62,812 nt of DNA, taken from the NCBI GenBank assembly GCA_037139195.1, contig JBAXGW010000019.1, positions 1 to 62,812 of the forward strand, given 5' to 3'. The stretch comes from Bacteroidota bacterium. Lineage in GTDB: Bacteria; Bacteroidota; Bacteroidia; Bacteroidales; JAHJDW01. Below are positions 1 through 62,812 of the stretch, one piece after another (the stretch's first letter is position 1; each line of letters begins with the position of its first letter). The translations under genes were made by a program, and so were the position numbers. The notes below the pieces were generated by a model. That model was given only the letters and a program-made list of their open reading frames with translations. It searched no databases and was not told the DNA's origin.

Positions 1-524
1 TATTCCTTGCTGTTTTAGTGTCAGCAAATTGTTTTTCTCAAGATCCCAATAATTTACCCGACAATAAGTCATCTTTTAAGGATAGATTGTACACTGGAGG
101 AAATATTGGCTTGCAATTTGGAACGGTTACTTTTGTCGACCTTTCGCCACAGATAGGTTATAAAATAACAGAAAGATTATCTGCTGGAATTGGTGCCACC
201 TACCAATATTATAGATACAAAGACGCTACTTACGATATGTCTGCATCTGTTTATGGAGGCAGAATATTTTCAAGATTTATGATTACTGAAAGCTTTTTTG
301 CTCATGGCGAATATGAAATTCTTAATTTACAAAGATTTGACACATATAGCTATTACGATAATTCAAGGATAAATGTTGAATCATTATTGCTTGGTGGAGG
401 TTATAGAGAGGAAATAGCTAATAATGTGTATATGAATATTTTATTGTTGTATAATTTTACAGAGTCTCCTTTTACACCGTATTCAAACCCAATTATTAGA
501 GCAGGCATAGATATTGGGTTGTAA
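1..524 (+). CDS. Hypothetical outer-membrane beta-barrel (porin-like) protein, 5'-truncated by the window edge
   Basis: The ORF reads in frame back to position 1, where the upstream residues ...ILAVLVSANCFSQ look like the tail of a signal peptide. Alternating hydrophobic, Tyr/Gly-rich beta-strand pattern. The C-terminal residue is aromatic-type (..IDIGL). Confidence 0.4.
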   Translation, partial: FLAVLVSANCFSQDPNNLPDNKSSFKDRLYTGGNIGLQFGTVTFVDLSPQIGYKITERLSAGIGATYQYYRYKDATYDMSASVYGGRIFSRFMITESFFAHGEYEILNLQRFDTYSYYDNSRINVESLLLGGGYREEIANNVYMNILLLYNFTESPFTPYSNPIIRAGIDIGL

Positions 525-569
525 CAAAATTTTATTATTTCATTTTTGAACTAAAGTAAAAATTAATAT

Positions 570-1811
570 ATGAACTCCTTATTTATTGAAAATATTAAAG
601 AAGCTCTGATTTCAATCAGAAGTCATTTGCTTAGGAGCATTCTAACGGTACTTATAATTGCAATTGGCATAATGGCTTTAGTTGGAATACTTACAGCCCT
701 TGATTCTGTTAAAGGTTGGATTAATAATGATTTTACCCAAATGGGGGCAAACTCTTTTTCGATAGAAAATAGAGGAATGCATGTTCACATGGGTAAAAAA
801 AGTAAGCGACCAAAGCATTATCCAACTATTACTTATTCGGAAGCGATGGATTTTAAGCAAAAATTTGATTTTCCTTCTGTTATATCAATCTCGACTAATG
901 CATCACAGATAGCAACCTTAAAATATGGCTCTAACAAAACAAATCCGAATATAAGTGTTATTGGAAGTGATGATAATTATACTACTACCTCTGGATATGA
1001 TGTTTTTAAAGGCAGAAATTTTACATCTAATGAAATTACTTATGGGTCGCACGTTGTGATTATTGGGAGCGATGTGTCGTCGCAACTATTTAAAAATAAT
1101 GAAAATCCTATCGGGAAAATTATTGCAGTAGGAAGTGGGAAATATCAAGTTATTGGGGTTTTAAAAGAAAAAGGCTCAAGCATGGGGTTTAGCGGAGATA
1201 GAAGTTGCGTATTACCTGTTAATAATGTTAGGCAATATTTTGCTAGTCCAAATCAATCTTATAAAATAGAAGTACAAGCAAGTAATACGCGAAAACTTGA
1301 CGAAGCAATTGGCGAAGCTACTTCTCTTTTCCGAAATTTAAGAAAGTTAAAAGTTTCGGATGAAGAAAATTTTGAAATTTTAAAAAGCGACAACCTTGCG
1401 CAAATGTTAATAGAAAATCTGCGATATGTTACAGTAGCAGCTACTTTAATTGGATTAATTACTTTACTAGGAGCAGCCGTCGGATTAATGAATATTATGT
1501 TAGTTTCAGTAACAGAAAGAACAAGAGAAATTGGCGTAAGGAAGGCTATAGGAGCAACAAAAAAAGTAATTAAAAATCAATTTATAGCTGAAACAATTGT
1601 AATATGTCAATTCGGTGGAATATTAGGAATTATATTAGGGATTTTGATTGGTAATATTACTTCTTTAGTAATGAATACACCTTTTGTTATCCCATGGATT
1701 TGGATGATAGCAGGTATTATTATCTGTTTTATTGTAGGAATAATATCTGGCATTTTCCCTGCAATTAAAGCTTCTAAGCTTGATCCAATCGAGTCGCTTC
1801 GATATGAATAA
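570..1811 (+). CDS. ABC transporter permease, FtsX/MacB-like
   Basis: N-terminal TM helix, a large periplasmic domain, and a C-terminal 3-TM FtsX-type domain (ERTREIGVRKAIGATK motif, characteristic of MacB/LolE permeases). Confidence 0.8.
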   Translation: MNSLFIENIKEALISIRSHLLRSILTVLIIAIGIMALVGILTALDSVKGWINNDFTQMGANSFSIENRGMHVHMGKKSKRPKHYPTITYSEAMDFKQKFDFPSVISISTNASQIATLKYGSNKTNPNISVIGSDDNYTTTSGYDVFKGRNFTSNEITYGSHVVIIGSDVSSQLFKNNENPIGKIIAVGSGKYQVIGVLKEKGSSMGFSGDRSCVLPVNNVRQYFASPNQSYKIEVQASNTRKLDEAIGEATSLFRNLRKLKVSDEENFEILKSDNLAQMLIENLRYVTVAATLIGLITLLGAAVGLMNIMLVSVTERTREIGVRKAIGATKKVIKNQFIAETIVICQFGGILGIILGILIGNITSLVMNTPFVIPWIWMIAGIIICFIVGIISGIFPAIKASKLDPIESLRYE

Positions 1812-1901
1812 TTTTTTTTTATTATGTTTAGTTTTTTTTGAAATTATGTTTTACATTTGTAGTTATACTAATTAGGTATTAACTTAAAAAAGCAGTAAAT
1901 A

Positions 1902-2555
1902 ATGAGTGAAATTAAAGTTTTAGTTGTAGATGACCATGATATGGTTTTGTTGGGGGTAAAAACGTTGCTTTCATCCAGAGACGACATAAAAATTGTTGGA
2001 GTAGCTAAAAATGGCGAAGATGCTATTTTGAAAATTGCTGAATTAAAGCCAGATGTTGTAATTTTGGATATCGATTTACCTGATATGTCGGGTTTAGAGG
2101 TTGCAAAACGATTAATTGCTAGCTCTCCATTAGTAAAAATATTATTTCACACTGCATTTATGGATGAAAAACACATTGTAGAAGGTTTTGAAACTGGAGC
2201 AATGGGTTATGTGCCTAAAAACTTCCAACCAGAAGAATTTATTGATGCAATTAAAACTGTAAATAATGGCGATAAATATTTGAAAGGTTCAGTTTCGGAA
2301 ATATTTTTAAAGAGCTATTTTAAAGCTAAGGATGAAAAAATCCTGTCGTTAAAATATAACAATCTTACAAAACGCGAAATAGAAATATTGAAGTTAGTAG
2401 GTGCAGGAGTTCCAAATACTGAGATAGCTAAAGATTTGTTTATTAGCACTAGAACTGTTGAAGCTCACAAAGCAAATATAATGGGTAAGCTTAACATAAA
2501 CACAACTGTTGAATTGGTTAAGTTTGCTATTAAAAACAAATTGGTAGTTTTATAA
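1902..2555 (+). CDS. Two-component response regulator, NarL/LuxR family (REC + HTH_LuxR)
   Basis: KVLVVDDHDMVLLGVK...DIDLPDMSG receiver motif with the phospho-accepting Asp context. C-terminal LTKREIEILKLVGAG...T helix-turn-helix. Confidence 0.85.
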   Translation: MSEIKVLVVDDHDMVLLGVKTLLSSRDDIKIVGVAKNGEDAILKIAELKPDVVILDIDLPDMSGLEVAKRLIASSPLVKILFHTAFMDEKHIVEGFETGAMGYVPKNFQPEEFIDAIKTVNNGDKYLKGSVSEIFLKSYFKAKDEKILSLKYNNLTKREIEILKLVGAGVPNTEIAKDLFISTRTVEAHKANIMGKLNINTTVELVKFAIKNKLVVL

Positions 2556-2562
2556 AATAAAT

Positions 2563-2766
2563 CACTATTGTCCGATTAAAACGATATGAAACAAAATCTT
2601 CAAAGATTTCTCACTTCGTTCGAAATGACTATCAAAAGGTTACGGATAAGAGGGCGGGCTTGATTGTGACGAAGTCGCAATCAAGCCCGCCCTCTTAGTT
2701 TCGTTGCAAAACCACCGTCATTTCGACCGCAGGGAGAAATCTAATATATTTTATCGGACAACAATG
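2563..2766 (+). repeat. Nested-palindromic MITE-like repeat element, copy A. The 14-bp TIR is cactattgtccgat/atcggacaacaatg, and the central GC-rich hairpin spans 2648-2696.
   Basis: Directly aligned with inverted copy B at 60488-60691 and partial copy C at 62762-62812. The conserved arms are reverse complements of each other. The central ~22-bp stem is GC-rich, in contrast to the AT-rich genome. Confidence 0.7.
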
Positions 2767-2782
2767 AAAATAAATAATATAC

Positions 2783-2819
2783 GAAAAAAAAGAGTTGATT
2801 TTGTCAACTCTTTTTTTTG
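2783..2819. terminator. Bidirectional rho-independent terminator between convergent genes
   Basis: The sequence aaaaaaaa-agagttga-ttttg-tcaactct-tttttttt forms a hairpin flanked by an A-run and a T-run. Confidence 0.6.
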
Positions 2820-2846
2820 TTCAATTGTTTCGTCTTGAAAAAACAA

Positions 2847-4451
2847 TTATTTTTCAATAATAATATTTTGAGTATTTGATTTTATTTGTTGGCTATCAAA
2901 ATCAAGCTTAATTTTAAGTTCTTTAGCTTTGTAGCCTTCTTTTTCTACCTTCACAGAATAATTAATATTTGCAGGAAGTGTTAGGAAATAGTTGCCGTTC
3001 TCATCAGAATTAATAATATAAACTTCCTTGCTAATATCATTTGTAAAAGTAATCTTTGCTGATTCAATGGTTTTTTCCGTGTTATCAGTGATTATTCCTT
3101 GAATAATCGAAAGGTTAGCATTTGCAACATTGCTGTTAAACTCACTGCAATTTGATAAATCTATCTCGTATATATCGTATTCGCCAAGTCCATCATCTTT
3201 TTTTGCAGAAACAAATGCTTTTTTATTGTCGGCTCTAATCACAAAATGAATTTCATCTTTTATTGTGTTTATTGGATATCCTAAATTTGTAGGAGTAGAC
3301 CATTGTCCATTTTCAAATTTGCTCTTAAAAATATCGTAGCCACCCATTGAATTATGACCTTTTGAGCTAAAATACAAGGTTTTTCCATCAGGGTGAATAA
3401 ATATGCCTATTTCATCTTCAGGAGTGTTTATCATTGGTCCCAAATTTACTGCTGGGCCCCACTCAGTGGAAGATATTTTTGTAGACTTCCAAATATCGCC
3501 ATTTCCTAATCCTTTTTTTCTCTCACTTATGAAATACAATGTATTACCATCAGGAGATAAACAAGCAGAGCTTTCGAAAAAACTTGAGTTTATAGGACTA
3601 GGCATTGGTTTAGGAGCACTCCATTTGTCATCTTTTTTCTTTGAAAAATATATATCGCCACTTTGAGTTTCTTTAGGTACGTTACGGTATGTATATAAAA
3701 TGTTCCCATCTGTACTTAAGCTTAATGATGCATCAAATCCTTCAGTGTTAAGTTCTTCAACTGGAGTTGCTTCAGTCCAATTTTGCTTAGTATCGTCCCA
3801 TTTTGACATGTAAATATCGTCAAAATAATTTCCTGTATTAGGATCTAAGCCGCCACCTTTGGTATCTGGGCGTCTGCTAGTAAATATTAATGTTTTTCCA
3901 TCTGCAGAAATACAAGGTGCAGCATCTGTATAAATTGAATTTACATTTAAACCTAGATTTTTTATGTTAACATTTAAAGGCTTGCTCATCATTGTTTTTG
4001 CAAAATTTATTTGCTCAATTAATTTATAGGCTGAGCTATCTTTTTTGTCTTTTTCTGTAATTAATTTAGAATTATAGGTCTCGTATTCTTTTAAAGCTTT
4101 GTCTAGATTTCCCATTGCTTGAAAACATTCGCCTAATTCTATAAACAATCGTCTGTTATAATTCGGATTTGCTTGCTTTGATATTTCAAAATGCTCAATA
4201 GCTTTATCAAACGACTTTGTTTCATACAAACACTCACCTAAGAGAAAATTAATCTTAGCGTCATTTTGATATTTAGTTGCCATTTGTCTAAGCATTCTAA
4301 TTGCTCCATTGAAATCTTCATCACTAAATTTCGATTTAGCCTTCAAAAGTTGATATTTATATCCGATTCCTTTACCCTGAGCAAAGGTATTTGTGTTTAC
4401 TCCAAAAATGCAAAATGCAATGATAACAAGGGATTGTATAGATTTTCTCAT
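2847..4451 (-). CDS. Secreted TPR + WD40-like (TolB-type) beta-propeller repeat protein with a C-terminal carboxypeptidase-regulatory-like domain
   Basis: Signal peptide. TPR-like helices (KAIEHFEISKQANPNY..., LDKALKEYETY). Repeated DG(K/N)TLYF(T/S)S propeller blades. C-terminal ENGNYFLTLPANINYSVKVEKEGY is typical of CarbopepD_reg. Confidence 0.55.
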   Translation of the reverse strand: MRKSIQSLVIIAFCIFGVNTNTFAQGKGIGYKYQLLKAKSKFSDEDFNGAIRMLRQMATKYQNDAKINFLLGECLYETKSFDKAIEHFEISKQANPNYNRRLFIELGECFQAMGNLDKALKEYETYNSKLITEKDKKDSSAYKLIEQINFAKTMMSKPLNVNIKNLGLNVNSIYTDAAPCISADGKTLIFTSRRPDTKGGGLDPNTGNYFDDIYMSKWDDTKQNWTEATPVEELNTEGFDASLSLSTDGNILYTYRNVPKETQSGDIYFSKKKDDKWSAPKPMPSPINSSFFESSACLSPDGNTLYFISERKKGLGNGDIWKSTKISSTEWGPAVNLGPMINTPEDEIGIFIHPDGKTLYFSSKGHNSMGGYDIFKSKFENGQWSTPTNLGYPINTIKDEIHFVIRADNKKAFVSAKKDDGLGEYDIYEIDLSNCSEFNSNVANANLSIIQGIITDNTEKTIESAKITFTNDISKEVYIINSDENGNYFLTLPANINYSVKVEKEGYKAKELKIKLDFDSQQIKSNTQNIIIEK

Positions 4452-4555
4452 AAAAAGGTAGAATAATTTACAGAATGCTAAAATAATAATTTTTTAGCAC
4501 TAAACAAACTAGATTGTCGAAATATTTTATAAATTATTGAAACTCTTTTAAAAAC

Positions 4556-5335
4556 CTACTGAATAAATGGATTGCTAATAATTTTTTCTGACAGTTTAAA
4601 GTAATAATCGAGTGCACGTTTTTTGTCATTATCTAAGTTATAATTGATATTTTCTATTAAATACTTTTTTGCTTCATCATCGGATATTTGACAAATATCT
4701 TTTCTATATAAATCTACAGAAGCGTCAATGTTCATAATTCCATATTCTAAAGCACTATTTAACGAACGTAAAAACTCAACAGGAAGTTCTTTGTTACTTA
4801 CCCAACAAGCAAAAACAAATGGAAGCGAGGTCATTTCTTTCCATTCATTTGCCAAATCATACTTGAAATTATATTTGTTTTCTATTGCAAATGTTTTATC
4901 GCCTATAACTACTCCAGCTTTTTCTTTGTCAATGTTTTTTTCAAATCCTTCTTCACCTTTTTCCCATTTAGGATTAATTTTCCATTTATGAAGTGCTAAA
5001 ATTCTAGCTAATTGTACGGATGTTCGCGAGTGGTAGTCGAGAATTATTGTTGATATATTTTCAACAGGTTGGTTGCTATAAAGTGCAACGGTTTTAACAT
5101 TTCCATTTGCTCCAATGCAAAAATTTGAAATTATTTTTGCGTTTTCAATTTCTGGTATGGCTGCTACTGGAATTAACCCAATATCAACTAAACCCATTTT
5201 TAGTTTATATGCACATTGCGAAGGTATGTCTTTTTGAAGTTCAATTTTTGTGTCAAAATTATAGTTCTCAAGTCCATATCTGAAAGGAATGGAGTTAAGA
5301 TAATTTACAATTGATATTTTAATAATATTTTTCAT
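4556..5335 (-). CDS. MqnA/MqnD-family protein (chorismate dehydratase / futalosine-pathway SBP-like fold)
   Basis: The N-terminal IKISIVNYLNSIPFRYGL matches the YLN(T/S)xP signature of MqnA. Length ~260 aa. Confidence 0.5.
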   Translation of the reverse strand: MKNIIKISIVNYLNSIPFRYGLENYNFDTKIELQKDIPSQCAYKLKMGLVDIGLIPVAAIPEIENAKIISNFCIGANGNVKTVALYSNQPVENISTIILDYHSRTSVQLARILALHKWKINPKWEKGEEGFEKNIDKEKAGVVIGDKTFAIENKYNFKYDLANEWKEMTSLPFVFACWVSNKELPVEFLRSLNSALEYGIMNIDASVDLYRKDICQISDDEAKKYLIENINYNLDNDKKRALDYYFKLSEKIISNPFIQ

Positions 5336-5818
5336 TTATTCTTCAATGGGCAAAAACTTTTCAAATCCTGGATACAGAAGTTTTTCTTTGGCAATTTCAA
5401 CGTCATAAGTGAAATAATGAATCTCTGCTTGGGCACATAGTTCACCATCGTTATTGTATATAAAAGTATCAATAACAGCAATATTTCGCATCATCTTGTT
5501 TAATTTTGCCGTGATTTTTAATGGTCCTTTATTTGTGTAAACGGCTTTTTTTAAGCGAATATCCATTTTAGAGGTAACGCCAGATGTTTTTAATTTAACA
5601 AAAACAACCCAGCTGGCTATTTCGTCGAGTAAAGTTGCTTGAATTCCGCCATGTAAAATATTAATCCATCCCTGAAAGTGAGCTTTAGGTTCCCAATAGG
5701 ACACAATCATATCATCAACTTCTGAGAAAGTAAGTTGCAAGCCTGTTTTATTGTCAGGTGAGCAGCCAAAGCATTGATATCCATTTATTTCAGTGAAGGG
5801 GTTATTTAATTTTTTCAT
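5336..5818 (-). CDS. Hotdog-fold (PaaI/4HBT-like) thioesterase
   Basis: 160 aa with a GW..ILHGG...LLDE motif region typical of PaaI-family thioesterases. Its start abuts the stop of the MqnA-like gene. Confidence 0.55.
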   Translation of the reverse strand: MKKLNNPFTEINGYQCFGCSPDNKTGLQLTFSEVDDMIVSYWEPKAHFQGWINILHGGIQATLLDEIASWVVFVKLKTSGVTSKMDIRLKKAVYTNKGPLKITAKLNKMMRNIAVIDTFIYNNDGELCAQAEIHYFTYDVEIAKEKLLYPGFEKFLPIEE

Positions 5819-5844
5819 GGCTTATCAAATTAAAACTTAAAAAA

Positions 5845-6786
5845 TTATTTTTTAGCTAATTTCATTTCTGAAACAATATGACAATGGCTAATAGCAAGAT
5901 TTTCAAAGGAAATATTTTTGTATTTTTCTGGAAGAATCATCGATTTAATAATTTCTGGACTCCCAAATTCTTTCCAATATTCGGTAATAGGGATGTTTAG
6001 CTCTGAATAAATATTTTCAAAATCGAAATATCGTAGTCTGTTTTGTGGTTGAATAGAATTGTCAATACATTTCCATTGTTTGTCGGAAAATTTCAAAAAA
6101 TTATAAATAGATATTGAACTATCATTATGCGCAAAATGATCGCTCATGTCTATTAAATGAGACATTACGCCGTTTTCCTTGTTAACTACTCTGTGAAATT
6201 CTTTAATAATTGGCGTTAAAATTTCAGGATAAATATGCTCAAAAGTGTTATTTGAATTTACTAAGTCAATAGAATTACTTTCCAAAGAGAGTTTACGGGC
6301 GTCTTCAATTAAATATGTAATTTTTAGTTCACTTAATATGTCTTCTAATGAAAGTTTATTTCGATTTGAATATATTGATTTTATTGCATCTAGTCTTTCT
6401 GGCAGAACCTTGAAATATTTTCGCAAAATCGATTTATTTTCAAAATCAATAAATTTTTCAATCGTAAAAATTATTTTTTCTTTTGAAGTTAAAAAACTAA
6501 TATCTACCGAATTGATTTTTTCGGTTCCAATTAAAAAGAGACTAATTGGAACAATTGGATACCAACCAGTTCCGATTTCTAAACTTGTTGTTGGATATTC
6601 TTTATTTGAGAATTTTTTATATGAATTGATATGAGTTTTTGCATGATCGAGCCTGCTCAAAAAATAATCGTCAGTTAGATAAACACCTTTGGTAATATGT
6701 TTTTGGAAAAAATAGTTTATTTGCTGACTTTTAGGTAAGTACGATATGCTTTTTTGCACAATAGCTTTTAATACCCACTTTTTCAT
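5845..6786 (-). CDS. Class I SAM-dependent methyltransferase
   Basis: Motif I LEIGTGWYPI, with downstream acidic residues consistent with SAM binding. Confidence 0.55.
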   Translation of the reverse strand: MKKWVLKAIVQKSISYLPKSQQINYFFQKHITKGVYLTDDYFLSRLDHAKTHINSYKKFSNKEYPTTSLEIGTGWYPIVPISLFLIGTEKINSVDISFLTSKEKIIFTIEKFIDFENKSILRKYFKVLPERLDAIKSIYSNRNKLSLEDILSELKITYLIEDARKLSLESNSIDLVNSNNTFEHIYPEILTPIIKEFHRVVNKENGVMSHLIDMSDHFAHNDSSISIYNFLKFSDKQWKCIDNSIQPQNRLRYFDFENIYSELNIPITEYWKEFGSPEIIKSMILPEKYKNISFENLAISHCHIVSEMKLAKK

Positions 6787-6946
6787 ATTATTTTAAAACT
6801 ATTTTTTATACTGAAATAATTAAATTGTAAAGTTGATTTGTAGTGCAATAATACAAATATTAAATATGTTTACATAATGATATTAGCAATAAAAAAAGAC
6901 TTTCGGTTTTGTCGAAAGTCTTTTTAGTTGTGTATCAATTAGATAA

Positions 6947-9058
6947 TTAATGAATAATTTCAAATGATTTTGTATAGTTGCTTGTTGAATTGTCAGTTAA
7001 GCGATACAAATAAATGCCATTTTCAAAATTAGAAGTATTAACCGTTGTTGAAGCGTTATTGTTTTCAATTGTTTCAGAATAAACAACTCTTCCGGTATTA
7101 TCGAAAATTTGAAGATGTGATTTTTCTGTGCCTTCAAGCAAAGGAATTGTAATAGACTCGTTTGCTGGATTAGGATATGCAGGAAATAAATTGTTTAATG
7201 CATTATTATATTCAATACCACTAATTATTCCATGAAACCAATCGTGGGTAGTTTTCATTACTTGTTTCCTTACATTAATATCAGCAATCATTTCTATGCT
7301 TGTTCCAAAGTAAGCTGTTTTGTAAGTTCCACTGTAATTTCTAACACCTGCTTTTTTTGTTGTTAAATTATTATAATACATTGTAACAAGTGCGCCAGTT
7401 CCAGCTGAAAGCTCATCAGGATACATGTTAGAACCTCCATATACATTTGTGATTGCAGAACTAGCCGATCCATAAATATCTGAAGAGTTCATATTTAATA
7501 GGTTGTTAGCTGAAGTTCCATCAGCTACAAATCCCGTTTTCAAATATTGAGTATAAAACAAAGTGATTGCAGAGGTGCTGTACCCTGATGTAGCATCGAA
7601 AGAAGCCCATGCAGCATCTTGACCAGAAATCATTAGATTTCCACCATTGGTTAAAACAGATTTAAAATAAGGAATAGTTACATCTGTAAAAGGAGGGAAT
7701 GACCATCCAATATTATAATAAACGTGTTTTGCTTCTGTTAATTTATTTGCTTTTGATAATGCAGAAAAAGCTGCTAATGACGTAGATGCATAGCTTGTAT
7801 TTCCTGCAAAATTTAATCCGTCTAAATAGTTGTTTTCAAATACTTTGGCAGTTGTGTCAGAACCGTCGCCCCATCCTGCATCGTTGTTTACCACCAAATC
7901 GGTAACTCCTGAAATAACATAATAAACAGAAGTGCTAGCTGGCGCATTAGGATTTGCTTGAGATTTCATTGAAATTGTATATGTGCCAACATAAGGAGTT
8001 GCTCCTGGTGTAATATTTAGCATAAGTTGAGCAGTGTCTAAGCTATTGATTTTTATCGTAGTAGTAGAATCATAGGCAACTCCTAAGTAAGATAATGCCG
8101 CATTCCAATTAGTTGGAGCATCAGCCGTTAAAGAAACTATAAAGCTATCAGCTGTATTCAATAAGTTAGAAGCTACTACATTAAAGTTATTAGCAGTTCC
8201 ACTAGTGCCAAGGTCAGCATTTTCAGTAGAAGCAACCGAACCTATGTATAATTCAGATGTTCCATCGATATGTCCATTTTTTGCAGGAGCAACAAAACCT
8301 GTAATTATTTCTTGATGACTTTCAGCAACATATACAGCAACATCGCAATTGTTTACATTAAAGTTAGCAGGTACAGTATAAGTATAAGTTTTTGTTACTA
8401 AAGAACCTTGAGTTGTGGTTTGCGTTGTATCACCCCATTGACCAGTCAAAAACCATCTTAGCATGTGTTTATGATTATAGTTTGCACCACCATTGGTTTG
8501 ATAACCTATAACATTGTTTTCCAGCAAGGCTACATTAATATAGTTAATATTAGTTTTGCTATTGTTAGTATAATACAATTCAACGTTTACAGTGAGTAAC
8601 CTTGAAGCAGAATCAAAAGAAGTTTCAAAACCAATATTCACTTCTGATGGTAGCGAAAAAATCCTTGGTGCATTTGGTTCCCATTGTCCACGACTTAATG
8701 CTGTTGTGCTGCTTACGTCAGGGAAAACATGACGGTTTAAAGTTCCTGATGGATAGCCTGTTAATCCAGTTTGACCAGCAATAGCATCGCCAAATATTGT
8801 CCTATAATCTGGTTGACCTGTACCAGGAACTGCAAAAGAACCTTGATGAATATTAACTAATACAACTCTGCCTGTATTTGAATCTGCAAGAGCTTGTGCA
8901 ATTTTATGCCCATCTGGGCAATATTGGCAGTTGATGCCAGTAAATTCTTCTAATACCACATTTCTAAGCTGTGCATTAGTCGTTACAATTGTTTGAGCAT
9001 GTATTCCTGTTTGAAGAAAAAGAAATAATGCAAGAAAAAGTGCGTAAATTTTTCTCAT
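6947..9058 (-). CDS. Omp28-related outer-membrane/surface protein with a T9SS C-terminal sorting domain
   Basis: Signal peptide. N-terminal LEEFTGINCQYCPDGH motif as in the Omp28 family. C-terminal ...FPAYPNPANESITIPL...GIYLYRL is a Por_Secre_tail. Confidence 0.55.
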   Translation of the reverse strand: MRKIYALFLALFLFLQTGIHAQTIVTTNAQLRNVVLEEFTGINCQYCPDGHKIAQALADSNTGRVVLVNIHQGSFAVPGTGQPDYRTIFGDAIAGQTGLTGYPSGTLNRHVFPDVSSTTALSRGQWEPNAPRIFSLPSEVNIGFETSFDSASRLLTVNVELYYTNNSKTNINYINVALLENNVIGYQTNGGANYNHKHMLRWFLTGQWGDTTQTTTQGSLVTKTYTYTVPANFNVNNCDVAVYVAESHQEIITGFVAPAKNGHIDGTSELYIGSVASTENADLGTSGTANNFNVVASNLLNTADSFIVSLTADAPTNWNAALSYLGVAYDSTTTIKINSLDTAQLMLNITPGATPYVGTYTISMKSQANPNAPASTSVYYVISGVTDLVVNNDAGWGDGSDTTAKVFENNYLDGLNFAGNTSYASTSLAAFSALSKANKLTEAKHVYYNIGWSFPPFTDVTIPYFKSVLTNGGNLMISGQDAAWASFDATSGYSTSAITLFYTQYLKTGFVADGTSANNLLNMNSSDIYGSASSAITNVYGGSNMYPDELSAGTGALVTMYYNNLTTKKAGVRNYSGTYKTAYFGTSIEMIADINVRKQVMKTTHDWFHGIISGIEYNNALNNLFPAYPNPANESITIPLLEGTEKSHLQIFDNTGRVVYSETIENNNASTTVNTSNFENGIYLYRLTDNSTSNYTKSFEIIH

Positions 9059-9275
9059 AATTTAGTAATATTTTAGTTTGCATTTTGGTTTAGCATACGA
9101 ATTTAAGTAGATTATTTAAAATAACAATAAATATTTTGTTAAATTTAACCGATTTAGCATAATATTGGTTTTTTTAAAACATATACAAATCAGGTATATA
9201 TGAAAATTCTTTATCATTATTTGTATGTTCTGAAAATTTGATGTAGGTTTGAATAAAATTTGAAATTATAAAGCA

Positions 9276-10616
9276 ATGTTAACAGCAGTTTCTCCAATTG
9301 ATGGTCGTTATGCTGACAAAACCAACGAGTTGTCGGCGTTTTTTTCTGAATATGCTCTTATTAAATATCGCGTATTTGTTGAAGTTGAATATTTTATATC
9401 ATTATGCAATATTCCATTGCCTCAACTCAATGCTTTTGATAAATCTAAATTTGACAATTTGAGAAGTATTTATCAAAATTTTTCAGTTGAAGATGCTCAA
9501 AGTGTTAAAAATATTGAAAAAGTTACTAATCATGATGTTAAAGCGGTTGAATACTTTATAAAAGATGAATTTGATAAACTTAAAATTTCCGAGTTTAAAG
9601 AGTTTATTCATTTTGGCTTAACTTCTCAAGATATTAATAATACCGCATTGCCATTAAGTTTGAAAAATGCGAATGATTGTGTAATTGTTCCTAACTTAAG
9701 CTTAATTATTAATAAATTAGAAGGATTAGCTGAAGAATGGATGCAAATACCAATGCTTGCACGAACTCATGGTCAGCCTGCTTCGCCAACCAGTTTAGGA
9801 AAGGAAGTTATGGTTTTTGTTGAACGCCTTACTAAACAAATGGTAATGCTTCAATCGGTGCCTTTTTCTGCTAAGTTTGGTGGTGCAACTGGAAATTTCA
9901 ATGCTCATTTTGTCGCATATCCAGAAGTTGATTGGGTTGATTTTGGGAATAACTTTGTAAATAAAATATTAGGTCTTTCTCGTTCTCAAATAACTACACA
10001 AATTGAACATTACGATAATCTTGCTGCATATTTTGATGCATATAAAAGAATAAATACGATACTTATTGATTTTTGTCGCGATATTTGGACTTATGTTTCA
10101 ATGGATTACTTTAAGCAGACAATTAAAAAGGGCGAAGTTGGTTCATCGGCAATGCCACATAAAGTAAATCCAATCGATTTCGAAAATGCAGAAGGCAATC
10201 TTGGTATTGCAAACGCTGTATTCGAACATCTTTCTGCAAAATTGCCAATTTCTCGCCTTCAAAGAGACTTAACCGACTCTACTGTCACAAGAAACGTAGG
10301 TGTGCCAATTGGACATTCTGTTATTGCTTGTAAATCTATATTAAAAGGAATTGATAAGCTTATTGTTAATAAGATTGCTATAGATAAAGATTTAGATAAT
10401 AATTGGGCGGTTGTGGCAGAAGCCATTCAAACTGTTTTAAGAAGCGTTGCTTATCCAAATCCTTATGAAGCGTTGAAAGAACTTACTAGAACAAATGACA
10501 AAGTAAATCAGAATTCAATCGCTGTTTTTATTGACTCATTAAATATTGATGATCAATTAAAAGTGAGATTAAAACATATTACTCCATTTAATTATACTGG
10601 CATTCTTCCAAAATAA
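9276..10616 (+). CDS. purB: Adenylosuccinate lyase
   Basis: LTAVSPIDGRYADK N-terminus and the fumarate-lyase signature region (GSSAMPHKVNP). Confidence 0.9.
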   Translation: MLTAVSPIDGRYADKTNELSAFFSEYALIKYRVFVEVEYFISLCNIPLPQLNAFDKSKFDNLRSIYQNFSVEDAQSVKNIEKVTNHDVKAVEYFIKDEFDKLKISEFKEFIHFGLTSQDINNTALPLSLKNANDCVIVPNLSLIINKLEGLAEEWMQIPMLARTHGQPASPTSLGKEVMVFVERLTKQMVMLQSVPFSAKFGGATGNFNAHFVAYPEVDWVDFGNNFVNKILGLSRSQITTQIEHYDNLAAYFDAYKRINTILIDFCRDIWTYVSMDYFKQTIKKGEVGSSAMPHKVNPIDFENAEGNLGIANAVFEHLSAKLPISRLQRDLTDSTVTRNVGVPIGHSVIACKSILKGIDKLIVNKIAIDKDLDNNWAVVAEAIQTVLRSVAYPNPYEALKELTRTNDKVNQNSIAVFIDSLNIDDQLKVRLKHITPFNYTGILPK

Positions 10617-11485
10617 TGAAAGTTAGTGGTTTTACATTTATAAGAAATGCGGTAAAATTCGATTATCCTATAGTTGAAGCAATTACTTCTATTTTGCCAA
10701 TATGCGATGAATTTATTGTAGCTGTAGGTAACTCAGAAGATTCAACTAAGCAGTTGATTGAAAATATTGGGTCAGATAAAATAAAAATAATTGAAACTGT
10801 TTGGGACGAGTCGCTTCGTGAAGGAGGTAGAGTTCTTGCCGTTGAAACAGACAAAGCTTTTGCTCATATTTCGAGCGATTCCGACTGGGCATTTTATATT
10901 CAGGGCGATGAAGTTGTACATGAAAAATACTTGGATTCTATAAAAGAAGCAATGCTAAAATATAAAGACGACAAAAAAGTTGAAGGTTTACTTTTAAAGT
11001 ACAAGCATTTTTATGGTTCTTACAGTTTCATTGGCGACTCAAGAAGATGGTATCGTCGTGAGGTTAGAATTGTTAGAAACGATAAACGTGTAAAATCATA
11101 TAGAGATGCTCAGGGTTTCCGATTTGATAAACGTTTAATTCGCGTTAAATCTATAGATGCGTATATGTATCATTATGGATGGGTTAAACCTCCTGAATTT
11201 CAACAAGCTAAACAAGAGTTTTTTCATAAATTATGGCACAACGACAGCTGGGTGGAAAAAAACATTGTCAAAGCCGACAAATTTGATTACTCAACCATCG
11301 ACTCAATTGCTCATTTTGTCGAAAATCACCCTTTAGTTATGAAAAAAAGAGTTGATAATAATAATTGGCAATTTGATTTCGACCCCACTATAAAAAGGTT
11401 TTCGTTCAAAAATCGTATACTTCAAGCTGTTGAAAAAAAAACAGGATGGAGAATTGGAGAGTATAAAAATTTCAAATTGATTTAG
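10616..11485 (+). CDS. Hypothetical protein, possibly glycosyltransferase-like
   Basis: 289 aa with no TM segments. The start overlaps the purB stop (ATGA). The fold assignment is weak. Confidence 0.3.
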   Translation: MKVSGFTFIRNAVKFDYPIVEAITSILPICDEFIVAVGNSEDSTKQLIENIGSDKIKIIETVWDESLREGGRVLAVETDKAFAHISSDSDWAFYIQGDEVVHEKYLDSIKEAMLKYKDDKKVEGLLLKYKHFYGSYSFIGDSRRWYRREVRIVRNDKRVKSYRDAQGFRFDKRLIRVKSIDAYMYHYGWVKPPEFQQAKQEFFHKLWHNDSWVEKNIVKADKFDYSTIDSIAHFVENHPLVMKKRVDNNNWQFDFDPTIKRFSFKNRILQAVEKKTGWRIGEYKNFKLI

Positions 11486-11529
11486 TATCTTTGCACTTCA
11501 GAAAAACAATTGTAAAATAAAAATAACGT

Positions 11530-12066
11530 ATGGATTTTTCTCATTTTTTTACTATTTCCGGAAAACCCGGATTATTTAAGTTTGTTGGTCAGTTAAAAAG
11601 CGGAATCATTGTTGAATCGTTAATTGATAAAAAACGTTTACCTGCATACAATAATCAAAAAATAGTTTCTTTAGAAGATATTAGTGTTTTTATGGTTGAA
11701 GAAGATTTGCCACTAAAAGACGTGATGAAGAAGATTTACGAAAAAAATGAAGGTAAAAAAGTTGCTTTGGATACAAAAACCGACAAAAATGTTTTATTCC
11801 TTTTGTTTGGTGAAATAATGCCAAATTTTGATCAAGAAAGAGTTTATCCTTCTGATATCAAGAAAATATATCAATGGTACAATCAACTTGTTGAACACGA
11901 TTTGATAAGTTTTACTGATGAAGTTGCTCCAATTGAAGAAGTTGCAGAAGAGCCTAAAGCGCCAAAAAAGACTTCGACAAAAAAGGAAGCAAAAATTGAA
12001 ATTCCTGAAGAAACAGAAACTAAAAAGAAAACTACGAAGAAAGCTTCGACAAAAAAAGATATTTAA
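11530..12066 (+). CDS. DUF5606-like protein with a lysine-rich histone-H1-like C-terminal tail
   Basis: Conserved Bacteroidota-type N-terminal domain (FFTISGKPGLFKFVGQ). C-terminal KAPKKTSTKKEAK...KKKTTKKASTKKDI low-complexity basic tail. Confidence 0.45.
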   Translation: MDFSHFFTISGKPGLFKFVGQLKSGIIVESLIDKKRLPAYNNQKIVSLEDISVFMVEEDLPLKDVMKKIYEKNEGKKVALDTKTDKNVLFLLFGEIMPNFDQERVYPSDIKKIYQWYNQLVEHDLISFTDEVAPIEEVAEEPKAPKKTSTKKEAKIEIPEETETKKKTTKKASTKKDI

Positions 12067-12077
12067 TTAATATGATG

Positions 12078-12106
12078 AAGCCCTCTTATTTGAGGGCTTT
12101 TTTGTA
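12078..12106 (+). terminator. Rho-independent terminator
   Basis: agccctc-ttattt-gagggct followed by tttttt. Confidence 0.65.
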
Positions 12107-12123
12107 AATCTAATTTTCACATC

Positions 12124-13161
12124 ATGTACAAATCAATAATTCGTCCAATTCTATTTAAGTTTCAGCCAGAAACAATACATCATTTTATTGTTGATGGAAT
12201 GAAAATATTTTTCAAAATTCCTGGAATTAGTTCTTTAACTAGATGTTTCCTAAAAGTTGAAGATAAAAGATTGAATAAAACTGTTTTCGGAATTGATTTT
12301 CCTAATCCAGTTGGCTTCGCTGCAGGCTTTGATAAAAATGCAGAAGTATTTAACCATTTAAGAAATTTTGGATTTGGCTTTGTTGAAATAGGTACAGTTA
12401 CTCCAAAACCTCAGAGCGGAAATCCGAAACCACGCTGTTTTAGAATTGTTGAAGACGAAGGTATAATAAATAGAATGGGTTTTAACAACGAAGGTGTAGA
12501 TGCCGCAGTAGCAAGAATTAGAAAACAAAATAATAAAGTAATAATTGGTGGAAATATTGGCAAAAATACTGCTACCGCCAATGAAAATGCTCTAGCCGAT
12601 TATGAATATTGCTTCGAAGCTTTATATGATTATGTTGATTATTTCGTGATAAACGTAAGTTGCCCAAATGTTAAAGACCTTAGAAAATTACAAGATACCG
12701 AATCATTGTCTGCAATAATATCTTCATTAACTGGCAGAAGAGCAAACAAAAGTGTTTATAAACCCATTCTTATGAAAATTTCGCCAGATTTAACTCAAGT
12801 TATGCTTGATGAAACGATTGAATTAGTTATGAAATCGGGTTTAGATGGTTTTGTAGCTACCAATACATCCACAAGTCGCGAAGGTTTAAAAACTAATAAG
12901 GAGCGAATTGAAGAAATAGCAAATGGAGGTTTGAGTGGCATGCCAATAAAAAATCGTTCCACAGAAATAATTCGATATATTGCAAATAAAACAAATAAAT
13001 CAATTCCAATTATTGGAGTTGGGGGAATTCATACTCCAAATGACGCAATTGAGAAACTAGAAGCTGGGGCCTCGCTAATTCAAGTATATACCGGATTTAT
13101 TTTTGAAGGTCCTGGTTTAGTGAAAAAAATAAATAAAGAAATTTTAAAGAGGCATATTTAA
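12124..13161 (+). CDS. pyrD: Dihydroorotate dehydrogenase (quinone), class 2
   Basis: [25 protein letters not shown] and GFNN(E)G motifs. Membrane-associated N-terminus. Confidence 0.9.
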
Positions 13162-13182
13162 CAATTTGCCTCTTTTTTTTAT
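13147..13182 (+). terminator. Rho-independent terminator overlapping the pyrD stop
   Basis: aaagaggca ... tgcctcttt followed by a T8 run. Confidence 0.55.
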
Positions 13183-13213
13183 GTTTTCAAAAACAGTAAG
13201 TCATAATTAATAA

Positions 13214-14269
13214 TTGAAAATGAAGTTAATTCTAGAAGACCAAACTGAAATTCAAGGTGTTTCATTCGGAGCCGAAACGTCAATTGCCGGGGAAGTTGTT
13301 TTTAATACAGCCATGACCGGATATCCAGAAAGTTTAACCGACCCATCTTACAAAGGACAAATTTTAGTTCTAACATACCCGTTAGTAGGAAATTACGGTG
13401 TTCCAAACTATGAAATCGAAAATAATATGTTGAAATATTTTGAATCAGATAAAATCCAAATATCTGGTTTAATAATTTCTGATTATTCGTTCGAAAATAG
13501 TCATTGGAATTCGAAAATGAGCCTAACTGAATGGCTCAAAGAACATAATATTCCTGCAATGTACGGAGTTGATACTCGAAAATTGACTAAATTTCTTAGA
13601 GAAAAAGGCTCAATGAAAGGAAAGTTAATCCATACGGAAGATGTAGATTTTTACGATCCAGGAAATGATAATCTTGTAGCTCAAGTTAGTACAACTGAGA
13701 AAATCATTTATGGAAATGGAAAACATAAAATCATGTTAATCGATTGTGGCGTTAAATATAATATTATCAGACATTTATTAAAGCGCGACACAACTGTCAT
13801 AAGAGTTCCTTGGGATTATAATTTTACAAATGAAGAATACGATGCACTTTTTATTTCTAATGGACCAGGCGACCCAAAAAAATGCGATATCACAATTAAT
13901 AATTTGAAAAAAGCTTTCACTCAAGACAAACCAATTTTTGGGATTTGCTTGGGAAATCAGTTGATGTGCCTTGCTTCTGGCGGTGACACTTACAAACTTA
14001 AATACGGACATAGAAGTCATAATCAGCCAGTTCTGCATGTTGGAACTGAAAGATGTTATATTACATCTCAAAATCACGGCTACGCGACTGATAGCAACAG
14101 CCTATCTGCCGACTGGAAACCTTTATTTATAAACGCCAACGACCAAACTAACGAAGGTATTTACCACGTTTCTAAACCATTTTTCTCAACTCAGTTTCAT
14201 CCAGAAGCTTCGAGCGGTCCAACAGACACAGATTTCTTATTTGACAAATTTATAAATCTTATTAAATAA
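13214..14269 (+). CDS. carA: Carbamoyl-phosphate synthase small (glutaminase) subunit
   Basis: LILEDQTEIQGVSFGA N-terminus. GATase catalytic triad region (GICLGNQ...HNQP...FHPE). Confidence 0.9.
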   Translation: MKMKLILEDQTEIQGVSFGAETSIAGEVVFNTAMTGYPESLTDPSYKGQILVLTYPLVGNYGVPNYEIENNMLKYFESDKIQISGLIISDYSFENSHWNSKMSLTEWLKEHNIPAMYGVDTRKLTKFLREKGSMKGKLIHTEDVDFYDPGNDNLVAQVSTTEKIIYGNGKHKIMLIDCGVKYNIIRHLLKRDTTVIRVPWDYNFTNEEYDALFISNGPGDPKKCDITINNLKKAFTQDKPIFGICLGNQLMCLASGGDTYKLKYGHRSHNQPVLHVGTERCYITSQNHGYATDSNSLSADWKPLFINANDQTNEGIYHVSKPFFSTQFHPEASSGPTDTDFLFDKFINLIK

Positions 14270-17200
14270 TGAAGAAAGTATTAATAATAGGCTCAGGAGC
14301 TCTTAAAATTGGAGAGGCTGGCGAATTCGATTATTCTGGTTCACAAGCATTAAAAGCATTAAAGGAAGAAGGAATATACACAATTCTTATTAATCCAAAT
14401 ATTGCAACCGTTCAAACATCGGAAGGCATTGCAGATAAGATTTATTTCTTGCCAATTACAAAACATTTTGTTGAACAAGTTATTATCAAAGAGAAGCCTG
14501 AAGGAATTTTACTAGCTTTTGGTGGACAAACTGCTCTTAACTGCGGAATAGAACTTTACAAATCAGGCATTTTAGAAAAATATAATCTCAAAGTGCTTGG
14601 CACTCCAATTCAAGCAATTATGGATACGGAAGACCGTGATTTATTTGTAAAGAAACTTGCAGAAATTGATGTAAATACAATAAAAAGCGAGGCAGTTACC
14701 AACTTCGAAGATGCAAAAAAAGCTGCAAATAACTTAGGTTATCCTTTGATTATTCGCGCTGCATATACGCTTGGCGGACAAGGAAGTGGCTTCTGCAATA
14801 ATGACCAAGAATTGGAAGTTCTTTGCAATAAAGCTTTCTCCTATTCAAATCAGGTTTTGGTTGAAAAATCTTTAAAAGGCTGGAAAGAAGTTGAATACGA
14901 AGTAGTACGCGACCGTTTCGACAATTGCATTACAGTTTGTAACATGGAAAACTTCGACCCACTAGGAATTCATACCGGCGAAAGCATCGTAGTTGCTCCT
15001 TCTCAAACACTTACAAACTCCGAATATCATAAACTACGAGAAATTGCAATAAAAATTGTTCGTCATATTGGAATTGTTGGAGAATGCAACGTTCAATATG
15101 CACTCGACCCAAATTCTGAAGATTATCGAGTAATTGAAGTTAATGCTCGCCTTTCTCGTTCTTCAGCTTTGGCTTCTAAAGCAACGGGTTATCCTTTGGC
15201 TTTTGTGGCTGCAAAATTGGGTCTTGGATATAGCTTGCACGAATTGAAAAATTCGGTAACAAAAACCACAACGGCTTGTTTTGAGCCAGCTTTAGATTAT
15301 GTAGTTTGTAAAATCCCACGTTGGGACTTAGGGAAATTCAAAGGCGTTTCGAAAGAACTTGGCAGTTCGATGAAGAGCGTTGGCGAAGTTATGGCAATTG
15401 GACGAACTTTTGAAGAAGCCATTCAAAAAGGCTTAAGAATGATTGGACAAGGAATGCATGGATTTGTTGGCAATAAAGACCTTGAATTCAATGATTTAGA
15501 ACAAGTAGAAAAAGAATTGAGCACACCAACCGACATGCGTGTTTTTGTAATTGCCGAAGCTTTACACAAAGGCTTTTCAATTGATAAGATTCACGATTTA
15601 ACAAAGATTGACAAATGGTTTTTATATAAACTAAAGAGCATATATGATATTCGCCAAAACATCACAAGCTTTGATTGTATTGAAAACCTGCCATTAGATT
15701 TATTGAAAACTTCTAAAAAATCTGGTTATTCCGATTTTCAAATTGCGAAATTACTTTTAAAAGACGATGGTGATGTATCGGATTATGCTCAAAAGATTAG
15801 AGATTTTAGAAAATCAAAAAATATTATTCCTTACGTTAAGCAAATAGATACGCTTGCAGCAGAATACCCAGCACAAACCAACTATTTATACTTGACTTAT
15901 AATGGCGATGAGCACGATATTCAGTTCGAAAAAGATCAAAAATCAGTAATTGTTTTAGGCTCAGGAGCTTATCGAATTGGAAGCAGTGTTGAATTTGATT
16001 GGTGCTGTGTAAATGCGCTTCAAACCTTGACAAAAGAAGGTTATCGCTCAATAATGATTAATTACAATCCAGAAACGGTAAGTACTGATTACGACATTTG
16101 CGATAGACTTTATTTTGACGAGTTGACTTATGAGAGAGTGATGGATATTATTGATAATGAGATTCCAAAAGGCGTAATTGTTTCAACAGGTGGACAAATT
16201 CCAAATAATCTTGCAATGAGATTATCGGAAGCTGATGTAAATATTTTGGGAACTTCGCCAAACTCAATAGATAACGCAGAAGATAGACACAAATTCTCTT
16301 CAATGCTTGACCGAATCAATGTCGACCAGCCTCGTTGGAAGGAATTAATTACCATTGAAGACATTTTTCAATTTGCAGACGAGGTAGGCTTCCCTCTGCT
16401 AATTCGTCCTTCTTATGTGTTATCGGGCGCAGCAATGAATGTGGTTTCTAACAAAACAGAATTAACACATTTCTTGAAATTAGCTTCAAATATTTCGAAA
16501 AAATATCCTGTTGTAGTTTCAGAATTTATTGAAAATGCAAAGGAAATTGAAATTGATGCAGTAGCCGAAAATGGAGAAATTATTGCTTATGCAATCTCCG
16601 AACACGTCGAGTTTGCCGGAGTTCACTCTGGTGATGCTACTATTGTTCTTCCTCCACAAAAAATCTATATCGAAACAATCAGAAGAATCAAGAAAATTTC
16701 AAAGAAGATTGCCAAAGAACTTAATATTTCAGGACCTTTCAACATTCAATATCTTGCAAAAGACAATGATATCAAAGTTATTGAATGTAATTTAAGAGCA
16801 TCTAGAAGCTTCCCATTTGTTTCTAAAGTACTGAAGATTAATTTCATAGAGCTGGCAACAAAGATTATGCTTGGACTAAAAGTTGAAAAGCCCGAAAAAA
16901 CCATGTTCGATTTGGATTACGTGGGCGTTAAAGCTTCTCAATTTTCATTTTCTCGCTTGCAAAAATCCGACCCAGTTTTAGGAGTTGAAATGCATTCAAC
17001 TGGCGAAGTCGGCTGTATTGGCGACGATTATTACGAAGCAATATTAAAAGCGATGATGTCTGTTGGTTATACAATTCCGAAAAAAGGAATTTTAATGTCA
17101 ACTGGCGAAACACGCTCAAAAATTGAGCTTTTGAATAGCGCAAGAATACTAAGAGAAAAGGGATATAAAATTTATGCAACCAGAGGAACTTATAACTTCT

Positions 17201-17481
17201 TAAAAGACAATAGTATTGAATCTACAATGGTTTTCTGGCCCGATGAAAAGAAAGAGCCCAATGTACTAAGCTGTTTGAAAGAAAGAAAAGTTGATTTTGT
17301 TATAAATATTCCAAAGAATTTATCGCCAGATGAACTTTATAACGACTATGAAATACGCCGTAATTCAATTGATTTCAATATTCCACTTATTACAAATGCT
17401 AGATTGGCTAGTGCTTTCATATATGGAATTAGCAAATATAGTTTAGCTGATTTGAGTATTACTAGTTGGGATGAATATTAA
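14269..17481 (+). CDS. carB: Carbamoyl-phosphate synthase large subunit
   Basis: 1070 aa with duplicated ATP-grasp halves (KVLIIGSGALKIGEAGEFDYSG and VIVLGSGAYRIGSSVEFDWC) and a C-terminal MGS-like domain. Confidence 0.95.
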   Translation: MKKVLIIGSGALKIGEAGEFDYSGSQALKALKEEGIYTILINPNIATVQTSEGIADKIYFLPITKHFVEQVIIKEKPEGILLAFGGQTALNCGIELYKSGILEKYNLKVLGTPIQAIMDTEDRDLFVKKLAEIDVNTIKSEAVTNFEDAKKAANNLGYPLIIRAAYTLGGQGSGFCNNDQELEVLCNKAFSYSNQVLVEKSLKGWKEVEYEVVRDRFDNCITVCNMENFDPLGIHTGESIVVAPSQTLTNSEYHKLREIAIKIVRHIGIVGECNVQYALDPNSEDYRVIEVNARLSRSSALASKATGYPLAFVAAKLGLGYSLHELKNSVTKTTTACFEPALDYVVCKIPRWDLGKFKGVSKELGSSMKSVGEVMAIGRTFEEAIQKGLRMIGQGMHGFVGNKDLEFNDLEQVEKELSTPTDMRVFVIAEALHKGFSIDKIHDLTKIDKWFLYKLKSIYDIRQNITSFDCIENLPLDLLKTSKKSGYSDFQIAKLLLKDDGDVSDYAQKIRDFRKSKNIIPYVKQIDTLAAEYPAQTNYLYLTYNGDEHDIQFEKDQKSVIVLGSGAYRIGSSVEFDWCCVNALQTLTKEGYRSIMINYNPETVSTDYDICDRLYFDELTYERVMDIIDNEIPKGVIVSTGGQIPNNLAMRLSEADVNILGTSPNSIDNAEDRHKFSSMLDRINVDQPRWKELITIEDIFQFADEVGFPLLIRPSYVLSGAAMNVVSNKTELTHFLKLASNISKKYPVVVSEFIENAKEIEIDAVAENGEIIAYAISEHVEFAGVHSGDATIVLPPQKIYIETIRRIKKISKKIAKELNISGPFNIQYLAKDNDIKVIECNLRASRSFPFVSKVLKINFIELATKIMLGLKVEKPEKTMFDLDYVGVKASQFSFSRLQKSDPVLGVEMHSTGEVGCIGDDYYEAILKAMMSVGYTIPKKGILMSTGETRSKIELLNSARILREKGYKIYATRGTYNFLKDNSIESTMVFWPDEKKEPNVLSCLKERKVDFVINIPKNLSPDELYNDYEIRRNSIDFNIPLITNARLASAFIYGISKYSLADLSITSWDEY

Positions 17482-17487
17482 TCTCAA

Positions 17488-18522
17488 CTACTTTTCGCAA
17501 GTATAGTTTCTCCATTTATCCAGCGCCATTGCCATATCTTCAGGTAAATCGGAGTCGAAAAACATATATTCGCCAGTTCTTGGATGTTCAAAACCAAGCG
17601 ATTTTGCATGCAATGCTTGACGTGGCAAAATGTTAAAACAATTATTTGCAAATTGCTTATATTTTGTAAATGTGGTGCCTTTTAAAATAATATCTCCGCC
17701 GTATTCTTTATCATTAAATATTGGGTGCCCAATATGTTTCATGTGAACCCTTATTTGATGCGTCCTGCCTGTTTCTAACTTGCATTCAACAAGCGAAACA
17801 TAACGAAGATGTTCAATTACTTTATAATGCGTAACTGCATGTTTTCCTAATTCACCATCAGGAAAAACGCCCATTATTTTTCTGTCTTTTAGGCTGCGAC
17901 CAATATTTCCGGTGATTGTTCCATTTTCTTCTTCAAAGTCGCCCCAAACGAGTGCAACATATTTTCTGTCGATATTTCTATCAAAAAATTTCTTCGACAT
18001 TTTAGCCATCGAGAATTCATTTTTTGCCATCACCATTATCCCTGATGTATCTTTATCGATTCGATGCACTAAGCCTGGACGAATATCGCTGTCTTTTGCG
18101 TGGGGCAATTGGTTGAAATGAAAGAGCACCGCATTAACAAGTGTTCCGGTATAATTGCCATAAGCAGGATGAACTACTATGCCTGGTTTTTTGTTAATAA
18201 TTATAATATCCTCATCTTCATAAACTATATCGATGGGAATATTTTCGGGAATAAGCTCAATTTCTCTGGGCGGATAAGCCAGTACAACACTAATAACATC
18301 GCATGGTTTAACTCTGTAGTTTGGTTTTACAGGTTTATCATTAACCAAAATATTGCCTGCATCTGCTGCCGACTGTACTTTATTTCGAGATGTATTTTCT
18401 AAACGGAGTGTTAAAAACTTGTCAATTCTTAAAAGTCCTTGACCTTTATCTACAATTATTCGGTGGTGTTCAAATAATTCGTCTTGTTCTTCTGATTTGT
18501 TTTGATCAATGTCTTCAGTCAT
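17488..18522 (-). CDS. rluD: RluA/RluD-family 23S rRNA pseudouridine synthase
   Basis: N-terminal S4 domain and the HRLDKDTSG catalytic motif (HRIDKDTSGIMV). Confidence 0.8.
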   Translation of the reverse strand: MTEDIDQNKSEEQDELFEHHRIIVDKGQGLLRIDKFLTLRLENTSRNKVQSAADAGNILVNDKPVKPNYRVKPCDVISVVLAYPPREIELIPENIPIDIVYEDEDIIIINKKPGIVVHPAYGNYTGTLVNAVLFHFNQLPHAKDSDIRPGLVHRIDKDTSGIMVMAKNEFSMAKMSKKFFDRNIDRKYVALVWGDFEEENGTITGNIGRSLKDRKIMGVFPDGELGKHAVTHYKVIEHLRYVSLVECKLETGRTHQIRVHMKHIGHPIFNDKEYGGDIILKGTTFTKYKQFANNCFNILPRQALHAKSLGFEHPRTGEYMFFDSDLPEDMAMALDKWRNYTCEK

Positions 18523-20493
18523 TTATCGGATAATAATTAATTTTTCTTTCTTAATAAGGATCGAATTTTCCTTAACTACTACTAAATAATATCCAGGATT
18601 AATAGATGAAATATCAATTTTATTTATTCCTTTTTCTGTTAATATTGTTCTTCCAGAAAGGTCGATAATATCAATGCTTGTGTTATCTATATTATCTGAT
18701 TTTATATTTAATATTTCATTAGCTGGATTTGGATATATAGATATATTGTCTTTTTTATTGTCTGAAATGCCAACACCTATAGGTACTCTATTTCCTACAA
18801 CCGGACGAATCATTAAAGCTCCTTTGTTTAAAGAGTTCATCCATGTTCCATTGATATTATATTTTAGTAAGTCGTTACCCGTACTGCTATTCCAGCCAGA
18901 TTCGGAGTTTTTGTCAAATCCAATATTTAAATTATCGGTGGAAGCTTGCATTATACCTACATAAAAATCGCCATTTACTACAATATTTGAATCGCTCAAT
19001 CGATAAAAACGATATTGGTTTAAGCTATCGGTATATTTTGGCAAATAGCCCGACTCTTGATAGATTATTTGTTCAGGGCTTAAGCTGCTCCAAACCGTAA
19101 GATAAAAGTATTTTACATTTGCATTATTAAAAACTTGATTAAAGAAAATATCAACGCCTCTTAATGTGTCTGCTTTTCTAGCATTAAATTTATAGGCAAT
19201 TTTCCCAAATTTTACGTTTAAACCATAGCCTAATTCAGCAGTGCCATCGTCGTAAGCATAGTAATTATCAAATTTTTGAATAAATCGAGTTGTGTCATTT
19301 ACTCTATTAAAGTCGGGGGTGGTGTTTACAGATGTTATAACTTCAAATGATGCTTTTTCAGTAGTATTTGAAGCAAAAGAATATGCCAGCGAAGGCGAAA
19401 AATCAATAGTTTCAAAGGGTAAAAGATTTAAATTACCTCCAGTATAGTAGTATGGAGTACCTGTTCCTTCAAGGTCGTTGATAAAAAATTCGCGTTTCAC
19501 ATTTTTTGTATCGCCTCCTAAATTTGAATAAGGTGTTGTTAACGAAGTTTTCATTTCATTTGTTGGATTAACCAAGAAGTGAGACCAAGGCATACTTTGG
19601 TATGTGCTTAAAATGCTCGTTTGCGGTTTTGTTATTGCTACATCATCAATAATGGTATCGTTTATAGTACGTCCTTTATTTAAATATACGTAATCAATAT
19701 TCCATTGGTCGGAATTTGCTCCCCAGCTCGACTGTTGGGTGTTTGCAATGCTAGCGTAATTTTTAAACCTAAACTGAAAATCTTTTCTTAAATAGGCGTT
19801 ATCCAGTATGGGAACCATTACATGAAGAAAATCTTTTCCATACTGGGCTTTAAAATTGGCATAGCTTATTCCTTTGTGAGACCAAGCACTTACCCATCTA
19901 TCAAAAATTATGGTATCTGCAACAATTGCCTGTGTTGTGTCGGCTTCAATATAAATAGTATCTGGTGGAAACGATAGAAATTCTAAAACCAAAGAGTCTC
20001 CTGGATCGGGATTATTTGCTATTCCTTGAGGTTGAAAAAAGAAACTAAAATATAGCGAATCGCCAAGGGTTATTTTACTTGGAATTCCGGTTAGGGTTGA
20101 ATCTAAACGAATTAAGCGTGAAGTTAATTTGTCGGCAACAAAAGGGCTTGTAGATGCGTTGGTGTAATGAGCTCCATATTTATCTATTGCATCAAATGTA
20201 GCAACGCCAATAGTTGGTGGATTAACTGGATATGTATTGTTTACAAATGCGGAGCTGTCGATCCAATGCGATAGGCTAGGATAGACGCTATTTGAAGAAA
20301 AATCGTCGAAAAACGGTAGCTTTATGGGTACAGTTATATCTATATTTGACTTCTGGTGAGGCGCATTTTTTAAATTTATAAGTGTTGAATTATAACCCAA
20401 AGGGCATAGCTGCTCTTGTGATTTTGCAGTTGTTGCCGATAAAATAATAGCAACCGTAAATAACGAAATTATTATATATTTTGCTCTGTTCAT
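18523..20493 (-). CDS. Secreted protein of unknown function with a T9SS C-terminal sorting domain
   Basis: Signal peptide. C-terminal ...ISIYPNPANEILNIK...GYYLVVVKEN Por_Secre_tail. Its start is adjacent to the rluD stop. Confidence 0.55.
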   Translation of the reverse strand: MNRAKYIIISLFTVAIILSATTAKSQEQLCPLGYNSTLINLKNAPHQKSNIDITVPIKLPFFDDFSSNSVYPSLSHWIDSSAFVNNTYPVNPPTIGVATFDAIDKYGAHYTNASTSPFVADKLTSRLIRLDSTLTGIPSKITLGDSLYFSFFFQPQGIANNPDPGDSLVLEFLSFPPDTIYIEADTTQAIVADTIIFDRWVSAWSHKGISYANFKAQYGKDFLHVMVPILDNAYLRKDFQFRFKNYASIANTQQSSWGANSDQWNIDYVYLNKGRTINDTIIDDVAITKPQTSILSTYQSMPWSHFLVNPTNEMKTSLTTPYSNLGGDTKNVKREFFINDLEGTGTPYYYTGGNLNLLPFETIDFSPSLAYSFASNTTEKASFEVITSVNTTPDFNRVNDTTRFIQKFDNYYAYDDGTAELGYGLNVKFGKIAYKFNARKADTLRGVDIFFNQVFNNANVKYFYLTVWSSLSPEQIIYQESGYLPKYTDSLNQYRFYRLSDSNIVVNGDFYVGIMQASTDNLNIGFDKNSESGWNSSTGNDLLKYNINGTWMNSLNKGALMIRPVVGNRVPIGVGISDNKKDNISIYPNPANEILNIKSDNIDNTSIDIIDLSGRTILTEKGINKIDISSINPGYYLVVVKENSILIKKEKLIIIR

Positions 20494-20518
20494 TTTACTA
20501 ATTTTTGAATACCATTAA

Positions 20519-20612
20519 TTCCGCAAGCTATTTTTTATTCCCTTGATAGACTTCGACTCCGCTTAGTCTGCGGTCTCTCTGAGCGTAGTCGAAGAGTATT
20601 TATTATTAATCA
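20519..20612 (+). repeat. REP-like intergenic repeat, family 2, copy 1
   Basis: About 90% identical over ~95 bp to 21270-21370, in the same orientation. Contains an internal inverted repeat (cttcgact...agtcgaag). Confidence 0.7.
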
Positions 20613-20651
20613 ATTAAAAATCCCTTGCCGTTTTTAGGAATACTACAAACA

Positions 20652-21239
20652 CTATTCTGCTTGTTCTTCCGAATTTAAATCTTCAATACTTTTGTTATTA
20701 ATGCCTTTGCCAACAACTAAATTTATTGTTGCTCCCTTTTCAATTTGGCTACCAGCAGTTATTTCATGTCCTTTATATTGTTGTCTTAAAACTGCATTTT
20801 CGGCAATGTCTTTCACGTATTCTAATCGCCCCAGCCTCAAACCATTCGACTCAAGAATAGTTGTAGCTTGCTTAAGCGAAAGGTCTATTAAATTCGGCAT
20901 TTTTGTAATTTCTTTAGTTTTTGAAGTAACAGTAAGATAAATTATTCGTTCGGGTTTAACTTTTGAGCCCGAAATAGGGTCTTGTTCGGCAATAACTCCT
21001 TTTGGGAAATTTTCTTTATAAATAGTATCAATAATTTCGTATTTCAAATCTAAATTTTTCTCTTCAAACAATTTATCTACGTCTTCAACTGCCATCTTCG
21101 ATAAATCGGGAACTATTAAAATATCATTATGATTAGCATACGAAGCAATCATTTTCAATATAATCCAAAGTGCAATAATAATAAAAGCTGATGCTAATGC
21201 TAAATGAACTAAAACGGGTTTGTCTTTATAGAACGACAT
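20652..21239 (-). CDS. Stand-alone membrane-anchored PASTA-domain protein
   Basis: N-terminal TM helix. Two PASTA-like modules (ITKMPNLIDLSLKQATTILESNGLRLG; VPDLSKMAVEDVDKLFEEKNL). No kinase or PBP domain. Confidence 0.6.
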   Translation of the reverse strand: MSFYKDKPVLVHLALASAFIIIALWIILKMIASYANHNDILIVPDLSKMAVEDVDKLFEEKNLDLKYEIIDTIYKENFPKGVIAEQDPISGSKVKPERIIYLTVTSKTKEITKMPNLIDLSLKQATTILESNGLRLGRLEYVKDIAENAVLRQQYKGHEITAGSQIEKGATINLVVGKGINNKSIEDLNSEEQAE

Positions 21240-21269
21240 TTTTATTGTCTTTTTTAGTTGAACTTTAAA

Positions 21270-21370
21270 TCCGCAAACTATTTTTTATTCCCTTGATAGT
21301 CTTCGATTCCACTCAGTCTGCGGTCACTCTGAGCGTAGTCGAAAAGTATTTATTATTAATTCCTTGCGGA
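21270..21370 (+). repeat. REP-like intergenic repeat, family 2, copy 2, with terminal inverted ends tccgcaa/ttgcgga
   Basis: Aligned by eye to 20519-20612. Confidence 0.7.
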
Positions 21371-21438
21371 TTCTTAAGTTGAATTATTTCTGTTGTAAAA
21401 ACTAATCTTTGCTTATTTTATTGTACTATTCTAAAGAT

Positions 21439-22728
21439 TTATTCTTTTTGTTTAACAACCAACTGCACGGTGGTTCTGCTTTTTTGTTCAAATAATATTT
21501 CTTTGTCAATACAAACCCTATCTATGGTTGCTTGGTCGTAATTTCTAATAGTTACTAGCTCCAAGCCTTTGTTGAATCTAACTTTATATTCTTTGTCTAG
21601 TGCTTTTATCAATTTGTTTACGGTTCTTTCGTTATAATCAACGCTAACAGTTAGGTTTAATGCCGAATTTTGCATCACATTCATCCTAACTCTATGGTCG
21701 GTAAACAATTGAAAAATATCCCGTAAGTTTTCTTCAATGATAAAAGAAAAATCACGAGTTGATATGGTAATAAGTACCTGATTTATTTTAAATATAAATG
21801 ATGGAACTTCTAATCTGCATTCGTCAGCGTTTATTACAGTTCCTGGTTCATCAGGATTAACAAACGATTTAACGTATAAAGGGATCGATTTGTTTTGTAA
21901 TGGCTGTATTGTTTTAGGGTGAATAACGCTTGCACCGTAATACGCCAATTCTATAGCATCGAGATACGAAATTTTATCAAGTTTCACGGTATCGCTAAAC
22001 CATTTTGGGTCGGCATTAAGCACGCCTGGTACATCTTTCCAAATAGTAACGTCTTTAGCATCTAGGCAAAAGGCAAGAATCGCTGCAGTATAATCAGAAC
22101 CTTCTCTTCCAAGTGTTGTAGCCCAACCTCCATCGGTTTGCCCTGTGAAACCTTGTGTTATAACCAAGTTGTGTTTGTTGTCATCCGATTTTTCGAATAT
22201 AGGGAACATAAACTTACGGATGAGTTTTTGCGTTGTTTCCCAATCTACTTTTGCTTCGCGATAGGTATTATCGGTTTTAAGCATATCAATAATATCAATC
22301 CAAGTATTCGAAACTCCAATTTCGTTTAAATAATTGCTAACAATTTTAGTTGCCCAAAACTCGCCATAAGAAACTATTTGATCGTATTCAAAATCCCAAT
22401 TATCAGTTGGTTCTTGAGCCAAAATGTCTTCCATTTCATTAAAATCAGCTTCCAAGTTGCTGTAAATAGGATGCGTAGGCGATTCGAACAATTGGCTGCA
22501 AATACTTTTATGGAAGTTTTTAATTTCGCTAACATAAGCTGCCAGTTCGGGTTTTTTATAGAAAAAAGCATCTGTTATTTTTTCTAATGCATTGGTTGAT
22601 TTTCCCATAGCAGAAATAACAACAGCAACTCGCTGTCCTTTGTGCAACTCGAGTATTTTGCCAATGTTTTTTATGCCCGAAGCGTCTTTAACCGAAGCTC
22701 CACCAAATTTGAATACGCTAAGATTCAT
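21439..22728 (-). CDS. Aspartate kinase
   Basis: N-terminal VFKFGGASVKD motif, an amino-acid kinase fold, and C-terminal ACT-like regions. Confidence 0.85.
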   Translation of the reverse strand: MNLSVFKFGGASVKDASGIKNIGKILELHKGQRVAVVISAMGKSTNALEKITDAFFYKKPELAAYVSEIKNFHKSICSQLFESPTHPIYSNLEADFNEMEDILAQEPTDNWDFEYDQIVSYGEFWATKIVSNYLNEIGVSNTWIDIIDMLKTDNTYREAKVDWETTQKLIRKFMFPIFEKSDDNKHNLVITQGFTGQTDGGWATTLGREGSDYTAAILAFCLDAKDVTIWKDVPGVLNADPKWFSDTVKLDKISYLDAIELAYYGASVIHPKTIQPLQNKSIPLYVKSFVNPDEPGTVINADECRLEVPSFIFKINQVLITISTRDFSFIIEENLRDIFQLFTDHRVRMNVMQNSALNLTVSVDYNERTVNKLIKALDKEYKVRFNKGLELVTIRNYDQATIDRVCIDKEILFEQKSRTTVQLVVKQKE

Positions 22729-22730
22729 AA

Positions 22731-23213
22731 TTATGAAGAAAAAGGATAGTTTTGAATTTGTTCTTTTGTTAGTTTTCCGTTAATCCAGGTATTATCGAGA
22801 ACCGCATCAAATTTTTGGTAAAAGTGAATTGCGGGTTCGTTCCAATCAAGCACTTGCCATTGCATCCTATTAGCGCCATATTCTTTCGATTTTAGGATAA
22901 CTGCTTCAAAGAGCAATCTTCCAATGTTTTTACCGCGGAATTCGTTTTTCACAACAATATCTTCTAAGTAGATACATTTGCCTTTCCATGTGGAGTAGCT
23001 AAAGAAATAAAATGCCATGCCAGCAACCGTATCGCCATCAAAAGCAAGGAAGAATTCGAAAAGTGGATTTTCACCAAAGCCGTCTTTTTCTAAGTCGTTT
23101 AAGGTAACGGTTACTTCTTGAGGTGCTTTTTCGTATGCCGCCAGTTCTTGTATCATGTCTAAAACCAAGTGCAAGTCGGCTTTTAAACCTTTACGGATGC
23201 TAATTTCCATATA
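22731..23213 (-). CDS. GNAT-family N-acetyltransferase. The likely start is the internal MEISIRKG Met rather than the ORF's first Met.
   Basis: Acetyl-CoA binding motif region (VVKNEFRGKNIGRLLF). Confidence 0.7.
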   Translation of the reverse strand, partial: YMEISIRKGLKADLHLVLDMIQELAAYEKAPQEVTVTLNDLEKDGFGENPLFEFFLAFDGDTVAGMAFYFFSYSTWKGKCIYLEDIVVKNEFRGKNIGRLLFEAVILKSKEYGANRMQWQVLDWNEPAIHFYQKFDAVLDNTWINGKLTKEQIQNYPFSS

Positions 23214-23435
23214 AATAATATACTTTTTTAATTTGCAGTAAAGATAATAAAATATTTCGAGCTGAGAAAAGCACATTTTATGGTATGCAGATAATGCGTT
23301 TTGTAATCATCAATTGAATTTTTCATCAATCAGAGATTAGAATGACATAGCAAGAATGTGATGACGAATATCAACAGGCAAAATATGAGCGAGTAAAGAG
23401 GAAGTTTAAGTTTAGATAAAACATTTAATTCAATT

Positions 23436-23792
23436 CTAAAATATTACTAATGATGCAAATGTTGCTATTATATAAACAGTTAGTATTGAGTTGTCTCTTT
23501 TTTTTCTATTTGAACTTTCGCCTAAATATTTATCAGCTATTATTTTATAACGCTTGTCCTTAATAAAAAGGAAATAGGCTATGAGATAAAAAGGGGCAAG
23601 AACAATAATAGCATATAATTTTGACGGCAAATAATTAAGTGGCATTATATTTATGATATTTAATAAAACCATAGTATTTGTAGCAAAAATCAAAGCAAAC
23701 CAAAGACCTGCAACATATTCTGCAATATCTTTGGCATTTGTTTTCATCAACATAAAATAAAACCTAATATAAATAATTTCTAAAAATTTCAT
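23436..23792 (-). CDS. Small hypothetical integral membrane protein (3 predicted TM segments)
   Basis: Hydrophobic segments only. No recognisable family. Confidence 0.35.
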   Translation of the reverse strand: MKFLEIIYIRFYFMLMKTNAKDIAEYVAGLWFALIFATNTMVLLNIINIMPLNYLPSKLYAIIVLAPFYLIAYFLFIKDKRYKIIADKYLGESSNRKKRDNSILTVYIIATFASLVIF

Positions 23793-23983
23793 AATTAATC
23801 AAATTTTTTGTAAAATTAAATTCTTATCAATAGTTTTCTTTTTTTATTAATCGTCCTTTTTCATCCCAAAAACATCCTTCCAAAAATACAATTATTTTTT
23901 TATATGGAGGATATTTGTCATGGCTTTAAATTGAACCTGAGTTTTTATTTTGCTCGCATCTTCTATATAGGCAAGTGATAATT

Positions 23984-24193
23984 ATCACTGCCAAGATTTA
24001 CATTCTCTCTCCCGAGATGCGTATAATCACTCCCAAGATTGATATTCTCACTCCCGAGATTGAGTTTCTCTCTCCCGAGTTTTAATTTCTCATTCGGGAG
24101 ATTCAATTTCTTGCTTCCGAGATGCGTATTCTCACTTCCGAGATTCGATTTTATGGTTCGCACATTTATATTCTTAGTTCCGAGATATTGAAC
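23984..24193 (+). repeat. Degenerate tandem array of ten 21-bp units, consensus ctcNctcccgagatNNNNatt
   Basis: Units phased exactly every 21 bp from 23984. Unit 6 carries the core in inverted form (cattcgggag). The array overlaps a questionable minus-strand 85-aa ORF (23963-24220) encoding heptad NLGSENx repeats. Confidence 0.6.
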
Positions 24194-24344
24194 AATGTTT
24201 ATCCGTTCAATCAGTTTCATCTGTGTTCCTATATGATTTGTTTGAATTCATTTCAAAATTCAAAAATATTATGTTAGCATATATCAAGCTTATTTTCTAT
24301 TTTTGCTCATCATTTCAAAATCTTGATTTATTAAATTTTTTTTT

Positions 24345-25868
24345 ATGAGTAATAAAAAGATTAAAAGCGCTTTAGTTTCTGTTTTTCACAAAGACAACCT
24401 CGACCAAATAATTTTAGAACTTCATAAACTAGGAGTTATTATTTATTCCACCGGAGGTACTCAAAAATTTATCGAAGACCTTGGCGTTAATGCTGTTGCA
24501 GTTGAAGATGTTACTAGCTATCCTTCAATTCTGGGCGGTAGGGTAAAAACTTTGCACCCAAAAGTTTTTGGTGGTATTCTTGGCAGAAGAGCCAATGCTC
24601 GTGATATTGAAGAAATGCAGCAATATGAAATTCCAGAGATTGATTTGGTAATTGTTGATTTATATCCTTTCGAAAAAACCGTTGCTACCACTAATGTTGA
24701 ATCAGATATTATTGAAAAAATTGATATAGGTGGAATTTCTCTCATCCGCGCTGCTGCTAAAAACTTCAACGATGTTATTATTGTACCTTCTTCTGATAAT
24801 TACGAAGAATTGTATAAAATACTAACCGATAATGATGGCGTAACTACCTTAGAAGATAGAAGAAGATTTGCTTCTTATGCTTTTAACGTGTCTTCGCATT
24901 ATGATACAGCAATTTTTAACTATTTTAATCAAGATAAACATATAACTACATTTAAACAAAGTATTTCTAAATCAAAATCATTGCGATATGGCGAAAATCC
25001 ACATCAATCAGGCGTTTTCTATGGCGATTTTGATGCAATGTTTGATCAAATTTGGGGTATCGAACTTTCCTACAATAATTTATTGGATGTAGATGCTGGT
25101 ATTAATCTTATTGCCGAATTTAAAGAGCCTACAATTGCAATCTTAAAGCACAATAATGCATGTGGATTAGCTTCTCGCTCTATTTTAAAAGATGCATGGA
25201 AAGATGCGCTTGCTGGCGATCCTGTTTCGGCTTTCGGCGGCGTTATTGTTACTAATACAAATGTAGATTTTGATACAGCTAAGGAAATAAACGATTTGTT
25301 TTTTGAAATCATTATTGCACCTTCTTACGATCAAGATGCTTTGGATGTATTCAAAACAAAGAAAAACAGAAGAATTCTTATTCAGAAAAAATCGGATTTG
25401 CCTAAAAAACAAGTTCGCACTTTATTAAACGGTATTTTGGAGCAAGACCGCGATTTTATTAGCGACAAACCTGAAGGAATGAAAGTGGTTACCACAAAAG
25501 TTCCAACTTCTGAACAAATAAGCGATTTAGAGTTTGCAAATAAAATTGTAAAACATACGAAGTCGAATGCTATGGTTATTGCAAAAAACAAACAGCTTAT
25601 TGCTAGTGGAGTAGGGCAGACGTCAAGAGTAGATGCTATGCGTCAGGCGATAGACAAAGCACACTCTTTTAAATTCGATTTAAAAGGTGCTGTATTGGCA
25701 TCAGATGCATTTTTCCCATTTCCCGATAATGTAGAATTGGCATTTAACGAAGGAATAATGGCGGTAGTTCAACCAGGAGGCTCAATAAACGATAAACTTT
25801 CTATTGAGTTTTGCGAGAAAAACGGCATGGCGATGGTTTTTACGGGTAATCGACATTTTAAACACTAG
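24345..25868 (+). CDS. purH: Bifunctional AICAR transformylase / IMP cyclohydrolase
   Basis: N-terminal MGS-like domain (ALVSVFHKDNL...STGGT) and a C-terminal AICARFT domain. Confidence 0.9.
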   Translation: MSNKKIKSALVSVFHKDNLDQIILELHKLGVIIYSTGGTQKFIEDLGVNAVAVEDVTSYPSILGGRVKTLHPKVFGGILGRRANARDIEEMQQYEIPEIDLVIVDLYPFEKTVATTNVESDIIEKIDIGGISLIRAAAKNFNDVIIVPSSDNYEELYKILTDNDGVTTLEDRRRFASYAFNVSSHYDTAIFNYFNQDKHITTFKQSISKSKSLRYGENPHQSGVFYGDFDAMFDQIWGIELSYNNLLDVDAGINLIAEFKEPTIAILKHNNACGLASRSILKDAWKDALAGDPVSAFGGVIVTNTNVDFDTAKEINDLFFEIIIAPSYDQDALDVFKTKKNRRILIQKKSDLPKKQVRTLLNGILEQDRDFISDKPEGMKVVTTKVPTSEQISDLEFANKIVKHTKSNAMVIAKNKQLIASGVGQTSRVDAMRQAIDKAHSFKFDLKGAVLASDAFFPFPDNVELAFNEGIMAVVQPGGSINDKLSIEFCEKNGMAMVFTGNRHFKH

Positions 25869-26142
25869 CGTCTGTCCATAAAGTCCAACTTCATCGTATT
25901 GTTTGATTTTGAATTAAGTCATTTATATTCATAAACTCCTAAATATCAAAATCATCATAACCTCGAATTTGAACTTTTTTAACAACCTCACTAAACTCCT
26001 CACTTATATTCAAATAAGTGGGGATTTTTTTTTGTAAAAAACTAGATTTTTCATGTAGCGATAATTTTATAACACAATTATAAAATAATATAAAGATAAA
26101 AAAAATAATTGCCGTAAAATTGTAATATAAAATCGACGAACT

Positions 26143-26385
26143 ATGAAAATAAGAAAAAACATTGCACTAAGCGATACTGGATTTGTGTTCAATCCTACAT
26201 CTGGCGAATCATTCAACGTAAATCCACTAGGCGTTGAAATTATTACTTTAATGAAAGAAGACAAAGATTTTCAGGAAATTAAAAACACCGTTCTTGAAAA
26301 ATACGAAATTGATGATATAACTTTTGAAAAAGATTATACTGATTTCATGTCGCTTTTGTCTCAATACGATTTATTAGAAAACTAA
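26143..26385 (+). CDS. PqqD-family protein (stand-alone RiPP-recognition-element-like peptide chaperone)
   Basis: 80 aa. Pattern FNVNPLGVEIITLM...EIKNTVLEKYEID...DDITFEKDYTDFMSLLSQYDLL matches the PqqD winged-helix consensus. Confidence 0.55.
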   Translation: MKIRKNIALSDTGFVFNPTSGESFNVNPLGVEIITLMKEDKDFQEIKNTVLEKYEIDDITFEKDYTDFMSLLSQYDLLEN

Positions 26386-26390
26386 TTTGT

Positions 26391-27437
26391 ATGAATAAGA
26401 AAAAAATAACCATTGCCGTAACTGGATTAAATGCTATTGATAGTCCTGGTCCTGGAGTTGCAGTAATAAGAGGTCTTCTTGAGTCGGAATTTTACGATCC
26501 AAGAATAATAGGATTTTCTTATGAATCGCTCGAACCAGGTATTTATATGCACGATTTGGTAGATAAAACGTACCAAATCCCTTATCCATCAGCTGGAGCA
26601 GAAGCTTTGCTTGCTCGCTTAGAATACATCCACGACATCGAAAAATTAGATGTTATAATTCCTAATTTCGATGCTGAGCTTTTCTCTTTTATAAAATTAG
26701 AAAAGACTTTAAAAGATATGGGAATAAGAACATATCTTCCTAGTCTGGAACAGTTTGAGGCTCGTCATAAAATCAATTTAAATGAGTATGGCAAAAAACA
26801 TAATATAAATGTTCCTCATAGCAAACCAATTTTTAATGTGTCTGAAATTTATGGATTAACTTCCGAATTTCAATATCCATTGGTAGTAAAAGGAAAATAT
26901 TATGATGCAAGTATAGCTTATAATGCAGAGCAAGCAAAAACATACTTCAATAAAATCAGTTCTAAATGGGGTTTGCCAATTATTATTCAGCAATTTGTAC
27001 ATGGAACAGAGTATAATGTAACTGGACTTGGCGATGGCGAAGGTAATACAATAGCTGCCGTTCCTATGCGTAAGCAATACATTACTGATAAAGGAAAAGC
27101 GTGGGGCGGAATATCTATCGACGATAAAAAACTTATAGAACTTACCCGTCAATTTCTTAAATCTTCGAAATGGCGTGGTGGATTTGAGTTAGAATTAATG
27201 AAAGACCAAGATGGTACTATTTATTTGCTTGAAATTAATCCTCGTATGCCTGCATGGATATACCTTTCAGTTGGTGTAGGACAAAATATTCCCGATGCAC
27301 TGGTTCGATTAGCGATGGGTGAAGACGTAAAACCTTATACTGATTACGAAGTAGGAAAAATGTTTATCCGCTATGCTTGGGATATGATCGTAGATATTTC
27401 AGAATTCGAGCAACTTTCAACTTTTGGAGAACTATAA
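26391..27437 (+). CDS. ATP-grasp domain ligase
   Basis: Pre-ATP-grasp N-terminus. Mg/ATP site motif ELELMKDQDGTIYLLEINPRMP. Separated by 5 bp from the PqqD-like gene. Confidence 0.75.
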   Translation: MNKKKITIAVTGLNAIDSPGPGVAVIRGLLESEFYDPRIIGFSYESLEPGIYMHDLVDKTYQIPYPSAGAEALLARLEYIHDIEKLDVIIPNFDAELFSFIKLEKTLKDMGIRTYLPSLEQFEARHKINLNEYGKKHNINVPHSKPIFNVSEIYGLTSEFQYPLVVKGKYYDASIAYNAEQAKTYFNKISSKWGLPIIIQQFVHGTEYNVTGLGDGEGNTIAAVPMRKQYITDKGKAWGGISIDDKKLIELTRQFLKSSKWRGGFELELMKDQDGTIYLLEINPRMPAWIYLSVGVGQNIPDALVRLAMGEDVKPYTDYEVGKMFIRYAWDMIVDISEFEQLSTFGEL

Positions 27438-27550
27438 ACGGTAAATGGCACACGGTGAACGGTTCAAGGAAAACAATGGTTATTCAAGCCGTATACCTGT
27501 ATACTTGTTTACTCGTTAACTAAAAAAATAAACTAAAAAACATACATATT

Positions 27551-28909
27551 ATGGAAAAGACAAGATATGAACGTCCACTTATAAAAAAATTGGATGCAGG
27601 AATGCCTAACAAATTTGGTCTACGTACCGAGTATACTCCAATGACCCAAATTGACGGAGTATCGGTAAAAGATATTATTAAAGAATATGGTTCGCCTGTA
27701 TTTGTTATTTCTGAACGTTTTATTCGTTCAAATTATCGTAATGCAAAAAGAGCTTTCACAACACGTTATCCAAAAGTGCAATTTGCATGGTCGTATAAAA
27801 CAAACTACTTAAATGCTGTTTGTAATGTATTTCATCAAGAAGGTTCTTGGGCAGAGGTGGTTTCTGGATTCGAATATCAGAAAGCTCTAGCAAATGGAGT
27901 TCCAGGTAAAAACATTATTTTTAATGGCCCTGCAAAAACAAGAGAAGATTTACAGTTAGCAATCAACAATGAATCCTTAATTCATATCGATCATTTAGAT
28001 GAGTTGTATATGATTATCGAACTTGCCGACGAAATGAACAAACGTCCGAAAGTAGCTATTCGTGTAAATATGGATACTGGTATTTATCCAATGTGGGATC
28101 GATTTGGATTTAACTATGAAAATGGACAAGCTTGGGACGCATTGAATAAAATTATGATGTCGAAAAAGCTTGATTTGATGGGTTTACACTCACATATTGG
28201 AACGTTTATGCTTGCTCCTTGGGCTTATTCAAATGCTGCACTTAAATTAGCCGACTTAGCTCTTGGTTTGCAAAAGAAATTCAACCACGAAATTAAATAT
28301 ATTGATTTAGGTGGTGGTTTTCCTTCGAAGAATACACTTAAAGGTGCATTCCTTCCAGGTGCCGATTCTTGCCCTTCTTTCGACGAATTTGCAGAAGCTA
28401 TTTCTACAGCATTAATCAATTCTGGTTTTAATACCGAAAATTTGCCTATGCTAGTGCTTGAAACAGGACGTGCACTTATCGACGAAGCTGGTTATTTAAT
28501 AAGTTCGGTTATTGCAAACAAACGCTTATCGGCTGGCAGAAGAGCTACTATTTTGGATGCAGGTGTAAATATTTTATTTACTTCATTCTGGTATGATCAT
28601 AAGATTTCTCCAGCTCAACCATTTACTCATTATACCGAAGATACGGTGCTGTATGGTCCTTTATGTATGAATATCGACATTATTCGCGAAAGCATAAATC
28701 TTCCTTTGTTAAATAAAGGCGATAGTGTAGTTGTTCAGCATGTTGGTGCATACAATATGACTCAATGGATGCAATTTATAACCATGAGACCAAATGTGGT
28801 ATTGATTGATATGCAAGGTAAAACGCATCTAATTCGTCAGAACGAAACTAAAGATACCATTGTTAGCTTGGAAAAATTACCTGAACATTTAACCAAATTT
28901 GAGTTATAA
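27551..28909 (+). CDS. PLP-dependent decarboxylase, Orn/DAP/Arg decarboxylase family 2 (fold-type III)
   Basis: PLP-lysine motif FAWSYKTNY (AxKxN), the glycine-rich GGGF loop (IDLGGGFPS) and a C-terminal beta domain. Confidence 0.8.
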   Translation: MEKTRYERPLIKKLDAGMPNKFGLRTEYTPMTQIDGVSVKDIIKEYGSPVFVISERFIRSNYRNAKRAFTTRYPKVQFAWSYKTNYLNAVCNVFHQEGSWAEVVSGFEYQKALANGVPGKNIIFNGPAKTREDLQLAINNESLIHIDHLDELYMIIELADEMNKRPKVAIRVNMDTGIYPMWDRFGFNYENGQAWDALNKIMMSKKLDLMGLHSHIGTFMLAPWAYSNAALKLADLALGLQKKFNHEIKYIDLGGGFPSKNTLKGAFLPGADSCPSFDEFAEAISTALINSGFNTENLPMLVLETGRALIDEAGYLISSVIANKRLSAGRRATILDAGVNILFTSFWYDHKISPAQPFTHYTEDTVLYGPLCMNIDIIRESINLPLLNKGDSVVVQHVGAYNMTQWMQFITMRPNVVLIDMQGKTHLIRQNETKDTIVSLEKLPEHLTKFEL

Positions 28910-28937
28910 TTTTTTCTATTAAATCTTCATTGCCCCC

Positions 28938-28974
28938 AACCCGTTAGTATTGAAAAAGCTGACGGGTTTTTTTA
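28938..28974 (+). terminator. Rho-independent terminator after the decarboxylase gene
   Basis: cccgttag-loop-ctgacggg (one mismatch) followed by ttttttt. Confidence 0.45.
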
Positions 28975-29131
28975 TCGCTATTAATAAAATTTCAATTTTA
29001 TTGTTAAAAAAAATTAACTATATTTAATATCTTTGATGTTGTTTTTACCAAATGATTAACAAATAGTTTCTTCAAACATACTTAGCTTTGTAGAGATTAT
29101 TCGTTAAATCTAATATTAAAATTTTTACAAT

Positions 29132-29509
29132 ATGAAAGCTTTTTTATTTTCTCTTATTCTTGTAATTACTTCCGCTGTTTCAAGCTATGCGTGTGAATTT
29201 CGTTTTGAAATTGTAAGCGAGCAAAAAACTACCTATAAAATAGGTGATGAGGTTATTGTAAAAGTAAAACTTATCGCATTTCATCCGTTTTGTGCTGAAG
29301 ATTTAAAGAATGTTAAATTTACTACTGAAGGAGTTGATGTCTTGGGGACAACTGATTGGCAATTGGTTTCTACAAGTGTTTACGAAAGAAAGGTTAAAAT
29401 GAGAATAACAGGTACAGCAACTGGTGAAGCAAAGTTAACTGCCACTCGATTATGCCTTAAAATGGGCGGAACTGGAACAATTGTGATAAACTCTGAACCA
29501 AAAAAATAA
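29132..29509 (+). CDS. Small secreted/lipoprotein-like hypothetical protein with 3 conserved-looking Cys
   Basis: Signal peptide ending ..SSYAC. A beta-rich 125-aa protein. A TAgcTTTG -7-like motif lies ~45 bp upstream. Confidence 0.4.
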   Translation: MKAFLFSLILVITSAVSSYACEFRFEIVSEQKTTYKIGDEVIVKVKLIAFHPFCAEDLKNVKFTTEGVDVLGTTDWQLVSTSVYERKVKMRITGTATGEAKLTATRLCLKMGGTGTIVINSEPKK

Positions 29510-29518
29510 ACGATATAT

Positions 29519-30727
29519 ATGAAAAGATTATTAATTTTATTCTTTACTTTAGCTTTGGGTATGGGGAGTTTCTCATACCCAATGTTTGTTTATGCACAAC
29601 AAGGAAACGATGAATTTAAAACTCCCTCCGCTGATGAGTTTAAATCGGTTGACAAAAATGAATTCAAATCAGTAGATAAAAATGAATTTAAGTCAGTTGA
29701 TAAAAATGAATTTAAAAAAGAGACAAAAGGAAGCAAATCAGAGAATAAAAAGGACAATGAATTTAAAGAGGCTTCATCTGATGAGTTTGTTTCAAAAGAA
29801 GAATTTACTAAAATTTCGGAATCTAAAACTGGAGGTTGTTCCGGCTGCTCTGGATGTCCAAGCAAAACAGAAACCATTATTGATTATAGACCATTGTATG
29901 AAGTATTATGGATACTTGCTTTTGCAGTTTTAGCTGGAGTTTTTGTTCGATTTAAATTTACTCGAAACTTAAGAAATGTATTTCTGTTAAGTTCTTTAAT
30001 TTACTTGGGCTTTTATAAATATGGATGTCCGTGTATGATTTCGAGTTTTGAGGATTTTGTATTGTTATTTACAGGTAATTATACAAGTTGGTTTAATTAT
30101 GTATGGTTTTTAGGCTTAATTCCAATTACCTACATTTTTGGAAGAGTATGGTGTGGATGGGTTTGTCATCTTGGTGCATTGCAAGAATTTATTCATTTAC
30201 CTGCAAAATTTAATGTTTTTTCAGGTTATAAAGCTCAAAGAATAATGCGCTACTTGAGTTATGTATTAACTCTTGCATTAATTTTACAGATAATTATTCA
30301 GAAAAAAATATTTTGGTGTTCAATCGATCCGTTTGTGCCAATTTTTACTATGAATTTTAAATACGATTATACATTAATGAATTATATTTTAATTGGCACT
30401 CTGATTATTACCTCTCTTTTTTCGTATCGTCCTTTTTGTAGAGCGGCTTGCCCAGTTGGATTGGTTTTAAGTTGGATTTCATTAGTACCTGGCGCTTCAA
30501 TTATTGGTGTTAATAATCATTCATGCACAAGTTGCAAATCTTGTAATTCGGCTTGTAAAATAGATGCTATTACTAGAAATAATAAGTTAAGTAAGATAGA
30601 TAATAAAGAATGCATCGTTTGTGGCGATTGTCTTGATTCTTGCAATATTACGTCCCTGTCTTTTGTTCGCAATTGCAAATCAAAGGGGAACACAGTAATT
30701 GTTGAATGTAAAAAGGATTGTGTTTAA
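29519..30727 (+). CDS. NapH/MauN-like membrane polyferredoxin (4Fe-4S binding) with an N-terminal periplasmic EFK-repeat and CSGCSGC extension
   Basis: CGWVCHLG and FCRAACPVG transmembrane CxxxC(P/H) motifs. Two C-terminal CxxCxxCxxxC ferredoxin motifs (CTSCKSCNSAC; CIVCGDCLDSC). A tandem 24-bp DNA repeat at ~29609-29731 encodes the EFKSVDKN units. Confidence 0.7.
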   Translation: MKRLLILFFTLALGMGSFSYPMFVYAQQGNDEFKTPSADEFKSVDKNEFKSVDKNEFKSVDKNEFKKETKGSKSENKKDNEFKEASSDEFVSKEEFTKISESKTGGCSGCSGCPSKTETIIDYRPLYEVLWILAFAVLAGVFVRFKFTRNLRNVFLLSSLIYLGFYKYGCPCMISSFEDFVLLFTGNYTSWFNYVWFLGLIPITYIFGRVWCGWVCHLGALQEFIHLPAKFNVFSGYKAQRIMRYLSYVLTLALILQIIIQKKIFWCSIDPFVPIFTMNFKYDYTLMNYILIGTLIITSLFSYRPFCRAACPVGLVLSWISLVPGASIIGVNNHSCTSCKSCNSACKIDAITRNNKLSKIDNKECIVCGDCLDSCNITSLSFVRNCKSKGNTVIVECKKDCV

Positions 30728-30745
30728 TCTTTTGGATTTTTAGAA

Positions 30746-30786
30746 TAAAAAAAAGACCTAGTTTCAATTTTCTAGGTCTTTTTTGT
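30746..30786. terminator. Bidirectional rho-independent terminator
   Basis: aaaaaaaa-agacctag-loop-ctaggtct-tttttt. Confidence 0.65.
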
Positions 30787-30800
30787 TGTTTTAAAAAATG

Positions 30801-31574
30801 TTATTTTTTAACAATAATTTTTGTTTTAATATCACCACTGTTTCTTTTAACTGAAACAAAGTATACGCCTTCAGCAATGTCATTAATATTTACGTTTAAA
30901 ATTCCAGAAGCATTGCTATAGTTTTTAGAAACAACAACTTGTCCATTAACATTATACATTTCTAATTTAGTATCTTCTGCTTTAGAACCTAAGTTGATGT
31001 TTAACATATTTGAAGCTGGATTTGGATAAACCATAATAGAAGAAGTTTCGTTATCTTCAACGTTAGTAGTAGTAGGAGTCCATGTTAAAGACATTGCTGT
31101 GTAGTTAGTTGTAGCAGTAGTTACACCTGTATTAGCAGTAGCACCTTTTGTAAAAGTAAAATAACTTACTGGACCAGCTGTGTTCGACCAAGCCATTTGA
31201 ATACCCACTTTGTAAGTTCCATCAGCTACAAGTGTTTGATTAACATCTTTTCCATTCCAGGTAAGAGCTAAAGGGGTAGTGTGATTTGCTAGAGTTGCTC
31301 CAGTTGTGGCATCAACTACGTTTTCAGCAGATTTAGTAATCCAAGTTGCTAAATATTGCTTGCGAGCAACTGCTTGTCTTAAAAGAGTTTTAACAAATAC
31401 GCCATTTGCGTCTTCAATCCAAACAGCTACAACATGTTTTGGTGAGTATGTTCCCGCTCCTGATGGAGACGCTGTTGTAACATTAAAAGCCATTGTTCCT
31501 GCAGTTTGAGCAAACGATTTTAAACCAAAAGCAATAAAAATTGCAATAGTAAATAATGTAGAAATTTTTTTCAT
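30801..31574 (-). CDS. DUF2271-like secreted protein with an ApbE-type flavinylation motif (DATTGAT) and a T9SS C-terminal sorting domain
   Basis: Signal peptide. HVVAVWIEDANGVFVKTL DUF2271-like core. DATTGAT matches the Dxx(S/T)GA(T/S) FMN-acceptor motif. C-terminal IMVYPNPASNMLNINL...GVYFVSVK Por_Secre_tail. Confidence 0.6.
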   Translation of the reverse strand: MKKISTLFTIAIFIAFGLKSFAQTAGTMAFNVTTASPSGAGTYSPKHVVAVWIEDANGVFVKTLLRQAVARKQYLATWITKSAENVVDATTGATLANHTTPLALTWNGKDVNQTLVADGTYKVGIQMAWSNTAGPVSYFTFTKGATANTGVTTATTNYTAMSLTWTPTTTNVEDNETSSIMVYPNPASNMLNINLGSKAEDTKLEMYNVNGQVVVSKNYSNASGILNVNINDIAEGVYFVSVKRNSGDIKTKIIVKK

Positions 31575-31814
31575 AAATGATATAGTTTTTAGTTAATTTT
31601 AGCTAATATAAAAATATTTTAGATGTCTTCAAAACGACTTGCAATTTTTTTTTAAGAAAAAATCATTAAATTTTTTTAATGTTTCTCCTTTTAATCAATA
31701 AATGTAGCAATTCCTATAAAAATAATAGGATTGTGAAGATTTATTCCTTTTTTTATTATTTGGAATTATTATAAATAGCAGTTTGTTTAATTAAAAAAGG
31801 AATCAATTGTTTTT

Positions 31815-31841
31815 TTGACATGTAATTTTTCGATATATTTG
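31815..31841 (+). promoter_or_regulatory. Putative Bacteroidota sigma-A type promoter (TTG ... TAtaTTTG) for the cytochrome operon
   Basis: TTGaca at 31815-31820 and TATATTTG at 31834-31841, ~35 bp upstream of the first operon gene. Confidence 0.3.
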
Positions 31842-31874
31842 ATAGGATAAAATTAAAATTAACCGTGTTTTTAT

Positions 31875-32288
31875 ATGAATAAACTATCTAAATTATTACT
31901 TCTAACAGCATGTTCTGTTGTTATTTTTAGCTGCGAAAAAGCTACAATTGAATTCAATGACAAAGGTGTAACCAAAGTAGTTAAACCTATAGGTGCTGGT
32001 GCAGATTCTGTTCGTTTTAGTGCAGCTATTTATCCGCTTTTCGAAGCAAATTGTCAAAGCTGTCATGGTGGTTCTGGTGGTTTTACTATAACTAATGTAA
32101 CTACTGCTCACCAAGAAATAATGAATATTAATCTAGCTACTCCTGGTACTATAATTCCTGGTGACCCTGCAAATAGTGGAATTATGACTAAGTTTACTAC
32201 AACTGGCGATCACAATGGCGTTGTAGTTACGCAGCCTAATATTGATTTATTAAGTACGTGGATTTCGCAAGGAGCAAAAAACAATTAA
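31875..32288 (+). CDS. Mono-heme c-type cytochrome lipoprotein
   Basis: Lipoprotein-type signal (LLTACSVVIFSC) and a single CQSCH heme c motif. Confidence 0.5.
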   Translation: MNKLSKLLLLTACSVVIFSCEKATIEFNDKGVTKVVKPIGAGADSVRFSAAIYPLFEANCQSCHGGSGGFTITNVTTAHQEIMNINLATPGTIIPGDPANSGIMTKFTTTGDHNGVVVTQPNIDLLSTWISQGAKNN

Positions 32289-32315
32289 TTTACAGAAACT
32301 AAATTTTAAAATAAA

Positions 32316-33296
32316 ATGAATAAAAAATTTATAATAATATTGTTTAGTATTGTTTGCAGCTTTAATATGTTTGCTCAAACAACAGATTCAGTTGCTGATG
32401 CAGCAGCCGCAGAAAAAGCAGAAGGAAAAAAAGCTGTTAGAGACCCATGGGCTTGTAACGTTATTGTTGATAATCAAACTACAAATACAAATACTAAGGG
32501 TAGTATGGAATTTATGATTCATCATCGTTTTGCAAATTTCTCACAAGGTTTAGATAACCTATATGGTATTTATGGTTCTTCTAATATCAGATTAGGTATT
32601 ACTTATGCCGTTACTGATAAAATAATGATTGGTTTTGGGTCTGAAAAAGACAACAAACAACAAGAATTTACAGGAAAAGTTAAGTTTTTGGATCAAAACA
32701 GAGCGGGTAGTGTACCAGTTTCAGTAGCTTTATTCGGAAATGCTTGTATTAATACAAACAAAAAAGAAACTTGGGGCGATGGATTTAAATTTGATGATAA
32801 ACTTTCGTACTTTGGTCAATTAATGGTTTCTCGTAAGTTTTCTGATCGTTTAACATTTCAAGTAGCTGGATGCTTTAGCCATTTTAATAAAGTAGAGAGT
32901 AATAAAAATAAAACGGTAAAAATTACCACTGACACTGTTGCAGGAACAACTACTACTGCAACAACTGTTACATATAAAAACAAATATGCAAATGAAGCTT
33001 TTGGCGTTTCTTGTGGTGGTAGATTTAAATTTTATAATGAAATGTCTTTGGTTGCAGAATATAATCAACCGCTTTTAAATTTAGATTTTACTAAAGTTGA
33101 AAATTCAGATATTTTAAAACCAAAACCAAATCTTGTATTAGGAGTTGAGGTTGCTACTAGCACCCATGCTTTCCAAATATTTGTAGCTTCATCTAAAGGG
33201 ATTACAGCACAAAACAATTTTGTTAAAAATCAAGTAGATTACACAGATGCCAAGCAATTGTTAATTGGTTTTAATATCACTGTTAGATTAAACTAA
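32316..33296 (+). CDS. Outer-membrane beta-barrel protein (candidate porin partner of the cytochromes)
   Basis: Signal peptide, alternating beta-strand pattern, and a terminal aromatic/hydrophobic strand (ITVRLN). Sits immediately upstream of the multi-heme cytochrome. Confidence 0.5.
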   Translation: MNKKFIIILFSIVCSFNMFAQTTDSVADAAAAEKAEGKKAVRDPWACNVIVDNQTTNTNTKGSMEFMIHHRFANFSQGLDNLYGIYGSSNIRLGITYAVTDKIMIGFGSEKDNKQQEFTGKVKFLDQNRAGSVPVSVALFGNACINTNKKETWGDGFKFDDKLSYFGQLMVSRKFSDRLTFQVAGCFSHFNKVESNKNKTVKITTDTVAGTTTTATTVTYKNKYANEAFGVSCGGRFKFYNEMSLVAEYNQPLLNLDFTKVENSDILKPKPNLVLGVEVATSTHAFQIFVASSKGITAQNNFVKNQVDYTDAKQLLIGFNITVRLN

Positions 33297-33366
33297 TTTT
33301 TCAACTTAAAAATTTCATTACTTCAATATTGAATATATTATTGTTTAACTCATAAAAATCAACAAA

Positions 33367-34374
33367 TTGAATAAAAAAAGAATAATACTATTTATTAACG
33401 TATTATTATTATTTATAGTTTTTGGGTTGATAGCTTATCTTCAACACAAACCAGTAGAAATAATAAAGGCAGGCGTTAAACATGAATACACCAGCAAAGC
33501 AGAGAATCAAAATTGTTTGAAGTGTCACGGTGTTCATAAATATGAATGTACGAATCCAGATGATTCTACACAACAAGCATTCAAGAAAATGTATGCAGAA
33601 AATGTTATTGATACAACAGCATACTATCACTCCAACCATTATGATTTTAAGTGTAGTGATTGCCATTCTGCTGATTATAAAAAAACACCTCACAATCCTG
33701 CATTAAAATTTGAAGAAATTAGTGCTTGTATCGATTGCCATGGCGAAGATACTACGTATGCAAAATTTCATTTCGACTCAATAAATGTTGATTATGGGAA
33801 GAGCATACATGCCACTAAACTTGGGAAAGACTTTAGTTGCTGGAGTTGTCATAATTCCCATACATATAAAACTCAATACAAAGATTCTTCAAAAACAGTT
33901 GAACAAGCTATTGAATATGCAAATGCAATGTGTTTGAGTTGTCATACTAGTAATGATAGAATGCAATATTTTGGTGATGAAAAAACCGATATAACTAAAA
34001 AACACCAATGGCTTACAAATCAAGATGCTCATTTCAAGAAAGTAAGATGCATTGATTGTCATACAGAGCCTAATTCAAATTCTGATGTCGCTCATAATTT
34101 AGTGCCGAAAGAAAAGGCTATTAGAAAATGTATTACTTGTCACGCCCCAAACTCAAAAACGTTAAACAATTTGTATTTAACTAGAAAGTCTATTCAAGCT
34201 GAAAAGCTCGGGTTTACACATCCGGAGTTGGTTAAAGACGCAAATGTTATTGGAGCAAATCAGAATAATTACCTTTCAATAATTGCATTGTCTATCATTG
34301 GATTAATGATTGTTGGATTAACAGTACATATTATTTTTAGAATTAAACTAAGCAAGAAAAATGGGAAATCATAA
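33367..34374 (+). CDS. Membrane-anchored heptaheme c-type cytochrome
   Basis: Seven CxxCH motifs (CLKCH, CSDCH, CIDCH, CWSCH, CLSCH, CIDCH, CITCH), an N-terminal TM anchor and a C-terminal TM helix. Confidence 0.8.
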   Translation: MNKKRIILFINVLLLFIVFGLIAYLQHKPVEIIKAGVKHEYTSKAENQNCLKCHGVHKYECTNPDDSTQQAFKKMYAENVIDTTAYYHSNHYDFKCSDCHSADYKKTPHNPALKFEEISACIDCHGEDTTYAKFHFDSINVDYGKSIHATKLGKDFSCWSCHNSHTYKTQYKDSSKTVEQAIEYANAMCLSCHTSNDRMQYFGDEKTDITKKHQWLTNQDAHFKKVRCIDCHTEPNSNSDVAHNLVPKEKAIRKCITCHAPNSKTLNNLYLTRKSIQAEKLGFTHPELVKDANVIGANQNNYLSIIALSIIGLMIVGLTVHIIFRIKLSKKNGKS

Positions 34375-34963
34375 ATTATATTTATATCCACTTTGGCTAC
34401 GTTTATGGCATGTAACTAATGCCTTGCTATGCCTAACATTAATGTTTACTGGTGGTTTTATGCATTTTGGATCAAATATTATAAGTTTTGCTATAGCAGT
34501 AAAAATTCATAATGTAGTTGGAATTATATTATTAGTTAATTATACCATTTTTGTGTTTGGAAACCTTATTACTAATAATGGGAATCATTATATACTAATA
34601 TTTAAAGGATTATTTAAAAGAATTTTTACTCAATTAAGGTATTATTCTTTTGGAATGTTTAAAGGCGAGGAAACTCCTTTTCCTGTAAGCGAAGAGAATA
34701 AGTTTAATCCTGTTCAACAAATAACATATTACTCAATAATGTACGCTTTGCTTCCAATATTAGGAATTACAGGCATTGCAATGCTATTTCCAGAAAAAGT
34801 AATATTTGAATTGTTTTCAATAAAAGGTATTGTATTAATTGATTTTGTTCATTTAATAGGCGGATTTTGTATCGTGTTATTTCTAGTAATTCATCTTTAC
34901 TTTTCAACGGTTGGCGAAAAAATATCTTCGCATTTCAAAAGTATAGTTACTGGATGGCACTAA
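34361..34963 (+). CDS. Di-heme b-type cytochrome membrane subunit (Ni/Fe-hydrogenase/FdhC/PhsC-like cytochrome b family)
   Basis: Four TM helices with conserved His ligands (LWHVTN, HNVVG, HLIGG, HLYF). Overlaps the preceding gene by 14 bp. Confidence 0.6.
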   Translation: MGNHKLYLYPLWLRLWHVTNALLCLTLMFTGGFMHFGSNIISFAIAVKIHNVVGIILLVNYTIFVFGNLITNNGNHYILIFKGLFKRIFTQLRYYSFGMFKGEETPFPVSEENKFNPVQQITYYSIMYALLPILGITGIAMLFPEKVIFELFSIKGIVLIDFVHLIGGFCIVLFLVIHLYFSTVGEKISSHFKSIVTGWH

Positions 34964-35018
34964 TTTTGTAAAATAAAACAAACTTAATTATAATTATTAA
35001 TTTAAAAACGGAGGTAAA

Positions 35019-35423
35019 ATGAAAACTAAATTAGTATTTTTTAACTTAGCAGCTCTTGTTATTATTGTTGCACTTACTACAGCTTTTTCTGCAGGAAAAG
35101 AACCATGGGTTATTCCAGCAAAATACAAAGCAATGAAAAACACTGTAAAATCAAATGCAGATAACATTAAAGTTGGTAAAGCTTTATGGGATAAACAATG
35201 CAAAAGTTGTCATGGTGGAGCTGGTAAAGGTGATGGCGTAAAAGCTAAAGGTTTGAAAACAAGTTGTGGTGATATGGCTGCTGCTGCTTTCCAAGCACAA
35301 ACAGATGGCGAAATTTATTTCCAATCATTTATTGGAAGAAATGAAATGCCTAATTTTGAAAAGAAAATTGCAGATGAAACTGATAGATGGAGTGTAGTGA
35401 ATTATATACGTTCATTGAAGTAA
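35019..35423 (+). CDS. Class I c-type cytochrome (c551/c552-like)
   Basis: Signal/anchor sequence, a CKSCHGG heme motif and a distal Met-containing segment (EMPNF). Confidence 0.7.
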   Translation: MKTKLVFFNLAALVIIVALTTAFSAGKEPWVIPAKYKAMKNTVKSNADNIKVGKALWDKQCKSCHGGAGKGDGVKAKGLKTSCGDMAAAAFQAQTDGEIYFQSFIGRNEMPNFEKKIADETDRWSVVNYIRSLK

Positions 35424-35559
35424 TTATTTTTTATTTTTCATATTTAATTAAAACCTAACAGAATTTATTCTGTTAGGTTTTTCACATATTGCTACTTCGT
35501 TTATAATTAAAATATCGTAAATTGCGTTTCTAAAAAGTACCCTCTAATCAATCTGATAG

Positions 35560-36786
35560 ATGAAACAAATAATCAAGTTTTTTTATTCTCGCACAAGCTA
35601 TAATATTAGTTTTTTTATTGCTTTTTCACTTGTGTTTTTGGGCTTTTTTCTAAATTATTTTACCGGAACTCATAAGCTGGTTTTAGATTGGCCTGTAAAT
35701 ATTATTGTGTTAATAGTTTTTGTTGCAATTATTGTTAATTTGAATATTTTTTCAAAAAACGCTATTGTTGCTTGGCTTTCAAGTATTCCTGCATCAATTT
35801 CAGCAATTTGCACTTATTCTTTTTTAGTGTTTTTAATGGGATTAATCCCCCAAAATAATCCTGAGGCTTCAAGTATTCTTTTTAAATTAGGGCTCACTGA
35901 TATTGTAAGCAGTTGGAGTTTTCTTCTTATTTCATTTTATTTACTTACAATTTTAGGCTTCGTTATAATGAAGCGCTTAAAGAAATTTAATTTCAGAAAT
36001 TCTGTTTTTATTCTTAATCACTTGGGTTTATGGATAACAGTCACTTCTGCTTTATTAGGTAGTAGTGATGTCTCAAAATACCAAATGTCTATTGCCGAAG
36101 GTCATAAGACAAATATTGTAACCAATGATCAATCAGAAATGTTTCAAATGCCTTTTGATATTCAGTTAATTGATTTTAAAATTGATGAATATATTCCTAA
36201 TATAATTTTAGTTAATCCAAACGATGGATTTATTATTAATGATAAAAAGGATAAAAGCTTTGAAATAAAGGAAAATGCGGTTCAAATATTGAAAAACTGG
36301 GAAATAAAAGTACTAAAGTATTATGAAAATGGCATTCCAAAGGACTCAAGTTATTCGCCGTCAAATGTGGAAGGAGCTGTCCCAGTTGCATATATTGAAG
36401 CTAAACTTGTTGGAGGCAATCAAAAAACGTTAAATGGATGGATTACAAGTGGTAGTAAATTTATTCCTCAACAAATTTTATATATCGAAAAAAATATTGC
36501 TATTGCAATGACTATTCCTACTCCAAAGAAATTTAGCTCAAGTGTTAAAATTTATGATAAAACTAATGTTTCAGATACTAAATTAATTGAAGTTAATAAG
36601 CCTCTGAGCGTTGGAAATTGGAAGATTTATCAAATTGGTTATGATGCAGAGAAAGGAAAATGGTCGAAAATTAGCACTTTTGAGATAGTAAATGACCCAT
36701 GGATTAATGGTGTTTATTTCGGAATTGGGATGTTGCTAATTGGAAGTTTATTGTTATTTTGGGTTGGTAAAACTAAAGAATTGTAA
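35560..36786 (+). CDS. Cytochrome c biogenesis protein ResB/CcsB (System II)
   Basis: N-terminal TM helices, a large periplasmic domain and a C-terminal TM. Directly precedes a CcsA homolog with a 2-bp gap. Confidence 0.55.
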   Translation: MKQIIKFFYSRTSYNISFFIAFSLVFLGFFLNYFTGTHKLVLDWPVNIIVLIVFVAIIVNLNIFSKNAIVAWLSSIPASISAICTYSFLVFLMGLIPQNNPEASSILFKLGLTDIVSSWSFLLISFYLLTILGFVIMKRLKKFNFRNSVFILNHLGLWITVTSALLGSSDVSKYQMSIAEGHKTNIVTNDQSEMFQMPFDIQLIDFKIDEYIPNIILVNPNDGFIINDKKDKSFEIKENAVQILKNWEIKVLKYYENGIPKDSSYSPSNVEGAVPVAYIEAKLVGGNQKTLNGWITSGSKFIPQQILYIEKNIAIAMTIPTPKKFSSSVKIYDKTNVSDTKLIEVNKPLSVGNWKIYQIGYDAEKGKWSKISTFEIVNDPWINGVYFGIGMLLIGSLLLFWVGKTKEL

Positions 36787-36788
36787 TT

Positions 36789-37592
36789 ATGAGCGGAGCA
36801 AATTTTCATACTTTTTATTTTATCATAATTTCATTATGGATTTGTGGTTTAGTTTTGTTTTTTTTAGAAAACAAAGAAAAAAGAAAAATATCTAATTTTG
36901 GGCTTGCTACAATTGCACTTGGAGTTGCAGTTGTGGGTTTTTATATAGGTTATTTATGGATATTATTAGAACGACCTCCAATGCGAACTTTAGGCGAAAC
37001 AAGATTATTGTATGCGCTTTTTGTCCCCATAATTGGATTCATTATTTTTTATCGATGGAAAATAAAATGGATGATAGTGTATAGCATTGTTTTAGCAGCT
37101 GTTTTTTTAACTATTGATTTTGTTATGCCCGAAGTTTTTAATAAAACTCTAATGCCAGCATTACAAAGCTTTTGGTTCGTTCCACATGTTATAGTATATA
37201 TTTTTGCTTATGCAATTTTAGGATTTTCAACTGTCATTGCTATTTGGGGACTATTCCTTTTGTATAAAAAAACGTTCAATACTGAGGTTTTATTTTTAGC
37301 TGATAATACCGTTTATGTTGGTTTTACATTCCTAACTTTAGGATTATTGTTTGGTGCACTTTGGGCAAAGGAAGCCTGGGGTAATTACTGGACTTGGGAT
37401 CCTAAAGAAACTTGGGCTTTCTTAACATGGCTAGGCTATTTATTATACATACATCTTCGAATACGACACAAAGATTCTATAAAAATTCCGTTAATAGTTC
37501 TTTCGGCTATTTTTGTAGTGCTAATAATATGTTGGTTTGGAATAAACTATCTTCCTTCAGCTCAAAATAGCGTTCATGTATATGCTAATTAA
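36789..37592 (+). CDS. ccsA: Cytochrome c biogenesis protein CcsA/ResC (System II haem lyase subunit)
   Basis: WWD-type motif AKEAWGNYWTWDPKETWAFLTW with conserved His residues in TM helices. Confidence 0.8.
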   Translation: MSGANFHTFYFIIISLWICGLVLFFLENKEKRKISNFGLATIALGVAVVGFYIGYLWILLERPPMRTLGETRLLYALFVPIIGFIIFYRWKIKWMIVYSIVLAAVFLTIDFVMPEVFNKTLMPALQSFWFVPHVIVYIFAYAILGFSTVIAIWGLFLLYKKTFNTEVLFLADNTVYVGFTFLTLGLLFGALWAKEAWGNYWTWDPKETWAFLTWLGYLLYIHLRIRHKDSIKIPLIVLSAIFVVLIICWFGINYLPSAQNSVHVYAN

Positions 37593-37614
37593 TAAATTAT
37601 TAAAAATATAAACT

Positions 37615-38073
37615 ATGAAATTTAAAAAAACATTTTCTGCTATAGCAATTGCAATTTGCTACGTAGTATTAGCTTCAAGCTGTGAAAGAGAAAACGAAGC
37701 TAGAAGTTCTGAATCTGGTGAAGACAGCCATAACACTGGTGTTGATTGTATGATTTGTCATAAAAAAGATGGTAATGGAAAAGGAATTTTTACTGTTGCA
37801 GGAACTGTTTATGATAGTATTCAAAAAAATATTGTTACTGGTGCTACTGTTAGACTGTATTCTGGTGCAAATGCCACAGGAACATTATTAGCTACAATTC
37901 CTAATGATCAAAGTGGTAATTTTTATATCTCTAATACTATTGATTTTACAAAGGATGTATATGTTAGTGTAAAATCGAGAAGCGGTAATATTAAAGAGAT
38001 GAACGGAAAAATTAAAACTGGAGCTTGTACCAGTTGTCATGGCACTACAACTGATGTTGTTTGGGTTAAATAA
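37615..38073 (+). CDS. Di-heme c-type cytochrome lipoprotein
   Basis: Lipoprotein-type signal (LASSC) and two CxxCH motifs (CMICH, CTSCH). The internal IVTGATV resembles a flavinylation core but lacks the leading Asp. Confidence 0.6.
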   Translation: MKFKKTFSAIAIAICYVVLASSCERENEARSSESGEDSHNTGVDCMICHKKDGNGKGIFTVAGTVYDSIQKNIVTGATVRLYSGANATGTLLATIPNDQSGNFYISNTIDFTKDVYVSVKSRSGNIKEMNGKIKTGACTSCHGTTTDVVWVK

Positions 38074-38117
38074 TTATTCAAATCTTTTTTAATCTAAAAC
38101 TTAATATTAAACCAAAC

Positions 38118-39122
38118 ATGAAAAAAGTACTTTTCGTTTTATTTATTATTTTTAATATTTCTTTAAATCTTAGAGCTCAAGAGGCTCCATTTAGAATTAA
38201 TGGATATATTCAAGGTTCAACCTATTCAATTGTTTATTTTGATAAGGAGAGTAGAGATTTTAAAAAAGAAATTGAATCGATTCTAGAACAATTTAACAAA
38301 TCTGTATCAATTTACGATTCAACATCTATTATCTCAAAAGTTAATAGAAATGTTCCAAATGTTCAATTAGATGAATATTTTATTACATGTTTTAATAAAT
38401 CTCTTGAAGTTTCTAAAGCAACTGATGGCGCTTTTGATATTACTGTTGGACCACTGGTAAATGCTTGGGGCTTTGGCAATAAAAATAAAGAGAAAATGGA
38501 TACAGCTAAAGTTAAAGCTATTCTCGAGCATGTGGGTTTTAATAAAGTTTCTATTAAAAATAATCTGTTAGTTAAAACAGATCCAGAAGTTATTATCGAT
38601 TTTAATGGAATTGCACAAGGATATTCGGTTGATGTCATAAGTAATTTTTTAAAATCGAAAAAAATCGAAAATTTCATTGTTGAAATAGGTGGAGAAGTAT
38701 ATGCTAATGGGAAAAAACCAAACGGGACATTTTGGACAGTAGGAGTAGAAAAGCCTAATGATAATAAAGATGGCAAAAATGATTTAGAGGCTATTGCAAA
38801 ACTAGAGAATTCTGCTTTAACAACCGCAGGTAATTATAGGAAGTTTTACATTGAGAATGGTATTAGATATTCACATACAATTAATCCAAAAACTGGTTTC
38901 CCTGCTAAAAACACTTTGTTAAGTGCTTCGGTATTTGCAAAAGAATGTATAATATGCGATGGATATGATACTCCATTTATGGTAATGGGATTAGAAAAAA
39001 CACTTGTATTTTTGAAAAAACATCCCGAAATACAAGCATATTTAATATATTCGGATGAAAAAGGTGATGTGAAAACATTTGAAACAGAAGGATTGAAAGA
39101 TATTTTAACTGAAAAAAAATAA
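38118..39122 (+). CDS. apbE: FAD:protein FMN transferase (ApbE family), periplasmic
   Basis: Signal peptide. ApbE motifs GAFDITVGPLVNAWGFG, DFNGIAQGYSVD and VEIGGEV. Confidence 0.8.
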   Translation: MKKVLFVLFIIFNISLNLRAQEAPFRINGYIQGSTYSIVYFDKESRDFKKEIESILEQFNKSVSIYDSTSIISKVNRNVPNVQLDEYFITCFNKSLEVSKATDGAFDITVGPLVNAWGFGNKNKEKMDTAKVKAILEHVGFNKVSIKNNLLVKTDPEVIIDFNGIAQGYSVDVISNFLKSKKIENFIVEIGGEVYANGKKPNGTFWTVGVEKPNDNKDGKNDLEAIAKLENSALTTAGNYRKFYIENGIRYSHTINPKTGFPAKNTLLSASVFAKECIICDGYDTPFMVMGLEKTLVFLKKHPEIQAYLIYSDEKGDVKTFETEGLKDILTEKK

Positions 39123-39127
39123 ACAAT

Positions 39128-39158
39128 AAAAAAACCACTAGAAATAGTGGTCTTTTTA
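39128..39158. terminator. Bidirectional rho-independent terminator
   Basis: aaaaaa-accacta-gaaa-tagtggt-cttttt. Confidence 0.65.
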
Positions 39159-39175
39159 TTGGCAAAAACAGTAAA

Positions 39176-39973
39176 TTAATTTACCACCAATTTATAGTTG
39201 AAGTTTTGATTGTTTCTTTGAACTTTAACAAAATAAACACCTTCAGCAAATTTGTTTAAATCAATTGATTTAATGCCTGATAATTGAGTAAATGATTCAG
39301 CGTAAACTTCCACTCCAATTGCATTAATTAATTGAATTTTTGTGTCGGCTTTATTGTCTCCTAACTCTAAATTTAACTTGTCAGTAGTAGGATTAGGAAA
39401 AATACTTACATTCATATTGTTATCATTAATTCCAACAGTTGAAGGAGTCCAAGTTAAAGTCATGCTTGTAAAGTATGTAGTAGCTGTAGGTGTTTTACTG
39501 TCAACTGATGTGCCTTTAACAAAAGGAATAGATATAGAAGATGTGCTTAAACCATCACTATCCCAAGCTATTTCTACCCATAATGTATAATTGCCATCAT
39601 CAACTAAAGTCCCTGACACATCCGTTCCATTCCAAGTGATAGATCGGGCTCCATTATCGTACAATGTTGCTCCAGTTGTAGCGTCTGTAGTATTTCCACC
39701 TGATTTTAAATTCCAAAGTGTCAAGTCACTGATTTGATTTACAGCGTATTTAAGCTTAGTTTTTACAAAAGCATTTGAGCTGTTTTCTATCCAAATTGCT
39801 ATAACATGTCCTGCCTCGTTTCCGGTTTCACATGGACCGCATGTAAAACCTTGAGTAGTAACAGAGAATGTTAATAAACCAGGTGTTTTAACTGCAAAAG
39901 CCTGAGTTGATAGAGCAATAATACATACAGCTATTGCACTTTTTAATAAATTTAAAGTAAAAATTTTTTTCAT
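39176..39973 (-). CDS. DUF2271-like secreted protein with an ApbE-type flavinylation motif (DATTGAT) and a T9SS C-terminal sorting domain. The likely start is the MKKIF Met.
   Basis: Paralog of the 30801-31574 gene (HVIAIWIENSSNAFVKTKL; DATTGATL; SIFPNPTTDKLNLEL...GVYFVKVQ). Confidence 0.6.
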   Translation of the reverse strand: MKKIFTLNLLKSAIAVCIIALSTQAFAVKTPGLLTFSVTTQGFTCGPCETGNEAGHVIAIWIENSSNAFVKTKLKYAVNQISDLTLWNLKSGGNTTDATTGATLYDNGARSITWNGTDVSGTLVDDGNYTLWVEIAWDSDGLSTSSISIPFVKGTSVDSKTPTATTYFTSMTLTWTPSTVGINDNNMNVSIFPNPTTDKLNLELGDNKADTKIQLINAIGVEVYAESFTQLSGIKSIDLNKFAEGVYFVKVQRNNQNFNYKLVVN

Positions 39974-40079
39974 ATTTTTTTTTATTTGTTTGTATTCTAT
40001 CATGCAAAATTAGTAAAATTTATTGATAAAAAGGATGAGTAATCAAACCCATCCTTTTTATAAATATGAACTAATGATT

Positions 40080-42917
40080 TTATTTAGTAATAAGCATTTT
40101 ACTTTGTATGCTTTTCCCGTTGCCAACAACATCAATATAATATAAACCATTATTAAAGTTGGTAATATCATAGTTAACAACTGAAACATTTTCAGTTTTG
40201 GTAATTTTCTTTTCAGATATCAATTGACCAAAAGTATTAAATATTTTTATTGTAACATCTCCAGAAACGGCTTCGCCTAAAGAAATATTAAAGTTACCAT
40301 TGCTAGGATTAGGATAAACATTGACCCCATTATTAGATGTAGGAGCGTGAACACCTACTGTGCCTTCTGGATTCCAAGCTGTAACGATATTAATTAAACT
40401 AGTATCTGAAACTAAACCATGAACATCAGCAGCTGTCCCTTTAACAAATACAGTATCCCAGTTACAACCAACACCATTGAAAGCAGGTGTAGTTACTCCA
40501 TTAGATGTTGTAGCAATTAAATGTTCAGTATGGTCATTAAGGTCTAATTTGATTTTATATTGACCGTCATTTACTAAGTTTCCAAACATATCTTTTCCAT
40601 CCCAAGTAAGATTATATGTGATAGTCCAGTTATTTACTGCTTTAGAATATTGAGATGCACCCGAAATTACGTCTGGAGCTAAGCCGCCAAAATCTTTTTC
40701 GTAGAAGAATAATTCATAAGCATGGTTAGCACCGTAATGAACAATTGTTTTAATAGGTTTATCATTCATATCAGTAATATATGCAGCAAATACAGAGCAA
40801 CTGTCATATTTAGGATTTGTATTTAAATTTTGAGCCGTTCTTTTAGTCGTAACTGCAACTGTTAAATTTCCTGCAGTTTTTGTTCCAGTCCATGATAATG
40901 CAGGGTAGGTTGTAGGTGTGTAAGATCCTGTGTTATATGTTGTACCTGTTGTTGTTGCAGTTGTTTTTCCTGTTCTATCGACAGCTTCGCCTTCAAAATC
41001 ATAAAGCATCTGAAGATTAGCAGTTGTTAATGGAGTTGTTATCGCATTTGGTGTGGCTTTAGCAGCTAGTTCTGCAGCTGTTTTACAAACATCCCAAACT
41101 CTAATTTCATCAATGTTACCATTAAAATATTCGCTTGTTATTTTAGTTGTTGTTACACCACCTGTTGTTGATTTAGTAGCTAGTTTTTGACCTCCAATAT
41201 ATTTAATACTTATAGGTGCAACTGTAGCCTTTACAACTAATGAATCTATAAACGAGCCATTTAAATAAAGTTTTAGCGAAGCATTATTGTATGTTAAAGC
41301 AAGATGATTCCAATGATTACTATGCAAAAGATTATATACTTTTTTGCTTAAATGCGTTGGGACCGTAGCTGCTAATGTATCAAATCCATAAGTAATTACA
41401 TGTGCATTGCTAATTGCAATATAAGGTGCTCTTCTGTATTTAGATGCTGTTGCACTGCCATCAACGCTGTCGTTTCCAAAAATGTAACCTGCAGAGGTAA
41501 GGCTGTTTGGCATTACAAATGCTTCAACAGTGAAGTTTTGACCTAAAATTGGACCATTGTTTATAGAAACATTTGTAGAGTCAATTCTTGAAAAATTCAT
41601 TGAATGAGTCTGATTTGTTGGATTCCAAGCCATACTTATATTCAATAAACTAGTATCAGAAACAGTTCCATGAACATCTGCAGCCATTCCTTTTACAAAA
41701 ACTGTATCCCAGTTGCAGCCAACACCATTGAACGCAGGCGTTGTGACCCCATTAGATGTTGTTGCAAGTAAATGTTCAGTATGGTCATTAAGGTCTAATT
41801 TCAATTTATATTGACCGTCGTTCACTAAATTGCCAAACATATCTTTTCCATCCCATGTAAGATTGTATGTAATTGTCCAGTTATTTACAGCTTTTGAATA
41901 TTGAGAAGCACCTGAAATTACATCTGGAGCCATTCCGCCAAAGTCTTTTTCGTAGAAGAATAATTCATACGCATGGTTAGCACCATAATGAACAAGTGTT
42001 TTAATAGGTTTGTCATTCATGTCAGTTATATAGGCCGCAAATACAGAACAACTATCGTATTTTGGATTTGTATTTAAGTTTTGTGCTGTTCTTTTAGTTG
42101 TTACAGAAAAAGTTAATGTGCCATCTGTTTTTGTGCCAGTCCATGATAATGCAGGAAAAGATGTAGCTGTATATGATTCCGTACTATTAGTTGAGCCGGT
42201 GATAGTTGCTGTTGAATTACCTGTTTCATCAATAGCATCTCCATTAAAATCATAAAGCATTTTAAGATTTGGAGTAGTTAGAGGGGCTGTTATTGCATTT
42301 GGTGATGCGCTTGCAGTCAATTCAGCTGCTGATTTACAAACGTCCCAAACTCTAATTTCATCAATATTGCCATTAAAATATTCGCTTGTTATTTTAGTAG
42401 TTGTTACTCCACCAGTTGTTGATTTAGTAACTAGTTTTTGACCTCCAATATATTTAATTCTGATTGGAGCAACTGTAGTCTTTACAACTAATGAGTCTAT
42501 AAAAGAGCCATTTAAATAGAGTTTTAATGCAGTATTATTATAAGTTAAAGCAATATGATTCCAATGATTACTATGCAAAAGGTTATATACTTTTTTGCTT
42601 AAATGTGTTGGGACAGCAGCCACTAATGTATCGAATCCGTAAGTGATTACATGAGCATTGCTAACAGAAATATAAGGAGCTCTTCTGTATTTTGATGCTG
42701 TTGCGCTGGCATCTACACTGTCATTGCCAAAAATATATCCAGCAGAAGTGAGGCTAATTGGCTGAATAAAAGCCTCAATTGTGAAGTTTTGACCTAAAAT
42801 AGGTCCATTGTTAATTGTTACGTTTGTTGAATCAATTCTCGAAAAATTCAAAGAGTTTTGTGCGCCTGCTGCTCCAACAAAAAACAGCAAAATTAATCCA
42901 AGTAGGTGTTTTCTCAT
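40080..42917 (-). CDS. Large secreted protein: two tandem [LamG/concanavalin-like + DUF2271-like flavinylation (DVISGAS)] modules followed by a T9SS C-terminal sorting domain
   Basis: Signal peptide. Two ~420-aa modules about 90% identical. LamG hallmarks (NGNIDEIRVWD). DVISGAS in each module. C-terminal VNVYPNPSNGNFNISL...GLYYIDVV Por_Secre_tail. Confidence 0.65.
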   Translation of the reverse strand: MRKHLLGLILLFFVGAAGAQNSLNFSRIDSTNVTINNGPILGQNFTIEAFIQPISLTSAGYIFGNDSVDASATASKYRRAPYISVSNAHVITYGFDTLVAAVPTHLSKKVYNLLHSNHWNHIALTYNNTALKLYLNGSFIDSLVVKTTVAPIRIKYIGGQKLVTKSTTGGVTTTKITSEYFNGNIDEIRVWDVCKSAAELTASASPNAITAPLTTPNLKMLYDFNGDAIDETGNSTATITGSTNSTESYTATSFPALSWTGTKTDGTLTFSVTTKRTAQNLNTNPKYDSCSVFAAYITDMNDKPIKTLVHYGANHAYELFFYEKDFGGMAPDVISGASQYSKAVNNWTITYNLTWDGKDMFGNLVNDGQYKLKLDLNDHTEHLLATTSNGVTTPAFNGVGCNWDTVFVKGMAADVHGTVSDTSLLNISMAWNPTNQTHSMNFSRIDSTNVSINNGPILGQNFTVEAFVMPNSLTSAGYIFGNDSVDGSATASKYRRAPYIAISNAHVITYGFDTLAATVPTHLSKKVYNLLHSNHWNHLALTYNNASLKLYLNGSFIDSLVVKATVAPISIKYIGGQKLATKSTTGGVTTTKITSEYFNGNIDEIRVWDVCKTAAELAAKATPNAITTPLTTANLQMLYDFEGEAVDRTGKTTATTTGTTYNTGSYTPTTYPALSWTGTKTAGNLTVAVTTKRTAQNLNTNPKYDSCSVFAAYITDMNDKPIKTIVHYGANHAYELFFYEKDFGGLAPDVISGASQYSKAVNNWTITYNLTWDGKDMFGNLVNDGQYKIKLDLNDHTEHLIATTSNGVTTPAFNGVGCNWDTVFVKGTAADVHGLVSDTSLINIVTAWNPEGTVGVHAPTSNNGVNVYPNPSNGNFNISLGEAVSGDVTIKIFNTFGQLISEKKITKTENVSVVNYDITNFNNGLYYIDVVGNGKSIQSKMLITK
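40376..42895. repeat. Direct tandem duplication of ~1.26 kb inside the gene (units at roughly 40376-41634 and 41636-42895, ~90% nucleotide identity)
   Basis: Long collinear stretches of the two DNA segments align directly (for example 40381-40900 against 41641-42160). Confidence 0.8.
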
Positions 42918-43306
42918 TTTTTTTATAAATTTAATTAATACTAAGTTTTTCTTTTTTAATCCTATAAGTTTTAAGGGATATTATTCAAATAACGAAAAAA
43001 ATATGATGTAAAAAAAATTTTCTGTTAAATAAATAACACTTTAGTTAAAAAAATAACGCTCTTGTTAGTATAATAACAATTATATGTACAATTACATAGT
43101 AAAGTGAGCATTAAATATATTAACATTACTTTGGTTAACTAGTAGATAATCAGAAGGTATTGGGGGCGTTTTGATATGTTATTTGTTTTGCAAAAAATAA
43201 TAATAAATATAAGAATCTATTATTCTATTCGTATTCAAAGGGTTTTAGATTTGTTAAAGTATTTGGAAGGAAATGAATGGTATTTATTCTAAATCATAAA
43301 ATATAC

Positions 43307-44359
43307 CTATTTTATTTTGTTTGCTAATTGACCACATGCGGCATCAATATCTTTTCCTCTGCTTTTCCTCAAATTAACAATCATATTTTTGCTATCAAGA
43401 TAGTTTTTAAATGCTTCTACTTTTTTATTGTCAGAAGGGGAGTACCTGATGCCATCAACGCTGTTAAACTCTATCAGATTCACTTTTACTGGGAAGCGAC
43501 GACAAAACAGGGCTAAATTTGTTGCATCTTCTATGCTGTCGTTTACATTGTTAAGTAGTAAATATTCAATAGTAATTCGAGCTTCGGTTTTTTTGTGGAA
43601 ATAATCTAAAGCATCTGATATTTCAGAAAGTGTGTGATTTAAGTTAGCAGGTATTATTTGATTTCTTAATTGATCAGTAGCAGCGTGGAGTGATATTGCT
43701 AAATTATACTTAATTTGGTCATCTGCAAGTTGTCGAATCATCTTTGGAATCCCCACTGTAGATAAGGTTATTCTGCTAGGCGACATGCCCATTCCATTGT
43801 TTGAAGTTAATAACGATATGCTTTCCTTTACGTTTTTGTAATTAAGTAGAGGTTCGCCCATTCCCATTATTACAATATTTGATAAACTTTGTTTGTAAAT
43901 AAGTAATGATAATTGATTAATTTCTACAACCTGATTATATATTTCTGAAACCGATAAGTTCCTTTTAAATCCGAGTTGGGCTGTTGCACAGAATTCGCAT
44001 CGCATTGCACAGCCAACTTGAGTTGATATACATGCTGTAGTGCGATTTTCCGCTGGTATTAATACGCCTTCTATTAGAGATGAGTCGTGCAACGAAAATC
44101 CAAGTTTTATAGTGCCATCATTACTTTTTTGTTCGTAGGAAATTGATAGCTTGTCGATAAAATATTGTTCTGAAATGGCTGATATTAATAATTTGGGGAT
44201 ATTGCTCATTTCCGAAAAACTCTTCGCATTTTTCTTCCATAACCATTCAAAGATTTGTTTTGCTCGAAATTTTTTTTCTCCAAAGTTCTCTATTACAATA
44301 GATAATTCTTCTAATGTTAGCGATTTAATATCTGTTAGTTGGTTATTTGCCATTTGCAT
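43307..44359 (-). CDS. rlmN: 23S rRNA (adenine2503-C2) / tRNA methyltransferase, radical SAM
   Basis: CAMRCEFCAT radical-SAM cysteine motif, MGMGEPLLN, and the C-terminal catalytic Cys region (DAACGQL). Confidence 0.85.
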   Translation of the reverse strand: MQMANNQLTDIKSLTLEELSIVIENFGEKKFRAKQIFEWLWKKNAKSFSEMSNIPKLLISAISEQYFIDKLSISYEQKSNDGTIKLGFSLHDSSLIEGVLIPAENRTTACISTQVGCAMRCEFCATAQLGFKRNLSVSEIYNQVVEINQLSLLIYKQSLSNIVIMGMGEPLLNYKNVKESISLLTSNNGMGMSPSRITLSTVGIPKMIRQLADDQIKYNLAISLHAATDQLRNQIIPANLNHTLSEISDALDYFHKKTEARITIEYLLLNNVNDSIEDATNLALFCRRFPVKVNLIEFNSVDGIRYSPSDNKKVEAFKNYLDSKNMIVNLRKSRGKDIDAACGQLANKIK

Positions 44360-45299
44360 ATTTTAATCCATTCATTCTAATTTGATTTAATTCTTTTGCA
44401 GAAAAAACGTTATTATTATACAAAAGTAAATATTCATCGCTTACGGTGTTGTTAAAAAATAAAATGTCGTCGGAATTAATAGTAACTAAGACTCCTTCAT
44501 CAAATAATAATTTTATTGGATGTTGTTTAATATTATTAACTCTTTTTAAATGTAAATTACTACTTGGGCAAATATTTAGTTGAATTTTATTATCAATTAA
44601 AAATCGTATAACTTCTTTTGATTGTGCAGCATTAATTCCATGCTGAATAGAGCTTACTTCTAGAATATCAATAGTTTCTCTTACAAAATTAGCATTTCTA
44701 AATTCGCCTGCATGAGCTGTTAATTCTAATTTATTCTTGCTTGCATATTTGTATATTGATTTAAAATCTTTAATGTTTCCTATATTTTCATCGCCGTATA
44801 AGTCAATTGACTTAAAATATCCCGTATCAATTAATGGGAGAACAATTTTTTCAAGCTCTCTAGCTGGCACATTTCTGCTCATCCCAATTTCTGGTAGGAA
44901 TGTTAACTCGGGAGCAATCGCTTTTTGAATAGTCTCTATAAATTTAGCAAACTTAGATCCGTTACAGTCAAATAGGTGAGTAAACCAACAGTCAATACTC
45001 ATTTTTAGAACTTTAACGCCATCATTTTCAGCCTCTTCAAAAGCTGATTTAATAGCAAAATTATATCCATCAATGGTTTTATAGTAAGGTCGTAGAATTT
45101 GTGCAATATAATTAGTCATTTCTTCAATAGAATCCATTTGTGTAGGAGGAGATATAATAGTCTCGCCATATTTGATTTTCAATTTTTCAAATTTAAAACC
45201 AAGCCCACTATGATTGTGTAAATCCGATTTTTCTATGCTTTTTAGCAGTGGCAAATCGTTTTCAACAAGAGCTTTATCGAATAATTGAAATTCAGTCAT
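44343..45299 (-). CDS. Adenosine/AMP deaminase-family metallohydrolase
   Basis: SDLHNHSGL (HxH metal ligands), HAGE and TINSDD motifs of the adenosine-deaminase fold. Overlaps rlmN by 17 bp. Confidence 0.6.
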   Translation of the reverse strand: MTEFQLFDKALVENDLPLLKSIEKSDLHNHSGLGFKFEKLKIKYGETIISPPTQMDSIEEMTNYIAQILRPYYKTIDGYNFAIKSAFEEAENDGVKVLKMSIDCWFTHLFDCNGSKFAKFIETIQKAIAPELTFLPEIGMSRNVPARELEKIVLPLIDTGYFKSIDLYGDENIGNIKDFKSIYKYASKNKLELTAHAGEFRNANFVRETIDILEVSSIQHGINAAQSKEVIRFLIDNKIQLNICPSSNLHLKRVNNIKQHPIKLLFDEGVLVTINSDDILFFNNTVSDEYLLLYNNNVFSAKELNQIRMNGLKYANGK

Positions 45300-45525
45300 T
45301 CTATGAATATAATAATTTTTTACACTATATTTTTACAAAAAAGAAGTGTTTTAAAAGTGAGAATTATTAGCAGGCAATCTATTACGCTGCTTTTTTTAGT
45401 TATTTCGTTTTAAAGTGCAGTATAAAAAACTACTAAATATAAAAACTACAACTATTAATTTCCATCTTTTTAAAACACCTCTAATAAATTCAATATATTT
45501 TTGAAAAGAAAATGGATTTTAGTTA

Positions 45526-46065
45526 CTACCACTCTTCTTTCTTAACCGCAGCTGGTTGAAGCATTGCTTTTTTTAGTTGTTTGATTAGGTCTTTTGCAAA
45601 TTCATCAATTTGTTTTAAGTGAGCATCATGAAGTGGGTCATTAATCCATTTTTCTAAAGGAAGAGCAGATGCCGCTTTAACATTAAAATCGGTTAATGTG
45701 AATTTATACCTGCCATCTTTAAAATTGATAGTTAAAACGTAATTAATAATATTTGAAGCTTTAGTCATATCTAGTTTGCCATCTTTGTCTACATTATATA
45801 TCTTAAAACGATGTTTGCATATAATTTGACCACTTTCTTTATCGCGAGTACTTGTTGCTTCAGTTGGATTTACATAAAATTTATTTATAAAATTTTCAAT
45901 ACAGCGATTAAAAAGATCAGCGGGTAAACCAGGAGTCTGAATCACATCGGAATAAAGAAATTTTGTTTTAGTTTCATCCATAGGCATTTTAGGAGCTTGA
46001 GCCCAAGAATTATTAAGCATAACCGTTAAAAGGAATGCAATTGAAATAAATTTAAAAGATTTCAT
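45526..46065 (-). CDS. Secreted DUF4468-like protein
   Basis: Signal peptide. About 180 aa with a C-terminal helical region (Bacteroidota-type DUF4468 architecture). Confidence 0.4.
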   Translation of the reverse strand: MKSFKFISIAFLLTVMLNNSWAQAPKMPMDETKTKFLYSDVIQTPGLPADLFNRCIENFINKFYVNPTEATSTRDKESGQIICKHRFKIYNVDKDGKLDMTKASNIINYVLTINFKDGRYKFTLTDFNVKAASALPLEKWINDPLHDAHLKQIDEFAKDLIKQLKKAMLQPAAVKKEEW

Positions 46066-46117
46066 AGTATTAAATTTAAGATTATTAATTTTTATTAAAA
46101 CAAATATACTATATTTT

Positions 46118-46810
46118 TTAGTACAAAGATTTTGCCAAAAAATTATTTTTTAATATTGATTCTGCAATTATTAAATCTGAAGGTGTTGTAATTTTTATAT
46201 TTTCATAATTCCCTTCAACAAGCGAAATTTTAACACCTAATTTTTCTACTACGCTTGCATCATCGGTAAATTTTTGTTGAAATAATTGTGTATATGCTTT
46301 TTTAATAACTTCTAATTTAAACGATTGAGGTGTTTGAACTAGTCGATAATTTTTTCTGTCTAAAGCTTTATGAGAATTGGGTTCAACTAATCGGATTGAT
46401 TCTTTTAATTCAACTACAGGAATTGATGCTCCATGAATTTTTGCGGCTTCAATGCAATTATTAATTGTTTTGTGGTTAACTAGAGGTCGAACTCCATCGT
46501 GTATAGAAACAATTGCATCATTGCAATTAATTGATTCAATAGCGTTTCTCACGGAGTAGAATCGTTCTTCGCCTCCAGAAATAATTGTATGTGGAATTTT
46601 GATGTTGTATTTTTTAATTATTGTTTTCCATTCGTCAATTTTATTGCTTGGAAGCACAACAATAATTTCGGCATTTGAATCAAACAAATAAAATGTTGAA
46701 ATAGTGTGATGCAAAATAGTTTTATTTCCAAGTTCAATAAATTGTTTAGGGGTAGTGGCGTTCATCCGAACTCCGCTACCCCCAGCAACTATAATGAATA
46801 TATTTTTCAA
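46118..46810 (-). CDS. ispD: 2-C-methyl-D-erythritol 4-phosphate cytidylyltransferase
   Basis: IIVAGGSGVRM..PKQF N-terminal nucleotide-binding motif. Confidence 0.8.
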   Translation of the reverse strand: MKNIFIIVAGGSGVRMNATTPKQFIELGNKTILHHTISTFYLFDSNAEIIVVLPSNKIDEWKTIIKKYNIKIPHTIISGGEERFYSVRNAIESINCNDAIVSIHDGVRPLVNHKTINNCIEAAKIHGASIPVVELKESIRLVEPNSHKALDRKNYRLVQTPQSFKLEVIKKAYTQLFQQKFTDDASVVEKLGVKISLVEGNYENIKITTPSDLIIAESILKNNFLAKSLY

Positions 46811-46819
46811 TTTTAACTT

Positions 46820-47869
46820 TTATAAAATTAACATAGCATCACCATAAGTGAAAAATTTATATTTTTCTTTAACGGCAACATTGTATGCTTCGATTAGGAA
46901 ATCATGACCAGCAAATGAGGATGCCATCATCATTAAAGTTGAAAGAGGCAAATGGAAATTTGTAACCATTGCATTTGCAATACTAAAATCATAAGGAGGA
47001 AAAATAAATTTATTTGTCCATCCGCTATATGGTTTCAACATTCCTCCTGTAGAAACAGATGTTTCCATAGCTTTCATAGATGTAGTGCCTATGGCAATAA
47101 CATTTTTTCTGAGTTCTTTTGCTTGGTTGACAATTTTTACAGCTGCATCTTCAATAAGAATTTGCTCTGAATCCATTTTGTGTTTTGTTAGGTCTTCAAC
47201 ATCCACACTTCTGAAATTGCCTAATCCAGCGTGCAAAGTTACTTCGGCAAAATTAATTCCTTTTAGCTCCAAACGTTTCATAAGTTCGCGACTAAAGTGA
47301 AGACCAGCAGTAGGAGCAGCTACAGCACCTTCGTGTTTAGCATAAACAGTTTGGTACCGTTCTTTATCTTCTGGACTTACACTTCGTTTAACAACTTTAG
47401 GTACTGGTGTTTGTCCCAATTCTTCTATTTGTGCTTTAAATTCTTCGTAAGGTCCATCAAAAAGAAATCTAAGAGTTCTTCCTCTTGATGTAGTATTGTC
47501 AATTACTTCGGCAACTAATGAATCGTTATCGCCAAAGTATAATTTGTTTCCAATTCTTATTTTTCTTGCAGGGTCAACCAGAACATCCCATAATTTTACT
47601 TCACGGTTTAATTCTCTCAATAAAAATACTTCAATTTTGGCGCCTGTTTTTTCTTTAGTGCCATATAAGCGAGCTGGAAAAACTTTCGTATTATTAACAA
47701 CCATCACATCTCCATCGTTAAAATAATCAAGTATATTGTGGAAGATTTTGTGCTCTATAGTTCCAGTTTTTCTGTTCAAAACCATAAGTCTTGATTCATC
47801 TCTATTGTCAGCAGGGCTGGAAGCAATAAGCTCGGCAGGAAGATTGTACCTAAAATCAGATAATTTCAT
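46820..47869 (-). CDS. queA: S-adenosylmethionine:tRNA ribosyltransferase-isomerase
   Basis: [19 protein letters not shown]...DESRLMVL N-terminus and the [10 protein letters not shown] motif. Confidence 0.9.
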
Positions 47870-48023
47870 AGTATTTTTAAAAGTTTAATTATAAAGAACT
47901 TGTTAATAGGGATACAAATATAATACATAAAACAAGGGAAGTAAAGGACTATTTTTTAATTCCCTGATAAATAGACGTTATTTTGTAAAAATAAATATTT
48001 GTTCAATAATTTATTGAAGATTT

Positions 48024-49046
48024 TTAGTATGCGGATTTAAATTGTTCTAAAAATCGAACATCGTTTTCTGAAAACATTCTTAAATCTTTTACTTGGTATT
48101 TTAGGTTTGTAATACGTTCAATTCCCATTCCAAAGGCAAAGCCAGTATATTCTTTGCTATTGATGCCACAGTTGTCGAGTACATTTGGATCTACCATTCC
48201 ACAGCCTAGTATTTCTACCCAGCCAGTATGTTTGCAGAAAGCACAGCCTTCGCCTCCACATAAGTTGCATGAAATATCCATTTCTGCAGACGGCTCTGTA
48301 AAAGGGAAATAGGAGGGGCGTAGTCTTATTTTTGTGTTGTCGCCAAACATTTCTTTTGCAAAATATAGCAGGGTTTGCTTTAAATCAGCAAAAGAAACAT
48401 TTTTGTCGATATATAAACCTTCAACTTGATGGAAAAAACAATGTGCTCGTGCTGAAATAGCTTCATTTCTATAAACTCTGCCCGGCATAATCATTCGAAT
48501 AGGCGGTTTTGAAGTTTCCATAATTCGCACTTGAACAGATGATGTATGCGTACGCAAAGCAATGTCAGGATTTTTATCGATAAAAAAAGTATCTTGCATA
48601 TCTCTGGCAGGGTGCTCTTCTGGGAAATTTAATGCAGAAAAAATATGCCAATCATCTTCAATTTCGGGGCCTTCAGCAACGGTAAATCCAATCTTAGAAA
48701 ATATTTCAATCATTTCGTTTCTAACGATTGTCAAAGGATGTCTTGCTCCAATTTCAGAATGTGAAACAGGTCGAGTGATGTCTATATTTGAATCAACAGA
48801 ACTATTTTCTTGTTCGAATTTTTCTTTGAAAGCATCTAATTTTTCTTGAACTTTATTTTTTAATGTGTTTAATAAAATTCCAACATCTTTTCGGTCTTCA
48901 GGAATAACATTTTTGAAGTCGGAAAAAAGATCGTTTAATTTTCCTTTTTTCCCTAAGTAATTAATTCTGAATTGTTCGGTCTCTTCTTTGCTTTGGGCAA
49001 TAAATAGTTCAACTTCAGCTATGAAGCTATTAATTTTTTCACGCAT
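48024..49046 (-). CDS. pheS: Phenylalanine--tRNA ligase alpha subunit
   Basis: Class II aaRS motifs (FRNE..SARAHCFFHQVEG; GFAFGMGIERI). Confidence 0.9.
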   Translation of the reverse strand: MREKINSFIAEVELFIAQSKEETEQFRINYLGKKGKLNDLFSDFKNVIPEDRKDVGILLNTLKNKVQEKLDAFKEKFEQENSSVDSNIDITRPVSHSEIGARHPLTIVRNEMIEIFSKIGFTVAEGPEIEDDWHIFSALNFPEEHPARDMQDTFFIDKNPDIALRTHTSSVQVRIMETSKPPIRMIMPGRVYRNEAISARAHCFFHQVEGLYIDKNVSFADLKQTLLYFAKEMFGDNTKIRLRPSYFPFTEPSAEMDISCNLCGGEGCAFCKHTGWVEILGCGMVDPNVLDNCGINSKEYTGFAFGMGIERITNLKYQVKDLRMFSENDVRFLEQFKSAY

Positions 49047-49056
49047 ATTTTAAAAA

Positions 49057-49896
49057 TTATTTTTCTAGGGTAATTGTCATTATTACGTCTTGTATAGGTC
49101 TGTTGTTTTTATCGGTTCCAACTACTGCAATTTTATCAACTATATCTAGTCCTTCAATTACTTCGCCAAATACAGTGTAATCTCCATCTAAATGAGGAGT
49201 TCCTCCAATTGTGGTGTAAATTTGGCGTTGTTTAGGGGTGAATTTAAATGCAGGTGTTTTTGAAAATTCGCTTTCAATAAGTGGTTCAATAGTTTTAATA
49301 GTAGCTTGAAGGCTATCACTCATTTGTGCTTGTTGATATTTTATCATTTTTTCTTTCAACAGGGCGTTTTCAGGTTTACTCATAATTTGATTAAATATTT
49401 TTTGTTTTCGACCCATATTTTTTTGATTTTCGATAGCATCTAAGTCTTGATTAGTGAATATTTTTCCTTGAACAATATAAAATTGAGAACCCGATGATTC
49501 TTTTTTAGGGTTAACTTCATCGCCTTGACGTGCTGCAGCCAAAACTCCTTTTTTATGAAAAAGAGTGTCTTTAATTTCTGCGGGAATAGTGTAGGTTGGA
49601 CCACCTTCACCAAGCATTTTACCCGATACTGCTTTTTTTGAGTCAGGATCACCACCTTGAATCATAAACTGATTGATAACTCTATGAAAAAGTGTGCTGT
49701 CAAAATACTTTTCTCCAATTAATTTCACAAAGTTATCGCGATGCAATGGAGTTTGATTATATAATTTTACTTTTATCACACCATAGTTAGTAGTGATTTT
49801 TACAATGTAATTTTTGTTGTCTTTATTTTGTGAGCAAGCTTCAAATGAAGTAAATGCTAGAAGAGCAAAAAGATTGATAATCAAAAACTTTTTCAT
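49057..49896 (-). CDS. Cyclophilin-type peptidyl-prolyl cis-trans isomerase, secreted/lipoprotein
   Basis: FHRVINQFMIQGGDP and HLDGDYTVFGEVIEG cyclophilin signatures, with a lipoprotein-type N-terminus. Confidence 0.8.
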   Translation of the reverse strand: MKKFLIINLFALLAFTSFEACSQNKDNKNYIVKITTNYGVIKVKLYNQTPLHRDNFVKLIGEKYFDSTLFHRVINQFMIQGGDPDSKKAVSGKMLGEGGPTYTIPAEIKDTLFHKKGVLAAARQGDEVNPKKESSGSQFYIVQGKIFTNQDLDAIENQKNMGRKQKIFNQIMSKPENALLKEKMIKYQQAQMSDSLQATIKTIEPLIESEFSKTPAFKFTPKQRQIYTTIGGTPHLDGDYTVFGEVIEGLDIVDKIAVVGTDKNNRPIQDVIMTITLEK

Positions 49897-50004
49897 AAAT
49901 TTAAACTAAAATTTGCGTTTTTAAAAATAATTATTGTATATTTACGGCTCAAATATACGGAATATTAAAATAATTTAGCATCTTAAACATTAACTTTTTA
50001 TAAT

Positions 50005-50337
50005 ATGAAACGATTATTTACATTAATTCTTTTTATATCGATATTTGCTTCAATGTCTTGTAAACACGAAGATCCAACGTATCCTATGAAAATTTATGTA
50101 AAACTTGAAAATACAGAGGCTCCTGTTCCAAATTCGAAAATAGTTATTCCGCCTGTTACTAAACAAGAGGACACTACTTATATAACAACTAATGAATCTG
50201 GTGTTGCTTCATATACTTTTAAACTTCCTGCTATTATTGAATTGCATGCTTTTTCACCTGATTATACTATGGCAGGTGAAGTAATGGTTAGATTAAAAGA
50301 AGATGAAACAGTAGTTAAAACTATTTACATAAAGTAA
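50005..50337 (+). CDS. Small hypothetical lipoprotein
   Basis: Signal peptide with Cys (SMSC). Beta-rich and about 110 aa. Confidence 0.35.
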   Translation: MKRLFTLILFISIFASMSCKHEDPTYPMKIYVKLENTEAPVPNSKIVIPPVTKQEDTTYITTNESGVASYTFKLPAIIELHAFSPDYTMAGEVMVRLKEDETVVKTIYIK

Positions 50338-50394
50338 CATTTATTAAATTAATAATATTATTTTTGAACCTGTAAATATTTACAGGTTTTTTTT

Positions 50395-50949
50395 ATGGAA
50401 ATTATCGACGTTATTTTATTGTTGCCTTTACTATGGGGCTTTTATCAAGGTTTTAAAAATGGGTTGATTAAAGAGCTTATTTCTTTTTTTGCCTTAATTA
50501 TTGGAATTTATGCTGCTTTTCAGTTTTCAAATCTGCTGGTTCCGATAATTGATGGAAAAGTAAAGTCGGAGTATTTAAACACAACCGCCTTTATTGTTAT
50601 GTTTATTGGGGTTGTTGTAGGTTTAATTCTATTAGGAAAAGTAATTGATAAAGTCGCAACTGCTCTTATGTTAGGCATGCTTAATAAAATTGCAGGTGGC
50701 ATTTTCGGACTAGCAAAGTTTATGTTAATTATTAGTATGCTAATTTCAGTTGTAATAAAATTTGATAAGAAGAACCAAATTTTCAATAATTCAAAATTAA
50801 AATCCCCTGTTTTATCTTTTTATTTAGAAGTTCACAATATTATTTCGCCTAGCATTAATAGCATTGATTATGATAAAATTAAAAAGGCTATCGATGTTTC
50901 CTCCGATAGCCTAAGTGTTTCAAATGAAAAAGATACTATTCCATTATAG
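50395..50949 (+). CDS. CvpA-family membrane protein
   Basis: 4-TM small membrane protein with a CvpA-like N-terminal pattern. Confidence 0.5.
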   Translation: MEIIDVILLLPLLWGFYQGFKNGLIKELISFFALIIGIYAAFQFSNLLVPIIDGKVKSEYLNTTAFIVMFIGVVVGLILLGKVIDKVATALMLGMLNKIAGGIFGLAKFMLIISMLISVVIKFDKKNQIFNNSKLKSPVLSFYLEVHNIISPSINSIDYDKIKKAIDVSSDSLSVSNEKDTIPL

Positions 50950-52129
50950 CTTTAATGCCTGGAAGCTCTTTTCCTTCTATATATTCTAGCATAGCTCCAC
51001 CACCGGTAGAAACGTAGCTAATCATATCTACTAAGTTGTAATTGTTTATAGCAGCTACTGAGTCGCCACCTCCGATTGCAGAATAGGAGCCACTTATTGT
51101 AGCACTTGCAACAGCGATCGCTACAGACTTGGTTCCATGCTGAAAATTTTGCATTTCAAATACCCCCATTGGCCCATTCCATAAAATAGTTTGAGATTTG
51201 TTTATAATTTCGGCAAATCTTCTACATGTATTTTTACCAATGTCGAGTCCCATCCAGCCATCTTCAATTTTATCGGCCGAAACTACTTTGAAATTAGCAT
51301 CTTCTGAGAATGAATCAGCAATAACTGCATCTGTCGGGATATATAGATTAACCCCTTTTAGCATTACTTCTTTAACTATATCTCTTGCTTCTTCAATCAT
51401 ATTCTCTTCAATTAAAGAATTTCCCACATTGCCGCCTAGCGCTTTGATAAAGGTAAAAGCCATCCCTCCACCTATAATCAAATTGTCAACTTTGCGAATA
51501 AGATTTCTAATAATTGATAATTTACTCGAAATTTTTCCTCCACCAATAATTGCTGTAAATGGGGGATTTGGATTTTCTAATATTTGATTTAAATTTCTGA
51601 TTTCACTTGCTAAAAGTAATCCAAAATATTTGTCATTTGGGAAAAACCTAGCTATTGTGGCAGTTGAAGCATGTTCACGGTGTGCAGTTCCAAATGCATC
51701 GTTAATATAGATATCGCCAAGTCTTGATAGATCTTCTGCAAATTTAATATCACCAGCAACTTCTTCCGGATAAAAACGCAAGTTTTCCATTAAAACAACT
51801 TCGCTTGGTTTTAGTGCTCCACAAACTTCAAAAGTTCTTGGTCCAAACAGTTCTCTAGTAAATATTACATTTCTATTTAACATTTTAGATAATGTAGGAA
51901 CTATAGGCGTTAAAGAATAATCGCTCTCGAAACCCCCTTTAGGTCGACCAAGATGGGACATGAGAATTACTGAAGCACCATCACTTAATACTTTATTTAT
52001 AGTTGGAATAGCTTCTCTAATGCGTGTGTCGTCAGTAATTTGACGATTGTGATTTAAAGGTACATTAAAATCGACTCTTATGAGTACTTTTTTTCCTGCA
52101 AAGTTTACATTTTCAATTGTTCTCATCAT
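50936..52129 (-). CDS. pgk: Phosphoglycerate kinase
   Basis: KVLIRVDFNVP N-terminal motif and AIIGGGKIS / GGGD hinge motifs. Confidence 0.9.
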   Translation of the reverse strand: MMRTIENVNFAGKKVLIRVDFNVPLNHNRQITDDTRIREAIPTINKVLSDGASVILMSHLGRPKGGFESDYSLTPIVPTLSKMLNRNVIFTRELFGPRTFEVCGALKPSEVVLMENLRFYPEEVAGDIKFAEDLSRLGDIYINDAFGTAHREHASTATIARFFPNDKYFGLLLASEIRNLNQILENPNPPFTAIIGGGKISSKLSIIRNLIRKVDNLIIGGGMAFTFIKALGGNVGNSLIEENMIEEARDIVKEVMLKGVNLYIPTDAVIADSFSEDANFKVVSADKIEDGWMGLDIGKNTCRRFAEIINKSQTILWNGPMGVFEMQNFQHGTKSVAIAVASATISGSYSAIGGGDSVAAINNYNLVDMISYVSTGGGAMLEYIEGKELPGIKAIME

Positions 52130-52499
52130 TTTTGCGTGATTAAACCGATTGATAAAGTTTATTTTTTGCGAAATTAGTCTTTATAAACAAAACCAAAAAA
52201 TTTATTATTCGGTTAATTGCAATATATCAATTTTCAATCGACTAAAATATTTGATTTTCAGTTTGATAAATAAATTTCAATATTTAATAGCGATAATAAA
52301 TTATTTTAACTTAAATTTATCCTCTTATTTATTATTTTAGATATTTAATATTTTAAGATAAAAGCAACTTAAAGTTATAATTTTAATAGGTATTTGTTTA
52401 AGAACAAAACATAAACTAAAAAATTGAAATATAATAATATTATCAGTATTTGAAAATATTATGAAATAAAATGGATTACAAATTACAAAATATAAAAGA

Positions 52500-54737
52500 A
52501 TGTTAAAAAAGGGAAAACAATCAACAAGCAAATCGAGAAAAGAAGGAAAAGAGAAAGTTGCTAAAGTGGAGAAAGTTGAAAAGAAGGACAATGGCTTGTT
52601 TAAAGAAAAATTAAGAATTAGTATTATTGAGTTTCTTTATAAAGAAAACGGACGAACTTATAATTATAAACAGATTGCAAAAGTTATTGGGATTAATGGT
52701 GCTGAAAAATTAAGGCTAACATTATTTATTTTAAAGGATTTAGCTGACGAAAAATTAGCTATAGAAGTTAATCCTGGAAAATTTAAATTAAATCCTAAAG
52801 CAAATCACACAGAAAGTTTGGCACCTGCTTATGCAACTGGCGTTTTGCAAATTGTTTCAACGGGCAAAGGATATGTTGTTTGCGATGGGATGGAAGAGGA
52901 CGTAAAAATATCACAATCGAATTTAGGGCATGCTTTAAATGGAGATATTGTTAAAGTGTACCTATATGCCAAAAGAAAAGAACGAAGGTTGGAAGGCGAA
53001 ATTGTTGAAATTGTTAAACGTGCTAAAGAACAGTTTGTTGGAACGCTTGAAATATCAGGCAAATTTGCCTTTTTAATCCCTAATGATTCAGACTTAGGAA
53101 CAGATATTTTTATTCCATTAACTGCGTTGAATGGTGCAAAACACGGCGAAAAGGCAATTGTTAAAATAACGGAATGGCCCGAAAGAGCAAAAAACCCATA
53201 TGGCGAAGTTGTTAGAGTTTTAGGTAAACCTGGTGATCACAAAGTGGAAATGGATACAATAATATTCGAATTTGAATTGCCAACTAGTTTTCCAGCAAAT
53301 GTTGAAGAGGATGCAAATAAAATACCTTTAGAAATATCAAAATCTGAAATTAAAAAAAGACGCGATTTTAGAGATGTACTTACATTCACAATAGATCCAT
53401 TTGATGCAAAAGACTTTGATGATGCTATTTCTTTTCAAAAATTAGAAAATGGCAATTATGAAATTGGAGTTCATATAGCAGACGTTACTCACTATTTAAA
53501 GCAAGGTTCTGCGCTTGATAATGAAGCTCAAGAGAGAGGCACTTCTGTATATTTAGTTGACAGAGTAATTCCAATGCTACCTGAACATTTGTCAAACGGA
53601 GTGTGTTCTCTTCGCCCTGATGAAGAAAAGCTGTGTTTTTCGGCAGTTTTTGAGATGGATGAAAATGCTAAAATTATTACCCGTTGGTTTGGACGAACAG
53701 TAATTAACTCAAACAGGCGCTTTACTTATGAAGAGGTTCAAGTAATTATTGAAAAGAAAGAAGGCGAATACTGCGAAGAAATATTAACACTCGACCGTTT
53801 TGCAAAAGCGTTAAGATCGGATAGAAAGAAATCTGGAGCATTTAATTTTAATAAAATTGAAGTAAAATTCGAATTAGACGAAACTGGAAAACCGATAGGC
53901 GTTTTCTTTAAAGTGCAAAAAGATGCTCATAAACTGATTGAAGACTTTATGCTTTTAGCAAATAGAGAAGTTGCCACTTTAATTGGTAAACTAGATAAGG
54001 GGCAAAAATATTATCCCCTTGTTTACCGTATTCATGATTCTCCGAATGAGCAAAAACTTGCAGAGTTTAGTACGTTTGTGAATACCTTAGGCTATAAGAT
54101 AAAAACTTCGAGTAGGAAAGATATTGTAAACTCAATGAACAAATTACTTTCGGATGTAGAAGGTAGAGGCGAACAAAATATGATTGAAACCCTAGCTATT
54201 CGCTCTATGGCAAAAGCCCAATATACTACAAAAAATATTGGTCATTATGGTTTAGCATTTGATTATTATGTTCATTTTACTTCTCCAATTCGTCGTTATC
54301 CAGATATGATGGTTCATAGAGTTTTAGAAAATTATTTAGCCAAAGAAAAGCCCTATGCATCGGAAGAAGACCAAGAAACAATGGCAAAGCATTCTAGTAA
54401 AATGGAAATGAGGGCAGCAAGTGCTGAGCGAGCCAGCGTGAAATACAAGCAGGTTGAATTTTTAGCAGATAAAATAGGTCAGTTGTTTGACGGATACATT
54501 TCGGGAGTAACTAAGTTTGGTTTATTTGTAGAGATAATTGAAAATAAGTGCGAAGGAATGATTAAATTGAAAGATATAAATGATGATTTCTATGTATTTG
54601 ATGAAGATAAATATCAAATTATTGGCACAAGAAAAGGTTTTATTTATAAGCTTGGGGATAAGGTGAAAATTCGTGTTAGAAGAGCCGACCTAGTTAAAAA
54701 ACAATTAGATTTTGAACTGATAGAAAATGAATGGTAA
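52500..54737 (+). CDS. rnr: Ribonuclease R
   Basis: Lys-rich N-terminus, cold-shock/OB domains, an RNB catalytic domain (DFDDAIS, YLVDRVIPMLPE) and a C-terminal S1 domain. Confidence 0.85.
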   Translation: MLKKGKQSTSKSRKEGKEKVAKVEKVEKKDNGLFKEKLRISIIEFLYKENGRTYNYKQIAKVIGINGAEKLRLTLFILKDLADEKLAIEVNPGKFKLNPKANHTESLAPAYATGVLQIVSTGKGYVVCDGMEEDVKISQSNLGHALNGDIVKVYLYAKRKERRLEGEIVEIVKRAKEQFVGTLEISGKFAFLIPNDSDLGTDIFIPLTALNGAKHGEKAIVKITEWPERAKNPYGEVVRVLGKPGDHKVEMDTIIFEFELPTSFPANVEEDANKIPLEISKSEIKKRRDFRDVLTFTIDPFDAKDFDDAISFQKLENGNYEIGVHIADVTHYLKQGSALDNEAQERGTSVYLVDRVIPMLPEHLSNGVCSLRPDEEKLCFSAVFEMDENAKIITRWFGRTVINSNRRFTYEEVQVIIEKKEGEYCEEILTLDRFAKALRSDRKKSGAFNFNKIEVKFELDETGKPIGVFFKVQKDAHKLIEDFMLLANREVATLIGKLDKGQKYYPLVYRIHDSPNEQKLAEFSTFVNTLGYKIKTSSRKDIVNSMNKLLSDVEGRGEQNMIETLAIRSMAKAQYTTKNIGHYGLAFDYYVHFTSPIRRYPDMMVHRVLENYLAKEKPYASEEDQETMAKHSSKMEMRAASAERASVKYKQVEFLADKIGQLFDGYISGVTKFGLFVEIIENKCEGMIKLKDINDDFYVFDEDKYQIIGTRKGFIYKLGDKVKIRVRRADLVKKQLDFELIENEW

Positions 54738-55497
54738 TATGAAATATTTGATTTTTTTATGTTTTATTTTTCTAAGCTCAACTATATTTTCACAAATAAA
54801 AGATGAAGATTTAGTTCCATTTTCCAAGGAGGGTTTAAGTGGTTTTATTGATGAGAAAGAAAACATTGTAATAGAAATAAAATACAAGAAAGTAAATTAT
54901 TTCTCAGAAGGATTAGCTAGTGTTAAGAAAGATAGCAAGTGGGGTTTTATAGATAAAAAAGGAAATGTAGTTATTGATTTCAAATACGACTATGCTGGTT
55001 CATTTGCAGAGGGTTTGGCAAGAGTTAAAAAAGATGGGAAATTTGGCTTTGTAAATCAAAAAGGCGATGAGGTGATAGATTTTAAATTTATTAATGCCTG
55101 GGATTTTAACGAAGGATTTTCGAGAGTAAGCGATGGGGAGAAGTATACGTTCATCAATAAACAAGGAGATTTATTAACAGGATTTATTTTTGATGATGTT
55201 GTTTCCTTTTCAGAGGGAATGGCAGAAGTAAAACATAATTTTCTTTGGGGTTACATTGATAGAGATGGAACAGTTGTAATACCCTATCAATTTGAACAAT
55301 CGTGGCTTTTTTCGGAAGGCGCTGCTAAGGTTATGAATAATAATCTTTGGGGATATATTAATAAAGAAGGGCTGCTTATTGTCCCTTTCCAGTTTGATCA
55401 AGCCTATTCTTTTGATGAAGGAATTGCAAAAGTTAGAAAGAAGAAGAAAGAATTTTATATTGACAAATCTGGAATTTGTGTTAAAGGCTGCAATTGA
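54727..55497 (+). CDS. WG-repeat (KWG) protein, secreted
   Basis: Signal peptide. Six or more repeats of ...WGFIDKKGNVVI.. / ..WGYIDRDGTVVIP. Confidence 0.6.
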   Translation: MNGNMKYLIFLCFIFLSSTIFSQIKDEDLVPFSKEGLSGFIDEKENIVIEIKYKKVNYFSEGLASVKKDSKWGFIDKKGNVVIDFKYDYAGSFAEGLARVKKDGKFGFVNQKGDEVIDFKFINAWDFNEGFSRVSDGEKYTFINKQGDLLTGFIFDDVVSFSEGMAEVKHNFLWGYIDRDGTVVIPYQFEQSWLFSEGAAKVMNNNLWGYINKEGLLIVPFQFDQAYSFDEGIAKVRKKKKEFYIDKSGICVKGCN

Positions 55498-55549
55498 AAT
55501 ATGAAGCTATTCATAACGAATTAAACTAAGATTATTTCACATGCATAAG

Positions 55550-57187
55550 TTAAGACAAATATTTTCCTACAATTGGCAACCTTCGTCCCATACCAAATGC
55601 TTTTGGCGAAACTCTTAATATTGGTGGGGTCTGATGACGCTTGTATTCGTTGGTATTTACCAATTTTAATATTCTGTCAACTGTTGGTCTTTCAAAGCCC
55701 ATATTTACTAGTTCTTCTGGTCCCTTTCGTTTTTCGATATATTGATAAAGAATTTCATCTAATATGTCGTATTCGGGCAATGAATCGCTGTCTTTTTGAT
55801 TAGGGCGCAATTCTGCTGATGGAGGTTTAATAATAGAATTAATAGGGATTATTTCCTTATCTTTATTAATAAAATTTGATAATTCATACACTTCAGTTTT
55901 ATAAACATCGCCTAATACAGATATTCCTCCGCACATGTCGCCATAAAGAGTTCCATATCCTACAGCGGCTTCGCTTTTATTTGATGTGTTTAATAAAATA
56001 TAGCCAAACTTATTTGAAAGAGCCATTAGTATTACTGCTCGGCTTCGGGCCTGAAGGTTTTCTTCTGCAATGCCAAAAGGCAAGTCTTTAAAATGAGGCT
56101 TGAGAATATCTTCAAAAGACTCACACACTTTATTTATAGGGATAGTTGTGTAGGAACAATCAATATTTTTTGCTAAATCCTCGGCGTCTTTTATGGAGTG
56201 GTTACTTGAATATTCGGAAGGTAATAAAACGGCAAATACATTTTCAGCACCCAATGCTTTGGCAGCAAGAACAAGTGTTAGAGCAGAATCTATTCCTCCA
56301 GAAAGCCCTAAAATTGCCTTTTTAAACCCTAGTTTATCAAAGTAGTTTTTTATTCCCATCACTAACGCATCGTGAATTTTTTCAATTTTCGTGAATTTTT
56401 CAAATGGTGTTGCACCTATTGATTGGTTTATTGAATCAACAGTTATCACAGAATAATCTTCTTCAAAATACGATAATTCGTTTATTATTTCTCCTTTCGA
56501 ATTCATTGCAAGCGAACCGCCGTCAAATAATAATTCGGTTTGAGCACCAACATGATTAACATAAACCAATGGAATTTGATATTTTTGACAATTTAATGCT
56601 AGAGTTCTTTTTCGAATAAGCTCTTGCTCATAGTTAAATGGCGAAGCAGCTATGTTAATCATAATGTCAGGATTTTGCTTTTTCAATTCGTCCATAGGAG
56701 TTGTAACATAGAGCATATTGTTGTCAATATTCCATAAATCTTCGCAAATAGTTAAAGCAATTCGTTTCCCTTTATATTCAATAATATCGAAATTTCTGTT
56801 CGGCTCAAAATATCGATATTCATCAAAAATATCGTAATTAGGCAACAGCGTTTTATGTACAACTTTTTTGATAGATTGATCTGCTATAAAAAACGCAGAG
56901 TTAAAAAGCTCTTTTCCTTTGTTATCGGTGTTTTTTGAAGGAGAGCCTATTATAGCTGCTATGCCCGTACAGTGTTGAGCAATTTTATAGAGTTCGCTAA
57001 AGCATTTGTCAATAAAATCATTGAATTCAAGAAAGTCTCTTGGTGGATATCCACATATAGCCAGTTCTGGAAAAACGATTAAATCAACTTGTTGGGTTTT
57101 CGCTTTTTCTATAGAATTTATAATTTTTTCAGAATTACTTTCAAAATTGCCTACATGAAAGTTTATTTGGGCAAGAGCTATTTGCAT
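55550..57187 (-). CDS. nadE: Glutamine-dependent NAD+ synthetase
   Basis: N-terminal CN-hydrolase domain (LAICGYPPRD) and a C-terminal NAD synthase domain with the PP-loop SGGIDS. Confidence 0.85.
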   Translation of the reverse strand: MQIALAQINFHVGNFESNSEKIINSIEKAKTQQVDLIVFPELAICGYPPRDFLEFNDFIDKCFSELYKIAQHCTGIAAIIGSPSKNTDNKGKELFNSAFFIADQSIKKVVHKTLLPNYDIFDEYRYFEPNRNFDIIEYKGKRIALTICEDLWNIDNNMLYVTTPMDELKKQNPDIMINIAASPFNYEQELIRKRTLALNCQKYQIPLVYVNHVGAQTELLFDGGSLAMNSKGEIINELSYFEEDYSVITVDSINQSIGATPFEKFTKIEKIHDALVMGIKNYFDKLGFKKAILGLSGGIDSALTLVLAAKALGAENVFAVLLPSEYSSNHSIKDAEDLAKNIDCSYTTIPINKVCESFEDILKPHFKDLPFGIAEENLQARSRAVILMALSNKFGYILLNTSNKSEAAVGYGTLYGDMCGGISVLGDVYKTEVYELSNFINKDKEIIPINSIIKPPSAELRPNQKDSDSLPEYDILDEILYQYIEKRKGPEELVNMGFERPTVDRILKLVNTNEYKRHQTPPILRVSPKAFGMGRRLPIVGKYLS

Positions 57188-57261
57188 AGAAGTAATTTAT
57201 TCATTTATAAAAAAAAGCCGCCTTTACAGACAGCTTTTGATATTATTAGTTGCATGTTTTT

Positions 57262-57978
57262 TTAAAATAGTATTCCAATATTCAAACTCACAAAGTTATT
57301 TATTGCTTTGTTGTTTTTATCGGTAAGAATATCTGTTAATCCATTGTTGAAGTTAATACTAGCAATTAATTTTGTAGAGCCACCAAGAGAATATTCGGCT
57401 CCACCACCAATTATAAATGATGGTCGAATAAACGAGATGTCATCCTTAATATCGTCGTTTTCCTTTTTCAAAAGAGGTTCATCAATGCCATTCAAATATT
57501 TATAGTTGTAATCTCCTTTTGCTTTCAATCTAAAGCCCATACCTGCACCAATATTAGCAAAATAAGTGAAATATCCAATTTCATTTGTTGTCATTTTAAG
57601 TAAAATAGGAAGTTCTAGATATTGAAGTTTGTATAAGTTAGATGCATTAACACCTTTAAATGTCATTTTAGTTGATACACCCCCAACTAACACATCTTGT
57701 TGGAGAGAATCATAGGAAATTTGCAATTTACCACCTGTATAACAAACTCCAAAACCAGTTGCGAAGCTAAAATTATCGGCGAATTTGTAATCTATTATAA
57801 AGCCATACGATGCATTTAGTTTAAAACCATTATTTTGAATATTTTTAGTGTCAGGTTTAAGCCAAGCCAGTGAAGGGCTACCTTGAAGACCAAAGCGAAA
57901 CTTCTTAGTATCTTGAGCATTAGAAATTGTTGAAACAATCATTAATAAGCCAACTGCAGTGATGAATATCTTTTTCAT
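57262..57978 (-). CDS. Outer-membrane beta-barrel protein (OmpA-like barrel/porin family). The likely start is the MKKIFITAV Met.
   Basis: Signal peptide, beta-strand alternation and a C-terminal ...LNIGILF terminal Phe. Confidence 0.5.
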   Translation of the reverse strand: MKKIFITAVGLLMIVSTISNAQDTKKFRFGLQGSPSLAWLKPDTKNIQNNGFKLNASYGFIIDYKFADNFSFATGFGVCYTGGKLQISYDSLQQDVLVGGVSTKMTFKGVNASNLYKLQYLELPILLKMTTNEIGYFTYFANIGAGMGFRLKAKGDYNYKYLNGIDEPLLKKENDDIKDDISFIRPSFIIGGGAEYSLGGSTKLIASINFNNGLTDILTDKNNKAINNFVSLNIGILF

Positions 57979-58303
57979 AAGCAATAATTTTAAGTTTATT
58001 ACGTTATGCAATTATACGAAAAAAAATAATACAGGTGTTTAAATTTTTTTTTTAATTAATTTCGTTTTTATACCAACTGCTTTTGTTTGAAGGCATAAAA
58101 CAAGTTAAATAATTTGCAAAAGGGAAAAATATATTTATATTTGTTGTTCAATAGTTGCCTCCCAAATTTCACTTTCCTGCCCTTTTTATTGAATTGCGAA
58201 AATTTATTTGTTCTTTACTGACAAATATTTTACTTTCGTACATCTTTCAAATCTGGTATAATTGCAAAAAATAATCAAAGTTTCACTTATAAACACTTTA
58301 ACA

Positions 58304-60448
58304 ATGAAAAAGTTAACTACTTTATGTTTTTTCTTGATTTGTTCTGGAATTAGCATTTTTTCTTTCTCTCAAAAGCAATTTACATTAGAGGAAGTTATGA
58401 GCAGTCGTAAGTTGTATCCAACTTCTTTACAGCAATTGCAATGGCAGCCTAAAACTGACAATTATTCGTTTGTTAGTAAAAACGCTCTGATTATTGGAGC
58501 AGCTAGTAAAAGTAATAAAGATACTTTGATGAAATTAAATGATTTGAACCTTGCAATAAAAAAAGCGAAGTTAGACTCATTAAGTAGGTTTCCAGCATTA
58601 TCGTGGGAAAATTCGCAAGAGTTTATGTTTGTTGACAAACAAGATTATTTAATTTATAATATCAAAACCAAACAAATAACAAAAATAAATTCTTTTTCAG
58701 AAGATGCCGAAAATACTGAGATGGAGCCTGCTAGTCATAAAATTGCTTATACTCTTAAAAACAATATTTTTATTAACGATAACGGCAAACAAACTCAAGT
58801 TACAAAAGATTCTGATTTAGGAATAGTTAATGGAATTGCTGTTCACAGAAATGAATGGGGAATTGAAAAGGGAATTTTTTGGTCACCAACTGGAAATTTT
58901 TTAGCTTTTTACCGAATGGATCAGAGCATGGTAACCGACTATCCAATTACACATATTGAACCTGTAAAAAATCGTGTTGCTGAGGTTGAAATGATTAAGT
59001 ATCCAATGGCAGGAATGACTAGCCACCAAGTTACAGTTGGCGTATATAGCCTCAAAACAGGAAAAACAATTTTTGTAAAAACTGGAGAACCAAAAGATCA
59101 ATTTTTAACAAGTGTAACATGGAGTCCAGATGAAAAATTTATTTTTATTCCAATTTTAAATCGTAGTCAAAATCATTTAAAAGTTAATAAATATGATGCA
59201 GTAACAGGTGATTTTATTAAAACGCTTTTTGAAGAAAAAAATGATAAATGGGTTGAGCCAGAACACGGTTTGTTTTTCAAAGAAAACAATTCAAACGAGT
59301 TTATATGGTTCAGCAAACGAGATGGCTGGAATCACCTATACAAATACGATGTTGAGGGGAATTTATTATCGCAGATAACAAAAGGAAATTTTGATGTAAC
59401 TGACTTTTTGGGATTTGACCCAACAGGTAAATACATCAGTGTGATGACCACCGCAGTTAGTCCGATAGAACTTCATGCATACAATGTTGATTTAAAAACT
59501 GGAACTGTTACAAAAATATCTAATGGCAAAGGAATTCATAGTGTTATTCCAAACTCTACATTTACTTTTTTTATTGATGCATATAGCAACAGTACCTTGC
59601 CTCATCAATCGCAAATAGTTGATGCTAAAGGCAAATTAAATCAAGTTCTATACACATCCGAAAATCCATTGAAAGGCTACACAATTGGAGAAACGTCTAT
59701 ATTTACTATAAAAGCAGATGATGGTACCGACTTATATTGCAGAATGATTAAGCCTGCAAATTTTGATGCAACAAAAAAATATCCTGTTTTTTATTATGTG
59801 TATGGTGGACCACATTTACAATTAGTGCAAGAGCGCTGGTTAGGAGCGTCGGACTTGTTTATGCAATATATGGCAACCAAAGGCTATGTAGTGTTTACTC
59901 TTGACAATAGAGGAACTCCAAATAGAGGAAGAGATTTTGAGCAATCAATACATCGTAATTTAGGAACTATTGAAGTTGATGATCAAATGAAAGGTGTAGA
60001 ATATTTGAAATCATTGTCCTTTGTTGATTCGAAACGTATGGGAATTCAGGGTTGGAGCTACGGTGGATTTATGACTGTATCTCTAATGCTTAAACATTCT
60101 GATGTTTTTAAAGCAGCGGTTGCTGGCGGACCAGTTATTGACTGGAAATTATATGAAATTATGTACGGCGAACGCTACATGGATACTCCAGATGAAAACC
60201 CAGAAGGGTATAAAAATGCTTGTTTGCTTAATTATGTTGATAGTTTAAAAGGTCGTTTGTTGATTATTCATGGTACTGTTGACCCTACGGTAGTTATGCA
60301 ACATAGTTTAGAGTTTATTAAAGAGAGTATTGATAAAGGAAAGCTTGTTGATTATTTTGTTTACCCTGAACACGAGCACAATGTGAGAGGAATTGATCGA
60401 ATTAATTTGTATAAAAGGATTGAACAGTATATGACAGACCATTTATAA
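58304..60448 (+). CDS. S9-family serine peptidase, dipeptidyl-peptidase IV-like. The likely start is the MKKLTTL Met.
   Basis: Signal peptide, a DPP-IV N-terminal beta-propeller, and an alpha/beta hydrolase with GWSYGG nucleophile and distal D/H triad residues. Confidence 0.8.
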   Translation: MKKLTTLCFFLICSGISIFSFSQKQFTLEEVMSSRKLYPTSLQQLQWQPKTDNYSFVSKNALIIGAASKSNKDTLMKLNDLNLAIKKAKLDSLSRFPALSWENSQEFMFVDKQDYLIYNIKTKQITKINSFSEDAENTEMEPASHKIAYTLKNNIFINDNGKQTQVTKDSDLGIVNGIAVHRNEWGIEKGIFWSPTGNFLAFYRMDQSMVTDYPITHIEPVKNRVAEVEMIKYPMAGMTSHQVTVGVYSLKTGKTIFVKTGEPKDQFLTSVTWSPDEKFIFIPILNRSQNHLKVNKYDAVTGDFIKTLFEEKNDKWVEPEHGLFFKENNSNEFIWFSKRDGWNHLYKYDVEGNLLSQITKGNFDVTDFLGFDPTGKYISVMTTAVSPIELHAYNVDLKTGTVTKISNGKGIHSVIPNSTFTFFIDAYSNSTLPHQSQIVDAKGKLNQVLYTSENPLKGYTIGETSIFTIKADDGTDLYCRMIKPANFDATKKYPVFYYVYGGPHLQLVQERWLGASDLFMQYMATKGYVVFTLDNRGTPNRGRDFEQSIHRNLGTIEVDDQMKGVEYLKSLSFVDSKRMGIQGWSYGGFMTVSLMLKHSDVFKAAVAGGPVIDWKLYEIMYGERYMDTPDENPEGYKNACLLNYVDSLKGRLLIIHGTVDPTVVMQHSLEFIKESIDKGKLVDYFVYPEHEHNVRGIDRINLYKRIEQYMTDHL

Positions 60449-60450
60449 TA

Positions 60451-60480
60451 AAAAAGCCACTTCAAAAGTGGCTTTTTTAT
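60451..60480 (+). terminator. Rho-independent terminator
   Basis: aaaaa-agccactt-caa-aagtggct-tttttat. Confidence 0.65.
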
Positions 60481-60487
60481 TTAATAC

Positions 60488-60691
60488 CATTGTTGTCCGG
60501 AAAAATAATATAAGATTCCTCCCTGCGGTCGGAATGACAATAAGTTGAGGAGAAAAAAGGAGAGAGGGGGTTGTCGGTGGCAAAGCCACCGACAACCCCC
60601 TCTTCCTAACCATAATATATTGATAGTCATTTCGAACGAAGTGAGAAATCTTTGAAGATTTTGTTTCTTAAGTTTTAATCGGACAATATTG
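60488..60691 (-). repeat. Nested-palindromic MITE-like repeat element, copy B, inverted relative to copy A. The central GC hairpin spans 60563-60603.
   Basis: The TIR cattgttgtccgg...atcggacaatattg and both conserved arms match the reverse complement of 2563-2766. The central hairpin has a different sequence but the same structure. Confidence 0.7.
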
Positions 60692-60699
60692 ATTTAATA

Positions 60700-62673
60700 C
60701 TACTTAATATCCTCTTTCTTTTCAGTTTTAACTTCTTTCAGCTCTTTGCTTTTAGGATCCATCATTTCCATTAGTTTTAGCCCCAAAAGTCCATCTATAG
60801 AAGATCCGGAGCCATTTCCTCCGCCAATTAATACATCTGGTATAAGTTTAACATGACCTTTGGAAAGCTCTTCTGTTATTTTGTATTTTGTAAAATTTTC
60901 ACCGCCGAGTGCTTTAACAGCAAGTTCATAAGCTTCAGCAGTAGATTTTCCAATAGATAATATTTTGCCAGCTTCTGCTTCACCAGTAAGTGATATTTGT
61001 TCAGCTTGAGCCGAAGCTTTTAATTTAATAGCAATAGAATCTGCTTCTGCTCTTGCTTTTGTTGATTCAGCCTCGGCATGAGCTCTCATTTTTGTTGCTT
61101 CAGCTTCTGCACTTACAGCTAGTTTAACGCTAGCAGCATCACCTTCCGATTTTTTAACAGTTGCGTTAGCTGTTCGCTCTGCAATTTCAACACTTTGCTG
61201 TGCTTTAACAATGTCCTTTTGCATATCTGCAATTGCAGTTTCTTTTTCCATGCCCTGACGTGTTTCTTGAGCTTGCATTTGAGTGTCATAAGTAATTTTT
61301 TGTTCTTGTGCTAGCTTACGGTCTGTTAAGGTTTTCATTAAAGATTCTGGCGGAACAATATCCCCAATAAGGGTGTCAACTGCATTTACATTGTATTCAT
61401 CTAAAACCTTTTTAATATGCTCTTTTGCGGATATTTGTCTTTCCTTACGAGTACTTAAAAAAGCAATTACATCGCTATCTTGAGCAGAATTTCTAAAATA
61501 ATTTCCAATTGTTGGTTCTAATACCTGAGAAACAAGATTCACCATATTGCCAAATCTAGCAATTACCTTTGGTGCTTCTGTTGTTGGCACATGAATAATT
61601 TGTGAAACATCTAAATTAAAAGGGAATCCATCTTTTGAACGAACAGTGATAGTGGAAAGATTCTTATCGAGATTATGAGCTTCGCTACGTGCACTAGCCC
61701 AATTCAAAACAAGATTTGTAGTTGGAACCAATTCAACTTTCATAATGTATTTGTTGATTGGATATTTGCCAGGTCCAAGTGGCTCTAGCCAAACCCCTTT
61801 AAATCCTTTGTTTACAATATTTCCGTGCTTAAATTCAGTGCCAGTAAGGTCATGCCCTTCTTGACCAATATATGATATTACCACACCCACAAAACCAATT
61901 GCAATTTCAGTCATAGGAATTTCTTCAACTTGAACTGCCCATGGATTTAAATTGTAAGAACCAGCTAATATTACTTGAGGTTGCAAACCTCTGTTTCCTG
62001 AATTTTTTATAAATTGATCAAAATCCTGAAAATTATTATGACCCTCTGTTATTTTTCCAGCAATTTGACCTTCATCAATAGGCAATCCATCTAGAGTTGT
62101 TACTATTCCCACCATACTTTCTTGTATTCGAACCATACTGGTTATCGATACCTGAAAAAGCATTGTGTTAATACGATATGAGCCTGCAGTAATATAAGTA
62201 GTTTGGCGACCACGTTGTCCTCCATTATTTAAGAATTTTTCGGCATCTTGAAAACTGTCGCATTCTGCTCTTTGACCTAATATGTTTCCAGTTGGTATGC
62301 TAGCGCCATCTTTCGCTACTATCAATCCAATGTTTCCTTCAGGGATTATTGTAAATTGTTCCATTGTGATATCAAATTGCCAAACCCATTTGAAAAAGTA
62401 TAGTCCTGGTGCAAGTGTCTTGGCTTGAAAACCTGCTTCTCCAAGTGTTGCAATAATTCTTCCATCAGGTAGTTCTTTGTTATCGCCAAAAAGCACAAAC
62501 TTTTTTGTTACCAAGCCAATTCTGTCTTCGGGAACAATTATCATTCCAAATAAAAAGCGCAAAATAAACTTATATAAGGCAAGACAAATTACTACTAGCA
62601 GTATCCACCAGTAGCTCGTAATAAAATTTGAATCCATGTTTTTATTAATTAAATTTATACTATATTTAGGCAA
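60700..62673 (-). CDS. Flotillin-like SPFH/band-7 domain protein
   Basis: N-terminal TM helices, an SPFH domain and a long C-terminal Ala/Glu/Lys-rich coiled-coil (AEAEATKMRAHAEAESTKARAEADS). Confidence 0.7.
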   Translation of the reverse strand: MPKYSINLINKNMDSNFITSYWWILLVVICLALYKFILRFLFGMIIVPEDRIGLVTKKFVLFGDNKELPDGRIIATLGEAGFQAKTLAPGLYFFKWVWQFDITMEQFTIIPEGNIGLIVAKDGASIPTGNILGQRAECDSFQDAEKFLNNGGQRGRQTTYITAGSYRINTMLFQVSITSMVRIQESMVGIVTTLDGLPIDEGQIAGKITEGHNNFQDFDQFIKNSGNRGLQPQVILAGSYNLNPWAVQVEEIPMTEIAIGFVGVVISYIGQEGHDLTGTEFKHGNIVNKGFKGVWLEPLGPGKYPINKYIMKVELVPTTNLVLNWASARSEAHNLDKNLSTITVRSKDGFPFNLDVSQIIHVPTTEAPKVIARFGNMVNLVSQVLEPTIGNYFRNSAQDSDVIAFLSTRKERQISAKEHIKKVLDEYNVNAVDTLIGDIVPPESLMKTLTDRKLAQEQKITYDTQMQAQETRQGMEKETAIADMQKDIVKAQQSVEIAERTANATVKKSEGDAASVKLAVSAEAEATKMRAHAEAESTKARAEADSIAIKLKASAQAEQISLTGEAEAGKILSIGKSTAEAYELAVKALGGENFTKYKITEELSKGHVKLIPDVLIGGGNGSGSSIDGLLGLKLMEMMDPKSKELKEVKTEKKEDIK

Positions 62674-62761
62674 CTAAGTTAAAGAATTTTATATATAACA
62701 AAAAAAAATTGAATTATTATTTGTGGTTTTCTTATAAATTTCAATTTCAAACAATTTAATT

Positions 62762-62812
62762 CACTATTGTCCGATAAAATATTATTAAACAAAAACTTAA
62801 AAGATTTCTCAC
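62762..62812 (+). repeat. MITE-like repeat element, copy C (5' part only, truncated by the window end), in the same orientation as copy A
   Basis: cactattgtccgataaaa...aaagatttctcac matches the first ~50 bp of copy A. Confidence 0.55.

Follow-up and report, generated by a model that had tools for sequence, protein, structure and literature searches.

A 204-bp MITE of Bacteroidota carrying two head-to-head tagged hairpins around a variable GC-rich palindrome

The 204-bp repeats in a 62,812-nt contig of a Bacteroidota bacterium MAG (the window, meaning the whole stretch of DNA that was analysed) are copies of a small non-autonomous DNA transposon, a genuine miniature inverted-repeat element (MITE). 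The components are of known kinds, a MITE combined with hairpins of the CGTC-tagged REP and Ssn-related-motif (SRM) type, and the whole is a mobile element, not an RNA gene. The best overall explanation, which we consider likely, is a MITE that carries two tagged Ssn-type hairpins around a GC-rich palindrome maintained at the DNA level, and that is moved in trans by a DDE transposase. What appears to be undescribed in the searchable literature is the particular combination: an SRM variant that is divergent, hairpins fixed as a head-to-head pair with a self-correcting GC palindrome between them, and carriage by two unrelated MITE vehicles.

Copies, ends and insertion sites of the element

The window contains two full copies of the repeat, A and B, and a third copy, C, that is truncated by the contig end (Table 1), giving a density of three copies in 62.8 kb. 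The positions assigned to all three in the initial annotation proved correct, with A and C in the same orientation and B in the opposite one. When the copies are aligned, their outer parts are near-identical, and the central ~85 nt can hardly be aligned. Copies A and B are 94% similar in the outer left part and 88% in the right part, and the 5′ arms of their central hairpins are only ~62% similar. The 87-nt centre as a whole, beyond the hairpin alone, diverges faster than the ends, a feature absent from the initial annotation. The predicted folding energy is −93.2 kcal/mol for copy A (z = −13.5 against shuffles) and −79.3 kcal/mol for copy B (z = −9.5).

Table 1. Positions of the repeat copies and their parts in the 62,812-nt window
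Feature	Position	Strand	Remark
Copy A, left target-site duplication AAAATAAAT	2554..2562	.	Overlaps the stop codon of the response-regulator gene 1902-2555; read directly from the sequence
Copy A, complete 204-bp MITE	2563..2766	+	
Copy A, left terminal inverted repeat CACTATTGTCCGAT	2563..2576	+	Terminal helix 96% paired in the family alignment (25 copies)
Copy A, left arm, SRM/CGTC-REP-type hairpin unit; the − strand reads GTCATTTCGAACGAAGTGAGAAATCT	2604..2629	-	Unit covariation
Copy A, central GC-rich palindrome: 24-bp stem, GAA loop, one T.G pair	2647..2697	.	
Copy A, right arm, hairpin unit GTCATTTCGACCGCAGGGAGAAATCT	2717..2742	+	Helix 5: 4/7 pairs changed on both sides
Copy A, right terminal inverted repeat ATCGGACAACAATG	2753..2766	+	
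Copy A, right target-site duplication AAAATAAAT	2767..2775	.	Read from the sequence
Copy B, target-site duplication ATTTAATAC on the + strand	60479..60487	.	
Copy B, complete 204-bp MITE, orientation opposite to copy A	60488..60691	-	
Copy B, arm, − strand unit GTCATTCCGACCGCAGGGAGGAATCT	60513..60538	-	Stem ATTCC/GGAAT covaries with ATTTC/GAAAT of copy A
Copy B, central GC-rich palindrome: 19 perfect pairs, AAA/TTT loop	60563..60603	.	
Copy B, arm, + strand unit GTCATTTCGAACGAAGTGAGAAATCT	60626..60651	+	
Copy B, second target-site duplication ATTTAATAC	60692..60700	.	Abuts the stop of the flotillin gene 60700-62673(-)
Copy C: left terminal inverted repeat 62762-62775 and start of the left arm 62802-62812, the rest cut by the contig end	62762..62812	+	

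The terminal inverted repeats (TIRs) noted earlier were recovered; in copy A, cactattgtccgat and atcggacaacaatg are complementary at 12 of 14 positions. Searching the window for the end sequence with up to three mismatches gave six matches, against 1.3 expected. Four of these are element ends (both of A, one of B and the left end of C), and the remaining two are three-mismatch matches elsewhere, at 16043 and 18525; at this threshold the search missed the other end of copy B, CATTGTTGTCCGG. Across the family, the termini read 5′-CAnTATTGTCCG(G/A)...C(C/T)GGACAACAATG-3′, with CA...TG inverted ends. Copies A and B are each flanked by perfect 9-bp direct repeats (AAAATAAAT for A; ATTTAATAC, on the + strand, for B). 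Neither these flanking repeats nor the hairpin nature of each arm, described below, had been part of the initial annotation.

A metagenome scan with the left-end pattern yielded 77 loci, about 50 of which hold full elements of ~200–204 bp with the termini CAnTATTGTCCGG...CCGGACAACAATG. Among 29 elements with distinct flanks, the 9-bp target-site duplication (TSD) is perfect in 15 and agrees at eight or more of the nine positions in 19, and none of 174 shifted control comparisons reached 7/9. The target sites are AT-rich and often end in AAT, and insertion is frequently near gene ends. All full metagenome copies are intergenic, as are the copies in the window. Their orientation relative to the genes is random, with insertions between tandem, convergent and divergent genes alike (++ 5, −− 6, +− 3 and −+ 4 among 18 classifiable copies). 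Two strains with 98% identical flanks have a different occupant at the same 9-mer site, and short-read contigs of the same organism in other assemblies break at these copies. Deletion derivatives that lack the palindrome also occur (L089, L128, L146 and L109). A search for an empty site via flotillin homologues was unsuccessful, the protein being too conserved and its nearest relatives (92% and 90%) non-syntenic in the intergenic DNA; one locus, L080, bears only a loose resemblance to an unoccupied site. The TIRs, 9-bp TSDs, intergenic position and many dispersed copies together bear out the earlier designation of the repeat as MITE-like.

Correia/NEMIS elements and other bacterial MITEs are short, non-coding, bounded by TIRs, flanked by TSDs, intergenic and foldable as long hairpins. 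The present element resembles Correia/NEMIS in being a short, non-coding, intergenic TIR/TSD element with a long-hairpin fold. Correia elements duplicate TA and carry an IHF site, whereas the element described here has a 9-bp duplication and contains hairpins of a nuclease-target type and a GC palindrome.

The initial annotation had proposed a search for a cognate transposase, and none with matching TIRs was found in the 1.1 Mb of fetched loci, in plasmids or in viral contigs. TIR pairs lying 0.4–5 kb apart in any of the loci corresponded only to other MITEs, solo ends and chance matches, and all-against-all clustering of 1026 ORFs revealed no recurrent transposase. Copy A had no blastn match in plasmids, and a TIR scan of viral contigs gave chance matches in phage genes only. 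One candidate autonomous element (L147/L155) was rejected as a truncated copy beside a TPR/HTH gene. We propose that a DDE transposase would mobilize the element in trans; guessing from the CA ends and the 9-bp duplication alone, we would place this enzyme in the IS4 family.

The arms as tagged hairpin units

The two arms of copy A are reverse-complementary at 23 of 26 positions. The earlier description of the arms as near reverse-complements is thus correct, but they are not merely AT-rich inverted repeats, being instead two copies of a tagged hairpin. Each arm is a predicted hairpin in its own right, of the CGTC-tagged REP or Ssn-related-motif kind. The unit of ~26 nt reads, segment by segment, (T/C)GTC, AT(T/C)(T/C)C, G.A A.G, NN-GNA-NN, ..., AT, C(T), or in general form (T/C)GTC-AT(xyz)-GA-insert-GA-(x'y'z')AT-C(T), with a covarying stem triplet. 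Two such units are arranged head to head in each element, around an 87-nt spacer centred on the palindrome.

A genome scan for the arm–spacer–arm arrangement returned 77 loci, spanning Bacteroidota, Ignavibacteriota, Syntrophaceae and other Deltaproteobacteria, Clostridia, CPR, Armatimonadota and Campylobacterota. The head triplet TTC is paired with the tail GAA in 212 of 240 units, and TCC with GGA in 43 of 55, cross-combinations being close to zero in both cases. The tandem GA/GA is present in 355 of 454 units, T precedes GTC in 317, and C directly follows the stem in 380, at a position that had been left free in the search. Within an alignment of 25 copies, GTCAT is invariant. Most inserts of seven nucleotides (202/227) are closed by two Watson–Crick pairs around a GNA-type loop, and longer hairpin inserts also occur. 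RNAalifold applied to 25 MITEs predicts that each arm folds on itself, with compensatory changes in the right arm. The units are also targets of an IS110-family element. A full-text literature search for the arm sequences found no paper, and literature searches on MITE/Bacteroidetes and REP/Bacteroidota returned nothing specific.

Two described groups of repeats come close to these units. CGTC-tagged REPs, which include Neisseria dRS3 and Rickettsia RPE-4/6, have a CGTC/TGTC tag, an A-T,T-A stem start, a 3′ tail, 8–9 continuous pairs and 4–5-nt loops; they form mostly head-to-head dimers with 20–100-bp, sometimes structured spacers, and occur in Bacteroidetes and other phyla with no dedicated transposase (Di Nocera et al. 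2013, PMC3733652). The units described here share the unpaired (C/T)GTC tag, the A-T/T-A start, a short 3′ tail, the head-to-head pairing, the spread across phyla and the lack of an associated transposase. They differ in their build, with five pairs, G.A/A.G, two pairs, a 3-nt loop and a CT tail where CGTC-REPs have a CCA tail, and in that the dimers lie inside a transposon that has TIRs and a 9-bp TSD of its own.

The second group consists of the Neisseria NTS repeats and the related SRMs. Neisseria SsnA is a single-domain GIY-YIG protein whose binding and cutting activities are confined to ssDNA and do not extend to dsDNA or RNA (Chenal et al. 2025, PMC11893778). It cuts just upstream (5′) of the GTC-tagged NTS hairpin CGTCATTCCCGCG..GCGGGAATC; cutting needs three nucleotides before the palindrome, binding needs the C after it, and bacterial Ssn homologues are flanked by 'Ssn-related motifs' (PMC11893778). 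MITEs and dimers are not mentioned in that study. Our units resemble these motifs in the HGTC tag followed by an A-T/T-A stem start (ATTCC...GGAAT in many copies), in the C after the palindrome, in their hundreds of dispersed copies and, in related genomes, in their clustering on both sides of a small single-domain GIY-YIG gene. In contrast to SRM and NTS hairpins, a conserved tandem G.A breaks the stem, whose cap is either a mini-stem of two pairs closing on a GNA triloop or a longer insert, and the published SRM string matches 0 of 371 units, although it matches the NTS control. The units here also form a fixed head-to-head pair around a long GC palindrome, and the window copies lie inside a TIR/TSD MITE with no ssn gene nearby; tblastn detected no ssn-like gene in the 62.8 kb.

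The link to GIY-YIG genes comes from related genomes. A Pfam scan of 122 ORFs adjacent to units identified two small GIY-YIG proteins, each with complete arm–palindrome–arm cores on both sides, and no recurrent transposase, no RAYT and no recurring Y1_Tnp. Searching all fetched loci with a GIY-YIG homologue (tblastn) located the gene in 6 of the 77 loci that had been fetched by DNA pattern alone, and each of the six is embedded in 4–22 units within 600 nt. A protein search returned more than 1100 GIY-YIG homologues, many of them on contigs of 0.5–3 kb. In many of these homologues, the predicted C-terminus is translated from repeat sequence, with ...EIPPSSRND... encoded by an arm, GGEAA or GGFAA by the palindrome apex (GGCGGC-GAA/TTC-GCCGCC), and VISSEARNL or HSERSEES by the second arm. 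Units or full cores were found beside the gene in all four further homologue families examined, and at one GIY-YIG locus the number of cores varies between samples. One Bacteroidota protein, P0163, is 46.5% identical to an N. gonorrhoeae gene product (E = 1e-17, 83% coverage), and this gene is surrounded by nine exact NTS repeats. We take the NTS-flanked gene to be ssnA and, judging from this similarity, the Bacteroidota proteins to be Ssn-family homologues. Unit-linked homologues were found in Bacteroidota, Ignavibacteriota and Syntrophaceae. NCBIfam and PDB sequence searches with the GIY-YIG family gave only sub-threshold matches to grpI-intron endonucleases and UvrC and a weak match to UPF0213 (1zg2). 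In single-stranded DNA, the sense-strand unit on each strand would be able to fold, and the folded unit may represent a putative site at which a cognate Ssn-like nuclease would bind and nick, a few nucleotides 5′ of GTC; the gene for this enzyme would then lie elsewhere in the genome.

The arrangement also recalls REPIN/BIME repeats and their RAYT transposases (Bertels & Rainey 2011; Gilson; Ton-Hoang). Shared features include the inverted palindromic pair with its spacer, foldable as one long hairpin, the large number of copies between genes, the units on both sides of a candidate single-copy nuclease gene, and targeting by the IS110 family. The differences lie in the tag, which is GTC and not GTAG, in the enzyme, which is GIY-YIG and not a Y1 HUH transposase, and in the presence of TIRs and TSDs. 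With regard to a RAYT association, the families common to the 122 neighbouring ORFs include no Y1 transposase, and the inverted doublet is the only REPIN feature that was found.

These comparisons bear on a further proposal of the initial annotation, namely an integron attC-like or IS200/IS605 end-like hairpin; in the latter case (PATE), a Y1 HUH transposase would process the end. The repeat is an imperfect nested palindrome expected to fold as ssDNA, which is compatible with such an origin, and Y1 enzymes of other systems act on REP-like hairpins (PMC6006769). However, TIRs with a 9-bp TSD are incompatible with both mechanisms, so that the repeat fails the defining features of either class. 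It has no GTTRRRY core sites, cassette array or intI, and its copies lie between housekeeping genes, which argues against attC; the GTC tag and the results for the neighbouring ORFs argue against IS200/IS605. We assign this origin a negligible probability.

Maintenance of the central palindrome

The central hairpins of both full copies were confirmed (Table 1); in copy A, positions 2647–2670 pair with 2674–2697 at 96%. The palindrome is GC-rich and 16–28 bp long. The 83 distinct stems have a mean length of 21.5 bp and are 97.9% Watson–Crick paired, compared with 45.5% when partners are swapped between hairpins. In an alignment of 25 sequences, both sides of the central helix have changed in 13 of 16 pairs, and a one-sided change is seen in only three cells. 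These values were matched by 0 of 500 shuffles, and sliding the partner by 1–3 columns reduced pairing to 31–49%. The initial observation that pairing is kept through changes on both sides is thereby upheld. The non-Watson–Crick pairs in the 83 stems comprise 14 G.T, 12 A.C and 11 others, with no excess of G.T. Sister copies with identical (upper) stems can differ in the 3-nt loop, which is TTC in some and the reverse complement, GAA, in others, and both forms are also seen beside GIY-YIG genes. In one comparison, the apex of L103 is an unrelated perfect palindrome that replaces that of L098. Between close pairs, identity is 90–95% in the ends, 80% in the hairpin arm and 74–79% in the unpaired spacer flanks; the palindrome is therefore not uniquely fast-evolving, since the hairpin arm and the unpaired flanks diverge alike.

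The covariation of the palindrome points to arm-to-arm copying at the DNA level, which it fits better than selection on a transcript. Maintenance at the DNA level is favoured over an RNA fold by the Watson–Crick-only stems, the lack of a G.T excess, the inverted loops and the random orientation of the elements. Such copying, through quasi-palindrome template switching or through intra-element gene conversion and inversion, could keep the palindrome perfectly paired even if no RNA fold were under selection. All of these are established mechanisms. The ends and arms may be conserved for the propagation and recognition of copies, which would leave the centre free to drift in sequence.

The alternative of a structured RNA (a small RNA, an attenuator or a riboswitch-like leader) would attribute the covariation to selection on an RNA fold. 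The strength of the covariation and the very stable predicted folds are in its favour, and the initial annotation had suggested a small RNA or attenuator from the conserved pairing. This suggestion is contradicted by the nearly exclusive Watson–Crick pairing, by G.U-type pairs that are not enriched over A.C, by the near absence of one-sided changes and by the inversion of the loop between sister copies. A search of the window against Rfam 15 gave no match at the gathering threshold and, at E values up to 10, only chance-level miRNA and sRNA matches. The copies show no bias in orientation or position relative to genes, and the TIRs and TSDs imply that they arise by transposition. Moreover, the conserved tandem G.A and GTC tag correspond to a motif that is recognized as ssDNA and that SsnA does not recognize in RNA form (PMC11893778). 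A structured RNA is thus very improbable. Of the two broader options first put forward, an RNA element or a recombination/cruciform site, the latter is nearer the truth and the former is not sustained.

REP/BIME and Correia elements have been proposed to benefit their hosts, and a similar benefit here would also place selection on the palindrome, with the GC hairpin at gene ends acting as a portable terminator or insulator or as a stem-loop that stabilizes mRNA. Copies A and B lie 8–9 nt past the stop codons of the response-regulator and flotillin genes and in the sense of those genes; in this one orientation their hairpins pass a lenient intrinsic-terminator scan, and each is followed by a weakly T-rich tail. 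The palindromes of L001, L011 and L041 have the A-tract/GC stem/T-tract layout typical of bidirectional terminators. Selection on the hairpin in transcripts from both strands would likewise be expected to leave only Watson–Crick pairs. Against this, a canonical terminator already adjoins both window sites (2785–2818 for A, 60452–60478 for B), and, whichever strand is read, the stem of most copies is preceded by T-rich and followed by A-rich DNA, the opposite of the layout of a terminator. Four of the 18 classifiable copies lie between divergent genes, orientation is random, and the hairpin-less derivatives noted above persist. We think that this reading has little chance of being correct as the principal explanation.

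DNA-level copying nevertheless does not account for every property of the palindrome. Its 5′ arm is G/T-rich in every case (G 52%, C 12%), and this G-richness suggests some selection, as do the persistently high GC content and the fact that, across orders, most copies have kept the palindrome; a DNA-level mechanism alone leaves all three unexplained. The palindrome could serve as a terminator for the ssn gene or as a folding nucleus, or could be a by-product of nicking and repair.

Modularity of the core and its significance

The arm–palindrome–arm core is found in more than one genetic context. In Tenuifilaceae and Rikenellaceae, it occurs in a second MITE family with the ends (T)TAGAAACTGTTTAAATTTT and a 3-bp TNA (TTA/TAA) duplication, perfect in 5 of 8 copies, and in other MAGs it is combined with other outer sequences. 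Conversely, an element at L094 (6631–6870) has TIRs of the window type around an unrelated interior. A supposed case of the core repeated with no outer module at all (L001/L021) was dropped, as the homology runs beyond the arms once the orientation is flipped. The core has either been captured repeatedly or moves on its own.

These contexts raise the question of which part is the mobile or selected entity. It might be the core itself, REPIN- or REPtron-like and driven on ssDNA by an Ssn-like GIY-YIG nuclease (or a RAYT), with the TIRs and TSDs belonging to invaded MITE 'vehicles'. The presence of the core in at least two MITE families with differing ends and duplications (CA...TG with a 9-bp TSD, and the TNA type), its other outer sequences in other MAGs and the L094 element agree with this. 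So do the tandem arrays beside GIY-YIG genes, with a core number that varies between samples, and the conservation across phyla of the core and not of the outer parts. However, within the window family the homology extends to the TIRs and stops there, and the outer TIRs set both the conservation and the TSD. No vehicle-free insertion of the core has been demonstrated, the 122 neighbouring ORFs contain no RAYT, and Ssn nucleases are known only to cut DNA, not to transpose it (PMC11893778). We therefore consider it unlikely that the core is the mobile entity, and retain the MITE as the unit that moves.

A more specific and speculative version, which we offer only as a tentative possibility, is that the cassette is a self-propagating substrate of a Bacteroidota-centred clade of Ssn-like GIY-YIG nucleases, a 'REPtron' built on GIY-YIG rather than HUH. 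It would have spread by invading, or hitch-hiking in, unrelated DDE-type MITEs, namely the 9-bp-TSD and TNA-TSD vehicles. The palindrome would be nicked on opposite strands at its two sides, and repair by fold-back or template switching would then continually regenerate it, perfect in pairing but variable in sequence. If true, this would explain the flip-flop loops, the wholesale replacement of apices and the absence of wobble intermediates.

CGTC palindromes were catalogued in 2013 without a dedicated enzyme, and in 2025 a Neisseria subset, the NTS/SRM repeats, was found to be cut as ssDNA by SsnA. The present element extends this picture in three ways. First, it adds a divergent hairpin variant, with a tandem G.A and a GNA triloop, that is missed by the published string and yet is linked to Ssn homologues. 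Second, such hairpins are found in a fixed pairing, facing each other head to head across a GC palindrome. Third, ordinary TIR/TSD MITEs, belonging to two kinds or more, carry the cassette through genomes. The element also provides a caution: compensatory covariation in a palindrome, even when perfect, is not necessarily a sign of RNA, since processes acting on the DNA can produce it. For the Ssn systems themselves, it supplies concrete substrates and proteins with which their roles may be probed.

The core in other elements and beside nuclease genes

Two strains whose flanks are 98% identical carry different elements at the same site (target-site duplication TATGACAAT). In L140 (L-numbers denote loci fetched from other genomes or metagenomes), the occupant is a MITE of the window family, whereas in L094 it is a different MITE with ends CAATGYCGTTTAG that has a copy of the window MITE nested inside it. 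L094 also holds an element with the terminal inverted repeat type of the window MITE, its unrelated interior being made of other TGTC-tagged hairpins. The arm-palindrome-arm core, in turn, occurs in a second MITE family, present in Tenuifilaceae and Rikenellaceae, whose members are ~240 bp long, have (T)TAGAAACTGTTTAAATTTT as their ends and duplicate 3 bp (TTA/TAA). Tandem arrays of complete cores also flank Ssn-like GIY-YIG genes. At one such locus, represented in ten samples (L184-L193), the number and spacing of the cores downstream of the gene vary between samples.

Loss and composition of the central palindrome

MITE copies of 132-146 bp (L089, L109, L128, L146) no longer contain the central palindrome, the loss in L128 running exactly to the stem boundaries; this is consistent with palindrome instability. 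Elsewhere, the assembled sequence breaks down into poly-G/poly-C runs right at the GC palindrome (L136, L148, L151, L157), where the hairpin has probably caused an artefact of sequencing or assembly. Across the window copies and L001-L158, the 5' arm of the palindrome is keto-rich in every copy and on both strands (G 52%, T 16%, A 20%, C 12%), and its unpaired flanks are T-rich on the 5' side and A-rich on the 3' side in most copies.

Other repeats in the window

The window contains further repeats. A 21-nt tandem repeat (about AGATTnAnTTTCTCnCTCCCGAGATT) lies within or adjoins an 85-aa minus-strand ORF that had no match in Pfam. Copies of a 109-nt direct repeat bracket a PASTA-domain ORF, and a 300-nt duplication is internal to a 945-aa ORF.

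Coordinates of the features described
Feature	Locus	Positions (nt)	Strand or detail
Shared site, two strains	L094; L140	6540-7420; 3050-3670	
Element with unrelated interior	L094	6631-6870	
Second MITE family, Tenuifilaceae	L002, L014, L024, L031, L043, L051		
Second MITE family, Rikenellaceae	L023, L037, L039		
Core arrays, GIY-YIG genes	L184-L193; L041; L019	; 800-1900; 6560-7560	
Palindromes, composition set	window	2647-2697; 60563-60603	
Poly-G/poly-C run	L148	1-60	
IS110-family transposase gene	L148	339-1646	junctions ~100 and ~1678
21-nt tandem repeat	window	23994-24145	6-7 units
109-nt direct repeat	window	20502-20610; 21252-21360	87% identity
PASTA-domain ORF	window	20652-21239	minus; 195 aa
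300-nt duplication	window	40368-40667; 41619-41918	86% identity
945-aa ORF	window	40080-42917	minus

IS110 insertion into the arm hairpin

In L148, and also in L099 and L121, a MITE copy has an IS110-family transposase gene (PF01548 and PF02371) lodged within its left arm hairpin. The junction is identical in all three loci, reading ...CACTTCGTT^ACCAATGACATAATT... on one side and ...GCAACC^TCGAAATGAC on the other. This identity marks the small arm hairpin as a site-specific IS110 target, a property that it shares with REPs and dRS3.

Follow-up and report, generated by a model that had tools for sequence, protein, structure and literature searches.

Predicted flavinylation sites on DUF2271-type T9SS cargo proteins flanking an apbE-containing cytochrome operon in a Bacteroidota genome

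The window analyzed here is the whole 62,812-nucleotide stretch of contig JBAXGW010000019.1 from a member of the Bacteroidota. Within it, three minus-strand genes for T9SS cargo proteins lie on either side of a plus-strand operon encoding cytochromes and ApbE; the genes and sites are the following.

29132..29509 (+): 125-aa secreted protein without a family assignment, upstream of the NapH-like gene
29519..30727 (+): NapH/NosR-like membrane iron-sulfur protein (Fer4_5, 47.2 bits; N-terminal DKNEFKSV repeat)
30801..31574 (-): DUF2271 protein A, 257 aa; signal peptide (..SFA/QTAGT), DUF2271, T9SS type A C-terminal sorting domain (CTD)
31293-31313 (-): DATTGAT, residues 88-94 of protein A
31875..32288 (+): 137-aa monohaem (CQSCH) lipoprotein; one CxxCH, lipobox-like LLLTAC; first gene of the operon
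32316..33296 (+): DUF5777 predicted outer-membrane beta-barrel, 326 aa (PF19089, 215.5 bits)
33367..34374 (+): heptahaem c-type cytochrome with C-terminal membrane anchor (7 CxxCH; hydrophobic segment at about residue 300)
34361..34963 (+): membrane cytochrome b, Ni_hydr_CYTB/b561 type (PF01292, 87.3 bits), overlapping the end of the heptahaem gene
35019..35423 (+): 134-aa monohaem class I cytochrome c, predicted periplasmic (Cytochrom_C and Cytochrome_CBB3 matches; one CKSCH)
35560-36786 (+): ResB (PF05140, 62.2 bits), partner of CcsA/ResC in System II cytochrome c maturation
36789-37592 (+): CcsA/ResC (PF01578, 108.4 bits), within the operon
37615..38073 (+): 152-aa dihaem lipoprotein whose two haem sites (CMICH, CTSCH) flank a beta-sandwich; the gene immediately precedes apbE
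38118..39122 (+): ApbE, FAD:protein FMN transferase (PF02424, 268.5 bits); last gene of the operon
39176..40003 (-): DUF2271 protein B, 275-aa ORF; signal peptide, DUF2271, T9SS type A CTD
39665-39685 (-): DATTGAT, residues 107-113 of protein B
40080..42917 (-): 945-aa T9SS cargo protein; signal peptide, two copies of a LamG/concanavalin-like domain plus a divergent DUF2271-like module, type A CTD
40353-41609 (-): repeat unit 2 of the 945-aa protein, residues 437-855
40653-40673 (-): DVISGAS copy 2, residues 749-755
41610-42860 (-): repeat unit 1 of the 945-aa protein, residues 20-436
41904-41924 (-): DVISGAS copy 1, residues 332-338

By their profile scores both small proteins are true DUF2271 members (29.3 bits for protein A and 39.7 bits for protein B, against a Pfam gathering score of 27.3). 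P0001 carries the NCBI name "DUF2271 domain-containing protein", and protein B at NCBI is a 265-aa form with a probable start ATG at 39973. The 945-aa protein matched Laminin_G_3 (97.5 bits) and scored 18.7 for DUF2271, below the Pfam cut-off; hhalign of its module against a DUF2271-T9SS profile gave a probability of 98.4% (E 9e-15) and placed DVISGAS on DATTGAT. The statement in an earlier note on this DNA that all three proteins end in a T9SS sorting domain was borne out by Por_Secre_tail/TIGR04183 matches above curated cut-offs in each (53.5 and 42.5 bits, respectively, in protein B; Por_Secre_tail 53.3 in the 945-aa protein), and these domains are genuine. The three proteins are best read as extracytoplasmic DUF2271-family flavoproteins.

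Exactly four matches to Dxx[ST]GA[ST], those listed above, were found when every stop-to-stop frame of 100 aa or more in the window (20,719 aa in total) was scanned. The bare [ST]GA[ST] core gave five matches in the same frames, the fifth being NIVTGAT in the dihaem lipoprotein, which is without the Asp and is not kept in the Flavobacterium alvei homologues; the flavinylation motif is absent from the DUF5777 barrel of the window. The putative FMN acceptors are predicted to be Thr94 in protein A, Thr113 (Thr103 in the 265-aa form) in protein B, and Ser338 and Ser755 in the 945-aa protein. As had been noted earlier, DATTGAT occupies the same alignment columns in both small proteins and DVISGAS occurs once per duplicated module. 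The argument from four motif copies in T9SS cargo holds as regards the four exact sites, but the 945-aa protein consists of halves that share 86% amino-acid and 83% nucleotide identity; the modules are a recent duplication and form one line of evidence, so that the four copies amount to three independent occurrences.

The expected conservation of the motif among homologues was found in an alignment of about 85 related domains, which gave the column D-A-x-[TS]-[GS]-A-[TS] with the final Ser/Thr kept in all but one. The column is common to classical DUF2271 genes adjoining ApbE in Myxococcota (DAVSGATR), and LamG-fused orthologues of the 945-aa protein at 36-51% identity retain the motif (APD..[ST]GA[ST] in P0037, P0039, P0058 and P0061). 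A few relatives deviate (TSAT, TAAT, VGAT or TGPT), and at locus L073 the protein adjoining ApbE has a degenerate DALTSST. Structure models placed the motif in a loop (pLDDT block means 76 and 59), the model of the 945-aa protein being of low confidence, with pLDDT 30-60 in the module. Experiments have established that DUF2271 is flavinylated at the conserved [S/T]GA[S/T] by the cognate ApbE and that a Thr-to-Ala change abolishes the modification (Meheust et al. 2021, PMC8238504). The earlier note omitted this prior publication when it proposed the motifs as ApbE acceptor sites on T9SS cargo; all available computational tests nevertheless agree with the proposal and support the acceptor-site reading of the four motifs.

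The ApbE of the locus has a cleavable signal peptide without a lipobox Cys and is therefore predicted to be periplasmic, and a signal peptide is present in each of the three cargo proteins that flank it. Among solved structures its best match is Vibrio cholerae ApbE (6nxi_A, E 1e-52); the His of RYSHTINP aligns with the His replaced in the 6nxj mutant chain of the V. cholerae enzyme, and an Asp and a Thr are kept where 6nxi has ADGLAT. Orthologues (E 1e-113 to 1e-134) adjoin DUF2271-T9SS genes in L010, L025, L044, L051 and L071. The adjacency of apbE invoked in the earlier note is correct here, where the gene at 38118-39122 (+) lies beside the 275-aa gene, but it is the exception among relatives and not the rule: most DUF2271-T9SS genes of other Bacteroidota are orphans that have neither apbE nor a redox gene within 10 kb, and the tie to this operon thus applies only to a subset. 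ApbE was found near DUF2271-T9SS genes in 5 of 43 species-level loci compared to about 0.46 expected (P ~1e-4), an approximately ten-fold enrichment that is a rough estimate assuming 0.75 apbE genes per Mb, and all loci with several DUF2271-T9SS genes (L010, L025, L044) carry apbE.

The recurrent locus set consists of DUF2271-T9SS genes, ApbE, a small haem lipoprotein, a DUF5777 barrel and cytochromes, and includes the cultured Flavobacterium alvei HR-AY. At L025, three DUF2271-T9SS genes are accompanied by ApbE, DUF5777, a multihaem cytochrome and cytochrome b; DUF2271-T9SS, ApbE, DUF5777 and a haem lipoprotein occur together in L044 (F. alvei HR-AY), L051 and L071; L073 has the full gene set; and L018 and L033 have the cytochrome/DUF5777 set with no ApbE in range. 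In related loci the monohaem lipoprotein was always paired with the barrel (its homologue adjoins DUF5777 in L018, L025, L033, L044, L051 and L071), and a small gene occupies its position in L073-L075. A search from the DUF5777 side likewise found the barrel always with a small adjacent gene, beside quinol-dehydrogenase/cytochrome modules made of a multihaem cytochrome and either cytochrome b or NrfC/NrfD-like proteins. The gene is named "DUF5777 family beta-barrel protein" at NCBI, and a literature search found no mention of DUF5777.

The heptahaem cytochrome (Pfam matches Cytochrome_C7, c3 and NrfB-like; 315 aa in the public gene call of L001, which begins at 33427) and the cytochrome b, which would be its quinol-interacting partner, recur as a pair in L025 and L073. 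The 134-aa cytochrome c is conserved in L018, L024, L033 and L073-L075, the ResB and CcsA/ResC pair in L018 and L033, and the dihaem lipoprotein in the ApbE loci L044 (two copies), L051 and L073. The NapH-like protein (TIGR02163 napH, 72 bits, below cut-off; without an FMN_bind domain) is an accessory neighbour whose gene is not conserved in related loci, where it was found only in L001, a second assembly of the same locus, and as one weak match in L058. The 125-aa secreted protein had no Pfam or NCBIfam match and no counterpart in related loci, and its membership of the system is uncertain.

With the known flavin-attachment site of the DUF2271 family on three secreted proteins adjoining ApbE, the cell surface of this bacterium probably bears electron-transfer proteins that carry flavin. 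Taking family membership, the motif and its conservation, the sorting domains, the identity of ApbE and the recurrence of the gene set as read from the sequences, we favor, with moderate confidence, a system in which flavinylated surface DUF2271 proteins exported by the T9SS form the end of an outward electron path through the operon cytochromes. We infer that flavinylation occurs and that it precedes outer-membrane export: after Sec export, the periplasmic ApbE would move FMN from FAD to the last Thr/Ser of the motif, and the predicted sites (Thr94, Thr113, Ser338, Ser755) would lie in a flexible loop after the single helix of an Ig-like sandwich. The T9SS would then recognize the type A CTDs of the folded, flavin-loaded proteins and carry them across the outer membrane, to be anchored on the cell surface or released. 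No T9SS machinery genes lie within the window, and a literature search found no precedent for T9SS export of a covalent-FMN protein. Outside the cell, these proteins could serve as the flavin-based end of the electron path encoded by the operon, which would start on the quinol side with the membrane cytochrome b and the heptahaem cytochrome and continue through the periplasmic and lipoprotein c-type cytochromes to the monohaem lipoprotein paired with the DUF5777 barrel. We likewise infer a link between the surface proteins and the barrel and cytochromes, as well as which way the electrons flow and for what purpose. Through its LamG domains, the 945-aa protein may keep both of its flavin modules in contact with a solid or polymeric substrate, and the likely chemistry would be the reduction of an acceptor outside the cell, for which Fe(III) is the most plausible candidate.

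The same flavinylation and export might have an assimilatory purpose, surface reduction of free or chelated Fe(III) serving iron uptake and not respiration, which we consider possible but unlikely. DUF2271/PepSY clusters were tied to iron reduction and assimilation by Meheust et al. (PMC8238504), and the F. alvei HR-AY cluster lies directly after genes for an ECF sigma factor, its neighbouring FecR anti-sigma factor and a TonB-dependent receptor that has a CarboxypepD_reg-like domain at its N-terminus as well as a Plug domain. However, this TonB/FecR set was seen in one locus only and no iron transporter lies within the window. The window encodes a complete chain from quinol to cytochromes, including dedicated genes for cytochrome maturation, and Crp-family regulators are present in L025, L073 and L074, so that respiratory control fits as well or better.

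An improbable alternative is that the flavinylated domains act in the periplasm, where they would work with the NapH-like protein or the cytochromes, the CTD being irrelevant or used for later disposal. Every previously described DUF2271 protein is periplasmic (PMC8238504), the NapH-like gene adjoins that of protein A, and lipoprotein-type relatives of about 180 aa without a CTD exist. Against this role, the CTD is kept across 43 species-level loci with scores above curated cut-offs, the CTDs of the cargo match solved, translocon-bound CTDs, and related loci do not conserve the NapH-like gene.

We give little credence to a reversed or different electron flow, in which electrons would be taken up from extracellular Fe(II) or other donors via a split Cyc2-like lipoprotein and barrel (the pairing of a monohaem protein with a barrel is reminiscent of Cyc2) or would feed secreted oxidative enzymes. 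YceI-like proteins do occur in L044, L051 and L071, and bacterial polysaccharide monooxygenases have been proposed to use secreted YceI and cytochrome proteins as redox partners, but the window locus has no oxidase, polysaccharide monooxygenase or carbohydrate-active enzyme. That the modules carry no flavin, being Ig-like modules (FlgD-Ig type) of the adhesin or spacer kind that T9SS cargo commonly contains, with DATTGAT a structural loop and ApbE serving Nqr, Rnf or the like, is least credible: FlgD_ig matches overlap the C-terminal half of the domain, an exhaustive module search gave mostly large repeat proteins matching only residues ~90-135, and most relatives have no nearby apbE, but the loop is the exact ApbE consensus including the Asp and the final Ser/Thr, is common to the ApbE-adjacent Myxococcota genes, and belongs to a family with the apbE enrichment and multi-gene loci described above.

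The favored surface flavoprotein system would join DUF2271 flavinylation, which is known already, to two undescribed features, the coupling to the T9SS and to a cytochrome/outer-membrane-barrel cluster. MtrCAB of Shewanella is a porin-cytochrome conduit, and shares with the locus the logic of an inner-membrane quinol oxidase, periplasmic multihaem cytochromes, an outer-membrane barrel and a surface redox protein. No MtrA, MtrB or MtrC homology was found here beyond weak haem-motif matches, MtrB has about 700 aa whereas the DUF5777 barrel has about 300, and the surface component is a decahaem lipoprotein there and a T9SS-exported putative flavoprotein here.

Flavin-based extracellular electron transfer through PplA of Listeria monocytogenes was reportedly described by Light et al. 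in 2018. This cell-surface protein, with two ApbE-type sites, shares the logic of being the outermost step in electron transfer from the quinone pool, but it is a monoderm lipoprotein with FMN_bind domains and no outer membrane to cross, in contrast to the DUF2271 fold and T9SS crossing of the present proteins. DUF3570 proteins, which we take to be outer-membrane beta-barrels, resemble the present case as ApbE substrates at a diderm outer membrane, but have the flavin sites within their own chain, whereas here the DUF5777 barrel is motif-free and the sites are on separate secreted proteins. Both the PplA-type system, under extracellular electron transfer, and DUF3570, as a flavinylated protein, figure in PMC8238504, and flavinylation sites vary with localization among the cytosolic membrane, periplasm and outer membrane (PMC11334425).

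The known ApbE-flavinylated DUF2271 proteins belong to PepSY-like clusters, and the verified one is from Amantichitinum ursilacus (Meheust et al. 2021, eLife, PMC8238504). Those proteins share with the two small proteins the Pfam family and the [S/T]GA[S/T] loop site, and with the locus a Sec signal peptide and the clustering with a cognate apbE. They are soluble periplasmic proteins of Proteobacteria with PepSY-like and DUF4198 partners; here, by contrast, there is a T9SS sorting domain, one protein has LamG fusions and two modules, and the partners are c-type cytochromes, cytochrome b and the DUF5777 barrel, without PepSY or DUF4198. Gram-positive multi-flavinylated proteins have several sites per extracytoplasmic polypeptide, sometimes with wall- or substrate-binding domains (PMC8238504). 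Theirs are in FMN_bind domains, whereas the same pattern of several sites on one polypeptide is built from DUF2271-type modules of diderms in the 945-aa protein, P0092 and P0177.

The genes singled out in the earlier note lie in a compact redox locus, which spans about 29.1-42.9 kb of the window contig (62.8 kb, roughly 31% G+C, from a Bacteroidota MAG at NCBI) and comprises an operon on the + strand (31875-39122) flanked by three genes for T9SS cargo proteins on the - strand. The remaining genes of the window are housekeeping genes, with the exception of two unrelated T9SS cargo genes.

Genes of the redox locus, in order along the window

29132-29509, +, secreted protein of 125 aa and no known family, preceding the NapH-like gene
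29519-30727, +, NapH/NosR-like iron-sulfur membrane protein, upstream of the operon and adjoining the gene of protein A
30801-31574, -, protein A, 257 aa, flanking the operon
Operon gene 1, +, monohaem lipoprotein, 137 aa
Operon gene 2, +, DUF5777 beta-barrel, 326 aa
After DUF5777, +, membrane-anchored heptahaem cytochrome
After the heptahaem cytochrome, +, b561-type membrane cytochrome b
After cytochrome b, +, monohaem cytochrome c
35560-37592, +, ResB and CcsA (cytochrome c maturation), after the monohaem cytochrome c
37615-38073, +, dihaem lipoprotein, 152 aa, between CcsA and ApbE
38118-39122, +, ApbE, the final gene of the operon
39176-40003, -, protein B, 275 aa (annotated as 265 aa), flanking the operon
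40080-42917, -, 945-aa protein, flanking the operon

Two heptapeptides in the cargo proteins, DATTGAT and DVISGAS, had been read in the earlier note as flavinylation sites of ApbE (FAD:protein FMN transferase). Both are where the note has them: DATTGAT spans residues 88-94 in the 257-aa protein and 107-113 in the 275-aa ORF, and the 945-aa protein has DVISGAS twice, at 332-338 and 749-755. The pattern Dxx[ST]GA[ST] occurred exactly four times in the 20,719 aa of window open frames with a length of 100 aa or more, each time at a claimed site. The four copies stand as a count of sites and not as four separate events: because the 945-aa protein consists of halves with 86% amino-acid and 83% DNA identity to each other, the two DVISGAS copies represent a single, recently duplicated event. 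The gene itself consists of a tandem duplication of a 1.25-kb LamG + DUF2271-like unit (40353-41609 and 41610-42860, - strand), and orthologues of about 500 aa with a single unit were found in relatives (proteins P0037, P0039 and P0058).

A fifth [ST]GA[ST] in the window, NIVTGAT at residues 72-78 of the dihaem lipoprotein (37828-37848), was rejected as a flavin site, because Asp is missing at -3 and the homologues in Flavobacterium alvei read SNAT or otherwise differ at this point. It is probably a GA[TS]V strand of the kind typical of CarboxypepD_reg-like sandwiches. HLFTGAS is present, regardless of aligned position, in the homologue from L073, one of the loci of relatives compared here; this lipoprotein family is found together with ApbE in the window and in loci L044, L051 and L073.

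Against the Pfam DUF2271 profile (PF10029, gathering cut-off 27.3 bits), the 257-aa and 275-aa proteins scored 29.3 and 39.7 bits, respectively, and one of the two had already been named DUF2271 by NCBI. The modules of the 945-aa protein scored 18.7 bits, under the cut-off; in a profile-profile comparison, a module matched the DUF2271-T9SS alignment over 145 columns (probability 98.4%, E 9e-15), with DVISGAS sitting on DATTGAT. On these alignments the modules are best called divergent DUF2271-like domains. Structure searches found no solved DUF2271 domain. Modelled with AlphaFold (pLDDT 81), the 257-aa protein has an Ig-like sandwich followed by the C-terminal sorting domain (CTD), and the motif lies in a loop (83-101), a less confident stretch following the sole helix. 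The order of elements was the same in a model of LamG + module, which is of low confidence because its alignment had six sequences only and which was used solely for the order of secondary-structure elements. When the DUF2271 protein of Amantichitinum ursilacus was expressed with its cognate ApbE it acquired covalent flavin, and a Thr-to-Ala change in the motif abolished this (Meheust et al. 2021, PMC8238504).

The adjacency of apbE claimed in the earlier note was borne out, since the gene (38118-39122) lies between the motif-bearing genes. Its product, which has a signal peptide, scored 268.5 bits against PF02424 and aligned over about 300 residues with the Vibrio cholerae ApbE structure 6nxi_A (E 1e-52). 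The His of its RYSH corresponds to the residue changed in the mutant structure 6nxj, and the Asp and Thr of the 6nxi ADGLAT are kept; we take these to be catalytic and metal-binding residues of ApbE. The score against the E. coli-type model PRK10461 was 183, below the equivalog cut-off of 498, so that membership is assigned at the level of the ApbE family only.

Conservation of the motif in orthologues, on which the earlier note had staked its reading, was upheld in about 85 DUF2271 domains and in the LamG-fused family. All 35 close relatives, most of them with DUF2271 and a T9SS CTD and some of a lipoprotein type of about 180 aa without a CTD, kept the motif in the same columns of A1, an alignment of DUF2271-T9SS proteins, with Ala and Gly invariant. 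As A1 was too diverse as a seed for a genome scan, a narrower alignment, A2, was used, and with one genome per species this gave 64 loci, mainly from Bacteroidales, Prolixibacteraceae, Paludibacter, Lentimicrobiaceae and Flavobacteriaceae, with CTD-less relatives from Myxococcota and Planctomycetota. The motif column read D-A-x-[TS]-[GS]-A-[TS] in about 85 domains (hmmalign; a set that takes in second copies and loci from the other A2 pattern), a conservation that is partly built into the scanned loci, because one of the two A2 search patterns contains the motif. The final Ser/Thr was missing in one domain only, and TSAT, TAAT, VGAT and TGPT were occasional variants. Myxococcota DUF2271 genes adjoining ApbE encode DAVSGATR, and two or three DUF2271 motifs per protein occur in P0092 and P0177. 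Relatives of the 945-aa module were taken from an exhaustive search, as a word-indexed search missed even the query protein; most matches were large repeat proteins that covered only the FlgD-Ig-like part of the module (residues 90-135, approximately), and these were discarded. What was left was a LamG + module + CTD family (P0037, P0039, P0058 and P0061, 36-51% identity), in whose motif, A-P-D..[ST]-G-A-[ST], every A, P, D and G is invariant. We consider it likely that ApbE flavinylates the Thr/Ser of the motif in the periplasm.

Some copies depart from this pattern. The DUF2271-T9SS protein of L073 (6550-7359) has DALTSST in place of DATTGAT in a locus with ApbE; unless Ser-Ser is tolerated at the site, flavinylation has been lost from this copy. 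Giant proteins in L050 (8432-15616) and L053 (9989-20530), with open frames of about 2,400 and 3,500 aa, carry two DUF2271-like domains each near the N-terminus, with the variants TAAT, AGAT and VGAT; on these sequences the domains may be non-flavinylated or atypical.

The T9SS type A CTD and signal peptide claimed for all three cargo proteins were both present, the CTD scores exceeding curated cut-offs: 51.6, 42.5 and 35.7 bits for TIGR04183 (cut-off 23), and 53-56 bits for PF18962 (cut-off 27). The CTDs match solved, translocon-bound CTDs in both sequence and fold, and the hydrophobic N-terminal signal sequences were recognised by direct reading of the proteins. Given these genuine CTDs and what is established about T9SS, it is likely that the DUF2271 proteins are exported by this system after folding. 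Two more type A cargo genes lie at 6947-9058 and 18523-20493 (both - strand), one of them encoding an Omp28-like domain; their predicted CTDs suggest that the organism uses T9SS. Neither product contains the flavinylation motif, and their sequences show that it is not a general feature of the T9SS cargo of this organism.

In relatives, DUF2271-T9SS genes are mostly orphans amid unrelated genes, and the same holds for the gene of the nearest orthologue to the 945-aa protein. A subset of the loci repeats the gene set of the window.

Loci of relatives with genes of the window set

L025: cytochrome b, heptahaem-type cytochrome, 929-aa multihaem/membrane fusion, two haem lipoproteins, DUF5777, Crp-family regulator, three DUF2271-T9SS genes (DATTGAS), ApbE
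L044 (cultured Flavobacterium alvei HR-AY): two dihaem lipoproteins, DUF5777, haem lipoprotein, YceI, DUF2271-T9SS, ApbE, second DUF2271-T9SS
L051, L071: gene content similar to that of L044
L010: two DUF2271-T9SS genes beside ApbE
L018, L033: cytochrome/DUF5777/ResB/CcsA set

Five of the 43 CTD-bearing loci (608 kb in total) contain apbE, compared with about 0.5 expected at an assumed and generous rate of 0.75 genes per Mb. The 929-aa protein of L025 (4104-6893), which has many CxxCH and a C-terminal multi-helix membrane domain, lies inside the DUF5777/DUF2271/ApbE cluster and presumably resembles the Geobacter CbcL-type multihaem/cytochrome b fusion. The ResB/CcsA pair inside the operon, found likewise in L018 and L033, suggests that the redox locus carries its own haem-attachment machinery.

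Searches starting from DUF5777 added L073, L074 and L075 (Yeosuana aromativorans). The first has the full gene set including ApbE; in L074 and L075, neither of which contains DUF2271 or ApbE, a small gene and DUF5777 occur with NrfC/NrfD-like quinol modules and multihaem cytochromes. A small protein, usually with one CxxCH, is always beside DUF5777 (window 31875-33296, L018, L025, L033, L044, L051, L071 and L073-L075); among the three added loci, CxxCH was found in that of L075, and none in those of L074 or L073. The pair accompanies either cytochrome b and a multihaem cytochrome or an NrfC/NrfD-like module and a multihaem cytochrome. Because it recurs with quinol/cytochrome modules even where DUF2271 and ApbE are missing, it has the look of an outer-membrane module conserved among quinol-linked cytochrome chains, to which the DUF2271-T9SS + ApbE set is an addition in a subset of loci. 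By analogy with Cyc2, the small protein and DUF5777 might form a split porin-cytochrome.

A NapH-like flavinylation system of the class of Meheust et al. 2021 was rejected as a description of the locus, and the NapH-like gene was treated as accessory, because neither its product (Fer4_5, PF12801, 47.2 bits, cut-off 22) nor its neighbours match FMN_bind, the product has no [ST]GA[ST], and the gene, like that of the 125-aa secreted protein, was not found in related loci. The N-terminal periplasmic stretch of the NapH-like protein contains three DKNEFKSV repeats and a CSGCSGC run. As for MtrCAB, that system has a large MtrB-type porin with decahaem MtrA and MtrC, whereas the barrel of the window is a DUF5777 protein of 326 aa and the heptahaem protein gave only weak, sub-threshold matches to MtrC domain II/IV and DmsE-type models; the resemblance would be a functional analogy only.

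By gene neighbourhood only, the flavinylated DUF2271 proteins are tentatively placed where the cytochrome chain would end outside the cell, a role that we regard as possible. Menaquinol would be oxidised by the cytochrome b/multihaem module, and electrons would cross the outer membrane via the small DUF5777 barrel and its partner, the monohaem lipoprotein, to end on ApbE-flavinylated DUF2271 proteins set on the cell surface by T9SS. That Bacteroidota hold an undescribed extracellular electron transfer route of this kind, from cytochrome b through lipoprotein/DUF5777 to T9SS-exported flavinylated DUF2271, is a doubtful proposal at present. Which way electrons would travel, and to what end, has several candidate answers: reduction in respiration, reduction of iron for assimilation, uptake of electrons, or their supply to secreted enzymes. 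A VitK2_biosynth gene (futalosine-pathway menaquinone biosynthesis) at 4556-5335 (- strand) is in keeping with electrons reaching the redox locus through a transport chain based on menaquinone.

In diderms, ApbE is known to flavinylate inner-membrane and periplasmic proteins as well as DUF3570 at the outer membrane; in Gram-positive bacteria it is known to do so on the cell surface. For DUF2271, the known context is periplasmic and proteobacterial, with PepSY-like and DUF4198 partners (PMC8238504); neither Meheust et al. 2021 nor the 2024 successor mentions T9SS or Bacteroidota in this context, and the strings PF18962, PF19089 and PF10029 are absent from the text-format supplementary files of Meheust et al. 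Full-text literature searches returned no mention of DUF5777 and no paper linking T9SS to flavinylation, to ApbE or to extracellular electron transfer of this kind. Flavinylation and the domain are already known; novelty lies in the route of export, in the two-module architecture with LamG fusions and in the partnership with cytochromes and a barrel. The core claim is an extension rather than a surprise. If the proposal is true, it would add two firsts: a redox protein with covalently attached flavin delivered by T9SS, and a diderm outer-membrane conduit that terminates in flavin. T9SS cargo carrying covalent FMN would mean that T9SS moves cofactor-loaded redox proteins and that Bacteroidota have a flavin-based means of reaching insoluble or polymeric electron acceptors. 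Little is known of the extracellular redox chemistry of Bacteroidota, a group abundant in sediment, soil and gut; the finding opens a testable route to surface redox chemistry in these bacteria, and the recurrent pairing with a small haem lipoprotein offers a first testable role for the DUF5777 barrel family. As the gene set is present in cultured F. alvei HR-AY, at about 121,500-142,300 of NZ_PQVG01000002.1, the idea is open to genetics and fluorescence gels.

A search for FNR/Crp boxes gave counts at chance level, with none in promoter regions. Directly upstream of the F. alvei cluster (positions 1435-5433 within L044, a locus of NZ_PQVG01000002.1) are genes for an ECF sigma factor, a FecR anti-sigma factor and a TonB-dependent receptor, an arrangement seen in this locus only among those compared, which hints at iron- or metal-responsive control in F. 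alvei. Just ahead of the redox locus of the window, at 26391-28909 (+ strand), are genes for an ATP-grasp enzyme and a PLP-dependent Orn/DAP/Arg decarboxylase-type protein.
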